Source of the DNA: Raineyaceae bacterium
GTDB lineage: Bacteria > Bacteroidota > Bacteroidia > Cytophagales > Thermonemataceae
Length of the DNA: 28,937 bases
Direction of reading: 5' to 3'
NCBI GenBank assembly: GCA_043771315.1
Contig: JAYVHJ010000474.1
Coordinates: 1 to 28,937, forward strand
Shown here: one piece after another, positions 1 through 28,937 of the stretch
Layout of the letters: each line of letters opens with the position of its first letter
Position numbering within the stretch: the stretch's first letter is position 1
Position numbers and translations under genes: made by a program
Notes under the pieces: generated by a model
What the model was told of the DNA's origin: nothing
The model's database searches: none
The model's input: the letters and a program-made list of their open reading frames with translations, nothing else

Positions 1-249
1 GTAGCACTTACCGCTTTACCTGCTCTTACTGCAACAATGATGTCGCCTATGATGTTTGTCACAACTGTAGGAAAGCCCTTAATGTGGGTATCAGCTGTAC
101 TTATAGCAACACTTTCTATTACTATTATTATTTCTAGTATTGTAGCTTTTGTATTTATTTGGAATACAAAATACTCGGCTGCCTGCTGGTCTTTGGTTGT
201 CCCTTTGGCACAAGTGTTACTTATTGCGCTTATTTTTGTTATTATGTAA
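1..249 (+). CDS. C-terminal fragment of an integral membrane protein (5' end outside the window)
   Basis: Frame 1 is open from nt 1 to a TAA at 247-249. The translation VALTALPALTATMMSPMM...VPLAQVLLIALIFVIM is strongly hydrophobic and TM-like. No family recognised. Confidence 0.35.
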   Translation, partial: VALTALPALTATMMSPMMFVTTVGKPLMWVSAVLIATLSITIIISSIVAFVFIWNTKYSAACWSLVVPLAQVLLIALIFVIM

Positions 250-276
250 TCATTATTTCTAATATCAGTTTATACT

Positions 277-314
277 TAAAAAGGTTCAAAATCAAAATTT
301 TGAACCTTTTTTAT
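277..314. terminator. Rho-independent terminator hairpin (duplicated copy), A-tract/T-tract on either side
   Basis: AAGGTTCAAAAT / ATTTTGAACCTT perfect 12-bp stem with a 4-nt loop, followed by TTTTT. Confidence 0.45.
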
Positions 315-417
315 TTGTTATTTTACTTATTTCAACCAATTTTCTACTTCCTTTTTTGTAGAATTTTTGACATCATTGAGTTTTAGTTTTTTCTCATACC
401 ACAAACTTCATTAAATA
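278..417. repeat. Direct repeat copy 1: duplicated 3' end of lysS (frameshifted, non-coding) plus its terminator hairpin
   Basis: 278-417 is ~90% identical to 793-936. Both contain the hairpin AAAAAGGTTCAAAAT-loop-ATTTTGAACCTTTTTT and the last ~30 codons of lysS. Copy 1 carries a 1-nt deletion in an A-run that gives a premature stop. Confidence 0.7.
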
Positions 418-497
418 TTTGCATTTGTTAGTAAATGTATTTACTTTGCAACATCATTTAAAATTACTAAATACATTTTTACTAATCAATTTATTCT

Positions 498-788
498 ATG
501 GCTATTTTGAAAATAGTTTTGGCAGCTGTGCTAGGTAGTGCAGTTTTAGGTGCAATCTCTGGGCGCATATATTCTGCTGTTATTCCAGACGGCGCACACG
601 GACTAATGCCCAATTGGATGCTTTTTGGGGGGTTAGGGGCAGTACTAGGACTTGTCATTAGTCTTATTTGTTCCTTTGTATTTAGGGGCAGTTTGGATGC
701 AAATTTTATTAAAGCAGTAGGTATTGCAGCAGGAGGGAGCGAAATTTTGATGATAGCTTTGCTTTTGTTTATGTCCACTCGTAAATAA
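498..788 (+). CDS. Small hydrophobic membrane protein (96 aa), hypothetical
   Basis: ATG-initiated ORF with 3 predicted TM-like hydrophobic stretches (AILKIVLAAVLGSAVLGAI, WMLFGGLGAVLGLVISLICSFVF, LMIALLLF). Locally higher GC (~45-48%) than its surroundings. Lies between two direct repeats. The overlapping minus-strand ORF 491..799 is Pro/Ser-rich and judged spurious. Confidence 0.45.
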   Translation: MAILKIVLAAVLGSAVLGAISGRIYSAVIPDGAHGLMPNWMLFGGLGAVLGLVISLICSFVFRGSLDANFIKAVGIAAGGSEILMIALLLFMSTRK

Positions 789-792
789 AAAA

Positions 793-936
793 TCAACAAA
801 AAGGTTCAAAATCTTATGATTTTGAACCTTTTTTGTTAGTGATTTTGCTTATTTCAACCAATTTTCTACTTCTTCTTTTGTAGGATTTTTGACATCATTG
901 AGTTTTAGTTTTTTTCTCATACCACAAACTTCATTA
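793..936. repeat. Direct repeat copy 2: authentic lysS 3' end plus terminator
   Basis: Partner of 278-417. Here the lysS reading frame is intact. Confidence 0.7.
797..835 (-). terminator. lysS intrinsic terminator (bidirectional hairpin)
   Basis: AAGGTTCAAAAT-CTTATG-ATTTTGAACCTT hairpin 14 nt after the lysS stop codon, with a T-run on the minus strand. Confidence 0.55.
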
Positions 937-2594
937 AATAATTTGTTTGCTTCTGATTTTTTAAGTGCCTCAATTGTGTAAAGATTAAGTTTTTGCAAAA
1001 TTTGTATCAATTCCTCACGTACTCCAACCGCCAAATAATCCTCTTTTTCAGCTACCAAAGGCTTATTTTCAGGTTTCATTTGTGGAAAAAATAACACTTC
1101 TTGAATAGAATTTTGGTTAGTCATTATCATAGTCAGGCGGTCAATACCAATGCCAATACCAGCTGTAGGAGGCATTCCGTATTCCAAAGCACGCAAAAAA
1201 TCCTCGTCCATTGCCATTGCTTCTTCATCTCCACGTGCTGCTAAACTTAGTTGCTCCTCAAAACGCTCACGTTGGTCTATTGGGTCGTTTAGCTCTGAAT
1301 AAGCGTTACAAATTTCTTTTCCATTACAAATTCCTTCAAAACGCTCCACTAAGCCCTCTTTTGAACGGTGTTTTTTGGTAAGTGGCGACATCTCAACAGG
1401 ATAATCAGTAATAAAAGTAGGTTGAATGAGCAAATGTTCTACTTTTTCACCAAAAATCTCATCAATAAGTTTAGCTTTTCCCATTGTTTCATCTGTACTA
1501 ATATGCATAGATTCAGCGGTTTGACGCATCTCTTGTTCATTCATATTAGAAATATCAACGCCTGTATATTCTTTGATAGCTTCAAACATTGTAAAGCGTT
1601 TCCAAGGGCGTTGAAAGTCAATAATATTCTCTCCAACCTGTACTTTTGTTGTTCCGTGCAACGTAATAGCAATTTTTTCAATAACTTCTTCAGTCATTTC
1701 CATCATCCAATTATAATCTTTGTAGGCAACATAAAGCTCCACTTGCGTAAATTCAGGGTTATGAAAACGGCTCATTCCTTCATTTCTAAAATCTTTTGCA
1801 AACTCAAAAACACCATCATAACCGCCTACAATCAATCTTTTTAGGTATAATTCATTGGCAATACGCAAATACAAAGGCATATCAAGCGTGTTGTGGTGCG
1901 TTTTGAATGGGCGTGCAGTTGCGCCACCGTGAATGGGTTGCAAAATTGGTGTTTCAACCTCCAAATAGCCTTTATCACCTAAAAAATGACGTATCACATT
2001 GACAAGTTTGGCACGTTTAATAAAAACCTCTCTTACGTGAGGATTTACAATCATATCTACATAACGCTGTCTATAACGCTGTTCTGGGTCTGTGAAGGCA
2101 TCATACGTTTTTTTATTTCCAGCTTCATCAGTTACTTCACGCACAATAGGAAGTGGGTGAAGTGCTTTGGAAAGTAAAGTAAAATTTGTAACGTGAATAG
2201 AAATTTCACCTACTTGTGTAGTGAAAACGTAGCCTTTGAGTCCGACAATATCTCCAATATCTAGCAGTTTTTTGAAAACGGTATTATAGTTGGTTTTATC
2301 TTCTGTAGGACATATTTCGTCACGGTTTACGTAGATTTGTATGCGCCCAGTTGCATCTTGAATTTCTGCAAACGAGGCACTTCCCATAATACGAAAACTC
2401 ATCAAACGCCCTGCAATAGAGATGTTTTTGTAGTTTTCCTTGCTTTGAGGGTTATTTTCTTGATAATTTTTTAGAATGTCATCAGCAGTTGCGTTTACTT
2501 CAAATCCATCTGCTGGATAGGGATTTATGCCCATTTTGATAAGTTCTGCACGTTTTTGACGGCGCATTACCTCTTGTTCGCTAAGTATTTGCAT
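849..2594 (-). CDS. lysS: Lysine--tRNA ligase (class II LysRS) with a Bacteroidetes-type C-terminal extension
   Basis: 581-aa ORF. OB-fold anticodon-binding N-domain, then class II motifs (FRNEG, ...[11 protein letters not shown]...) and a ~70-aa C-terminal extension. Its start overlaps the rimM stop by 1 nt. Confidence 0.95.
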
Positions 2595-3157
2595 TATTTT
2601 ATTTTTTTAGTATTTTTAGGTTCTTCTTCCAAATACACTTCTAAAAGTCCGTCTGGGAGATTTACGTTCATTTGTTTTTTTTCTCTATCAATGCTCAAAA
2701 TAGTTTCATTATTGATAGGAATAAGCACTTCTTTTTCTCTATAATCCATTGCAATCAGTTCACTATGTTGCATAGAATAAATAGTTTTAATAGTACCGAG
2801 TTCTCCTTTATTGACATCAATTACTTGAAAATCAGTAACTTCGTGGTAATAAAAATCTGTACCTTCTAGTTTTGGAAGTGCGGCAAGTGGTAGATACAAA
2901 GTTGCTTTTCCAAGTGTTTGCGCTTGTTCTATGGTATCAATTCCTTTGAGTTTGATAAGAGCTGTTTTTGGCTTATTGGGAAGAATACGGACACTTTCCA
3001 CCTCAAAGCTAACTAATTGTTTTTTTATATCTACAAAAACAGTTGTCATATCTTCATAATCTTCCAAATAATCTACATCTAAATATGCAGAAAATTCACC
3101 ATACAAGGCGTGTGTACGTAAAATATAGCCTAATTCGTAGCAGTCGTTGGCAGTCAT
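2594..3157 (-). CDS. rimM: Ribosome maturation factor RimM (RimM N-domain plus PRC barrel)
   Basis: 187 aa. Alignable to E. coli RimM: [16 protein letters not shown] vs IIKLKGVDDRDAANAL; GTDFYYHEV vs EGDYYWKDL; C-terminal PRC-barrel segment also matches. Confidence 0.8.
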
Positions 3158-3158
3158 T

Positions 3159-3200
3159 TGAGTTGTGAGTTATAAGTTATGAGTTATAAATTGTGAGAGA
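3159..3200. repeat. Heptanucleotide tandem repeat array (GAGTTRT/AAGTTAT x6), complement-type of the AATTCAC family
   Basis: GAGTTGT GAGTTAT AAGTTAT GAGTTAT AAATTGT GAGAGAG with strict 7-nt periodicity. It abuts the rimM start codon. Confidence 0.7.
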
Positions 3201-3231
3201 GATAAAATTTGTTTAGCCAAATAATTTAATT

Positions 3232-3279
3232 AAAAAAACCTGCAAAACTATCCTAAAGAGTGTTTTGCAGGTTTTTTAG
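3232..3279. terminator. Strong bidirectional hairpin between rpsP and rimM (terminator/attenuator candidate)
   Basis: A7-CCTGCAAAAC-13 nt loop-GTTTTGCAGG-T6. Perfect 10-bp stem with an A-tract upstream and a T-tract downstream. Confidence 0.5.
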
Positions 3280-3325
3280 AAAATAATATGTTAGCTGTTA
3301 TAATTGGTTGTTGTTTATTGTATTT

Positions 3326-3374
3326 AATTCACAATTCACAATTCACAATTAAAAATTCACAATTAAAAATTATT
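3326..3374. repeat. Heptanucleotide tandem repeat array (AATTCAC)n, 7 units
   Basis: AATTCAC AATTCAC AATTCAC AATTAAA AATTCAC AATTAAA AATTATT. It overlaps the rpsP stop codon. Confidence 0.75.
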
Positions 3375-3912
3375 CTTCTGTTTTTGTAACTTCTTCTGTT
3401 GCAGGTGCATCAGCAATTACTTCTGCCACAGGCTCTGCAACTGGCTCAACGACAGGGGCATTTTTCTTAGCAATAGCAGCGGCACGGTCAGTAGATTTCT
3501 TAGTTTCTGCATCAAGACGAGCTTTAGCATCTTTTACTTTATTATCAGCCAAAGTATCTATTTTTCCAGAGATTTTAGCTTCTTTATTTTGTTTCCAAGC
3601 AGCAAATTTAGCATCAGCAACTTCTTGCGTGATAGCTCCTTTTCCTACACCAATTTGAAGATGTTTTCTGATAAGTACACCTCTATATGAAAGCATTGCT
3701 TTTACTGTGTCAGTAGGTTGTGCACCTTTCATTACCCAGCTAAACGCTTTTTCTTCATCAATATTGATGCTTGCAGGGTTGGTGTTTGGGTTGTAAGTGC
3801 CTATTTTCTCTATGAACCTACCATCACGTGGAGAGCGAGAGTCTGCAATGATAACATCATACATTGCTAATTTTTTACGTCCACGACGTGCTAATCTGAT
3901 TTTTACGGGCAT
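3370..3912 (-). CDS. rpsP: 30S ribosomal protein S16 with an Ala/Glu/Val-rich C-terminal extension
   Basis: N-terminus MPVKIRLARRGRKKLAMYDVIIADSRSPRDGRFIEKIGTYNP is canonical bS16. A ~90-aa low-complexity tail (VVEPVAEPVAEV) is typical of Bacteroidetes. Confidence 0.9.
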   Translation of the reverse strand: MPVKIRLARRGRKKLAMYDVIIADSRSPRDGRFIEKIGTYNPNTNPASINIDEEKAFSWVMKGAQPTDTVKAMLSYRGVLIRKHLQIGVGKGAITQEVADAKFAAWKQNKEAKISGKIDTLADNKVKDAKARLDAETKKSTDRAAAIAKKNAPVVEPVAEPVAEVIADAPATEEVTKTEE

Positions 3913-4130
3913 TGTTTTGCTTGGTTAAACTTTAAAAGTTTTGCGACAGAACTCGTCTGTCTTTTTCTACCTTAAATATTAAGGACTGCAAAGGTAATAC
4001 AATAATTTAGAATAAAAAATAAAAGTTTAAAAAGTTTTCCCTGTGATGCCCTGTTGAGAACTTCTACTCACAATAAACAATAATAGTTATCTTGGAAATG
4101 AAGATAATTCTAGTTTTATTGCGTAACAAA

Positions 4131-4196
4131 TATATAGAAAATACATTGTTTGACGAAGTGCGTTGTGGGTGTCGCTAACGCTAAAACAACCAACAA
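4131..4196. repeat. Left inverted repeat (~65 bp) bounding a 2.2-kb three-gene cassette
   Basis: 4131-4196 is ~90% identical to the reverse complement of 6267-6332. The shared core is GTGCGTTGTGGGTGTCGCTAAYGCTAAAACA. Confidence 0.65.
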
Positions 4197-4220
4197 TGGC
4201 AGAAATTAAAACCATAGAAT

Positions 4221-4835
4221 ATGAAAAAATTAAAAGTTACAATTGATTGGCTTAATTGGTTTCACAAAGAAGCTATTGAAGTGATTACTACAATAGATAA
4301 TAAAGAATTATTCAGCAAGTCGCTAGAAGGTGAAGTATCTGGTAATCATTTGAGTTATAATACGGTTTTTAAATTGGTAGATTCTTTTCTAAGTGCTTTT
4401 GACTTCCTAATCATTGATTACATTAGACTTATCTGGTGTGAAAAACTTAAAAATGATAATTTACAACTCTCTAATAGGGGTGATACCTTTGAAGATTGGA
4501 AAGAAAGTGTGTTGAAAGGAAATTACGAATTTGAAAATTCATTTGGTGGAGATTATGAAGATCCAACAAATATTTATTACAATTACTTATTAGATGCAGA
4601 AGGCAAAGATATGAGTCTTTATAAATACAATCAAACAGATGGAACTCTAATATTTCTTTGGTACAATCCTAAAACTGATACAACAATGTATAGCATAGAC
4701 ATAGAGCTTAGAAAAGCTTTGTTTTCTATTGATAAATACTTTGATGTTCATTTACCTGATGATTTTATAGAACATAATAAAATAATGCTAGCACAAGCAG
4801 AAGATAAAATAATGAGTATGTTTAAAACAATCTAA
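4221..4835 (+). CDS. Hypothetical cytoplasmic protein (204 aa), no family recognised
   Basis: Clean ATG ORF with no signal peptide. It is the first gene inside the inverted-repeat-bounded segment. Confidence 0.5.
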   Translation: MKKLKVTIDWLNWFHKEAIEVITTIDNKELFSKSLEGEVSGNHLSYNTVFKLVDSFLSAFDFLIIDYIRLIWCEKLKNDNLQLSNRGDTFEDWKESVLKGNYEFENSFGGDYEDPTNIYYNYLLDAEGKDMSLYKYNQTDGTLIFLWYNPKTDTTMYSIDIELRKALFSIDKYFDVHLPDDFIEHNKIMLAQAEDKIMSMFKTI

Positions 4836-5050
4836 CTATATATGCGACTTTGTTGGTATGCTTTTTCCTCTGTTGTCGTCTGTTTTAGCATAACGTACAC
4901 CAACAACGGCAGAAACCTTGAAAATCTGTGATATATATAATTTACTTTTAGAATTATGTAACATTTTTCTAGAATTATGTAACACCCTATTGTGGAATTT
5001 GTTGCAATTTTGCATTGTGGAAATACTTTCACAATCTAAAATCTATCATA

Positions 5051-5839
5051 ATGAACATAAAAAATCTACTACTAATAATTTTTGCAACTGCTTCTATTAT
5101 TTTTTCAGGCTGTAAAAAAGACAATAATGCAGTAACGCCTGTAGTACCACCCACAAATGTAATAATCACTCAAACAGTAGTACAACCTGCAATAAACCTA
5201 CGAACTGCAGGTAATTTTGTGGTTTTGGCTGGTTCGCTAATATCAAATATTCCTGCCTCTGCAATCACAGGAAATATTGGGTTAAGCCCGTCAGCGGGTA
5301 GTATGATTACAGGATTTGGAGGCACTGAAATAACTGGAACAGTTTATACAGTAGATGCGACTGGTCCTGCGGGTTCTGTACCTGATGCAGTAGGGCTTAC
5401 TGCTGCAAAAGGTGATTTAACAACAGCCTACAACGAAGCTGCAGGTCGTACTTCAACTGACATTGTACTTCTTGCAGGAAACATTGGGGGACTTACACTC
5501 AGTCCTGGACTTTACAAATCATCAGGATCACTTGAAATTTCTTCTGGAGACCTTACATTTGATGCAAAAGGAAATGCAAATGCAACTTTTATCATTCAAA
5601 TTGCATCTTCTTTGAATACTACTTCAGGTCGTAAAATCTTTTTAGCTGGTGGGGCATTGGCATCAAATATCTTTTGGCAAGTAGGAACTTCTGCTACGCT
5701 TGGAACTACCTCTGTTTTCAAAGGTAACATAATGGCTGACCAATCAATTTCAGTAAATACGGGTGCAGCAGTTGAAGGGCGTTTGCTTGCACGTATTGCA
5801 GCGGTTACTTTAAGTAGTAATACAGTTGTCAGACCATAA
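5051..5839 (+). CDS. DUF3494 / ice-binding-like family lipoprotein
   Basis: Lipoprotein signal MNIKNLLLIIFATASIIFSG|C. The mature part matches the DUF3494 beta-helix family: TAGNFVVLAGS...ITGNIGLSPS..., GLTLSPGLYKSSGSLEISSGDLTFDAKGNANATFIIQI, IFWQVGTSATLGTTSVFKGNIMADQSISVNTGAAVEGRLLAR. The ORF track starts at 5015; the ATG at 5051 is preferred. Confidence 0.7.
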   Translation: MNIKNLLLIIFATASIIFSGCKKDNNAVTPVVPPTNVIITQTVVQPAINLRTAGNFVVLAGSLISNIPASAITGNIGLSPSAGSMITGFGGTEITGTVYTVDATGPAGSVPDAVGLTAAKGDLTTAYNEAAGRTSTDIVLLAGNIGGLTLSPGLYKSSGSLEISSGDLTFDAKGNANATFIIQIASSLNTTSGRKIFLAGGALASNIFWQVGTSATLGTTSVFKGNIMADQSISVNTGAAVEGRLLARIAAVTLSSNTVVRP

Positions 5840-5862
5840 TTGTACAATTATTTTATGAGATA

Positions 5863-5900
5863 AAAGAGGGTGTCCAAAAAGGATACCCTCTTTTGGTGTT
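5863..5900 (+). terminator. Intrinsic terminator after the DUF3494 gene
   Basis: AAAGAGGGTGTCC-AAAAA-GGATACCCTCTTT hairpin followed by TTTTGGTGTTTT. Confidence 0.5.
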
Positions 5901-5943
5901 TTAGCATAGCAATAAATCAATACACAAATGGTGGGAAAAATGA

Positions 5944-6240
5944 CTACAGGATATCTACAACCCTTCCGTACGCAATTTCAGATGGGAAAACCCCCAAACT
6001 AAATTCTGCACCTTGTTTGATTTTATTCTGCAAAAAATCACGTTCAAGCAATTTAATTCCTATCCTACATATTTTCCCAATTTCAATGTATTCGTCTTGA
6101 ATTTGAATTTCTGAAAATGTAGAATGTTCTGAGTCAATTAGCCAGAAAGATGTTCTGATTGGATTAGTTATAGGAAAGTTAAAGTTCTCTTTTGCTAATT
6201 CAAAAAATATAATATCAACTATCAAAAATAGCTCTTTCAT
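5944..6240 (-). CDS. Hypothetical protein (98 aa)
   Basis: ORF inside the inverted-repeat-bounded segment. No recognisable domain. Confidence 0.35.
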   Translation of the reverse strand: MKELFLIVDIIFFELAKENFNFPITNPIRTSFWLIDSEHSTFSEIQIQDEYIEIGKICRIGIKLLERDFLQNKIKQGAEFSLGVFPSEIAYGRVVDIL

Positions 6241-6266
6241 TCTGATTATTTTTTTACAAATCTAAA

Positions 6267-6332
6267 GGTTGGTGTTTTAGCATTAGCGACACCCACAACG
6301 CACTACATCAAACAATGTATAATTTCTAATTC
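6267..6332. repeat. Right inverted repeat (~65 bp) bounding the cassette; overlaps the ABC transporter stop codon
   Basis: Reverse complement of 4131-4196 with 5-6 mismatches and 1 indel. Confidence 0.65.
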
Positions 6333-8212
6333 ATTTCCAGTTGCAGACGCACCAAATTGTTATAAATGCCTTCATTTTGGGCAAAAAGTTCGTCGTGTGT
6401 GCCTTGTTCCATAATATTTCCATTGCTCAAAACATAAATTTTATCCACTTTTCTTATGGTAGCAAGCCTATGCGCAATAATAATGGTAGTGCGGTTTTGC
6501 ATCAAATTATCTAGTGCATCAGCCACTAATTTTTCAGATTCTGCATCAAGAGAGCTAGTAGCCTCATCAAGCACCAAAATACGTGGATTTTTGAGTATAG
6601 CACGAGCAATAGCAATGCGTTGGCGTTGCCCACCAGAGAGTTTTATCCCTCTTTCACCTACCACAGTATCAAATTTCTCTGGAAAACCTTCAATAAAATC
6701 AAGTGCGTTGGCTTGTTTTGCAGCTTCTATTATCTCTGCATCTGTGGCAGAAAGTTTACCATAAGAAATATTTTCTCTGATAGTTCCACCAAACAAAATA
6801 ACCTCCTGCGGTACAATACCAATGTTTTGACGCAAATAAGGCGTGTTTATGTCGTTGATATTTTGGTTGTCTATGCTGATTTGTCCGTTAGCATTTTCTA
6901 ATTTATAGAATTTCATAAGTAATTGTGCAATAGTAGATTTTCCTGCGCCACTATGCCCTACAAGAGCTATTTTTTGCCCTGCCAAAATCTCAAAATTGAT
7001 GCTTTTCAGCACTTGCACGTCTGTACGTGTAGGATAAGAAAATTGCACATTTTTGAAAACTATATTTCCAGCCACAATAGCAGGTTGTTGTGTGATTTTT
7101 TCAGCTGAATTTACTAATAATTTTTCTTCTAAAACAAACTCACTTTCCTCGTCCAAAATCTCCAAAATACGTTCAGATGCGCCCACAGTTCTTTGAAGTT
7201 GTGCATACAAATCACCCATACCAGCCACAGATGCGCCAATAAAAATCATATATAAAATAAATTCTACCAGTTCTCCAGTTTTCATTTCTCCACTTGCAAT
7301 GAGTGTAGCACCATACCAAAGCACAAAAACAATCCCACCAAAAAGTGCAAAAATCAAGAAAGAAACAAACGCACCACGAAAAACAGACGCTTTAAGTGCC
7401 ACTACAACGACTTCATCAAGGTTTTTGCGGTAGCGTTTCACCTCAAAAAGTTCCATAGTAAATGCTTTGACCACGTTGATAGCCTGAAAAGTTTCCTCTA
7501 CAATAGTATTGGCTTGTGCTAATAAATCTTGCGTTTTTTTGGAAAGTTTTCTGATAAATTTCCCAAAGAAAATAGCCGCCACAATCATCAGCGGGAATGT
7601 TGCAAGCATCACAAGGGCAAGTTTTGGGTAACTAATCAAAATCAAAGTAATACCAATTAAAAGTACCGCCATTTGCCTGAAAAGTTCTGCTAAATTGAAG
7701 GAAAGCATACTTTCTAGTTGCGCCACATCAGTATTCATACGGCTTACAAGCTCACCAACACGGTTTTTTTCAAAGAAACTCAAAGGAAGTGTGATAATCT
7801 TGGAATATAATTTACTTCTGATGTCTGCCATTGTCTTTTCTGTGACGATAGCAAACAAATAAACCCTAAAAAATGATGCTAAAGCCTGCAAAACAAGTAT
7901 TCCAAAGAAAATTAGGGCTACTTGGTTGATAGGATTTGTAACATTTAAGTTTTTGCAAAAGTCGCTTATTGCCACTAAAACAGCATTACTTTTGCCGTCT
8001 GCTACATCTGTGAGCGTGCCTGCAAGTTTAGGAAAGGAAAGCGTTGTAAGGGTTGAAAGCACCAAAAATAACATTCCAACAATGAAATAATTTTTGTAAG
8101 GAAGTGCAAAACGGAATAATTTAACTGTTTTTTGGAAATTTTGTTTGTTAAGTTTTATTTTCTTATCTTCTGGATTTTCTTCTGCGCTATTGAATTTGCT
8201 ATTGCGTGCCAT
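6326..8212 (-). CDS. ABC transporter, fused permease/ATP-binding protein (MsbA/type I exporter family)
   Basis: 628 aa. N-terminal 6-TM domain, Walker A GHSGAGKST, ABC signature LSGGQRQRIAIARA, Walker B ILVLDEATSSLD, H-loop IAHRL. Confidence 0.9.
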   Translation of the reverse strand: MARNSKFNSAEENPEDKKIKLNKQNFQKTVKLFRFALPYKNYFIVGMLFLVLSTLTTLSFPKLAGTLTDVADGKSNAVLVAISDFCKNLNVTNPINQVALIFFGILVLQALASFFRVYLFAIVTEKTMADIRSKLYSKIITLPLSFFEKNRVGELVSRMNTDVAQLESMLSFNLAELFRQMAVLLIGITLILISYPKLALVMLATFPLMIVAAIFFGKFIRKLSKKTQDLLAQANTIVEETFQAINVVKAFTMELFEVKRYRKNLDEVVVVALKASVFRGAFVSFLIFALFGGIVFVLWYGATLIASGEMKTGELVEFILYMIFIGASVAGMGDLYAQLQRTVGASERILEILDEESEFVLEEKLLVNSAEKITQQPAIVAGNIVFKNVQFSYPTRTDVQVLKSINFEILAGQKIALVGHSGAGKSTIAQLLMKFYKLENANGQISIDNQNINDINTPYLRQNIGIVPQEVILFGGTIRENISYGKLSATDAEIIEAAKQANALDFIEGFPEKFDTVVGERGIKLSGGQRQRIAIARAILKNPRILVLDEATSSLDAESEKLVADALDNLMQNRTTIIIAHRLATIRKVDKIYVLSNGNIMEQGTHDELFAQNEGIYNNLVRLQLEMN

Positions 8213-8237
8213 TTGTGAGATTGGTTTAATTTTGGTG

Positions 8238-8267
8238 CAAAGATACGGTTTTTATGCTAGTCTGCAA
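8238..8267 (-). promoter_or_regulatory. Bacteroidetes sigma-A type promoter for the ABC exporter gene
   Basis: Minus-strand read: TTG-19 nt-TATCTTTG, matching TTG-N19-TAnnTTTG exactly, ~25 nt upstream of the ATG at 8212. Confidence 0.4.
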
Positions 8268-8308
8268 TTTAAAAAAACGTGATTTTATTTGTATTGCTAG
8301 TTCATAAA

Positions 8309-8340
8309 TGAAAAAGGCACACCATTAGTGTGCCTTTTAA
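8309..8340 (-). terminator. Intrinsic terminator of the T9SS-cargo gene
   Basis: AAAGGCACAC-CATTAG-TGTGCCTTT hairpin with a T-rich tract on the minus strand, 25 nt after the stop. Confidence 0.5.
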
Positions 8341-8361
8341 TATGCATATTATTTATATGAA

Positions 8362-9291
8362 TTATTCTACAATTATTTGGTGTCCTTCTGTAAGGTTTCC
8401 TTCACTAATTTGCACCAGATATAAACCTGCTTTTAGCGTTTTGAGTGGAATAACAAACTCTTTGGCTTTGTTTGTTTGCGCTGACAATACCAATGCACCA
8501 AAACTATTATAAATATTTACCTCACTAAACGTAATACCTTCTTTGGAATCAATCATTGATTTTATTTGTGGAGGCAATATGGGACATTCAACTGTGGTAG
8601 TTTTTTCTGAAACACCTATTTTTATTTGCTCTGAAGCAGGATTTGGCGAGATATTATACAGTTTTGACGAATTGCTACAAAGACTAGGCAGATTTGTAGG
8701 GTCACTAGGATTATTATAAGAATTATTTAGGGTTATAGGTGCTATAAAATCAGGGTGAGCATACTTCACTAATCCACTTGTATAGATTTGATTGGCTATA
8801 TCAAAAAGTCGTGAGATTTGATTAACTTTAAGTATATAGGTATCATATTGGAGCGTTCTTGCTAGTATCACTTCTCCGCTAAACATTTGAAGTACGCTAG
8901 AAATTGCTACATTAGGTTGCAATTCCAAAATAATTTCGTTGATAGGATACCAAGGCAGGTTTCCTAATTTATAAGCGAAACAAACAAATTCTGCATCAGT
9001 AGTTAAACTCCCTTGCAAATTTTGCAAAAAAACAGCAGCATTCTGATTTATATTACTGATAATAAGCATTTTGTTTCCAAAATTTTGTAAGCAACTAATT
9101 TGTAGGGAATTAGAAATATTAGTGATTGTCTGTTGGGTTGATTGCAGGGTATTCTCATCATACAATCTTACTACAATTTGAGTTTCATCTAAAGATAGCT
9201 CTAATTGTCTACCGCCAGAATAATAATAGGTTTGCGCTTGCACAGACATTGAAACAAGCAAAATAAACAATACAAGTAGTGATTTTTTCAT
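8362..9291 (-). CDS. Secreted protein with signal peptide and C-terminal T9SS sorting domain (Por secretion CTD)
   Basis: N-terminus MKKSLLVLFILLVSMSVQA. C-terminal ~80 aa has the type-A CTD signature SPNPASEQIKI...VNIYNSFGALV...LKAGLYLVQI. The middle region ends in VKYAHPDFIAP, reminiscent of a subtilase-propeptide/inhibitor-like fold (weak). Confidence 0.75.
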   Translation of the reverse strand: MKKSLLVLFILLVSMSVQAQTYYYSGGRQLELSLDETQIVVRLYDENTLQSTQQTITNISNSLQISCLQNFGNKMLIISNINQNAAVFLQNLQGSLTTDAEFVCFAYKLGNLPWYPINEIILELQPNVAISSVLQMFSGEVILARTLQYDTYILKVNQISRLFDIANQIYTSGLVKYAHPDFIAPITLNNSYNNPSDPTNLPSLCSNSSKLYNISPNPASEQIKIGVSEKTTTVECPILPPQIKSMIDSKEGITFSEVNIYNSFGALVLSAQTNKAKEFVIPLKTLKAGLYLVQISEGNLTEGHQIIVE

Positions 9292-9592
9292 AGGTTGTTG
9301 TAGGTTATATTGAATAGGGATTTAATTTCACTGAGTAAAATCTTTTTTTTTCATAAAAGCCTTAAACCTGTCTAATTTATATTATGCAAATATATATAAA
9401 AAATTGGTTTATCAAAAAAATCAGAGAGTAATTGACACAAATACAAACATCTTTTGATTGCATCTTATTATTTTTGCCGTCTGCTTTAGCTGATGGAACA
9501 CTGATTTTAGAGATAATATACTTTGTAACTATTTGATTACCAAATAATTAATTATAATTAAAATATTTATTTTTTGTTTTCTTATTTTTATT

Positions 9593-9623
9593 TTGGAAAA
9601 TACAAAGTATTATCGTACCTTTG
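9593..9623 (+). promoter_or_regulatory. Candidate Bacteroidetes-type promoter upstream of the HU gene
   Basis: TTG (9593-9595)-20 nt-TACCTTTG (9616-9623); 5' UTR ~110 nt. Confidence 0.3.
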
Positions 9624-9743
9624 CAAACTCTAAAATAGTGGTTATTAAGAACTTATAAATTAGCTTACAAACTAAGGTTTATACTTATCAACCAAACCAA
9701 AAAATAGAAAAATCTTAGTCGTTTCATTAAACCATCAACGCAA

Positions 9744-10157
9744 GTGACAAAAGCCGAAATTATTGCAGAAGTAACCAACCAAACGGGTGCAGACAAGCAA
9801 GAAGTGCTGAAAATAGTTGAAAAACTATTTGATGTAGTTAAAAAAAATATGATAGAAGGGAAAAATGTTTATGTGAGAGGCTTTGGCAGTTTCATAAATA
9901 AAAAACGTGCTGAAAAAGTAGCTCGTAATCTTTCTAAGAACGTAGCAATGATTATTCCTGAGCATTATGTGCCAATTTTTAAGCCTTCAAAGACTTTTTT
10001 GGATAAAGTAAAGAAAAATGTAAATGATGGTAATGTTCTTAAAACAACTGTAAAAGCTGGTAAAGCAAAAACTACTAAAAAAGTAGTCAAACCTGCGACA
10101 AAAACAGTTGCAAAAGCAACAGATAAAACTGCTGTGAAACCTACAACAAAAAAATAA
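9744..10157 (+). CDS. HU/IHF-family DNA-binding protein with a lysine/alanine/threonine-rich histone H1-like C-terminal tail
   Basis: GTG start. MTKAEIIAEVTNQTGADKQEVLKIVEKLFDVV...RGFGSF...R is a canonical HU fold. The tail is KAGKAKTTKKVVKPATKTVAKATDKTAVKPTTKK. Confidence 0.85.
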   Translation: MTKAEIIAEVTNQTGADKQEVLKIVEKLFDVVKKNMIEGKNVYVRGFGSFINKKRAEKVARNLSKNVAMIIPEHYVPIFKPSKTFLDKVKKNVNDGNVLKTTVKAGKAKTTKKVVKPATKTVAKATDKTAVKPTTKK

Positions 10158-10200
10158 TTGCTTTTGAAGAAATATTTTAATTGATATTTAACCAAATTTT

Positions 10201-11112
10201 ATGCAAAAAACACAGCTAATTTTGATTGTAGTGGCTATAGCAATAATAGGAGGCTTATATAGCTTGCCTAGAGTTGTTGTAAGCAACCCAGCAAGTCAGA
10301 ATAATGCTGCAAAATCTGCACAAAATGAAGGCAAAAGCGACAATAAAACTGATGCAAATGCGCAAGAACATACTCACGCAGATGGCAGCAAACATACAGG
10401 TTCGCACTCGGAAGATGAGAATACAAGCACACATCAAAAAGGGCTTTCTGAAAGCCAGAAAAACCGTTTGAATACGCTTAAAAAGGCTTATCTACAAGAA
10501 AGCGCAGAGAAAAAAAGCATTGCGCTAGACTCTCTTAATGCTTTTTTTAGAACAGTGAACCTCATTGATAGTGTTGGTTTCTATTTGCTTGCTGATGCTC
10601 GTAGTAATAAAAATACTCCTGATAAGCTAAAACTAGCTGCTGATGCTTATTTTGATGCTTTTGGTTTTGCGTTGGACAGTTCTCGTGCCAAATCTTTGGG
10701 ACAAGAAGCAGAAAAGATTTATACAGAAATCCTAACGCAAAATCCTAAAAATCTTGATGCAAAAGCAAAATTAGGTGTTATCTATGTGAGTTCTAATGCA
10801 GTAGCACCAATGAAAGGCATCAATTTGTTGCTTTCTGTGGTAGAAGAAGACCCAAATAATGAGTTTGCACTCTATAATTTAGGTTTCTTTTCTATGATGC
10901 GTGGCGCACATGACAAAGCCATTGTTAGATTTGAAAAACTTCTGGAAACTCACCCACGCAATATCCAAGCGTGGATGCACCTAGCGGAAAGTTACGAAAC
11001 ATTGGGCAAAAATAAAAAAGCTTATGAGGCACTAGAAAAAGTAAAACAACTAGATAACTCACCAGAAGTACAAAAAGAAGTTAATAAAAAACTTCAAGAA
11101 CTGAAGAAGTAA
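10201..11112 (+). CDS. TPR-repeat protein with N-terminal membrane anchor and a His/Ser-rich linker
   Basis: TM segment LILIVVAIAIIGGLY, then a HTHADGSKHTGSHSEDE low-complexity region, then 4-5 TPR-like repeats (AYFDAFGFALDS, AKAKLGVIYVSS, ALYNLGFFSMMRGAHDKAIVRFEKLLETHPRN, AWMHLAESYETLGKNKKAYEALEKV). Confidence 0.75.
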   Translation: MQKTQLILIVVAIAIIGGLYSLPRVVVSNPASQNNAAKSAQNEGKSDNKTDANAQEHTHADGSKHTGSHSEDENTSTHQKGLSESQKNRLNTLKKAYLQESAEKKSIALDSLNAFFRTVNLIDSVGFYLLADARSNKNTPDKLKLAADAYFDAFGFALDSSRAKSLGQEAEKIYTEILTQNPKNLDAKAKLGVIYVSSNAVAPMKGINLLLSVVEEDPNNEFALYNLGFFSMMRGAHDKAIVRFEKLLETHPRNIQAWMHLAESYETLGKNKKAYEALEKVKQLDNSPEVQKEVNKKLQELKK

Positions 11113-11138
11113 TTACGAATTATCAATTACGAATTACG
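11111..11138. repeat. Heptanucleotide tandem repeat (AATTACG variant) x4
   Basis: AATTACG AATTATC AATTACG AATTACG, starting inside the stop codon of the TPR gene. Confidence 0.65.
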
Positions 11139-11254
11139 AAATTTTTGTATGTATTCAGATACAAAATAAAACAAAAAAAATTAGTGCCGTTGCTTGTGTC
11201 TTCACAAGCAACAAAGGAATTTAATCATTTTCAACATTTTAAAAATCACAAATT

Positions 11255-11344
11255 ATGCCTTGCGGAAAAAAAAGAAAACGTCACAAGATTGCTACACACA
11301 AACGCAAAAAACGTCTAAGAAAAAACAGACACAAGAAAAAATAG
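11255..11344 (+). CDS. 29-aa polybasic peptide, probably a bS22-like ribosomal small protein (absent from the ORF track)
   Basis: ATG...TAG: MPCGKKRKRHKIATHKRKKRLRKNRHKKK, 21 of 29 residues K/R/H. Composition and length resemble mycobacterial/Bacteroidetes bS22 (e.g. ...[20 protein letters not shown]...). Preceded by a stable hairpin. Confidence 0.5.
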   Translation: MPCGKKRKRHKIATHKRKKRLRKNRHKKK

Positions 11345-11540
11345 TTCTTGTCTGAACTCAATATACATCATTCCAAGAGGGTAAAATCTTTTGGAATGAT
11401 TGCGTTTTTAAGATAGTAAGTATTTGATTATCATTTTTTTAATTAAATATTTTGTCAAATAAGTAGGTTTTAGTAATTAGTTGATGTTTTGATAGTATTA
11501 AAAATGATATGTAAAACCTTACTATTAACGTTTTGTATTC

Positions 11541-11568
11541 ATTCACAATTCACAATTCACAATTCACA
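11541..11568. repeat. (ATTCACA)4 heptanucleotide tandem repeat 36 nt upstream of the RNase E/G start codon
   Basis: ATTCACA ATTCACA ATTCACA ATTCACA ATTACCT. Confidence 0.75.
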
Positions 11569-11603
11569 ATTACCTACATACAATCAACTAAAAAAATACG
11601 AAC

Positions 11604-13163
11604 TTGAATAGTGAATTAGTTATTAATTCTACGCCAGAAGGGGTGCGTATTGCCCTTTTGAAAGACAAAAAAATTGTAGAATACCATATTGAGGAAACTG
11701 GAAGTAATTTTGGAGTAGGAGATATTTATTTAGGAACTATTCGTAAGATAATGCCTGGGCTAAATGCCGCTTTTATTGATATAGGGTACGAAAAAGATGC
11801 TTTTTTACACTATCTTGATTTGGGCGCAAATGTGCCCTCATTGCTAAAATATACCAAAGACACTATTGCCAAAAGGCAACAAACACACAAACTAGATACT
11901 TTTACGCTTGAGCCACCTATTGAAAAAATAGGTAAAGTAACGCAAGTGCTTAACCGTAATACCCCAATTCTTGTTCAGATAACAAAAGAACCCATTTCTA
12001 CAAAAGGACCTCGTTTGTCTTGCGAAATCTCTATTGCAGGGCGTTATATGGTGCTTGTGCCATTTGCTAGTTCTGTTAATATTTCTAAGAAAATAGCCTC
12101 AAAGGAAGAAAGAAATAGGCTTTTAAGGCTGATTAGTTCTATCAAACCTAAGAATTTTGGCGTGATTGTGCGCACTGCTGCAGAAGGCGTTGAGGTAGCA
12201 GAACTTGATACAGATTTGCGTGATTTGGTGGAAAAATGGGAAAGTGGTTATAATAAATTGCGTGATGCAATGCCTCGTGACAAGATTTTGGGCGAAATAG
12301 GACGTGTAAGTTCTATTTTGCGTGATATGTTGAATGATAATTTTGATAGCATTTTGGTAGATGATAAAGCTATTTTTGAAGAAATAAAGGCTTTTGTAAA
12401 AATCATCTCACCAAAACACGAAAAAATAGTCAAATTTCATAATTCAAAAGTGCCTATTTTTGAACTTCTGAACATAGAAAAACAACTTAAAAGTTTGTTT
12501 GGAAAAACAGTTAGTTTGCAAAAAGGCGGTTATTTGGTCATAGAGCATACAGAAGCATTACACGTAATTGACGTGAATAGTGGCAATAAATCAACAGCGC
12601 AAGAAAGTCAGGAAGAAACAGCACTTGCCGTAAACCTAGAAGCAGCAGCAGAAGTCGCTAGACAGCTTCGTATGCGTGATATGGGTGGTATTGTGGTAGT
12701 GGATTTTATTGATATGAAACGTGCTGAATACAAATTACAAGTATTTGAAAAAATGCGCCAATCAATGGCAGAAGACCGTGCCAAACACACTATTTTGCCT
12801 ATTACAAAGTTTGGACTGATGCAAATCACACGCCAAAGGGTGCGCCCAGAAATGAACATCAAAACCCTAGAAGATTGTCCTACCTGTGCAGGAACAGGCA
12901 AAATAGGTGCTAGTATCTTGATTTCTGATAACATTGATTTAATGTTGGCACACGTTTTGGAAAAACAAAATGAAGCGGGAATTACGCTCACTTTGCACCC
13001 ATTTTTAGTAGCTTATTACACAAAAGGCTTTCCTTCAAGACGTGCAAAATGGTTTTTCAAATACAAAAAATGGATAAAAATTATTGCGGATAACTCCTTG
13101 TCTATCAATGATTTCAAATTCAAAAACAAAGAAGGTATTGAATTAGAGTTAGATAAATTCTAA
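11604..13163 (+). CDS. rng: Ribonuclease E/G family endoribonuclease (RNase G-like)
   Basis: TTG start. 519 aa. S1 domain near the N-terminus (VGDIYLGTIRKIMPGLNAAFIDIG), DNase I-like catalytic region (HVIDVNSG...D...MGGIVVVDFIDM), Zn-link CPTCAGTG. Confidence 0.85.
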   Translation: MNSELVINSTPEGVRIALLKDKKIVEYHIEETGSNFGVGDIYLGTIRKIMPGLNAAFIDIGYEKDAFLHYLDLGANVPSLLKYTKDTIAKRQQTHKLDTFTLEPPIEKIGKVTQVLNRNTPILVQITKEPISTKGPRLSCEISIAGRYMVLVPFASSVNISKKIASKEERNRLLRLISSIKPKNFGVIVRTAAEGVEVAELDTDLRDLVEKWESGYNKLRDAMPRDKILGEIGRVSSILRDMLNDNFDSILVDDKAIFEEIKAFVKIISPKHEKIVKFHNSKVPIFELLNIEKQLKSLFGKTVSLQKGGYLVIEHTEALHVIDVNSGNKSTAQESQEETALAVNLEAAAEVARQLRMRDMGGIVVVDFIDMKRAEYKLQVFEKMRQSMAEDRAKHTILPITKFGLMQITRQRVRPEMNIKTLEDCPTCAGTGKIGASILISDNIDLMLAHVLEKQNEAGITLTLHPFLVAYYTKGFPSRRAKWFFKYKKWIKIIADNSLSINDFKFKNKEGIELELDKF

Positions 13164-13203
13164 AAATCCCTGAAAAAAATTACAAGTATTCCTCAAAATA
13201 CGC

Positions 13204-13241
13204 AAAAGTGTTATTCTGATTATCAGAATAGCACTTTTTTT
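13204..13241. repeat. 38-bp palindromic terminator-like element, copy 1 (A4-GTGTTATTCTGAT-TATCAGAATAGCAC-T7)
   Basis: Nearly identical (1 mismatch) to 15570-15608. Perfect 13-bp stem with an A-tract upstream and a T-tract downstream, so a bidirectional terminator. Confidence 0.65.
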
Positions 13242-13337
13242 ATTAAAGTTAATTATTTTGTTACTTTGCTTGTAAAATGAAAAAAAGTATATATTTTTAC
13301 GCCAAGTTACTAGTTATCCCATTAATCAATTTTTTGA

Positions 13338-15557
13338 ATGCCTTATCCTCATCTGCTTACTGCTACAAGAGAGCCTCTTGATATTTTTTTAAATGTTATT
13401 TCAGGGATTATTCCAACAGATTTATCTGGTTTTGTTTTCATCAATTCTGGTGCTGGTAGCATCAATTCTAATGGTTTGCCTTTTGCTAAAAATATGGCTG
13501 ATGGTACTCCCAACCAAGAATATGGCTCACCTGTCATCAATGGAGATGGCTATATATTCCGTTTTGACCTTACGCAAGAAGGCAAAATACACCTAAAAAC
13601 GGATATTTTTCGTACCCCTTGCTATTATGCTGACGTGGCTACGAGTGCTATCACTAATCCAAAAGATAACCGTTTTTGGCACTTGGGTTTCAAGAATTTA
13701 GGTTTGGCTCGTATTTCTTCTGAGTTGGGTACACGTAATCAATTAAATACGGCTATTACACCTTTTCGTTTAAGCAAAAATAGTAATGAATTGCGCTTAT
13801 TAGCTAATTTTGATGCTGGTCGCCCGTTTGAATTTGATCCCAAAAAACTAACGCTTATCACGCCTATTGGTCAAAATGAGTTTTGGGAAGATGGTATGCC
13901 ACCCTTTATGAAGCAACCAATTGCAATGGTACTTACAACGGCTCACCCTGTTTTTGATGCAGAAACAAAAGAGCTATTTAGTGTAAATTTTACTAAAACC
14001 ACACGTGCATTAATGGAAGCAACCACTATTTTTGATGTTTTGCCTAAGAAAAAAACAAAAAAAATGGAGAAAGAAATATTACATAAGATTGTGCTTTGGG
14101 AAAAAGCAGAAGTAAATAAAACCCTTTACACAAATGTTACCCAGTTTTTTAAGGGCTTACGGAATAAAACGAGAATAAAACAAAGTTTTTTTAAGAAATC
14201 TCGTAGAAAAATTAGTGCTTTATTCACTAAGATAGTTACAAAAAAAATTTCTAATCAAAATAATATACAACTATTACTTTGGGAAGGAGAAACTGTACTA
14301 AAAAAATGGCAAGTTGTTGATAAGCAAGGAAAAAATATTGAAATAGCTCATAATATGCATCAAATAGGTCTTACGAAAGATTATTTATTGTTGGCGGACA
14401 CCAATTTTAAGTTCTCTTTTGATATTATGGTGAATAATCCATTTCCTAAAAATTATAGACTAGGGGCTTTTTTTAGAAAATTAGTAAGTGGTGTGATGAA
14501 TGATTATTCAAGTATTTATATTGTTAATAGAAAAGATTTATTAGACAACAAAACCTCTGTAGTAGCTCAAAAAACCACATTGCCTGTTGAAACAGTACAT
14601 TTTTCTGCTAATTATGAAAATCCTGATGGTATTATTACAGTGCATACAGCACATAACTGTTCTGCTTGCCCCGCTGATTGGTTGCGACCTTATGATAAAT
14701 TGAAAATAGGGCAAAAATTAGTGGATAAACAGCGTTTGGGACTTATTGCAGTAGGTGAGATGGACATAGGAAAAATAGGAAAATGTGTCATAGATGCTAA
14801 AAACGGCAAATTATTAGAAGATAAAACAACATTTTTGCACCTCACAGGAGAAGACAAAGAAGGTAATCTTACAGGCGCACATACGTGGGGTGTTGGGTTA
14901 TATACGTATAGATATATGCTTTCACCTGATGAAAATGTAGCAGAAATTACGCATATTTTTTGGCAAAGTTATGGGCTTTCCAATCAAATGCTAACTAATT
15001 TTATTTATGATTTGTACAAAAATCCTAAAAGAAATAGGGTTTTTCAGGCAGAAGAAGTACTTGCTTTTACTGAAAAAGAAGCACCTTATATCTTAAAATG
15101 TGTGGCTACTGATACAATGACAGTAGATGATTATTTTTTGTTCCCAAAAGACTATTTTATGTGGTCTTTGCAGTTTGTACCACGCAAATACACACAAAAT
15201 GCCCGTAATGAGGCAATTCCTTTGCAAAAAGATGGTTATATTTTTTGTACGGTGGTTACAACAGAAAATATAATTATTAATAATAAAGAAATAAAACAAC
15301 ACAATTCTGAAATATGGCTTTTTGATGCTAATAATCTTGCGCAAGGTGCTATTTGCAAACTTGATCACCCAGCAATGCAATTTGCCTTTACTATTCATAG
15401 CGTTTGGGTGAAAGAGGCAAATGAGGTTTCTACGCCAGATTATATTATTCCTATGAAACCTGATTATGATTTTATGATAGAAAGAATGGGGGGAAAGAAC
15501 ACGAGAAAAAAAACACAGATACTATTTGATGAATATGTTTATCCTCATTTTAAATAA
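13338..15557 (+). CDS. Carotenoid cleavage oxygenase / RPE65-family protein with a ~100-aa Lys-rich insertion
   Basis: 739 aa. CCO landmarks: NGDGYIFRFDL, NTAITPFRL...LRLLANFDAGRPFEFDPKKLTL, TTAHPVFD, MHQIGLTKDYLLLAD, VHFSANYENPDG, FVPRK...KDGYIFCTVV. Residues ~235-335 (KKKTKKMEKEIL...KKWQ) form an extra low-complexity insert. Confidence 0.65.
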   Translation: MPYPHLLTATREPLDIFLNVISGIIPTDLSGFVFINSGAGSINSNGLPFAKNMADGTPNQEYGSPVINGDGYIFRFDLTQEGKIHLKTDIFRTPCYYADVATSAITNPKDNRFWHLGFKNLGLARISSELGTRNQLNTAITPFRLSKNSNELRLLANFDAGRPFEFDPKKLTLITPIGQNEFWEDGMPPFMKQPIAMVLTTAHPVFDAETKELFSVNFTKTTRALMEATTIFDVLPKKKTKKMEKEILHKIVLWEKAEVNKTLYTNVTQFFKGLRNKTRIKQSFFKKSRRKISALFTKIVTKKISNQNNIQLLLWEGETVLKKWQVVDKQGKNIEIAHNMHQIGLTKDYLLLADTNFKFSFDIMVNNPFPKNYRLGAFFRKLVSGVMNDYSSIYIVNRKDLLDNKTSVVAQKTTLPVETVHFSANYENPDGIITVHTAHNCSACPADWLRPYDKLKIGQKLVDKQRLGLIAVGEMDIGKIGKCVIDAKNGKLLEDKTTFLHLTGEDKEGNLTGAHTWGVGLYTYRYMLSPDENVAEITHIFWQSYGLSNQMLTNFIYDLYKNPKRNRVFQAEEVLAFTEKEAPYILKCVATDTMTVDDYFLFPKDYFMWSLQFVPRKYTQNARNEAIPLQKDGYIFCTVVTTENIIINNKEIKQHNSEIWLFDANNLAQGAICKLDHPAMQFAFTIHSVWVKEANEVSTPDYIIPMKPDYDFMIERMGGKNTRKKTQILFDEYVYPHFK

Positions 15558-15569
15558 ATTTCCATAATA

Positions 15570-15608
15570 AAAAAGTGTTATTCTGATTATCAGAATAACA
15601 CTTTTTTT
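15570..15608. repeat. 38-bp palindromic terminator-like element, copy 2 (shared terminator of the convergent CCO and hutG genes)
   Basis: AAAAAGTGTTATTCTGATTATCAGAATAACACTTTTTTT. Confidence 0.65.
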
Positions 15609-15630
15609 ATTAACATCAGTTAAGAGTATT

Positions 15631-16635
15631 TTATGAAACCACTTTGAAAATCAAATTTGCAGCAAGTTTTGCAGTTTGCTCATCTCTATCAAATTGCGGA
15701 TTAAGTTCTGCAATATCAAATGCAATGATTTTGCGAGTATTTGCAAGGTAATCTAAAAGCGCAAAAATCACCTCTGGATAGACACCTTCTCCATTTGTAG
15801 CACTTACAGCAGGTGCAAAGGCTGCCGCAAAAACGTCCATACAAACCGTAATATAAAGTGCATCTTTGTCGGCTACAAAATATTCTAATTTTTCTAATAA
15901 TTCTGATAAATAGTGCATATTTACCCTGTTTGAGAGGATATATTCTGCGCCAATTTCTTTTGCATTATTGAAAACTTTGGTTGTATTACTTTGTTTTTGG
16001 ATACCAATAGCAAGATAATGAAAGGGCATAGCATTTTTTTCACAAAGTTCCGAAATTTGCAAAAAAGGCGTACCAGAATTGCCTTTTCCTATTCTGCTAA
16101 CGCTTCCACTAGTTGCATTGTCTTTGTAACTACGAGTATCCAAATGTGCATCAAAATTGATAATACCCACATTTAGTTGATGTTTTCTTGCGAAATGATG
16201 AATACCCAAATAATGCCCGTAGGCTACCTCGTGTCCGCCACCCAAAACAATGCTTTTGTAGCCTTTGGAAAGAATATAATCAATTTTCTCGCCTAAATCC
16301 ACTTGTGCATCTTCCAAAAAATCACCTAAACACACCACATCTCCAATATCAATAATTTTACTTTTATCAGAAAGATGATAGGGAAGGTTAGAAAGTGCTT
16401 TTCTAATGTGTTTTGGAGCTTCACTTGCACCAATACGCCCCAAGTTACGTTTTACGCCCTCATCACAACAAAAGCCTGTAATAACGTAGCTAACAGCATC
16501 ATTTGCAGACACAGGCGTAAAATCTGGGCTATTGATAGGGAGTGTTTGTATGGCTTGATGCCAACGGAAACCCTCACGACCATCTAGCGTGTCTATGCGT
16601 CCTTGCCAAAGTTTTTTGTTGGGTATTCTATACAT
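15631..16635 (-). CDS. hutG: Formimidoylglutamase (arginase/ureohydrolase superfamily)
   Basis: 334 aa. HutG-type N-terminus (W.GR.D......R.HQ), metal ligands GGGHEVAYGH, INFDAHLD, SVCMDVFAAAFAP. No other hut genes nearby, so the in vivo substrate is uncertain. Confidence 0.75.
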   Translation of the reverse strand: MYRIPNKKLWQGRIDTLDGREGFRWHQAIQTLPINSPDFTPVSANDAVSYVITGFCCDEGVKRNLGRIGASEAPKHIRKALSNLPYHLSDKSKIIDIGDVVCLGDFLEDAQVDLGEKIDYILSKGYKSIVLGGGHEVAYGHYLGIHHFARKHQLNVGIINFDAHLDTRSYKDNATSGSVSRIGKGNSGTPFLQISELCEKNAMPFHYLAIGIQKQSNTTKVFNNAKEIGAEYILSNRVNMHYLSELLEKLEYFVADKDALYITVCMDVFAAAFAPAVSATNGEGVYPEVIFALLDYLANTRKIIAFDIAELNPQFDRDEQTAKLAANLIFKVVS

Positions 16636-16640
16636 TTTTT

Positions 16641-16668
16641 AATTGTGAATTGTAAATTGTGAATGAAT
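16641..16668. repeat. Heptanucleotide repeat (AATTGTG, the reverse complement of CACAATT) x4, immediately 5' of the hutG start on the coding strand
   Basis: AATTGTG AATTGTA AATTGTG AATGAAT. Confidence 0.7.
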
Positions 16669-16684
16669 ACAGTTTTAGCATATT

Positions 16685-17500
16685 TCAATCCCCGCCACCA
16701 CCATCTCCATCTCCGCCACTGCTATCACCTGCGTCACCAATAGCGTCAGCAATACCATCAATGGCATCAAGAATAGTATCCAAAGCATCTGTCAAGTCTT
16801 CTAAATCTTTTTCTAAATGGATTTTTTTTAAAGTATTTGTAATTTCTTCATTTTCAGAGGGTTGTTGCGCCCAAAGCGTCAGTTTTTTTTTAATTTCTTC
16901 TTGTAAACTTATTTTGTGCAAACTAAATTGCCCACCATAGACAAGGCAATAAAGTTTGCAGGCACTAGCAATTTTTAGAATAATAAAATCTGTTAAATCT
17001 GCTTCTTGTTCTCCAGAAACAATTTTTTGGAGTTTTTCTTGATAGTTTAACCTTGTTTGGTCTGATGTAATATGAGTAGATTTGTAGGTAAAAATACCTA
17101 AAAATTTCTTTTTTTCTGTGATAATCATTTTTTTATCTTCTAAACTGCTGATTATCTGTGAAATAAGTTTTATTTTTCTGTCTATAGCCATTCCTAGCCA
17201 GTCAGCTACTGTTTGTGCAGTTTCTTGTTTTTTGCCACTGCGCCAAAACCAATTTACCTTTTTAGGAATGGTACAATTTTCCCAAATAGCATATAATAAA
17301 GCATCTTTTGGAGGATTTTTGATAAGCCCTAAAAGTTCTTTTTTGCCTTTCCAAGAAATGTTTTCTTGCAAAATCATTTCCATAAGCGTACCACCTGCAA
17401 CCGCATACAAAAATGGTGCATAATACTTTACATAGGGTGTTTCTCCTTTTTCTGATGTTGTACCAAGCCAATACAGCTTTTCAAAAATAGTTAAATCCAT
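16685..17500 (-). CDS. GPP34 (GOLPH3-like) family protein with a C-terminal Asp/Gly-rich tail
   Basis: N-terminus LTIFEKLYWLGTTSEKGE...YAPFLYAVAGGTLMEMILQENI matches the GPP34 signature LLLLa.DDe.Gk.....l.yaLAGA.L.EL. The C-terminus is DAIDGIADAIGDAGDSSGGDGDGGGGD. Confidence 0.5.
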   Translation of the reverse strand: MDLTIFEKLYWLGTTSEKGETPYVKYYAPFLYAVAGGTLMEMILQENISWKGKKELLGLIKNPPKDALLYAIWENCTIPKKVNWFWRSGKKQETAQTVADWLGMAIDRKIKLISQIISSLEDKKMIITEKKKFLGIFTYKSTHITSDQTRLNYQEKLQKIVSGEQEADLTDFIILKIASACKLYCLVYGGQFSLHKISLQEEIKKKLTLWAQQPSENEEITNTLKKIHLEKDLEDLTDALDTILDAIDGIADAIGDAGDSSGGDGDGGGGD

Positions 17501-17560
17501 TGTTTTTTAATTATGAATTTTTAATTATAAACTAAATATAAAGTATCCTTAATCAAAATT

Positions 17561-18373
17561 TTACAAAAATTTGACTTCTTTAAAGTGATAATAATGCAAT
17601 TTATTATTTTTTTTGATACAAAGTTTGCCTATCTCATCAACGCCAATAATTTCACCTTCAAAAGCACCTTCAACATCTTCAAACATAGCTTTTTCTTGAT
17701 AACGGTACATATTTTGCAAATATTCAAACTTTATTAAGGCTTTTTTATTTTCTTTCAACTGAAAATAGCGTTTTTCTAAGTAAGAAAGTAGTTTTTCTAC
17801 GCATATACGCACATTATACATGTTTGCAGTAGCATCTACACTAGCGTTTGTGCTAGCAAGTAGGAGAGAGGTGGCAGTAGGGATATTGAAATGTAATTGG
17901 TTGATATTAAGACCTATACCAATAATAGAGTAATTTATATTTTTTCCTGAAAGTAAGTTTTGTATCAAAATCCCTCCTATTTTTTTATTATCAATAAAAA
18001 TATCATTTGACCATTTTATTTTGACAGAATTATTATCTAAATTATTTGAAATATTATCTTTTATTTTAGAAGAAACAAAATCAAAAATCCCCAAAGCTAC
18101 TACCATATTTAGCCAAAATTGCTCGTTTGCATCAAGGAAATGCGGTTTTAGAATAAGAGAAAGTGTAATGTTTTCGTTTGGATTAGTGTCCCAAGTGTTG
18201 CCTGCTTGTCCTTTTCCTGCTGTTTGGTTGTCTGTAATAATGAGTGTACCATCAAATAAAGCTTTTTCTGAATTTTTATTTGATAGCATTTGCAGGGCGT
18301 ATTCATTAGTTGAAAGACATTCTGGTAAATAAATGAGTGATTTACCAAAAAATAAAGTAGAAAAATTGTACAA
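17561..18373 (-). CDS. birA: Biotin--[acetyl-CoA-carboxylase] ligase, class I (no HTH domain)
   Basis: 270 aa. BPL catalytic motif QTAGKGQAGNTWDT (GRGRxGxxW-type), followed by IGIGLNIN. Confidence 0.8.
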   Translation of the reverse strand: MYNFSTLFFGKSLIYLPECLSTNEYALQMLSNKNSEKALFDGTLIITDNQTAGKGQAGNTWDTNPNENITLSLILKPHFLDANEQFWLNMVVALGIFDFVSSKIKDNISNNLDNNSVKIKWSNDIFIDNKKIGGILIQNLLSGKNINYSIIGIGLNINQLHFNIPTATSLLLASTNASVDATANMYNVRICVEKLLSYLEKRYFQLKENKKALIKFEYLQNMYRYQEKAMFEDVEGAFEGEIIGVDEIGKLCIKKNNKLHYYHFKEVKFL

Positions 18374-18560
18374 TTTTTTGTATTTTTGTGTTTTGATACT
18401 GAAAAATAGTTGTAACTTAAATATAAAAGGTTGTTAATCAACCAATTATATAAATACTATTCGTAATTATTTTTAAACGTAACAAAAAAAACATCAAAAA
18501 AAAAGAAAAAAGTGAATTTTGATAAATTAGATTGTTGTAATTATTACTACGCTGTATTTA

Positions 18561-18595
18561 ATTCACAATTCACAATTTACAATTCACAATTATTA
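18561..18595. repeat. (AATTCAC)n heptanucleotide repeat, 5 units, ending 10 nt before the rsfS start codon
   Basis: AATTCAC AATTCAC AATTTAC AATTCAC AATTATT. Confidence 0.75.
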
Positions 18596-18605
18596 ATAAA
18601 GTCAA

Positions 18606-18998
18606 ATGAAAAAAAGCAGAAAAGAAAAAGAGCCTACAAGCCTTTCAGCAGAACTTTTGAGCCAAGTAGTGGCAAAAGGAATGCAAGATAAAAAAGCACA
18701 AAACATTGTTATTATGGATATGCGCCATGTAAAACAAGCTATGGCGGATTTTTTTGTGATTTGTACGGGTGGTTCTGATACACAATTAGATGCTATTGCA
18801 GACTCAATAGAGAAAGAAGTAGTGGAAATGGGCAACGAAAAGCCTTGGCACAGAGAAGGAATGCAGAACCGTGAGTGGATTTTGCTGGATTATGTCAATG
18901 TCATTGCACACGTTTTTAAGAAGACAAAAAGAGATTTTTTTGCACTAGAAGAACTTTGGGCAGATGCGAAAATCACGCAAGTTGCCTCTGATAATTAG
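18606..18998 (+). CDS. rsfS: Ribosomal silencing factor RsfS (Iojap family)
   Basis: 130 aa. DFFVICTGGSDTQLDAIADSIEKE...WILLDYVNVIAHVF is the canonical Iojap/RsfS fold. Confidence 0.85.
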   Translation: MKKSRKEKEPTSLSAELLSQVVAKGMQDKKAQNIVIMDMRHVKQAMADFFVICTGGSDTQLDAIADSIEKEVVEMGNEKPWHREGMQNREWILLDYVNVIAHVFKKTKRDFFALEELWADAKITQVASDN

Positions 18999-19004
18999 GT
19001 AATA

Positions 19005-19035
19005 ATTTTCCAAAAGTTGCCAACTTTTGGAAAAT
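19005..19035 (+). terminator. Intrinsic terminator after rsfS
   Basis: ATTTTCCAAAAGTTG-C-CAACTTTTGGAAAAT perfect 15-bp palindrome followed by T-rich sequence. Confidence 0.55.
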
Positions 19036-19148
19036 TTAGCAAATGTTTTTTCTTTCTTTTTTTGTAATTTACAAAAAAATGTGTATTTTTGGTAAAGTTT
19101 AGTTGAGATTAGGAAATAATTTTAAAAGTGTTTAAAAAAGTGTTTGAT

Positions 19149-19325
19149 ATGAGAAAATTTATTGCTTTCGTTCTTTTGTTTAGTTCAATAATGATGCTTA
19201 GTTCTTGCGTTACGTATGTGGGTAGACGTGGTCGTGGATATGATTCACAGACGTGGACACCAAAAAAATATGGAGAAGTACCATTGCGTAGCTTTACGGG
19301 TTATCCTCGTGGAAGTAGAAGATAG
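19149..19325 (+). CDS. Small basic lipoprotein (58 aa precursor)
   Basis: MRKFIAFVLLFSSIMMLSS|C lipobox. The mature 39-aa peptide is Arg/Gly-rich: CVTYVGRRGRGYDSQTWTPKKYGEVPLRSFTGYPRGSRR. Confidence 0.4.
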   Translation: MRKFIAFVLLFSSIMMLSSCVTYVGRRGRGYDSQTWTPKKYGEVPLRSFTGYPRGSRR

Positions 19326-19362
19326 AATTATAGAAATATTATAGTAATTATTATTTATAATA

Positions 19363-19503
19363 ATGTCAAAAATTATCAAAATCTTTATTTTCAGTATTTG
19401 TGCAATATTTTTACTAGAATCTTGTACGCCTTCTTTTAAGAAAAGGCGCAAGGGCGCACCGCCAAAATCTGGAAAAATTCCTTGCCCAGTTAAAGACTGC
19501 TAA
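19363..19503 (+). CDS. Small basic lipoprotein (46 aa precursor; absent from the ORF track)
   Basis: MSKIIKIFIFSICAIFLLES|C lipobox. Mature peptide CTPSFKKRRKGAPPKSGKIPCPVKDC. Lies in tandem with the preceding mini-lipoprotein. Confidence 0.35.
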   Translation: MSKIIKIFIFSICAIFLLESCTPSFKKRRKGAPPKSGKIPCPVKDC

Positions 19504-19514
19504 ATATAAAATAG

Positions 19515-19544
19515 TGGTGAGTTGTAAGTTATGAATTGTGAGTT
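19515..19544. repeat. Heptanucleotide repeat (GTGAGTT/GTAAGTT) x4
   Basis: GTGAGTT GTAAGTT ATGAATT GTGAGTT. Same family as 3159-3200. Confidence 0.6.
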
Positions 19545-19754
19545 AATACAAAATACTGATAATCAATTTATTATGACCTTCCACATAAAAACATAAAAAT
19601 CAAGTAAAAGAAGTAATACCTCTGCAATTGCATCTGCAAGCGCACGTGTATTGCTTCTTTTTTGTGTGTTCATTTTGTTTAAGAGTTACAAAAAATACTA
19701 AAAAACATTGTTTGTATTTTCACAAACAACTATTATACAAATACTCCAAAATCT

Positions 19755-20456
19755 ATGAAAAAACTTATTATTGCCTTAGATGGCTATTCTGCTTGTGGCA
19801 AAAGTTCTACAGCAAAGCTCGTAGCAGCACAATTAGGCTATTCTTATATAGATACTGGGGCTATGTACCGTGCCGTTACACTTTATTTTTTGGATAATTA
19901 CGTGGAACTAACCAATCCAAAAGCTATTAAAACAGCCTTAGATAAGATAAATATCACTTTTGAACACAATCCCCTCACGCAACTTAGTGATACTTTTCTT
20001 AATAATCTTAATGTAGAAGATGAAATTAGAAAAATGTATATCTCCCAGAATGTCAGCCAAGTAAGTGCTATCACAGAGGTACGCAAGGCAATGGTGGCAC
20101 AACAACAGAAAATGGGCAAAAAACGTGGTATTGTGATGGACGGAAGAGATATTGCGACAACTGTCTTTCCTGATGCAGAAGTAAAAGTTTTTATGACTGC
20201 GGACACCATTATACGTGCCTCACGCCGCCAAAAAGAACTTTTTGCGAAAGATGAGATTGTTGATTTGGATATAATTGTAGAAAATATCAAAAAAAGAGAT
20301 AATATAGATTCCACACGTGAGGAAAGCCCTCTTAGAATGGATAAAGATGCTTTTTTGTTGGATACTACTTTTATGACAGTTGATGAGCAAGTGGACATAG
20401 TTTTGCAATTAGCTACCAGCAAAATGATAGCTATTAACAGAGAAGTGGCAAGCTAG
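19755..20456 (+). CDS. cmk: Cytidylate kinase
   Basis: 233 aa. P-loop IIALDGYSACGKSSTAKLVA, then YIDTGAMYRAVT and DGRDIATTVFPDAEVKVFMTA. Confidence 0.9.
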   Translation: MKKLIIALDGYSACGKSSTAKLVAAQLGYSYIDTGAMYRAVTLYFLDNYVELTNPKAIKTALDKINITFEHNPLTQLSDTFLNNLNVEDEIRKMYISQNVSQVSAITEVRKAMVAQQQKMGKKRGIVMDGRDIATTVFPDAEVKVFMTADTIIRASRRQKELFAKDEIVDLDIIVENIKKRDNIDSTREESPLRMDKDAFLLDTTFMTVDEQVDIVLQLATSKMIAINREVAS

Positions 20457-20670
20457 AAGTAGTAGGTACGCAAAATACATTTTTTAGATTTTTATCATAA
20501 AAAATATAGAAAAAATTTGAAAAGAAAAAAATAACAGTTATCTTTGCACCTCAATTTTATAAGTATGCTTTCTAAGTTTTAGCGTATATTCCTTGAATAT
20601 AATTTTGAAACCAAGTTTTAAGGTAAAGTTTTTAATATTGTTTTACATATAACCCCAAAAATATACGAAT

Positions 20671-20829
20671 ATGGCAGTAACAAGATTACAGCGCAAAGAC
20701 CGCAAGAATGTGGCTCGTGCAAAAGCAAAAGTAGCAAATATCTCTCGTTTGATGACAAAACCAGCTATTAAAGAAGTTGATATAGAAGCAATCAAAGCAG
20801 AATTTGCAGCTAAAAAAGCAGCTAAATAA
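20671..20829 (+). CDS. Small basic hypothetical protein (52 aa; absent from the ORF track)
   Basis: ATG...TAA: MAVTRLQRKDRKNVARAKAKVANISRLMTKPAIKEVDIEAIKAEFAAKKAAK. Followed 70 nt later by a strong bidirectional terminator. Coding status rests on ORF integrity and context only. Confidence 0.35.
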   Translation: MAVTRLQRKDRKNVARAKAKVANISRLMTKPAIKEVDIEAIKAEFAAKKAAK

Positions 20830-20897
20830 TTAGCTAAACAAATTTAGTTAAATCTTATGAATGACAAGTTTTTGTTTCAAACAAACAAATCCCCTCA

Positions 20898-20940
20898 ATA
20901 AAAATCCCTTTAAATTTAATTTAAAGGGATTTTTATTTTA
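20898..20940. terminator. Bidirectional intrinsic terminator between the small ORF and the convergent sigma-factor gene
   Basis: A5-TCCCTTTAAATT-T-AATTTAAAGGGA-T5 perfect palindrome. Confidence 0.55.
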
Positions 20941-20984
20941 TAAAAAGATAATAAATGCTACCAGTTGCAAGTTTATAATGAAAG

Positions 20985-21584
20985 CTAGGCAACAGCTAAA
21001 GTACTTTCAAAACAGATATTATATTTTTCTGCTTGTTTGCGTAGGTTGATAAGTGCGTAACGCATACGTCCAAGTGCCGTATTTATGCTTACGTTGGTAG
21101 CTTGTGCTATTTCTTGAAAACTCATATCAGAGTAATGACGCATAATAAGTACTTCTTTTTGTTTTTTTGGTAGTTCTTCTACCAACTGACGCACTTTTTC
21201 ATTTATTTCGTTGCGTATTTGTGTATCTTCAAAAGATTCTTGTATTTGGTGCATACCATTTGAAAACTCATTTTGAGTGTCAAGTTCTGTAGTTGGATAG
21301 CGTTTGTTTTTTCTGAAGTAATCAATAGCAATATTATGTCCAATGCGAGTAATCCAAGAAGAAAACTTGCCTTCATCATTATATTTGCCTTGTTTGATAG
21401 TGCGTACTGCTTTAATAAAAGTTTCTTGCAATAAATCCTGTGCCACATCTTTATCCTTGACAATCAAGTAGATGGTATTTTGTACTTTCATTTGGTAGCG
21501 TTTAAACAATTTTTCAAAAGCTTGTTCGTTTCCATTTGCATAAAGTGCTACAAGTACGCTGTCGCTGATTATTGGATTTTTCAT
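20985..21584 (-). CDS. RNA polymerase sigma-70 factor, ECF subfamily
   Basis: Region 2 (LLQETFIKAV...FSSWITRIGHNIAIDYFRK) and region 4 (EVLIMRHYSDMSFQEIAQATNVSINTALGRMRYAL). The ORF extends to an upstream ATG at 21659. The start at 21584 (MKNPIISDSVLVALYANG...) fits the ECF N-terminal consensus better. No anti-sigma gene is adjacent. Confidence 0.75.
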   Translation of the reverse strand: MKNPIISDSVLVALYANGNEQAFEKLFKRYQMKVQNTIYLIVKDKDVAQDLLQETFIKAVRTIKQGKYNDEGKFSSWITRIGHNIAIDYFRKNKRYPTTELDTQNEFSNGMHQIQESFEDTQIRNEINEKVRQLVEELPKKQKEVLIMRHYSDMSFQEIAQATNVSINTALGRMRYALINLRKQAEKYNICFESTLAVA

Positions 21585-21817
21585 AATGATAGGGTTGTTG
21601 GATAATTGGGTGATTTTATTAGCTGTTGCTTTAAACACTTCTTTTGTGTCGTATGCCAATCTTTATTACAAAACCGTTCCAAAAATTAAAATAAGTCCAA
21701 AAAAATCATTAAAAACCCACAATACTTCATTTAGAATACAAAAAAGCACTTTTTTTATTTTAGAAAATTTCTTTAAAGAAATTTTCTAATGCTTTATTGC
21801 CAAAATACTGTACGTAA

Positions 21818-21889
21818 GCGGACACTTTTCATAGAAAAGCGGACACTTTTTTGTGCGTACATTTTCCAAATCTTCAAGATTTGGAAAAT
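21818..21889. promoter_or_regulatory. Tandem GCGGACACTTTT boxes plus a 31-bp perfect palindrome, upstream of the sigma gene and downstream of the crotonase gene
   Basis: GCGGACACTTTTCATAGAAAA-GCGGACACTTTTTTG, then CATTTTCCAAATCTT-CAA-GATTTGGAAAATG. The same GGACACTTTTCRTA(TA)GAAAAG box recurs at 23479-23502. Confidence 0.3.
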
Positions 21890-21905
21890 GTGTTTGTATA
21901 GAAAT

Positions 21906-22718
21906 TTACCTAAAGCTAGGTTTTTGCTTACTAAAACTCGCCATCATAGCTATTTTCAAATCTTCTGAAAGCAGTTGAGAGGCGTTTAGGGTCGCTACAT
22001 AATTCAAACCTTCACTTACACTGTGGTCACGAGCGTGCAAAAGTACATTTTTTGTACCACGCACCGCAGAAGGAGATTTTTCTGCAATCAAAACTGCTAT
22101 TTTCATTACTTCTGCTAGCATTTCTTCCTTATTTGCAAAAACTTTATTGACAAGTTGCATTTTTTCAGCTTCTTTTGCGCTTACGTTGCGTGCCGTAAGA
22201 GAAAGTTCGTTTGCAAGCCCAAAACCAATGATTTTAGGAAGTCTTTGAAGCGTTCCAATATCTGCAATAATGCCCAAATCCACTTCTTTTACACAAAAAA
22301 TTGCCTCTTCTGTGGCGTAGCGCATATCACAAGCTGTAGCCAAATCAACACCACCGCCCACACAAGCCCCACTAATAGCTGCAATAACAGGTTTTGCACA
22401 TTTTTCAGGAGAAGAAATAGCAGATTGCAAAGATAAAATAAATTTTTTAAGGCGTTCACCCACACGTCCTTTGCAGGTTTCTTCTTCATTTATTTGGTTC
22501 ATTTTCATCAACATAGACAAATCTATACCAGATGAAAAATGTTTGCCCTCACCAGAAAGGACAATTACACGAACTTCATTGTTTTCTTCCAACTCGTTGA
22601 ATATCAAAGGTATTTCTTTCCAAAAATCCTCATTCATAGCGTTGGCTTTGTCGGGGCGGTTGATGCGCAGGTGAGCAACATTATTTTCTATAGAAACTAA
22701 AAAAGCATTATAAGACAT
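21906..22718 (-). CDS. Enoyl-CoA hydratase/isomerase (crotonase) family protein
   Basis: 270 aa. Oxyanion-hole and catalytic motifs: VIVLSGEGKHFSSGIDL, AAISGACVGGGVDLATACDMRYAT. Confidence 0.85.
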   Translation of the reverse strand: MSYNAFLVSIENNVAHLRINRPDKANAMNEDFWKEIPLIFNELEENNEVRVIVLSGEGKHFSSGIDLSMLMKMNQINEEETCKGRVGERLKKFILSLQSAISSPEKCAKPVIAAISGACVGGGVDLATACDMRYATEEAIFCVKEVDLGIIADIGTLQRLPKIIGFGLANELSLTARNVSAKEAEKMQLVNKVFANKEEMLAEVMKIAVLIAEKSPSAVRGTKNVLLHARDHSVSEGLNYVATLNASQLLSEDLKIAMMASFSKQKPSFR

Positions 22719-22896
22719 TTGAGAGTTATTTTAATGAGTATTTAAAAATATTTCTTCAAATATAATATTTTTTCTTTTGATTCTAAAGAAAAATAATCTA
22801 CTCTAATTAAACCTTTCTCAAAAAAATATATCTTACATCTGATTTTGGGAAAATAACCAAATCATCATTCAATATTAATCTAAAAAAATTACGAAA

Positions 22897-23307
22897 ATGA
22901 AAAAAGTAACCTTATTTATCCTTCTTTTTGTTGCTTCAATGGCTAGTTTGATGGCACAAGACAAAGCAAAAATGAAATCTCCAGAAGAAAGAGCGCAAAG
23001 ATATACAGAACGTTTGACAAAACTTCTCAAACTTGATGACAGGCAAGTAGCCACCATAGGACAAATTAACCTAGAAACTGCCAAGCAAATTGAAGCTTTG
23101 GGCGCAAAACCTGCCAAGCAAACACCTGCAATGAAAGAATTTCGCAAGAAAAGCCACACTATCAATATGGCTAGAATGGACAAAATCAAAGCAGTACTTA
23201 CGCCAGCACAACAAATTGAGCTAGAAAAACACAGAAAAGAAGTTATCAAAAAGCATCAAGACAAGAAAAAAGCAAAAAAAGATGCAAAAGATGATGACGA
23301 GGACTAA
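22897..23307 (+). CDS. Periplasmic Spy/CpxP-like (LTXXQ-motif) protein
   Basis: Signal peptide MKKVTLFILLFVASMASLMA|Q. Two LTXXQ-type motifs (LKLDDRQVATIGQI, VLTPAQQIELEKHRKE). Lys/Asp-rich tail. Confidence 0.55.
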   Translation: MKKVTLFILLFVASMASLMAQDKAKMKSPEERAQRYTERLTKLLKLDDRQVATIGQINLETAKQIEALGAKPAKQTPAMKEFRKKSHTINMARMDKIKAVLTPAQQIELEKHRKEVIKKHQDKKKAKKDAKDDDED

Positions 23308-23329
23308 GTTTAAAAGTGTGAACTACTAA

Positions 23330-23370
23330 AAAAAGCTGCTATTTCTAAGGAATAGCAGCTTTTTTGTTTT
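23330..23370 (+). terminator. Intrinsic terminator after the Spy-like gene
   Basis: AGCTGCTATT-TCTAAGG-AATAGCAGCT followed by TTTTTGTTTT. Confidence 0.6.
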
Positions 23371-23454
23371 ATACCAAAAAAAACATACTACATTCTTTAT
23401 AATTATCTATATTTGCACCAAAATATTAGTTCACTTCGTTAAATTATATCTAAA

Positions 23455-24102
23455 ATGACACTATTACAGTTTTTTTTGTCGGACACTTTTCGTATAGAAA
23501 AGTTGGATTTTAAGCAGATATTGGCGGTTTCGTTGATACTTTTTTCTGTGATAGACATATTGGGGGTTATTCCTGTGATTATTGATATACGCAAAAAAGC
23601 GGGTGAACTTCACGCTGGAAAGGCAACTATTGTTTCTGGGATTTTGATGATTGCTTTTTTGTTTTTTGGTGAAATTATTTTGAAGTTTTTAGGTTTGGAT
23701 ATTAGTTCTTTTTCACTTGCGGGGTCTATCATTATCTTTCTGATAGGTTTTGAAATGCTTTTGGGTATTCATCTTTTTCAGGATACCATTGACCCAAAAA
23801 GCTCGTCCATAGTGCCGTTGGCATTTCCTTTGATAGCAGGCGCAGGAACTATTACGACCATTATTTCGCTACGTTCTCAATATGAACAAGTGAACGTTTT
23901 AGTAGGGATTTTTCTTAATTTATTGTTTGTTTATGCTGTTTTGAAATCTTCTGTTTGGATAGAACATGTACTTGGCGTAACTGGTGCAAACATTTTACGA
24001 AAAGTTTTTAGTGTGATTTTGCTTGCTATTGGTATAAAAATGTTCCAAAATAGCCTACAAACGTGGCTTTGTGCTGCTTTTAAGGTAGGTTGTCCTATTT
24101 AG
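23455..24102 (+). CDS. MarC-family (UPF0056/NAAT) integral membrane protein
   Basis: 215-aa ORF with 6 TM-like segments. The LILFSVIDILGVIPVIID motif corresponds to the MarC N-terminal NPIGxIPIF region. An in-frame TTG at 23503 would give a more typical N-terminus and would leave the GGACACTTTTCGTATAGAAAAG box just upstream. Confidence 0.7.
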   Translation: MTLLQFFLSDTFRIEKLDFKQILAVSLILFSVIDILGVIPVIIDIRKKAGELHAGKATIVSGILMIAFLFFGEIILKFLGLDISSFSLAGSIIIFLIGFEMLLGIHLFQDTIDPKSSSIVPLAFPLIAGAGTITTIISLRSQYEQVNVLVGIFLNLLFVYAVLKSSVWIEHVLGVTGANILRKVFSVILLAIGIKMFQNSLQTWLCAAFKVGCPI

Positions 24103-24133
24103 TGAGTAGTGAAATAGTGAGTAGTGTTTAGTG
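24095..24133. repeat. Tandem 7-8-mer repeat (AGTGAGT/AGTGAAAT)
   Basis: AGTGAGT AGTGAAAT AGTGAGT AGTGTTT AGTGGAAT; the partner array 24191-24245 is in inverted orientation. Confidence 0.6.
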
Positions 24134-24142
24134 GAATACATT

Positions 24143-24181
24143 TACTTGATAAAAAAGTGCCTTCTAAAATTATAGAAGGCA
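24143..24181. terminator. Bidirectional terminator shared by the convergent MarC and MVP genes
   Basis: A6-GTGCCTTCTA-AAATTA-TAGAAGGCAC-T5. Confidence 0.6.
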
Positions 24182-24190
24182 CTTTTTAGT

Positions 24191-24245
24191 TTTACATTCG
24201 TACTTCGTACTTCTCACTTCGTACCTCTTCCTACACTTCTTCTGC
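24191..24245. repeat. Tandem heptamer repeat (TCGTACT/TCTCACT), reverse-complement type of the 24095 array; overlaps the MVP stop codon
   Basis: ACATTCG TACTTCG TACTTCT CACTTCG TACCTCT TCCTACA CTTC. Confidence 0.6.

Positions 24246-28937: not shown

Follow-up and report, generated by a model that had tools for sequence, protein, structure and literature searches.

Direct repeats of the lysS 3' end around a small membrane-protein gene: a probable tandem segmental duplication in an uncultured Cytophagales lineage

Near the start of a 28,937-nt contig from a Raineyaceae bacterium (JAYVHJ010000474.1; this whole stretch is referred to as the window), a small gene stands between two direct repeats, each of which contains the end of the neighboring lysS gene together with a hairpin. 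How did a gene come to lie between two copies of its neighbor's end? A first-pass annotation, made from the sequence alone, proposed that a mobile process had inserted a foreign, GC-richer cargo gene and had left a target-site duplication of ~140 bp around it. The coordinates of the features considered here are collected in Table 1.

Table 1. Features of the lysS-end locus in the window
Feature	Position	Strand	Remarks
ORF94, orphan 93-aa hydrophobic ORF, 3' 82 codons	1-249	plus	open from base 1; stop codon at 247-249
Predicted terminator hairpin, copy A (T_A)	278-311	none	perfect 15-bp stem between A and T runs, as in a bidirectional form
lysS 3'-end remnant	312-417	minus	3'UTR 312-326, stop codon 327-329, last 30 codons 330-417
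Novel duplication join	413-427	none	between 417 and 418, +/- a few nt; lysS tail abuts the start of P
P2, duplicated upstream/leader region of G2 (~85 nt)	418-497	plus	83-92% identical to L001 4916-5003, upstream of G1
G2, 96-aa small membrane-protein gene	498-788	plus	downstream, faster-diverging copy; 82% amino acid and 88% nucleotide identity to G1
Predicted terminator hairpin, copy B (T_B)	798-833	none	common to the convergent genes G2 and lysS
lysS (lysine--tRNA ligase, 581 aa)	849-2594	minus	intact; NCBIfam lysine--tRNA ligase, E 3e-211

Two copies of the lysS end in the window

The direct repeats, first placed at 278-417 and 793-936 with ~90% identity, were confirmed by alignment at 278-420 and 798-943, where 133 of 146 alignment columns are identical (91%); ungapped blocks within the pair include one of 96 nt (93% identity) and one of 34 nt (97%). 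Each repeat had been described as the last ~30 codons of lysS plus a terminator hairpin, and both parts were recovered by hairpin folding and by alignment with lysS. One hairpin stands at the start of each repeat, with a perfect stem of 15-16 bp and A/T runs on either side; the stems of T_A and T_B are identical, and the difference between them is confined to the loop. T_A folded at -15 kcal/mol (z -4.4/-5.5) and T_B at ~-22 kcal/mol (z -6.8), so that the two together span -15 to -22.6 kcal/mol on either strand (z -4.4 to -6.8), and none of the shuffled sequences folded as well on either strand. A scan for intrinsic (rho-independent) terminators, i.e., a stable stem-loop with a U-run, flagged both hairpins, and they are predicted to act as bidirectional terminators. 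Rfam and tRNA scans of the window gave no match. The same pattern of a gene bracketed by duplicated terminators had also been noted at the CCO locus; there, we did find a hairpin of ~46 nt on both sides of an RPE65-family gene, but no duplicated coding fragment.

The upstream repeat contains a copy of the lysS end at 327-417, the source of which is the stop codon and last 30 codons of the intact gene at 849-940. A T-run of 6 nt in the remnant (387-392) corresponds to 7 nt in the downstream copy (909-915), and this 1-nt deletion breaks the frame, as first reported, with the translation of the C-terminus split over two reading frames. Neither a start codon nor a promoter was found upstream of the remnant, which is a dead, promoterless 3' fragment. 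The genes neighboring this locus are housekeeping genes (OmpA/PD40, rhodanese, rimM and rpsP), and none of a mobile element was found near it.

Between the repeats, positions 418-797 hold only P2 and G2, without a Pfam, NCBIfam or PHROG match in this segment and without inverted repeats at its ends. The claim of a 96-aa ORF with three transmembrane segments agreed with a structural model of G2 (pLDDT 87.5), which consists of three long helices at residues 2-28, 39-61 and 70-94; a comparison of this model with PDB structures gave no match at E <= 0.001. P2 is presumed to carry the promoter of G2. A scan of P2 with the sigma-70 consensus, from which Bacteroidota promoters differ, found no site.

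The locus beyond the window and in related lineages

The window begins within copy 1 of a larger structure, and only the hairpin and the lysS tail are therefore seen twice inside it. L001, a 21-kb scaffold of the same genome from another sample, matches 6,771 nt of the window at 100% identity and reaches 5.5 kb further upstream. Just outside the window it carries G1 (P0002), a 100-aa paralog of G2, and the full order of the locus is a 234-aa gene, P1, G1, ~365 nt with ORF94, T_A, the lysS remnant, P2, G2, T_B and lysS. Thus, P2 and G2, which make up the DNA between the repeats, are themselves duplicated, with a P1-to-P2 spacing of 893 bp in a gap-free reconstruction; the spacing of the hairpin and lysS-tail repeats is 523 bp. 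The duplicated elements occur in the same order and orientation, with identities of 83-92% for P, 88% for G and 91% for the hairpin and tail.

The reconstruction joins the contig L093 to the window from base 21. L093 and the contig L094 resolve a gap in L001 inside ORF94, where this scaffold has 10 Ns and a stretch of 100 nt (L001 5424-5523) that differs from the other contigs. Breaks at window positions 1-20 occur in three assemblies. L093 stops exactly at base 20, and L094, a k141 contig of 828 nt that comes from a third sample, spans that point. The first 11 codons of ORF94 are present on L093, L001 and L094, the last of which crosses the join uninterrupted. ORF94 occupies the ~365 nt of extra DNA between G1 and T_A. 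It has no homolog among 5.8 billion proteins, where the only match was the ORF itself as called on L001 (70 aa), and it was not found in the loci of relatives (L002-L005 and L006). We also asked whether ORF94 could be a third copy of G that had diverged, and rejected this (hhalign probability 1.7%).

Only five other close homologs of the 96-aa protein were found among the 5.8 billion proteins. Their contigs represent three related lineages, with a lysS dS of ~0.23 to the window genome; P0004 is carried on 7 contigs, 4 of which were examined (L002-L005). In L002-L005 and in L006, the locus consists of a 239-aa gene, P, G, 7-8 nt, T and lysS, all in single copy, with neither the duplication nor the lysS remnant. 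L007 has a 230-aa gene, P and G once; beyond G, its contig runs for ~105 nt into unrelated sequence and ends without reaching a terminator or lysS. P is conserved upstream of the single small gene in L002, L006 and L007. The first-pass annotation had predicted that relatives with a single terminator would lack the small ORF; they carry it at the same position, which makes the small gene a resident of the lysS site in this clade. The duplication appears to be specific to the window's lineage, as judged from three sampled lineages, in whose short-read assemblies identical tandem copies would be collapsed.

At greater distance, a lysS-based scan of GTDB genomes led to Cytophagales, where the nearest lysS (80%) belongs to a Raineya sp. 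MAG, and the small gene was absent from all 80 lysS loci fetched, including that of this MAG. A further contig, L029, is 98% identical and stops inside lysS. Protein and DNA scans of JGI metagenomes gave no further relatives.

Among the orthologs dN/dS is 0.22-0.26, and the small gene is therefore a real gene under purifying selection, in agreement with the original view that it did not arise de novo. When 1.84 billion representatives were searched with a profile, 32 relatives were recovered at E <= 1e-3; apart from two of 61-62 aa and one of 138 aa, these measure 87-102 aa. Members of the family have three hydrophobic segments, and helices 1 and 2 are linked by a conserved loop, P[DE]H[AP]HQIxP[TN]W, whose His-x-His element hints at binding of a metal or cofactor. 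No Pfam or NCBIfam family covers the 32 relatives consistently, and searches of Pfam, NCBIfam and PHROGs with G2, G1 and ORF94 gave nothing usable. In the genomic context of four distant members, no neighbor was conserved except an upstream alpha/beta-hydrolase gene in three of the four. The duplicated gene is thus a member of an unannotated family of membrane proteins of ~100 aa with a conserved His-x-His-Gln loop. G2 has the length (~90-105 aa), the three hydrophobic helices and the significant profile match of this family. Its loop reads PDGAHGLMPNW, while that of G1 and the close orthologs reads P/S/A-D/E-HAHQI(I/L)P(T/N)W; G2 is a family member by descent that has lost the His-x-His-Gln motif.

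The first-pass annotation had set the composition of G2 apart from that of its surroundings (~33% GC). The GC content of ~45-48% first attributed to it was found only in 150-nt peaks (47%). Overall, G2 has 41.6% GC, which is the highest value among the window ORFs and lies above the 35-38% of G1 and the orthologs. At the third codon position, however, G2 (30.9%) falls within the range of the 22 window ORFs (17.4-33.3%) and of G1 and the orthologs (26.5-31.7%), and its composition there is native. The excess GC is located at codon positions 1 and 2. Synonymous-site composition, a compositional mark of horizontal acquisition, is therefore not deviant in G2.

The join between the copies and the competing explanations

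The lysS tail of the upstream copy ends in AAATA (413-417), and P starts from 418 with TTTGCATTTG. The junction (window 409-427) reads CATTAAATATTTGCATTTG. One parental sequence, upstream of P in L001, L002 and L006, is GTGAAATATTATTTGCATTTG, and the other, within lysS at window 931-950, is CATTAAATAATTTGTTTGC. The 5-nt microhomologies AAATA and ATTTG are present in both parents at the breakpoints, as in a tandem duplication made at microhomology by illegitimate recombination or template switching. The observed junction matches neither simple crossover exactly, being 1-3 nt off; the 9% divergence accumulated since the event keeps the exact join from being fixed. Junctions of tandem amplifications in E. 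coli have microhomologies of 4-15 bp (PMC1428787). There is a single novel tail-to-P junction, which the window shares with L001 and L094, each assembled from a different sample, and the copy on L094 carries an extra private SNP.

We consider it likely that a lineage-specific tandem segmental duplication of ~523 bp at a microhomology, followed by divergence and by the gain of ~365 nt of orphan-ORF DNA in copy 1, produced this locus. The ancestral order would have been the 234/239-aa gene, the ~85-nt P, the 100-aa G, the bidirectional T and convergent lysS. Illegitimate recombination or a template switch at AAATA/ATTTG may then have joined lysS, 30 codons before its stop, to the start of P, so that the unit P-G-T-lysS tail, ~523 bp in length, would have been duplicated head to tail. 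Since the right-hand breakpoint sits inside lysS, the downstream unit would remain continuous with an intact lysS, and the upstream unit would end in a promoterless 3' fragment, in which the frameshift was presumably acquired afterwards. The ~365 nt with the orphan ORF probably entered copy 1 later, between G1 and T_A; as they are absent from copy 2 and from the relatives, at least two events are required. Subsequently, the 5' end of G2 may have lost 12 nt by slippage, G2 would have taken up mainly non-synonymous AT-to-GC changes, among them those that removed His and Gln from the conserved loop, and recombination between the two copies would have continued in the population. The unduplicated relatives at the same locus agree with this reading, and the dS of G1 and G2 (0.19) is at or below that of lysS between the window genome and its relatives (0.23). 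The earlier proposal of an origin by recombination is thus upheld; that of a mobile process is not, as no transposase, integrase or terminal inverted repeat is present.

The history of the two copies is more complex than a single duplication. At six sites in window 687-796, G1 and G2 have derived states in common, and they share a 3'UTR insertion, while at six other sites (window 479 and 611-650) G2 groups with L007, and the segregation of these site patterns along G2 is perfect (p = 0.002). By these site patterns, G1 and G2 are apparently not simple sisters over their whole length. The mosaic sites imply that either an older duplication with partial homogenization or recombination with another allele is also needed, and the perfect segregation indicates that some gene conversion or allelic recombination has occurred. 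Exchange is also suggested by L094, which contains, in order, the 3' end of ORF94, T_A, the remnant, the junction, P2, two thirds of G2, the last third of G1, the sequence downstream of G1 and the start of ORF94. The switch from G2 (5') to G1 (3') lies inside a 27-nt identical stretch (window 651-677), and the longest identical run between G1 and G2 is 43 nt, compared with the k of 141. Such a hybrid would be expected from unequal crossing-over, with a three-copy array or an excised circle as the product, or if unit 1 had converted unit 2. As L094 is a clean G2/G1 hybrid, there appears to be recombination between the copies.

The mosaic sites also raise the question of whether G2 could be an imported allele. 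In homology-facilitated illegitimate recombination, P-G-T-lysS DNA from a related strain would be anchored in lysS, and its other end would be joined illegitimately in the lysS tail of the recipient. This single step would give the same architecture and would account for the mosaicism of G2, including its resemblance to L007 at 611-650. Unit 2 is, moreover, compact like the locus of the relatives, without ORF94, and T_B and its lysS tail are identical or nearly so to those of L006 and L002: T_B has the same hairpin sequence as L006, and window 848-980 is identical to L002. In lysS 890-1190, we counted 5 differences from L002 where ~15 were expected (p = 0.003). Yet L002, toward which lysS similarity is raised, is the worst match to G2, and divergence toward L006 is uniform, without a clear donor tract in lysS. 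No plausible donor was found among the sampled lineages, given that the identity of G2 is only 80-85% to L002, L006 and L007 and 88% to G1; the most distinctive changes in G2 are unique to it; and the 3' ends of G1 and G2 share derived states and the 3'UTR insertion. Import is therefore an unlikely origin for G2.

It would be more surprising still if the structure were an assembly artefact, in which two strain variants of a single-copy locus had been wrongly concatenated. The data come entirely from metagenome assemblies, contig breaks recur at window 1-20, there is an N gap in L001, and the copies are 88-93% identical, a divergence typical of that between strains. However, the tail-to-P junction has only ~5 nt in common with either parent, far below any k-mer size, and the 43-nt maximum for identical G1/G2 sequence is likewise well short of k. 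The recurrence of the junction in three assemblies from three samples, one of them with a private SNP, and the unbroken course of the window, in which ORF94, T_A, the junction, G2, T_B and lysS follow one another, argue against this explanation, and we regard it as very improbable.

Finally, insertion of a GC-richer cargo gene by a mobile or site-specific element, which had been suggested by direct repeats around the ORF of highest GC in the window, is scarcely credible, given that the "cargo" has a paralog in the resident gene next to it, that its upstream region is duplicated as well, that unduplicated relatives have the gene at the same site, that its GC3 is native and its excess GC arose from G2-specific substitutions, that no transposase, integrase, terminal inverted repeat, tRNA or phage family was matched, and that target-site duplications of known transposable elements measure from a few bp to ~14 bp, compared with 143 bp here.

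Divergence of G2 and comparison with known systems

After the probable tandem duplication, the two copies evolved unequally. G2 has 14 unique substitutions, compared with 7 in G1, and evolves about twice as fast; G1 retains the family motif. Substitutions specific to G2 are directional, with 11 AT-to-GC and 1 GC-to-AT changes, compared with 1 and 5, respectively, in G1 (Fisher p = 0.004 for the contrast between G2 and G1). By hand count from the alignment, most of the G2-specific changes affect the first or second codon position and give rise to codons for Gly, Ala and Leu, and 10 of 11 coding changes are non-synonymous (also a hand count; p ~0.2 against neutrality). At its 5' end, G2 carries a 12-nt deletion (four codons) between TTATGGC repeats. 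In the loop, the conserved DHAHQ of the family has become DGAHG through two CA-to-GG double substitutions, with loss of the conserved His and Gln. Comparisons involving G2 gave a dN/dS of 0.43-0.59, compared with 0.22-0.26 among the orthologs. The non-synonymous AT-to-GC changes and the loss of the motif suggest that the redundant copy, G2, has been under relaxed or altered selection. Altogether, these data point to G2 as a relaxed or re-purposed copy, with counts too small to tell decay from positive selection.

A bolder reading of the same locus is that it captures the birth of a gene family, in which positive selection would be giving G2 a new function, the spacer of copy 1 would have gained ORF94 as a genuinely new orphan membrane-protein gene, and the array would still be expanding and contracting. 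The Gly-rich loop, the directional AT-to-GC bias and the two CA-to-GG double substitutions are what suggest positive selection, and the L094 hybrid suggests expansion and contraction in the population. We consider this combination doubtful.

How does the locus compare with known systems? Like a transposable-element insertion, it has direct repeats around a gene-sized segment. Unlike such insertions, it has repeats of 143 bp and not 2-14 bp, lacks transposition genes and terminal inverted repeats, and encloses a segment that is native and itself duplicated, with the gene already present at what would be the "empty site" of the relatives. The case is a clear example of a general trap: what looks, near a window edge, like a long "target-site duplication" around a gene may be the inner part of a tandem duplication that extends outside the window. 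Homology-facilitated illegitimate recombination, reportedly described in natural transformation, could likewise yield one homologous junction, one microhomology junction and a duplicated anchor region, but here no donor lineage was found and the copies share derived states at their 3' ends.

Divergence after duplication is said to proceed by innovation-amplification-divergence or under relaxed selection. The present pair resembles both models in having a slow copy that keeps the motif (G1) and a copy that evolves about twice as fast, with higher dN/dS and loss of conserved residues (G2), and the resemblance is known from sequence, with numbers too small to separate selection from decay.

The closest parallel is tandem duplication and amplification at microhomologies, as described for lac and ampC in E. 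coli (PMC1428787). In both cases, a contiguous chromosomal segment is repeated head to tail, one novel junction connects the end of a unit with the start of the next, a short microhomology is present at the parental breakpoints (5 nt here and 4-15 bp in E. coli), and homologous exchange between the copies follows, as the L094 hybrid suggests here. The differences concern scale, sequence and age. Laboratory amplicons typically extend over kilobases to tens of kilobases, compared with ~0.5 kb for the unit described here, and the microhomology at the lysS end is A/T-rich and not G-rich. Instead of being transient and selected, the duplication is old and retained, with 9-12% divergence and presence in several samples. 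One of its breakpoints also cuts the 3' end of an essential gene, which is harmless, as the downstream copy is intact. The structure is a new instance of a well-known process, with little bearing beyond this genome. In this uncultured Cytophagales lineage, the tandem duplicate is small and old and has been retained, and its copies evolve asymmetrically and appear still to recombine.

Breaks and unrelated sequence beside the small membrane-protein gene

Copy 1 of the tandemly duplicated small gene, which encodes a three-helix membrane protein of ~100 aa beside lysS, appears to have gained an orphan 93-aa hydrophobic ORF (ORF94). Three independent assemblies break at a single point inside this ORF: the window (positions 1-20), a 21-kb scaffold of the same genome from another sample (L001, positions 5414-5523), and the contig covering the stretch upstream of the window (L093, at its end). 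The last base of L093 corresponds to window base 20, and the window itself begins at the same point. At the break, the L001 scaffold carries 10 N and then an unrelated 100-nt stretch, after which it rejoins the window at base 18. Because the three assemblies break at one point and L001 offers these alternative 100 nt, our results suggest that the 3' part of ORF94 has a second context, in the genome itself or in a strain co-existing with it.

In L007, a contig of a related lineage in which the small gene is single-copy, the stretch after the ortholog (3651-3755) is not the lysS terminator but unrelated sequence containing the GC-rich motifs CCCAGCGGGACGGC ... GCCCCAGCG; the contig stops at this point. 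This unrelated sequence, together with the gain of ORF94, suggests that the site just past the stop codon of the small gene is a recurrent rearrangement site.

For distant family members of the small membrane protein, 3 of 4 contexts (L088, L089 and L090) have an alpha/beta-hydrolase or esterase gene upstream of the homolog, 11 nt away in L089 and separated from it by an opposite-strand DUF4890 gene in L088. In the window's clade, the upstream gene instead encodes a 234-aa protein whose match to DUF3291 is only weak.

Identity of the lysS 3' end with that of L002

The C-terminal extension of lysS (last ~130 nt; window 848-980) is identical to that of L002, another single-copy relative. As lysS differs by 4.9% overall between the two, zero differences in this segment have a P of ~0.002; across window 890-1190, 5 differences were observed where ~15 were expected. 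This identity reflects either unusually strong nucleotide-level constraint or a recent recombination tract adjoining the duplication.

Repeats elsewhere in the window

The two hairpin copies flanking the 'CCO' gene both read AAAAGTGTTATTCTGATTATCAGAATA[G/A]CACTTTTTTTATTAA. No duplicated coding fragment was found at this locus, and the similarity of the two flanks ends with the hairpin.

A 48-nt inverted repeat, higher in GC than its surroundings, encloses a 2.1-kb segment with three ORFs. In L002, just 26 nt of this repeat are present, and the genes lying between rpsP and the ice-binding gene are not the same as in the window. The segment and its inverted repeats may form a cassette that is invertible or mobile.

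Finally, the heptamer AATTCAC occurs in runs of 3-6 units. Start codons lie directly downstream of most runs, for example those of an RNase E/G gene at 11604 and an ORF at 18606, and on the minus strand the genes with starts at 16635 and 17500 have a run just upstream. The run downstream of rpsP is kept in L002, L003 (a further single-copy contig) and L029 (a 98%-identical contig ending inside lysS). These runs may represent a leader or regulatory motif.

Repeats and associated genes, with their positions in the window
Feature	Position	Details
'CCO' gene	13338-15557	RPE65/carotenoid oxygenase family, 739 aa
Palindromic hairpin, two copies	13203-13248 and 15570-15615	Flank 'CCO' gene
Inverted repeat, 48 nt	4141-4188 and 6273-6320	94% complementary
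Ice-binding-domain protein ORF	5015-5839	Pfam Ice_binding, E 1.5e-63; one of the three ORFs between the inverted repeats
AATTCAC runs	3305-3380, 11533-11580, 16636-16671, 17504-17526, 18539-18600, 26804-26838	All intergenic

Follow-up and report, generated by a model that had tools for sequence, protein, structure and literature searches.

Repeats flanking a three-gene islet in a Raineyaceae genome are probably decayed REP-type hairpins and not the ends of a mobile cassette

We analysed a contig of 28,937 nt from a Raineyaceae bacterium (hereafter the window), in which three genes lie between two inverted repeats. The best overall explanation, which we consider probable, is that the four repeat copies in the window belong, in decayed form, to a family of repetitive extragenic palindromes (REPs) that extends over the lineage, that the inverted pair is a by-product, and that the genes form an accessory islet. 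A sequence-only reading had taken the 2.2-kb segment 4131-6332 for a cassette or cargo element with terminal inverted repeats as its boundaries. Since those "terminal inverted repeats" appear to be worn copies of a dispersed hairpin linked to REP-associated tyrosine transposases (RAYTs), which are known as domesticated transposases, the three genes are probably not a mobile cassette.

Features of the window discussed in the text, in order of position
Feature	Coordinates	Strand	Description
rpsP, ribosomal protein S16 (left context)	3370..3912	-	Pfam Ribosomal_S16, E 7.9e-23
Left REP-type copy	4134..4210	+	nhmmer profile 66.9 bits, E 7e-20
ORF1, 204 aa, no Pfam family	4221..4835	+	probable orphan immunity-type gene
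int1, internal diverged REP-type copy	4860..4927	-	nhmmer 37.6 bits, E ~1e-10
Ice-binding (DUF3494) lipoprotein gene, 262 aa from ATG	5051..5839	+	PF11999
Bidirectional intrinsic-terminator-like hairpin of the ice-binding gene	5861..5895	+	15-pair stem, then T run
int2, 16-nt REP-type remnant	5892..5907	-	nhmmer E 0.03
ORF3, 98 aa, no Pfam family	5944..6240	-	probable orphan immunity gene
Right REP-type copy	6265..6327	-	nhmmer 59.1 bits, E 2e-17
ABC exporter (context)	6326..8212	-	Pfam ABC_membrane + ABC_tran

The inverted repeat itself is real. A repeat search of the window recovered arms at 4141-4188 and 6273-6320 that are 94% complementary over 48 nt, and their 31-nt core has two exact matches in the window as compared with none in 100 shuffles; the identity of about 90% originally given for 4131-4196 and 6267-6332 is lower in a gapped alignment (57/68, or 84%). 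The motif GCTAAAACA occurs four times in the window, each time within the 4131-6332 segment, and both partial copies previously noticed between the genes were recovered (int1 and int2). In the left copy the leader AAATACATTGTTTGACG and the 5' arm CGTTGTGGGTGT are intact and ACAACCAACAATG is what remains of the decayed 3' arm, while the right copy breaks off within the 3' arm, after ACACCAAC; both terminal hairpins are defective in the 3' arm. The diverged copy int1 agrees with the family consensus at 37 of 48 aligned positions and is followed by a partial motif resembling the 3' arm, GCATACCAACAAAG. The remnant int2, the weakest of the four, consists of the loop and the beginning of the 3' arm (CTATGCTAAAACACCAA) and matches the right copy exactly over 15 nt. 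When compared with consensus sequences derived from other genomes, the left copy matches the G-type consensus at 61 of 67 positions and the right copy matches at 49 of 53, and the two copies resemble one another no more closely than either resembles the consensus. The inverted pair would then represent two independent copies in opposite orientations. Single-sequence folding of the four copies on both strands gave z-scores between -1.1 and +0.55, no better than shuffles, which is uninformative because the copies are decayed. With their 3' arms broken, the window copies are probably immobile fossils.

The structure of the intact unit was apparent from related sequences. A profile search yielded 72 non-redundant copies at 35 loci, all of them intergenic according to ORF maps, from three related MAGs (two Raineyaceae, one unclassified), metagenomes and cultured Bernardetia. 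The unit measures about 75 nt and comprises a leader AAATACATTGTTTGACGTARTK, a 12-bp stem CGTTGTTGGTGT/ACACCAACAACG that is a perfect palindrome in the consensus, a 13-nt loop CGCTAACGCTAAA conserved across the family, and a tail GCAGGAAA. Pairing is retained in 94.6% of stem cells over 46 distinct copies, as compared with 28-65% in controls with slid partners, and several stem variants are compensated: T-A to G-C at three loci (L046, L018 and L006), and a change of the outer pair, to T-A in Bernardetia (L057) and to C-G upstream of the RAYT gene described below (L045). Two inverted units and a conserved spacer of about 105 nt make up a REPIN-like doublet of about 210 nt, which is itself conserved and found in either orientation depending on the locus. 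Among pairs separated by 150 nt or less, 10 are in tandem, 8 have their 5' ends facing and none has its 3' tails facing, which is the arrangement of the left and right copies of the window. In classical REPs the 5' foot of the hairpin carries the tag GTAG, which is the site of RAYT cleavage in E. coli. In the present family the tetranucleotide lying 2 nt 5' of the stem has the form NTAR (GTAA 9, TTAG 8, GTAG 8, CTAA 5, ATAA 4), with GTAG itself in 8 copies out of about 55, and it is not conserved among the metagenome copies. A CRISPR-like interpretation of the 34-35-nt hairpin (GTTG...CAAC) was rejected, since most copies stand alone and the sequences that would be "spacers" are conserved.

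A scan of a genome collection with a degenerate core returned 16 contigs from three MAGs, and since many copies lie at contig ends, the repeats evidently fragment MAG assemblies. The MAG JAYVGJ has 32 copies (on 11 short contigs), JANYGM 11 and JAYUKY 6, all intergenic, these densities being biased upward by the choice of MAG loci that carry the repeat; 4 copies in about 35 kb are visible from the genome of the window. A phage collection searched with the doublet gave no match. Copies occur as singles, tandems, inverted doublets and clusters, the L006 cluster having about ten copies within 3.3 kb, and some are placed among housekeeping genes (atpF/atpH, 3' of miaA and 3' of rimM). Many isolated single copies, a pattern that the sequence-only reading itself had named as contrary to a cassette, are thus present in relatives. 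We conclude that the family consists of lineage-wide REPs scattered between genes in cold-water Bacteroidota. The fallback suggestion of a family of intergenic repeats was correct in kind, but the family is not specific to this genome, as it extends over Raineyaceae and other Cytophagales.

The association with a transposase is seen on a single 1.5-kb metagenome contig (L045), where a 171-aa ORF (772-1287) lies between inverted hairpins at 688-727(-) and 1350-1397(+) that are identical to the family in stem and tail and differ by 1 nt in the loop. The encoded protein matches the NCBIfam model NF047646, "REP-associated tyrosine transposase", over the full profile with E 5.6e-19 and 68.5 bits, which is below the equivalog cut-off of 80 bits. 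It also has a weak match to Pfam Y1_Tnp and the motifs NHIH, WQ and YIHNNP, and its 90% cluster includes a protein named "REP element-mobilizing transposase RayT" by JGI. In the sections of Quentin et al. 2018 (PMC6006769) drawn on here, Bacteroidetes are described as holding most members of TnpA_REP subclass 2.6 (RAYT group 5) and also subclass 2.4, which extends to Cyanobacteria and other phyla; the motifs given are NH[LIV]H / WQ / YIH[QN]NP with a mean length of about 179 aa for subclass 2.6, and NH[IFV]H / WQ / YIxNNP with about 194 aa for subclass 2.4. The L045 protein matches subclass 2.6 in motifs and length, an assignment made by motifs and not by phylogeny, and the motifs of subclass 2.4 fit it too. 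The account of these two subclasses in that paper does not name the present hairpin family. In agreement with the sequence-only reading, neither a transposase nor an integrase is encoded anywhere in the window, and tblastn with the L045 protein against all fetched loci detected no RAYT in the window, nor in any of the Raineyaceae loci among them. RAYT-like genes of Bernardetia were rejected as the cognate enzyme because they are about 35% identical and are flanked by other hairpins. If the family behaves like characterised REP/RAYT systems, its hairpin would form on single-stranded DNA, a single-copy HUH/Y1 RAYT acting in trans would recognise, nick and re-join it, and this would spread copies into intergenic DNA; RAYT-driven mobility in this lineage is to be understood in the same conditional sense.

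As noted previously, the right copy overlaps the stop codon of the ABC exporter (6326-6328), and an orthologous copy stands at the identical position, directly 3' of that codon, in six related loci (L046, L048 and L049-L052). The exporter homologs are 95-97% identical, but their downstream neighbours differ: four distinct contexts begin in or after the 3' arm of the orthologous right copy, and the relatives that carry this copy lack the three genes there. The locus L047 (86% nucleotide identity) has no copy after the stop codon and a different downstream flank as well. No clean pair of filled and empty sites for the repeat was found among the relatives compared. The right copy belongs to the 3' end of the exporter gene and is older than the present gene order.

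These observations bear directly on the proposal that the 2.2-kb segment is a non-autonomous unit, similar to a MITE or to a REPIN with cargo, which was inserted whole between rpsP and the ABC exporter by means of its paired termini. The proposal draws on the fact that a 48-nt inverted repeat of 94% complementarity encloses exactly three accessory-looking genes, on the heterogeneous base composition of the segment, and on the finding that no relative examined has the three genes next to the exporter. It conflicts with the conservation of the right repeat in relatives without the three genes, with the polarity of the pair, which is opposite to that of the family doublets and of the hairpins flanking the RAYT gene, and with the defective 3' arms of both terminal hairpins. 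In addition, the flanks of the terminal repeats, ...ACAAATATA| and |AATTCATTTC, have no direct repeat in common and hence show no target-site duplication. None of the other repeat-bearing loci contains ORF1, the ice-binding gene or ORF3, such repeats do not accompany the homologs of ORF1 and ORF3 elsewhere, and neither a recurrence of the whole unit nor a site lacking it together with both its ends was seen in the repeat-bearing loci and relatives. The idea of a composite element is therefore largely refuted, and we regard it as extremely unlikely.

The gene content had been described accurately. The middle gene encodes an ice-binding protein that covers positions 1-207 of the 208 in PF11999 (formerly DUF3494; E 1.3e-63) and has a lipoprotein-type N-terminus (...FSGC), and its local GC content of 0.41-0.45 stands against about 0.29-0.31 in the two small ORFs, which were called unknowns and do lack a Pfam match. 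ORF1 has few homologs, with 10 matching protein clusters among 5.8 billion. One of these (P0009) lies in an array with SUKH_5, SMI1_KNR4 and SUKH-3 genes, after a 2113-aa protein. A structure search with the AF2 model of ORF1 (pLDDT 81) gave no informative match (TM ~0.2). A locus with an ORF1 variant (L055, P0002) was discarded, as its match to the window spans only 815 nt and breaks within coding regions, and it is probably a chimeric assembly. For ORF3 there are 15 matching protein clusters, and one homolog (P0015) begins 10 nt after a protein of more than 2732 aa with DUF6443 and RHS repeats. The AF2 model of ORF3 (pLDDT 92.8) has a Foldseek TM of about 0.72 to EF-Tu, and its predicted fold is a beta-barrel like domain 2/3 of EF-Tu. 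Placement 3' of a toxin gene or within an immunity array is found for the homologs of ORF1 and ORF3 only, and this gene neighbourhood suggests that both are probably polymorphic-toxin immunity genes, termed orphan because the window contains no toxin gene. Together the three genes make up a small islet of accessory genes, and the junction where it lies has undergone repeated rearrangement in close relatives.

Each of the four consecutive intergenic regions around these genes contains one copy, an arrangement with P ~0.002 under random placement, and plain random scatter of REPs does not explain this clustering. It could be expected if the repeats were recombination sites of an integron-like or rAID-like system, in which a gene and its hairpin form a cassette and a site-specific recombinase is encoded elsewhere. 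Such a system would also accommodate the resemblance of ORF1 and ORF3 to orphan immunity genes and the many small genes without Pfam families that are flanked by copies in related MAGs, such as four same-strand ORFs at L007. However, copies within clusters are of mixed orientation, tandem copies occur with no intervening gene, and copies are also found within housekeeping operons. The stem GTTGTTGGTGT/ACACCAACAAC lacks the RYYYAAC...GTTRRRY core of attC type, neither the window nor the surroundings of the clusters examined encode an integrase or a tyrosine recombinase, and the enzyme that was found between hairpins is a Y1/HUH RAYT. We therefore consider this system very unlikely.

It is also improbable that the hairpins are mainly RNA or regulatory elements, acting as 3'-end stabilisers, as terminators or as a common 5' UTR element of ORF1 and ORF3; that the inverted arrangement would then reflect two convergently oriented genes with a common upstream element seems just as doubtful. 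Each terminal copy is followed after 33 nt by an ATG, at 4221(+) and 6240(-), the right copy lies in the exporter 3' UTR in the transcribed orientation and keeps that placement in relatives, and the metagenome copies are located in tandem or convergent intergenic regions and never in divergent ones. On the other hand, single copies are sense to the flanking transcription in about 4 cases and antisense in about 5, and neither strand has a T-run after the hairpin. Rfam gave no match over the whole window at gathering thresholds and only chance-level matches (E at least 1.3) over 3900-6400 at permissive thresholds; tRNA and tmRNA genes were not found either. In a terminator scan only the terminator of the ice-binding gene stands out, a hairpin between convergent genes that the repeat search also returned as inverted repeat I9, and promoter-like sites do not exceed the frequency seen in shuffles. 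A common 5' UTR element was rejected because the left and right 33-nt stretches are unrelated and because distances from repeat to ORF, and positions, vary across the family; the homologs of ORF1 and ORF3 elsewhere also lack the element.

A further extension of the REP interpretation, in which the mobile REPs also serve as preferred breakpoints or landing pads and ORF1, the ice-binding gene and ORF3 were joined at REP sites, is in our view unlikely. If breakage or recombination at REPs had assembled the islet, a copy at each junction would be explained. The clustering of all four copies around the islet is consistent with this, as are the four downstream contexts that begin in or right after the orthologous REP and an inversion relative to L046 that breaks at the same REP. 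Moreover, two loci of another genome repeat the cut found inside the 3' arm of the right copy (ACACCAAC|CTTTAGATTTGT...), together with 22 nt. Against this, the other endpoint of the inversion in the window (21660-21905) is free of REPs, only one junction has been sampled across relatives, accumulation of copies where selection is weak may suffice, and direct evidence for recombination between copies was not obtained. The recurrent cut junction, the copy at every islet junction and the four contexts at one REP are hints that REPs may have had some causal role in the rearrangements. The broader proposition that REP hairpins are preferred sites of breaking and joining, possibly dependent on a RAYT, which capture accessory genes and reshuffle gene order in cold-adapted Cytophagales, is one to which we give little credence; if true, the REP/RAYT system would take part, much as integrons do, in the construction of small adaptive islets.

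Reading the repeats as decayed REPs removes a false lead from annotation, since the three genes then do not represent a new mobile element with cargo. It also describes a well-defined family of REP/REPIN type, together with a candidate for the cognate RAYT, for Cytophagales, which have been far less studied in this respect than Proteobacteria, and the family could be used as a marker for tracking lineages and to follow REPIN-RAYT persistence outside Proteobacteria. The coincidence of synteny breaks with an orthologous REP, beside an islet of ice-binding and probable orphan immunity genes, provides a concrete and testable case of REPs and genome plasticity in bacteria from cold environments.

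Among known systems, orphan immunity genes in Rhs/DUF6443 contexts and SUKH arrays resemble the islet in that the ORF3 homolog follows an Rhs-type toxin and the ORF1 homolog lies in a SUKH-rich array; they differ in that the window is toxin-free and the ORF1 and ORF3 families are absent from Pfam, their function being suggested by neighbourhood only. Integron attC sites and Vibrio VCRs are likewise hairpin repeats of about 60-130 nt among small genes of mostly unknown function, first recognisable as a repeat family, whereas the present repeats lack R''/R' core sites and the extrahelical-base architecture, have mixed orientation and gene-free tandems, and are accompanied by a Y1 HUH transposase, no integrase having been found. 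The doublet of about 210 nt resembles MITEs, being non-coding, with terminal inverted repeats, and present at several loci in both orientations; the 2.2-kb segment does not, as it contains three genes, is single-copy, lacks a target-site duplication and has the wrong repeat polarity. The closest comparison is with the REP/REPIN-RAYT systems of E. coli and Pseudomonas, for which features were taken from the relevant parts of PMC3733652, PMC3116915 and PMC6006769. The present family differs from these in its host, which belongs to Cytophagales (Bacteroidota) and not to Proteobacteria, in its long and perfect stem of 12 bp, its unusually conserved loop of 13 nt and its conserved leader of about 22 nt, in a 5' tag that reads NTAR in place of a strict GTAG and is separated from the stem by two unpaired bases, and in a candidate cognate RAYT that comes from a metagenome contig and not from the genome of the window. 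It shares with them a short extragenic stem-loop palindrome dispersed in many copies per genome, its occurrence as singlets, as inverted doublets around a conserved spacer, and in tandem arrays and clusters, the placement of copies in operons and 3' of genes, and, on the L045 contig, a lone HUH/Y1 transposase gene between inverted hairpins.

The inverted repeat that the sequence-only reading had placed at the two ends of the 2.2-kb segment, between rpsP on one side and the ABC exporter gene on the other, is real, with arms that match over 48 nt at 94% complementarity; no longer inverted repeat is present in the 28.9-kb window, although across the 66-nt coordinates originally proposed the identity is 84%, with gaps. 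Its 31-nt core has two exact occurrences in the window and none in 100 dinucleotide-preserving shuffles, and the nonamer GCTAAAACA occurs four times, always within the segment. The other particulars of that reading were borne out as well: there are partial internal copies (int1, diverged from the consensus, and int2, a weak remnant that retains the loop and the start of an arm only), the right copy overlaps the exporter stop codon, and no recombinase or transposase gene was found anywhere in the window. Rfam and tRNA scans of the window were both empty.

Positions of the hairpin copies and of other features discussed in the text
Feature	Sequence	Position	Strand	Remark
Left copy	window	4134-4210	+	profile score 66.9 bits
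Right copy	window	6265-6327	-	profile score 59.1 bits
int1	window	4860-4927	-	profile score 37.6 bits
int2	window	5892-5907	-	weak remnant, E 0.03
Inverted repeat arms	window	4141-4188, 6273-6320		
Cut end of right copy	window	6246-6273	-	
Terminator after ice-binding gene	window	5861-5895		strong
T9SS-tail protein gene	window	8362-9291		309 aa
Same cut junction	L009	5665-5809		Raineyaceae GFS_9294
Same cut junction	L019	6445-6589		Raineyaceae GFS_9294
Solitary hairpin	L039	11422-11468		between atpF and atpH
Transposase-like ORF	L045	772-1287		171 aa
Flanking hairpin	L045	688-727	-	
Flanking hairpin	L045	1350-1397	+	
Repeated internal RAYT part	L045	1392-1490		aa 57-89, 97% identity
RAYT-like gene	L058 (NZ_CP147018.1)	494249-494851		Bernardetia plasmid
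7-nt tandem runs	window	3305-3380, 11533-11580, 16636-16671, 18539-18600, 19510-19553, 26800-26838		
96-nt direct repeat	window	297-392, 819-914		93%, 522 nt apart
Further diverged unit of the direct repeat	L001	10388-10778		source scaffold, beyond window
Palindromic terminator-like repeat	window	13204-13240, 15569-15605		37 nt, 95% identity
MVP-like ORF	window	24231-26720	-	829 aa
GPP34 ORF	window	16685-17500	-	271 aa, E 2.9e-12
Second hairpin type	L049	about 4390-4545		also L050-L052

The alternative offered by the same reading, a family of intergenic repeats, proved to be the right one. A degenerate-core scan, which sampled one genome per species, recovered 16 contigs in three MAGs (Raineyaceae GFS_9294, Raineyaceae GL46_Up_concoct_182 and 'bacterium 341R_metabinner_26_sub'), with many matches at contig ends. 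The aligned copies give the consensus AAATACATTGTTTGACGTARTK - CGTTGTTGGTGT - CGCTAACGCTAAA - ACACCAACAACG - GCAGGAAA, in which a perfect 12-bp stem encloses a conserved 13-nt loop. Both terminal copies in the window are degraded relative to this consensus, the left one having ACAACCAACAATG as its 3' arm and the right one ending at ACACCAAC. An nhmmer profile identified 72 non-redundant copies at 35 loci, every one intergenic according to ORF maps, some of them solitary, others in pairs (tandem or inverted) or packed into clusters, with up to about ten in 3.3 kb; these densities are biased upward because the loci were fetched for containing the repeat. Inverted pairs with a conserved spacer of ~105 nt form a unit of ~210 nt, found at different loci in either orientation and therefore a REPIN/MITE-like doublet. 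A metagenome scan added 20 contigs with the hairpin alone, mostly as solitary copies among ordinary genes, one of them within an ATP synthase operon. Replicons of cultured Bernardetia (Cytophagales) carry the same hairpin, in one case with rimM and a phytase-like gene as its neighbors, and there were no matches to it in a phage collection.

The hairpin is maintained across the family. Stem positions are paired in 94.6% of cases over 46 distinct copies, versus 28-65% in controls with the 3' partners displaced by 1-3 columns; variation in the stem is too low for a covariation statistic, as expected of a recently propagated repeat. Compensated changes are found mid-stem (T-A to G-C, at three loci in three genomes) and at the outer pair, where G-C is replaced by T-A in the Bernardetia hairpin and by C-G in a hairpin adjoining a transposase gene.

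A MITE or cassette carrying the three genes as cargo, as the sequence-only reading preferred, is unsupported, since an orthologous right copy exists in relatives, the polarity of the pair is wrong, target-site duplications are absent and the genes do not travel with the repeats. In relatives with a 97%-identical ABC exporter the same repeat follows straight after the stop codon, and the gene beyond it is ORF3 in the window, an enoyl-CoA hydratase gene in L046, a GAPDH gene in L048 and a 139-aa ORF in L049-L052; in each relative homology to the window stops in or just past the 3' arm of the repeat. Locus L047 (86% nucleotide identity) has no repeat at the exporter 3' end and yet another neighbor. 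Because relatives without the cassette genes have an ortholog of it, the right copy belongs to the 3' end of the exporter gene and is older than the present arrangement; the L046 copy keeps a perfect stem, and the right copy in the window was therefore truncated later. In doublets and around the RAYT (REP-associated tyrosine transposase) gene of L045 the leader sides point inward and the GCAG tails outward. The window pair has the reverse polarity, seen in none of 18 close pairs of the family, and no target-site duplication was found at the segment ends. The left and right copies match the consensus of the G-type sub-family, derived from other genomes, at 61/67 and 49/53 positions, and are no closer to one another, arguing that they have no special relationship. 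ORF1, the ice-binding gene and ORF3 are absent from all other repeat-bearing loci, and where ORF1 and ORF3 have homologs in other places, such repeats are missing.

The 3' end of the exporter gene has five different neighbors among close relatives. In L046 the ABC-to-arginase block (window ~6268-15747) is inverted relative to the ECH/DUF4890 block (21907-23336), with one breakpoint at the repeat and the other endpoint free of repeats in the window; the contig stops short of the distal end of this inversion, so that its extent up to ~21906 (comparing window 6268-21906) is inferred. L046 also lacks the gene for a 309-aa T9SS-tail protein and has an additional SpoIIE-domain gene. The right copy in the window is cut inside its 3' arm at ACACCAAC and continues as CTTTAGATTTGTAAAAAAATAA. 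This junction, ACACCAAC followed by CTTTAGATTTGT.AAAAAATAA, recurs together with 22 nt at two Raineyaceae GFS_9294 loci and is followed there by a multi-copy sequence that is identical for about 120 nt and in which both contigs end. What follows the cut could be the terminus of an element with the hairpin as its target. Across about 35 kb of this genome four copies were seen, all within the run of four neighboring intergenic regions that surround the three accessory genes (P about 0.002 if copies are placed at random with weighting by length). This clustering, the five neighbors, the L046 inversion and the recurrent cut junction are compatible both with REPs that accumulate in weakly constrained accessory DNA and with REPs that serve as sites of breakage, joining or landing. 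There is a small chance that the repeats drive the capture of accessory genes, in which case they would be of greater interest.

The gene content of the segment is as first described: two small proteins (ORF1, 204 aa, and ORF3, 98 aa and on the opposite strand), both without a Pfam match, flank a full-length ice-binding-family (PF11999/DUF3494) lipoprotein. The latter fits the apparent glacier-fed-stream origin to which the record names BUSI22, GFS and GL46 point (cf. PMC9021309). ORF1 belongs to a family of 10 clusters, and one homolog is part of an array that contains SUKH_5/SMI1_KNR4/SUKH-3 genes and follows the gene of a 2,113-aa protein; the structural model of ORF1 gave no informative match. 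The ORF3 family comprises 15 clusters, and one homolog starts 10 nt past the gene of a protein of >2,732 aa that has DUF6443 and RHS repeats. The position directly after an Rhs-type toxin gene is the classical one for an immunity gene. Based on the gene neighborhoods of their homologs, ORF1 and ORF3 are probable orphan immunity genes. The confident AlphaFold model of ORF3 (pLDDT 92.8) resembles the domain 2/3 beta-barrel of EF-Tu (TM about 0.72), with matches that include EF-Tu in CdiA/CdiI/EF-Tu complexes (7vmc, 5i4q); the protein may be an EF-Tu domain mimic that serves in immunity.

Several other repeats and genes were observed. A 7-nt tandem unit (AATTCAC, complement TTGTGAA) forms runs in six or more of the window's intergenic regions, frequently immediately ahead of a gene start, and is a second intergenic repeat class of this genome, unrelated to the hairpin family. 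A 96-nt direct repeat lies at the 3' end of the Asp/Asn-tRNA synthetase gene, and each of its units carries a small ORF of 70-100 aa. The palindromic AAAAGTGTTATTCTGATTATCAGAATAGCACTTTTTT on either side of an RPE65-like carotenoid oxygenase gene is probably just a duplicated bidirectional terminator. A second hairpin repeat type in L049-L052 shares the AATACATTGTTTGGCGTAGTT leader, has a different stem (GGTGTCAGGT...ACCTGAYACC) and is followed by tandem copies of its own 3' arm plus CAGGAAAA. Among the genes of the window, one ORF with major vault protein shoulder and Vault_3 repeat domains (Pfam E 3e-27 and 1.5e-08) is a predicted MVP-like protein in a bacterium, and another matches GPP34 (Golgi phosphoprotein 3 family).

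A candidate enzyme for the family is encoded on metagenome contig L045, where an ORF between two hairpins matches the whole NCBIfam profile NF047646 'REP-associated tyrosine transposase' (E 5.6e-19; 68.5 bits, below the 80-bit equivalog cut-off). The protein also has a weak Pfam Y1_Tnp match and marginal similarity to structures of IS200-family transposases, and contains NHIH as HUH motif, then WQ, and YIHNNP as tyrosine motif. At 90% identity it falls into a cluster of 24 members, one titled 'REP element-mobilizing transposase RayT' and one located on a 3.3-Mb contig. Motifs and length fit TnpA_REP subclass 2.6, or 2.4, both of which Quentin et al. 2018 (PMC6006769) report in Bacteroidetes. 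Past the downstream hairpin an internal part of the RAYT is repeated, which reflects a second, incomplete copy or else an artefact of assembly. No RAYT was found in the window or the fetched Raineyaceae contigs; for this lineage we infer the enzyme link because stem and tail are identical to those of L045. Two Bernardetia plasmids (L058 and L059) encode RAYT-like transposases about 35% identical to that of L045, with the YIHNNP motif, flanked by hairpin sets of their own that differ from the family hairpin; Cytophagales thus seem to carry several REP/RAYT systems. In L059 the RAYT-like gene is located two genes after an RHS toxin gene.

The family is REP/REPIN-like, belongs to Cytophagales and has a candidate cognate RAYT; as such it is of an already known kind. 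Its organization is that of the REPs described by Di Nocera et al. 2013 (PMC3733652), which occur as singletons, head-to-head dimers, clusters and copies downstream of genes, whereas the GTAG tag of classical REPs is only partly present in the Cytophagales hairpin, as NTAR.

Follow-up and report, generated by a model that had tools for sequence, protein, structure and literature searches.

The ice-binding-type gene and its product

The window, that is, the whole stretch of 28,937 nucleotides (28.9 kb) analysed here, is from contig BUSI22-1_SAMN19433714 and contains what appears to be an ordinary, well-preserved gene for a predicted surface-tethered ice-binding protein (IBP). The reading frame opens with an ATG and closes with a stop codon at the limits given in Table 1. 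Its neighbours are ORF204 and ORF98, neither of which gave a match in Pfam or PADLOC; ORF204 has 14 representatives among 1.84 billion proteins, and its full-length relatives are 37-49% identical to it. The terminator behind the IBP gene is conserved in both copies of the unit in the related contig L002 and in L003. Searches for known RNA families returned none in 4000-6400 at E <= 1 and none window-wide at gathering scores, and no tRNA that could be an integration site lies in the window.

Table 1. Features of the locus in window coordinates, with the basis of each assignment.
Feature	Position	Strand	Basis
Repeat A with flank; core 4157-4200	4091..4205	-	Inverted repeat search; L136/L138 match
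ORF204, rare conserved hypothetical protein	4221..4835	+	Neighbouring unit
Repeat B, left end of IBP unit, ending ...ACACCAACAACGGCAGAAA	4869..4909	+	nhmmer
Putative relic of last codons and stop (..LENL*) of AraC-type regulator gene	4916..4931	+	Alignment, HTH_18 matches
Degenerate third 21-nt-phased unit (GATATATATAAT...)	4932..4948	+	Alignment; within 21-nt insertion relative to L005, L006, L016
Two exact 15-mers, TGTAAC half-site pair, putative AraC-type activator site	4949..4984	+	Repeat search, module alignment
-7-like box CAATTTTG, aligned to the module's conserved CAnCTTTG	5005..5012	+	Module alignment
Palindrome TGTGGAAATACTTTCACA; module consensus TGTGAAAATTnATTCACA	5016..5033	+	Pairing analysis
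CDS, DUF3494 / IBP-1-fold ice-binding-type lipoprotein precursor, 262 aa	5051..5839	+	PF11999, 6EIO, AF2, Foldseek
Predicted signal peptide with lipobox (IFSG before C)	5051..5113	+	Sequence; Cys21 codon 5111-5113
Intrinsic terminator of IBP unit, 15-bp stem then T run	5861..5895	+	DNA fold z -3.65
Repeat C, right end of IBP unit	5885..5925	+	nhmmer
ORF98, candidate gene on opposite strand	5944..6240	-	Neighbouring unit
Repeat D, palindrome after ABC-transporter stop codon	6262..6304	+	Sibling comparison

The first-pass annotation had assigned the protein to the DUF3494 family over essentially its full length, and the profile search that it called for bears this out: PF11999 matches with E 1.3e-63 and 214.9 bits against a gathering cut-off of 28.7, over residues 58-259 and profile positions 1-207 of 208. 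The score with the NCBIfam IBP_CFB equivalog (NF045625) is 193.8 bits, below the curated cut-off of 400, and the protein is no equivalog of that subfamily. Sequence searches matched 25 solved IBPs, the best being EfcIBP (PDB 6EIO; E 2e-61), with 55.7% identity across 228 aligned residues. In the AF2 model (pLDDT 88.5, pTM 0.83), a helix at residues 113-132 and about 20 strands form a predicted right-handed triangular beta-solenoid with one long packed alpha-helix, which is the IBP-1 fold. When this model was used with Foldseek, the best 31 matches were all solved, characterised IBPs, with TM(target) values of 0.90 to EfcIBP, 0.95 to FfIBP (4NU2) and 0.89 to ColAFP (3WP9), and rmsd of 1.4-1.8 A (1.7 A for 6EIO).

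The proposed lipobox also held. The N-terminus is MNIKNLLLIIFATASIIFSG followed by C21KKD, and its basic n-region (K4), hydrophobic h-region (L6-F18) and lipobox F-S-G-C21, of the pattern [LVI/F][AST][GAS]C and with the Cys among the first ~35 residues, would make it a signal peptidase II lipoprotein. C21 and K23 are kept in at least 90% of 38 homologues, in which the GCKKD motif is nearly invariant. Past Cys21, a low-confidence Pro/Thr-rich tether extends up to about residue 46, and the pLDDT falls below 50 at residues 13-30. Thus, the protein would be exported and lipid-anchored at Cys21, and a tether of ~25 residues rich in Pro and Thr would hold the beta-solenoid (residues ~47-262) outside the cell. 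Surface-export signals of Bacteroidota lipoproteins are acidic and lie right after the +1 Cys, as K-(D/E)2-type motifs. The protein is presumably exposed at the surface, but its post-Cys sequence C-K-K-D-N-N, with one acidic residue where many homologues have CKKDE or CKKEED, would be a weak match to these signals.

EfcIBP, which derives from the bacterial consortium that accompanies Euplotes focardii, an Antarctic ciliate, is the closest relative by both sequence and structure, and it has the same single-domain size. Its crystallised chain begins KKEKND..., aligned with the KKDNN that follows Cys21 here, so that the native EfcIBP precursor probably has the same lipobox. The two proteins differ in that EfcIBP lacks a capping head (PMC7783341), whereas an insertion of ~11 residues (ATGPAGSVPDAVGL, about residues 103-114) is found at that place in the protein studied here. 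FfIBP, from Flavobacterium frigoris and thus from the phylum of the host, Bacteroidota, and ColAFP, from Colwellia, share the IBP-1 fold at an identity of only 42-45%. The capping-head segment aligns gap-free to that of FfIBP, although the Cys pair that FfIBP has in its cap, as implied by the C107S mutant entry 7EHK, is missing here. The combination of an EfcIBP-like body with an FfIBP-like cap loop makes the protein a reasonable candidate for work on ice-recrystallisation inhibition.

Ice binding itself is predicted from these likenesses: one or more flat faces of the solenoid would adsorb to ice, so that recrystallisation is inhibited or ice is shaped beside the envelope. The ice-binding face of this fold bears a regular ladder of small or hydroxyl residues, as T-x-T, T-x-D or T-A/G-x-T/N. 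EfcIBP carries T-x-T / T-x-D repeats (PMC7277481). The eight corresponding solenoid positions here read SNI, TGN, TLS, TFD, SLN, NTT, TTS and SVN, with T/S/N at the first place in all eight and T/S/D/N at the third in seven; several of the T-x-T/D positions of EfcIBP have become S-x-N/S. We think it improbable that the fold serves instead as a surface beta-helix without ice binding, for adhesion, substrate binding or general protection of the envelope under stress. The family does take in putative substrate-binding proteins of non-icy settings (PMC12337378), homologues of at least 70% identity are also found in MAGs from wastewater, groundwater and an anoxic spring, none of which is obviously icy, and the score below the NCBIfam equivalog cut-off (193.8 versus 400) points the same way. 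Moreover, the promoter module described below is common to the IBP gene and to CsbD, Dps, YceI, PRC-barrel and DUF326 stress genes, and the role of the gene may therefore exceed ice binding. Against this stand the 56% identity and TM of 0.90 to EfcIBP, a protein of measured ice activity (thermal hysteresis of 0.53 C at 50 uM, as quoted in PMC10992025), the fact that the best 31 structural matches are all active IBPs, a putative polar ladder that is retained in character, and a host from a glacier-fed stream. As for that host, the sample of a sibling contig (SAMN19433757) is an epilithic biofilm of a glacier-fed stream at 4.7 C, and a Cytophagales-like Bacteroidota bacterium of such a biofilm is the best explanation.

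The segment had been regarded as compositionally distinct, consistent with horizontal mobility, but the composition of the gene does not bear out a foreign origin. Its GC content (0.398) is akin to that of rpsP (0.396), GC3 is 0.186 compared to 0.257 +/- 0.046 in other genes, and the excess is confined to codon position 2 (0.517), as follows from a protein rich in Ala, Gly, Thr and Ser. A foreign composition was thus rejected. The horizontal mobility ascribed to the family agrees with the spread of its homologues, since those at least 70% identical occur in MAGs of Bacteroidota, Ignavibacteria, Fibrobacteria, Marinimicrobia and Balneolales. Many homologues come from cold sites. When carriage on plasmids or phages was looked for, solely distant (<=45%) actinobacterial plasmid copies and no phage match were found.

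A conserved upstream module and its candidate regulator

The short repeat upstream of the gene is part of a predicted control region common to many such genes and to general stress genes. The first-pass annotation had noted two 15-bp direct repeats at 4942-4956 and 4966-4980 and suggested a regulator binding site. The repeats exist, 4-7 nt away from those positions: exact copies of TAGAATTATGTAACA are found at 4949-4963 and 4970-4984 and precede the ATG by 67-102 nt. When the window was simulated 300 times with a Markov model, 11 of the runs contained a direct repeat of an exact 15-mer within 100 nt, and TRF did not call the 21-nt repeat. It is kept in L002 and L003, with a single copy in L002b, and among 80 genome loci the exact 15-mer is absent outside L001, L002 and L003. 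A regulator site is plausible, as the TGTAAC core of the 15-mer is the half-site of a module that lies upstream of 69 DUF3494 genes and is statistically linked to a gene for an AraC-type regulator.

In the module, a pair of TGTAAC half-sites at a spacing of 21 bp is combined with a Bacteroidota -7-like box and a palindrome. In the window, the half-site cores TATGTAAC lie at 4956 and 4977, at a distance of 21 bp from each other and about 21 nt before the -7-type box. We take the CAnCTTTG box to resemble the Bacteroidota -7 promoter element TAnnTTTG; for comparison, the rpsP promoter within the window carries TACCTTTG. The palindrome is paired in 89.9% of cells, versus 26-55% in slid controls, and may be either an operator or a stem-loop at the 5' end of the transcript. 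An RNA hairpin was considered for it: covariation is slight and, in the inner five pairs over 113 sites, G-U (13) is not above A-C (10), which leaves an RNA role unsupported.

This upstream architecture is conserved across 22 aligned loci. An nhmmer profile of the module gave 113 matches at E <= 0.01 in 892 kb of IBP loci, every one of them in gene sense, and no match in 288 kb of unrelated control DNA. The module is carried by 69 of the 162 assessable DUF3494 ORFs, and it is also present upstream of CsbD, Dps, YceI, PRC-barrel, DUF326 and cupin genes. With an independent profile, from whose build the window, L002 and L003 were left out, 4951-5033 was recovered at E 8.8e-10 as the sole significant match in the window, besides a weak, register-shifted match of the same site (4924-4963, E 0.019).

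Activators of the AraC/XylS family bind direct-repeat half-sites about 21 bp apart that overlap the -35 region, as exemplified by AraC at I1-I2. The module has this geometry, with two like-oriented half-sites about two helical turns (21 bp) apart just upstream of the core promoter. Moreover, genes of the HTH_18 type end directly before the half-sites in L004, L016, L024, L055 and L066, the regulator family is present in 16 loci of which 15 are module loci (Fisher p 1.4e-4), and the module also precedes the AraC-type regulator gene itself. L024 is from Wenyingzhuangia gilva, a cultured bacterium that has the module. In other genomes, the AraC-type gene immediately precedes the IBP gene, whereas none is encoded within the 28.9-kb window; an alignment of window 4913-4961 with L006 5885-5933, at 84% identity, suggests that the regulator gene once encoded beside the IBP gene has left here its last ~16 nt. 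In contrast to known AraC/XylS activators, the candidate is a short protein of ~190 aa whose N-terminal domain (MVSxRCK...) is uncharacterised. From these data, we infer the identity of the protein that binds the TGTAAC half-sites: the activator is most likely this ~190-aa AraC-type regulator. The IBP promoter would depend on such an activator at the two half-sites 21 bp apart, which are those of the 15-mers. Transcription would start at the palindrome, and the -7-type box, the palindrome and the gene's own intrinsic terminator would complete the unit.

Two other explanations of the repeated motif have to be weighed. That the 15-mers are functionless in themselves and reflect a tandem duplication of 21 nt that happened recently seems to us unlikely. 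The 21-nt unit is indeed an insertion relative to L005, L006 and L016, present only in the window, L002a and L003, and L002b has a single copy; yet no element of the module is better conserved across phyla than the duplicated core, the last copy keeps its distance from the -7 box and the 21-bp phase is retained. Furthermore, the original first half-site has decayed (ATATATAAT), so that the duplicate may replace it. We are equally doubtful that an ECF-type sigma promoter is present, with the TGTAAC pair as its -35 and -10 boxes and with the CCTTTG box and the palindrome in a long 5' leader. TGTAAC resembles -35 boxes of ECF promoters, for example those of B. subtilis SigX, the two cores are about 16 nt apart, the genes found with the module recall a general stress regulon, which sigma factors control in other phyla, and a gene for an ECF sigma factor is found in the window (20985-21659). 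However, both elements are identical in sequence, and identical copies were created in the window by a 21-nt duplication, which is more in keeping with two uses of a single DNA-binding domain than with two different sigma regions. The CAnCTTTG box at a fixed distance, matching the housekeeping -7 element at rpsP, and the significant link of an AraC-type gene to the module also argue for activator half-sites.

Palindromic repeats at the junctions

The segment around the gene had been described as repeat-bounded cassette cargo. The boundaries were confirmed in part, as a ~40-nt palindromic repeat occurs in four copies that bound the three ORFs (nhmmer E 1e-6 to 2e-10; repeats A to D in Table 1). 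In repeat A and its flank, the last ~12 nt of the ABC-transporter gene recur in inverted form together with the palindrome and GGCAGAAA; this stretch includes a 48-nt inverted repeat that is 94% complementary with 6273-6320, and siblings L136 and L138 match window 4135-4210. At repeat C, the window, L002a and L003 diverge at about 5902-5908 (TTTTAGCATA), with L002b alike to 5928. The repeat D element follows the same ABC stop codon in L136 and L138, with a perfect 11-bp stem in L136, and homology ends in its distal arm (6268-6272). Further copies were found neither in the remaining ~26 kb of the window nor in L132-L135 and L137, which confines the repeat to the IBP and ABC junctions in about 100 kb of the lineage. 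Of 80 genome loci, those other than L001-L003 are free of the junction-repeat motifs, save three isolated 10-nt loop-pattern matches (L025, L055, L069), and a metagenome scan for ATACATTGTTTGAYGWAGT returned 49 loci, all of them chance matches lacking extended similarity.

The IBP unit of roughly 1 kb is found in three contexts at 91-95% nucleotide identity, as a tandem duplicate in L002, where its neighbouring unit is a different one. Siblings share aspS-rimM-rpsP at 87-93% nucleotide identity, a homology that ends at window ~4029. The sequence downstream of the ABC gene is different in each of the four siblings, with the breakpoints inside the palindrome. No sibling has rpsP next to the ABC gene, as an empty site would, and every one has different neighbours, so that the size of any insertion cannot be defined. 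The IBP gene would be a self-contained transcription unit at about 4913-5908, flanked by ~40-nt palindromic repeats that may act as recombination breakpoints in the lineage; the way in which recombination happens there we infer. A unit placed between such repeats would explain the differing chromosomal sites in sibling genomes.

A self-contained unit between palindromic repeats that mark sibling breakpoints is thus what stands of the cassette idea. An integron-type cassette was rejected, and we regard it as highly improbable that 4141-6320 is an integron-like cassette array (CALIN) with four attC sites and the IBP gene as a promoterless cassette. As in integrons, the three ORFs are each set apart by a related imperfect palindrome, the match between copies of the IBP unit breaks off within the repeat, as at a crossover point, and L002 has a different neighbouring unit. 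An attC site reads RYYYAAC...GTTRRRY over 57-141 nt and has a stably folded bottom strand. The repeat here reads 5'-GTTG...CAAC-3', with GTT/AAC outermost, the reverse of attC; its ~40 nt fall short of the length of known attC sites, and it folds no better than shuffled DNA (z -0.5 to -0.7). Neither an integrase nor any other recombinase is found among the proteins of the window and the cassettes are not co-oriented and promoterless, since a conserved promoter module and a terminator belong to the IBP gene itself, repeat A lies in inverted orientation and ORF98 reads from the opposite strand. In siblings, this palindrome simply follows the stop codon of the ABC-transporter gene. The repeats resemble REP/BIME palindromes, which are likewise short and imperfect, lie between genes and often follow a stop codon: the element here has ~40 nt, stands directly behind a stop codon in the window, L136 and L138, at times forms an inverted pair and coincides with rearrangement breakpoints. 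The differences are the low copy number in the DNA examined and the fact that no RAYT transposase was seen.

A possible link between ice binding and the stress response

We are fairly confident of the model as a whole, namely, a lipid-anchored ice-binding protein of the IBP-1 fold, expressed from an activator-dependent, self-contained unit that lies between breakpoint palindromes. With this protein, the predicted lipid-anchored ice-binding proteins of the DUF3494 family gain a further member, from a biofilm in cold fresh water, and the junction palindromes show the reshuffling of such a unit between very close relatives without an integron or a transposon. In our opinion, the regulatory module is a more novel lead than the protein, which belongs to a known family. 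Module and candidate regulator provide a directly testable handle on when bacteria deploy ice-binding proteins.

A broader proposal, which we put forward only tentatively and think somewhat more likely wrong than right, is that a small AraC-type regulator and an undescribed conserved module (TGTAAC-N16-TGTAAC, -7 box, palindrome GTGAAAATTnATTCAC) co-control DUF3494 and stress-like genes across Bacteroidia and Balneolales, with the IBP unit hopping between REP-like palindromes. The stress-like set considered comprises CsbD, Dps, YceI, PRC-barrel, DUF326, cupin and DUF5670. In the literature searched, no paper linking DUF3494 with AraC or CsbD was found. If true, it would give bacterial ice-binding proteins their first regulatory logic and Bacteroidota a candidate general stress regulon. 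The module also suggests a tie between ice binding and a broader response to stress.

The DUF3494 protein and its solved relatives

The open reading frame of the ice-binding-protein (IBP) gene lies exactly where the first-pass annotation had placed it, and its assignment to the DUF3494 family stands: Pfam PF11999 (Ice_binding/DUF3494) matches the protein over the whole profile (E 1.3e-63, 214.9 bits vs a cut-off of 28.7), although the score is short of the NCBIfam equivalog IBP_CFB (193.8 vs 400 bits). The N-terminus, MNIKNLLLIIFATASIIFSG followed by CKKD, contains a lipobox, whose Cys is residue 21, as well as a basic residue and a hydrophobic core. Both C21 and the GCKKD consensus are near-invariant in an alignment of 38 homologues, which bears out the lipobox proposed earlier. 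The following stretch fits a flexible tether, residues 13–30 being of low confidence in the AlphaFold2 model and residues 22–46 rich in Pro/Thr. Cold-induced beta-solenoid antifreeze-like proteins of Flavobacterium have previously been discussed as bearing lipoprotein signal peptides (PMC13413566).

A sequence search of the PDB returned 25 solved DUF3494 ice-binding proteins, with EfcIBP (6EIO) as the best match (E 2e-61, 55.7% identity across 228 aligned residues). The AlphaFold2 model, calculated from the 38-sequence alignment, has a pLDDT of 88.5 and a pTM of 0.83, and shows a single long helix (113–132) and about 20 short strands. Foldseek against the PDB gave 31 matches at E ≤ 0.001, all of them characterised ice-binding proteins, subsequent matches being noise; the TM scores were 0.90 for 6EIO, 0.95 for FfIBP (4NU2) and 0.89 for ColAFP (3WP9), with rmsd of 1.4–1.8 Å. 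EfcIBP is described as having no capping head (PMC7783341); relative to it, the window protein carries an insertion of ~11 residues (about 103–114), which matches the capping-head segment of FfIBP in a gapless alignment. At the eight solenoid positions of the T-x-T/T-x-D repeats reported in EfcIBP (PMC7277481), the window protein has SNI, TGN, TLS, TFD, SLN, NTT, TTS and SVN; therefore, the small polar character is kept and the identity is not. From its sequence and model, the gene product is predicted to be a genuine lipid-anchored DUF3494 ice-binding-type protein. The 6EIO chain starts KKEKND..., aligned to the KKDNN after Cys21, which suggests that EfcIBP may natively be a lipoprotein as well.

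Genomic surroundings, habitat and rearrangement

The exact protein is found on ENA contig BUSI22-1_SAMN19433714 scaffold_4505, and a sibling contig with a 97% identical ABC transporter comes from sample SAMN19433757, listed as epilithic biofilm from a glacier-fed stream in the Caucasus at 4.7 °C (Busi et al. 2022, supplement). From the shared sample-id prefix, we infer that the window originates from the same sample series. The relatives of its ribosomal protein S16 point to Cytophagales-like Bacteroidota, and the remaining window is housekeeping DNA (aspS, rimM, rpsP, ABC transporter, HU, RNase G, cmk and others), in which neither an integrase nor an AraC gene is present. Horizontal spread of the DUF3494 family, invoked in the first-pass annotation, is supported by the taxonomic breadth of the homologues; plasmid-borne copies are only distant actinobacterial ones. 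The distinct composition taken there as a foreign sign does not hold, as GC3 is 0.186 vs 0.257 ± 0.046 and codon position 2 accounts for the high GC. Elsewhere in the window, a low-GC block (26935–28841, 0.23–0.29) with an HNH endonuclease gene (27740–28465) and two ORFs without family match appears to deviate more in composition than the IBP gene does.

Coordinates of the IBP gene and of repeated elements in the window
Feature	Position	Strand	Remark
DUF3494 CDS	5051 (ATG)–5839 (stop)	+	262 aa; ORF call and PF11999
Strong IBP-gene terminator	5861–5895		
Repeat A	4157–4200	-	~40-nt repeat family
Repeat B	4869–4909	+	~40-nt repeat family
Repeat C	5885–5925	+	~40-nt repeat family
Repeat D	6262–6304	+	~40-nt repeat family
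Heptamer arrays	3161–3206, 3305–3380, 11533–11580, 16636–16671, 17504–17535, 18553–18600, 19510–19546, 26800–26838		

The gene had been regarded as the cargo of a repeat-bounded cassette. Four ~40-nt palindromic repeats (consensus TTGTTGGGTGTTTTAGCATnAGCnACACCAACAAC) do set apart ORF204, the IBP gene and a putative ORF98; ORF204 belongs to a genuine family, albeit a rare one (14 representatives among 1.84 billion proteins). The attC consensus of integrons is RYYYAAC...GTTRRRY. The repeats have GTT/AAC outermost, which is the reverse polarity, they are short, one is inverted and they fold no better than shuffles, and the gene comes with a promoter of its own and a strong terminator; an integron-style cassette is thus rejected.

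Comparison with close relatives points to a different role of the repeats. In two sibling contigs with a 97% identical ABC transporter (L136 and L138), the same element directly follows the ABC stop codon, in L136 as a perfect palindrome with an 11-bp stem, and homology with the window stops within the distal arm of this palindrome (6268–6272). Beyond the 3' end of the ABC gene the four siblings differ, with the window segment, an enoyl-CoA hydratase gene (L136), a 287-aa gene plus an AAA ATPase (L137) or GAPDH (L138). On the other side, aspS-rimM-rpsP is common to three siblings at 87–93% nucleotide identity, homology ends at ~4029, and repeat A with its flank (4091–4205) duplicates the ABC 3' end and palindrome in inverted orientation. 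The IBP unit, i.e., gene, promoter module and terminator (about 4913–5908), recurs at 91–95% nucleotide identity, once in L003 and as a tandem pair in L002; L003 shares a MAG with the siblings L133 and L138, a genome in which the unit is therefore located at another site. The window, one L002 copy (L002a) and L003 diverge at about TTTTAGCATA within the repeat (5902–5908), and the other copy (L002b) is alike to 5928. Since sibling breakpoints fall within the repeats, we think that these act as breakpoints of recombination and resemble REP elements in form. Few copies occur in the ~100 kb of this lineage that was covered, no recombinase was seen among the proteins of the window, and a metagenome scan for one repeat arm gave chance matches only. 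At L136 8954–8986 the ABC 3' palindrome abuts the enoyl-CoA hydratase gene, which in the window sits at 21.9 kb, 15.6 kb away (6268 vs 21907); two very close genomes would thus differ by an inversion or a larger rearrangement, one end of which lies in repeat D.

Other variable spots were observed. The region 5' of rpsP holds an AAA_15/AAA_21 ATPase and a 224-aa gene in sibling L132 (1570–3689), and a different gene of unknown family, ending ...DAIYWERI, in L133/L134; a RloB fragment adjoins an IBP copy in L002 (3185–3466), and these ATPase and RloB genes look defence-like. A second variable site is 8362–9291 (-), where a 309-aa T9SS-tail protein is missing in L136 and replaced in L137 by a 777-aa S8 peptidase bearing a T9SS tail. 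A 37-nt hairpin (AAAAGTGTTATTCTGATTATCAGAATAGCACTTTTTT, 95% identical), also present in L136, lies on either side of an RPE65-like carotenoid oxygenase gene (13204–13240 and 15569–15605). Near the aspS 5' end, a duplication (297–420/819–943, about 522 nt apart, 93% identical over 96–124 nt) has further copies upstream in the longer source contig (L001 4363–5893). Finally, the 829-aa protein at 24231–26720 (-), with MVP_shoulder (E 3e-27) and Vault_3 domains, is a predicted bacterial homologue of the eukaryotic major vault protein.

The upstream module and its candidate regulator

The 15-mer TAGAATTATGTAACA occurs in two exact copies, 4949–4963 and 4970–4984, 67–102 nt before the ATG. The direct repeat of the first-pass annotation is therefore real, with coordinates that were 4–7 nt off; a comparable repeat somewhere in the window arose in 11/300 Markov simulations, and TRF did not report this one. 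Homologues of at least 57% identity, fetched from 80 genomes, share an upstream architecture: the half-site (T)ATGTAAC is followed after about 21 nt by a second one, TGTGTAACAC; a CAnCTTTG box comes roughly 22 nt further on, and then a palindrome, TGTGAAAATTnATTCACA, located 17–40 nt 5' of the ATG. The box resembles the Bacteroidota -7 element, TAnnTTTG; the rpsP promoter in the window is TACCTTTG.

A profile of this module gave 113 matches at E ≤ 0.01 in 892 kb, all on the gene-sense strand; neither 288 kb of unrelated contigs nor three contigs of siblings without an IBP gene gave any. Among the 162 assessable DUF3494 ORFs, 69 carry the module, in 42 loci of Bacteroidia orders and Balneolales; it is absent from the Ignavibacteria, Fibrobacteria and Chitinophagaceae loci. 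When built without the window, L002 and L003, the profile recovers 4951–5033 (E 8.8e-10) as the sole significant match in the window, along with a weak match to this site in a shifted register (4924–4963, E 0.019). An insertion of 21 nt sets the window, L002a and L003 apart from the loci L005, L006 and L016. It gives three units in 21-nt phase, of which the first has decayed (ATATATAAT) and the second and third are the exact 15-mers. Window 4916–4931 keeps CCTTGAAAATCTGTGA, colinear with the last codons (..LENL and stop) of the L006 AraC-type gene (84%, 49 nt).

Pairing within the palindrome is kept in 89.9% of cells vs 26–55% in slid controls, with almost no covariation and no G-U over A-C excess, and no Rfam family matched at the module or palindrome; the palindrome may be either an operator or a 5' stem-loop. 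Its right arm (ATTCACAAT) resembles one unit of the tandem AATTCAC/AACTCAC arrays (3–5 units, often starting TGTATTTA) found in many intergenic regions and conserved in siblings L132–L134 and L003. Most of them are in gene sense, a few nt 5' of a start codon (RNase G, rsfS, arginase, rimM), and the arrays may represent a leader element of an organism lacking Shine-Dalgarno sites.

AraC/XylS-type activators use two identical like-oriented sites 21 bp apart beside a weak core promoter. A ~190-aa AraC-type (HTH_18) regulator family is present in 16/86 loci, 15 of which are module loci (Fisher p 1.4e-4); the module also precedes the regulator gene itself, and in several genomes the stop codon of that gene is directly 5' of the first half-site. 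The half-site pair might instead represent ECF-sigma promoter elements, which we consider less likely because both elements share one sequence. The earlier guess that the 15-mer is a regulator binding site thus gains comparative support, and we regard the pair as a candidate activator site.

About 37 module matches precede non-DUF3494 genes, which include CsbD, Dps/ferritin-like, YceI, PRC-barrel, DUF326, FMN reductase, DUF5670, cupins and receiver/Hpt. In L012, L019, L007, L011, L081 and other IBP loci, up to nine copies were observed within 12 kb, every one preceding a different gene; there, several IBP paralogues accompany CsbD, Dps, YceI, cupin, PRC-barrel, DUF326, DUF5670 and receiver/Hpt proteins; such loci look like a stress island with one promoter type. 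In the literature searched, no paper links DUF3494 with AraC or CsbD. In our opinion, the most interesting lead is this conserved module, tied to an AraC-type regulator and common to stress genes.

Follow-up and report, generated by a model that had tools for sequence, protein, structure and literature searches.

In the 70S ribosomes of Bacteroidia, bS22 is a polybasic peptide of about 30 residues, and its lysine-rich C-terminus reaches H70 (PMC7797042). Cryo-EM places the protein in the 70S ribosomes of Flavobacterium johnsoniae and Porphyromonas gingivalis (PMC7797042, PMC12123416, PMC13000457). In F. johnsoniae, a 30S density that had been left unassigned was modelled de novo and found to correspond to Fjoh_1533, a hypothetical gene; its protein adopts a single helix located between h44 and h45 of 16S rRNA and touches H70 of 23S rRNA (PMC7797042). 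It was also modelled in the P. gingivalis ribosome, where its gene is annotated as hypothetical (PMC12123416). A 2026 study reported that bS22 is seen in 70S initiation complexes and is absent from isolated 30S subunits (PMC13000457). The name bS22 was given by positional and structural equivalence to a protein of Mycobacterium smegmatis, a link that the naming paper drew chiefly from position and fold (PMC7797042). Mycobacterial bS22, the C-terminal part of mitochondrial mS38 (AURKAIP1/COX24), and eukaryotic eL41 are reported to occupy the equivalent h44/h45 site as similar short basic helices (PMC7797042, PMC12123416), and it has been suggested that the resemblance of bS22 to its mycobacterial and mitochondrial counterparts may be convergent (PMC12123416).

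The window analysed here is the whole 28,937-nt stretch of DNA presented above. On its plus strand, an ORF at 11255-11344 begins with ATG at 11255, comprises 29 codons, and is closed by a TAG that ends at 11344; these coordinates and the translation, MPCGKKRKRHKIATHKRKKRLRKNRHKKK, agree exactly with what the preliminary description had quoted. An in-frame TAA at 11240-11242 lies upstream of the ATG, and the ORF therefore has no longer version. The peptide contains 17 Lys or Arg among its 29 residues (11 Lys and 6 Arg), three His, and neither Asp nor Glu. When it was compared by phmmer with all PDB chains, three full-length matches were obtained, all of them ribosomal: chain 5 of 7JIL (F. johnsoniae 70S; E 9e-10; 25/29 identical), chain 10 of 9I5V (P. 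gingivalis 70S; E 1.3e-9; 26/29 identical), and chain V of 8FMW (Borrelia burgdorferi; E 1.6e-7; 22/28 identical). Over these alignments, which span residues 1-28/29 of the peptide, identity is 86-90% to the F. johnsoniae and P. gingivalis chains and 79% to that of Borrelia. Pfam and NCBIfam scans of the peptide gave no match even at E <= 10, and COX24_C was matched by one of 10 bS22 family members searched against Pfam, at E 0.26. With either the peptide or a profile as query, no mycobacterial or mitochondrial chain was found in PDB at E <= 10. The proposed likeness to bS22 is thus borne out by chains from Bacteroidia and Borrelia, whereas the mycobacterial part of it found no matching chain.

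By these PDB matches, and by the 81 coding sequences and the conserved synteny described below, the assignment of 11255-11344 as the gene for ribosomal protein bS22 of the Bacteroidia/Borrelia type is fully supported. As far as can be judged from sequence, the peptide has every testable defining feature of Bacteroidia-type bS22, that is, size, composition, similarity, and coding conservation. A single alpha-helix would be its predicted fold, given the 86-90% identity to modelled chains, and its placement at h44/h45 and H70 may be carried over by analogy from the literature.

Conservation of the peptide was assessed in two sets of loci. The first, selected on the peptide because a peptide alignment served as the seed of the genome scan, comprises 80 loci from Cytophagales, Chitinophagales, Saprospirales, Rhodothermales, and other taxa. 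An intact ATG-to-stop ORF of 29-31 codons is present in all 80. Comparison of 81 coding sequences, restricted to the 29 shared codons, showed that all are distinct, with a mean nucleotide identity to the window of 81% (range 70-91%) and an amino-acid identity of 99.9%. Only three amino-acid changes occur across the 81 x 29 codons, and the Arg and Leu positions switch among up to six codons without any change of amino acid. Because this set had been selected on the peptide, the analysis was repeated with 80 loci from a metagenome scan that were picked through the neighbouring RNase G protein alone. A pattern search located a bS22 ORF directly upstream of RNase G, on the same strand, in 77 of these 80; a 78th carries a diverged bS22 variant that the pattern missed, and the remaining two have less than 210 nt of upstream sequence each. 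These patterns point to purifying selection on bS22 as a protein-coding gene conserved across the phylum. The preliminary description had named beforehand a lack of conservation in related genomes as what would count against the gene, and the peptide clearly is conserved in them; its suggested comparison with bS22 from ribosome structures likewise yielded full-length matches in three solved ribosomes.

It might be argued that the ORF arose by chance in intergenic DNA rich in A and is not translated, since it is very short and of low complexity, is skipped by gene callers, and lacks Pfam and NCBIfam matches. Such a frame would not be expected to match experimentally modelled ribosomal protein chains, to keep its peptide invariant while the DNA diverged to about 70-90% identity, or to be intact in 80/80 peptide-anchored and 78 RNase-G-anchored loci. 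The PDB matches, the codon variation, and the RNase-G-anchored loci appear to refute this reading effectively, and its probability is considered negligible. A type I toxin-antitoxin system, consisting of a small peptide and an antisense RNA, was also rejected because the peptide is homologous to a ribosomal protein.

Some contigs with taxonomically unexpected labels were encountered in the genome scan. Contigs labelled as Streptomyces griseus and Limnohabitans MAGs (L025 and L082) carry a Bacteroidota-type bS22 together with the upstream HU and TPR genes; in L025, RNase G is also present downstream of bS22, while L082 ends just past bS22. These contigs are probably mis-binned. In L063, a contig of a 'Cloacimonadota' MAG, the bS22 peptide is accompanied by only a weak HU-like match nearby.

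In public data, the exact 29-aa peptide occurs on at least 1000 contigs by exact-sequence look-up, where it is labelled either 'hypothetical protein' or 'AURKAIP1/COX24 domain-containing protein'; Larkinella and Algoriphagus are among the Cytophagales with the identical peptide. The name 'AURKAIP1/COX24 domain' was not reproduced as a significant match in the Pfam scans of the window peptide and the 10 family members. On the public contig identical to the window (L001/L164), the gene calls comprise the TPR gene and RNase G with nothing between them, and the gene had rightly been described as unannotated in this respect. The uncalled bS22 is an annotation gap rather than a new protein: the protein and its family are already known, the exact sequence has been deposited for other species, and what is specific to this case is the absence of a bS22 gene call on the public contig.

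With regard to its genomic setting, bS22 is the third gene of a plus-strand cluster. The first gene encodes an HU-family DNA-binding protein (9744-10157; Pfam Bac_DNA_binding, E 1e-23), in which a 90-residue HU domain is followed by a 45-residue C-terminal tail rich in Lys, Ala, and Thr. It is followed by a TPR-repeat protein immediately upstream of bS22 (10201-11112; Pfam TPR_19 and others), and an RNase E/G-family ribonuclease with a TTG start lies immediately downstream (rng, 11604-13163; Pfam RNase_E_G, E 1e-98). Of the 80 peptide-anchored loci, 69 have HU on the same strand upstream of bS22, 67 have a TPR homologue directly upstream, and 71 have RNase G downstream. The order HU-TPR-bS22-RNase G is thus kept in 67-71 of the 80 loci, and it is absent from the Rhodothermales loci. 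Over loci L005-L163, the cluster is conserved in Cytophagales, Chitinophagales, Saprospirales, and Flavobacteriales-like metagenome contigs. Among the papers that could be searched, none was found that mentions both bS22 and RNase G, and earlier discussion of the conserved position of bS22 upstream of RNase G may be lacking. Taken together, the view that the window holds a bS22 gene in an HU-TPR-bS22-RNase G cluster, preceded by a lineage-specific stem-loop that most likely forms in the sense transcript, is considered highly probable.

Further downstream, two near-identical palindromic terminators, AAAAGTGTTATTCTGATTATCAGAATAGCACTTTT (13204-13238) and AAAAAAGTGTTATTCTGATTATCAGAATAACACTTTTTT (15569-15607), enclose a gene of the RPE65 family (carotenoid oxygenase-like, 13338-15557), which could reflect a duplication or insertion of the gene.

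The region preceding the bS22 start codon (11241-11254, plus strand) contains no Shine-Dalgarno sequence and has AAAAA at -14 to -10, A at -3, and T at -1. In a profile of 143 unique bS22 loci, A occurs in 68-81% at -14 to -12, A or G in 83% at -3, and T in 78% at -1, and G is depleted before the ATG. Ribosome profiling and reporters have shown that adenines at the same positions promote initiation in F. johnsoniae, in which Shine-Dalgarno sequences are not used (PMC6847099). At the sequence level, the bS22 start context matches the translation signals of Bacteroidia.

A second structure lies on the other side of the gene. A terminator-like hairpin of 14 pairs with the tail tgcgttttta (TGCGTTTTTA; 11367-11409, plus strand, by fold and consensus scan) has its stem-loop at 11367-11400, beginning 22 nt after the bS22 stop, and the fold of 11345-11420 reaches -22.1 kcal/mol (z -4.6). 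Terminator-like hairpins within 150 nt after bS22 were found with plus polarity in 47 of 147 unique related loci and with minus polarity in none (0/147). The space between bS22 and rng thus recurrently holds a terminator or attenuator, always in one orientation, and the hairpin at 11367-11400 is likely to be such an element. Since its T run is short and begins 4 nt off the stem, it may terminate transcription only in part. The hairpin would probably uncouple abundant expression of bS22 from that of the RNase G gene.

The TAnnTTTG consensus and the spacing of transcription start sites in Bacteroidetes promoters were taken from a previous study (PMC6847099). The last exact plus-strand TAnnTTTG before the HU gene, TACCTTTG at 9616-9623, is a candidate promoter of the cluster. 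Two further plus-strand matches lie inside the TPR ORF (10217 and 10926), and no exact plus-strand match is present in the 142-nt TPR-bS22 spacer or in the bS22-rng spacer, although this consensus is that of Flavobacterium and Bacteroides and may miss promoters in this lineage. Matches to sigma-70-type promoters, whose consensus differs from the Bacteroidetes TAnnTTTG, were no commoner than in shuffled sequences and were discarded. Downstream of the HU gene, the hairpin behind bS22 is the first site that resembles a plus-strand terminator. What is proposed here for HU-TPR-bS22-rng, from its transcription units and promoter to the role of the hairpins, is predicted from sequence.

Several short repeats surround the bS22 unit. 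It is bracketed by two 7-nt tandem repeats, (AATTACG) x 4.3 at 11111-11140, directly after the TPR stop, and (ATTCACA) x 4.4 at 11541-11571, just before rng. Public short-read contigs of this organism are interrupted at these repeats or close to them, with L002 and L003 beginning at 11543 and L166 ending at 11140. Within the second repeat, 11547-11566 shows 92% complementarity, over 13 nt and in two registers, to the first codons of rng (11605-11617; TTG AAT AGT GAA TT); such pairing could occlude the TTG start of rng, with a weak fold of -8.5 kcal/mol (z -2.05). A 15-nt direct repeat (D2) occurs at 11143 and 11531, and the 5' arm of the hairpin upstream of bS22 has an inverted match (I11) with 11327-11338 inside the bS22 ORF, where a rough chance expectation is 2-4 such matches in 521 AT-rich bases.

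The upstream hairpin itself, at 11189-11212 and 42 nt upstream of the bS22 ATG, pairs perfectly over 10 bp around a 4-nt loop (GTTGCTTGTG / tctt / CACAAGCAAC) and is present just as the preliminary description had reported. Its plus-strand fold is -15.5 kcal/mol (z = -4.8) and was matched by 0/200 shuffles; the minus-strand fold is -15.6 kcal/mol (z -4.6), and both correspond to a stable, G+C-containing stem-loop. An A-rich tract (11163-11180), which is T-rich on the minus strand, lies 8 nt (attagtgc c) from the stem. The minus-strand sequence after the stem, ggcactaaTTTTTTTTgTTTTaTTTT, contains the T-rich run T8 G T4 A T4, in keeping with the earlier placement of a T-tract on this strand; its T8 part starts 8 nt after the perfect stem and 6 nt after a stem extended by G-U pairs. 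On the plus strand, no T run follows the stem.

Stems of this kind are frequent in the window: those that pair perfectly over 10 bp or more, with loops of 3-8 nt, gave 28 finder records, some sites being counted in several registers, compared with 0.6 +/- 0.9 in first-order Markov simulations, and nearly all of them are intergenic. The canonical bidirectional terminators of the window (e.g., 8312-8338, 13204-13238, 15569-15607, and 24152-24187) are likewise strong intergenic stem-loops of similar energy. They differ in that A and T runs abut their stems, whereas at 11189-11212 the A run is 8 nt away and there is no T run on the other side. A search of the window allowing up to three mismatches found no second copy of the hairpin, and an origin as a repeat element within the window was rejected as it is single copy. 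A known RNA family was also rejected, Rfam giving only noise for 10900-11800 (best 22 bits vs a gathering score of 70). Other palindromes in the window do share sequence. The terminator-like palindromes at 278-311 and 798-833, about 520 nt apart, have common arms (AAAAAGGTTCAAAATC / GATTTTGAACCTTTTT), and the intergenic hairpins at 11367-11400, 19004-19036, and 21859-21891 have a common TTCCAA(A/G)...(C/T)TTGGAA core, which may be due to chance in AT-rich terminators or represent a shared motif.

In homologous loci, the TPR-bS22 spacer has a median length of 61 nt (142 nt here) and is shorter than 50 nt in 66 of 153 loci, and such short spacers point to frequent co-transcription. A spacer hairpin of -8 kcal/mol or better is present in 31 of 158 loci, most of which come from a single Flavobacteriales-like clade whose hairpin has plus polarity and a T run. 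Terminator-like sites in this spacer have minus polarity in 5/87 and plus polarity in 21/87 homologous loci. The closest relatives in the genome and metagenome scans have about 67% RNase G identity and spacers that cannot be aligned with that of the window, and other contigs of the same organism are either identical or broken before the hairpin. One of the latter, L165, ends at 11188, just before the hairpin. By these comparisons, the hairpin at 11189-11212 is lineage-specific rather than a conserved part of the bS22 locus.

Most likely, the hairpin is a stem-loop of the plus-strand transcript, either an intercistronic element of an HU-TPR-bS22 message or a 5' UTR structure. This model is favoured because the spacer contains no exact plus-strand TAnnTTTG, because no plus-strand terminator-like site follows the HU gene before the one behind bS22, and because short spacers in related loci point to frequent co-transcription. 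Since a U-tract is missing on the plus strand, the hairpin would serve in RNA stability or processing and not as a terminator. The preliminary description had left the choice between a 5'-UTR structure and the terminator of an antisense or small RNA; a structure in the sense RNA, which may be in the 5' UTR as in its first option or intercistronic, is favoured here, and the second option is disfavoured by the offset T-run and by the lack of a gene or motif feeding it. Spelled out further than in that description, the second option would make the hairpin an intrinsic terminator on the minus strand for an unannotated antisense or small RNA, initiated in the bS22-rng spacer and antisense to the whole of bS22. 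This reading can draw on the T-rich run, the sole T-run near the hairpin, on a consensus scan that flags the site on the minus strand when two G-T pairs are allowed, and on a stem that grows to 12 pairs on that strand. However, the T-run is off the stem by 8 nt (6 nt with the G-U pairs), in contrast to the abutting runs of the canonical terminators of the window, and nothing obvious would feed such a terminator: from 9291 to 15631 the minus strand has no ORF of 150 aa or more (the nearest ones being 8362-9291 and 15631-16635, so that no minus-strand gene ends at the hairpin, as had been stated), and it has no TAnnTTTG between 11015 and 12142. The noise-level Rfam matches and the rarity of minus-polarity sites in homologous spacers also argue against this reading, which is regarded as distinctly improbable.

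On the other hand, the hairpin could mark the 3' end of an HU-TPR message, as a weak U-less terminator or an exonuclease barrier, with bS22 having a separate, non-consensus promoter. The TPR stop is 77 nt before the hairpin, long spacers elsewhere often hold a hairpin (142 nt here vs the median of 61), and in the Flavobacteriales-like clade the spacer has a plus-polarity hairpin with a T-run after a TAtcTTTG-like motif. For the window, however, no T-run follows the stem on the plus strand, the only 42 nt that separate the hairpin from the ATG contain no exact TAnnTTTG, and the closest approach to this motif, AATTTTTG at 11140-11147, precedes the hairpin and deviates at a position that is almost invariant; such an arrangement is rather unlikely. 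Still less credible is a role of the perfect 10-4-10 palindrome as a DNA operator, bound by a dimeric regulator that controls bS22 and/or RNase G. Perfect dyad symmetry, a short spacer, and a location 42-66 nt upstream of the start codon would suit this role, whereas the 28.9-kb window contains neither a second copy nor a half-site family, no regulator gene is adjacent, related loci have no equivalent palindrome, and the stem is thermodynamically strong as RNA too, which is the simpler reading. We consider an operator very improbable, and an element of the sense transcript is retained as the preferred reading.

The spacer in the Flavobacteriales-like clade deserves separate description. In the L135-L157 loci, whose bS22 has the form MPSG...KKKK, a conserved motif consists of TAtcTTTG followed by GCACTCCTG, a loop, and CAGGAGTGC, and then by a T7 run; it lies about 57-60 nt before the bS22 ATG (e.g., at about 2170-2250 in L135), and covariation between loci is seen in its stem. 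The arrangement resembles a terminator for the preceding gene that overlaps a putative -7 promoter element for bS22.

A call for bS22 would complete the ribosomal protein set of this genome. The protein is universally conserved in Bacteroidota, yet it was missed here and is labelled 'hypothetical protein' elsewhere; its position directly upstream of the RNase E/G gene is an easy marker for finding it in other Bacteroidota assemblies. The upstream hairpin, as a lineage-specific structure, adds nothing firm to this. The bS22-rng linkage raises the modest question of whether this small-subunit protein is co-regulated with an RNase whose family has been linked to 16S rRNA maturation. bS22 and rng are recurrently separated by a structured spacer only, and in the window a stem-loop also precedes bS22. 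Functional coupling could accordingly be imagined across the phylum, either through RNase G-dependent processing of the HU-TPR-bS22-rng transcript at the spacer stem-loops, which would set the bS22:RNase G ratio, or through a joint role in late 16S maturation near h44/h45; we regard this as speculative and unlikely.

Among the described counterparts, mycobacterial bS22 and mS38 (COX24_C, PF08213) have no sequence similarity to the window peptide that is detectable in PDB at E <= 10 or in Pfam; the link from Bacteroidia to the mycobacterial and mitochondrial proteins would be one of fold and position only, as given in the literature. The B. burgdorferi protein (8FMW chain V), of 28 aa, shares the MPCG start with the window peptide, although it comes from a different phylum (Spirochaetota). 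The Bacteroidia proteins, Fjoh_1533 of F. johnsoniae (7JIL chain 5) and AAQ66340.1 of P. gingivalis (9I5V/9I5X), are 29-30 aa long like the window peptide; their genes were first annotated as hypothetical, and that of the window similarly went uncalled. The window peptide differs from both in having Cys rather than Ser or Asn at position 3, and in a few conservative changes. The Cys-3 variant is the common form in Cytophagales, Chitinophagales, Saprospirales, and Rhodothermales. The window peptide and these two Bacteroidia proteins are polybasic, lack acidic residues, and have in common the pattern MP-x-GKKRKRHK-x-ATHKRKKR...NRHKKK.
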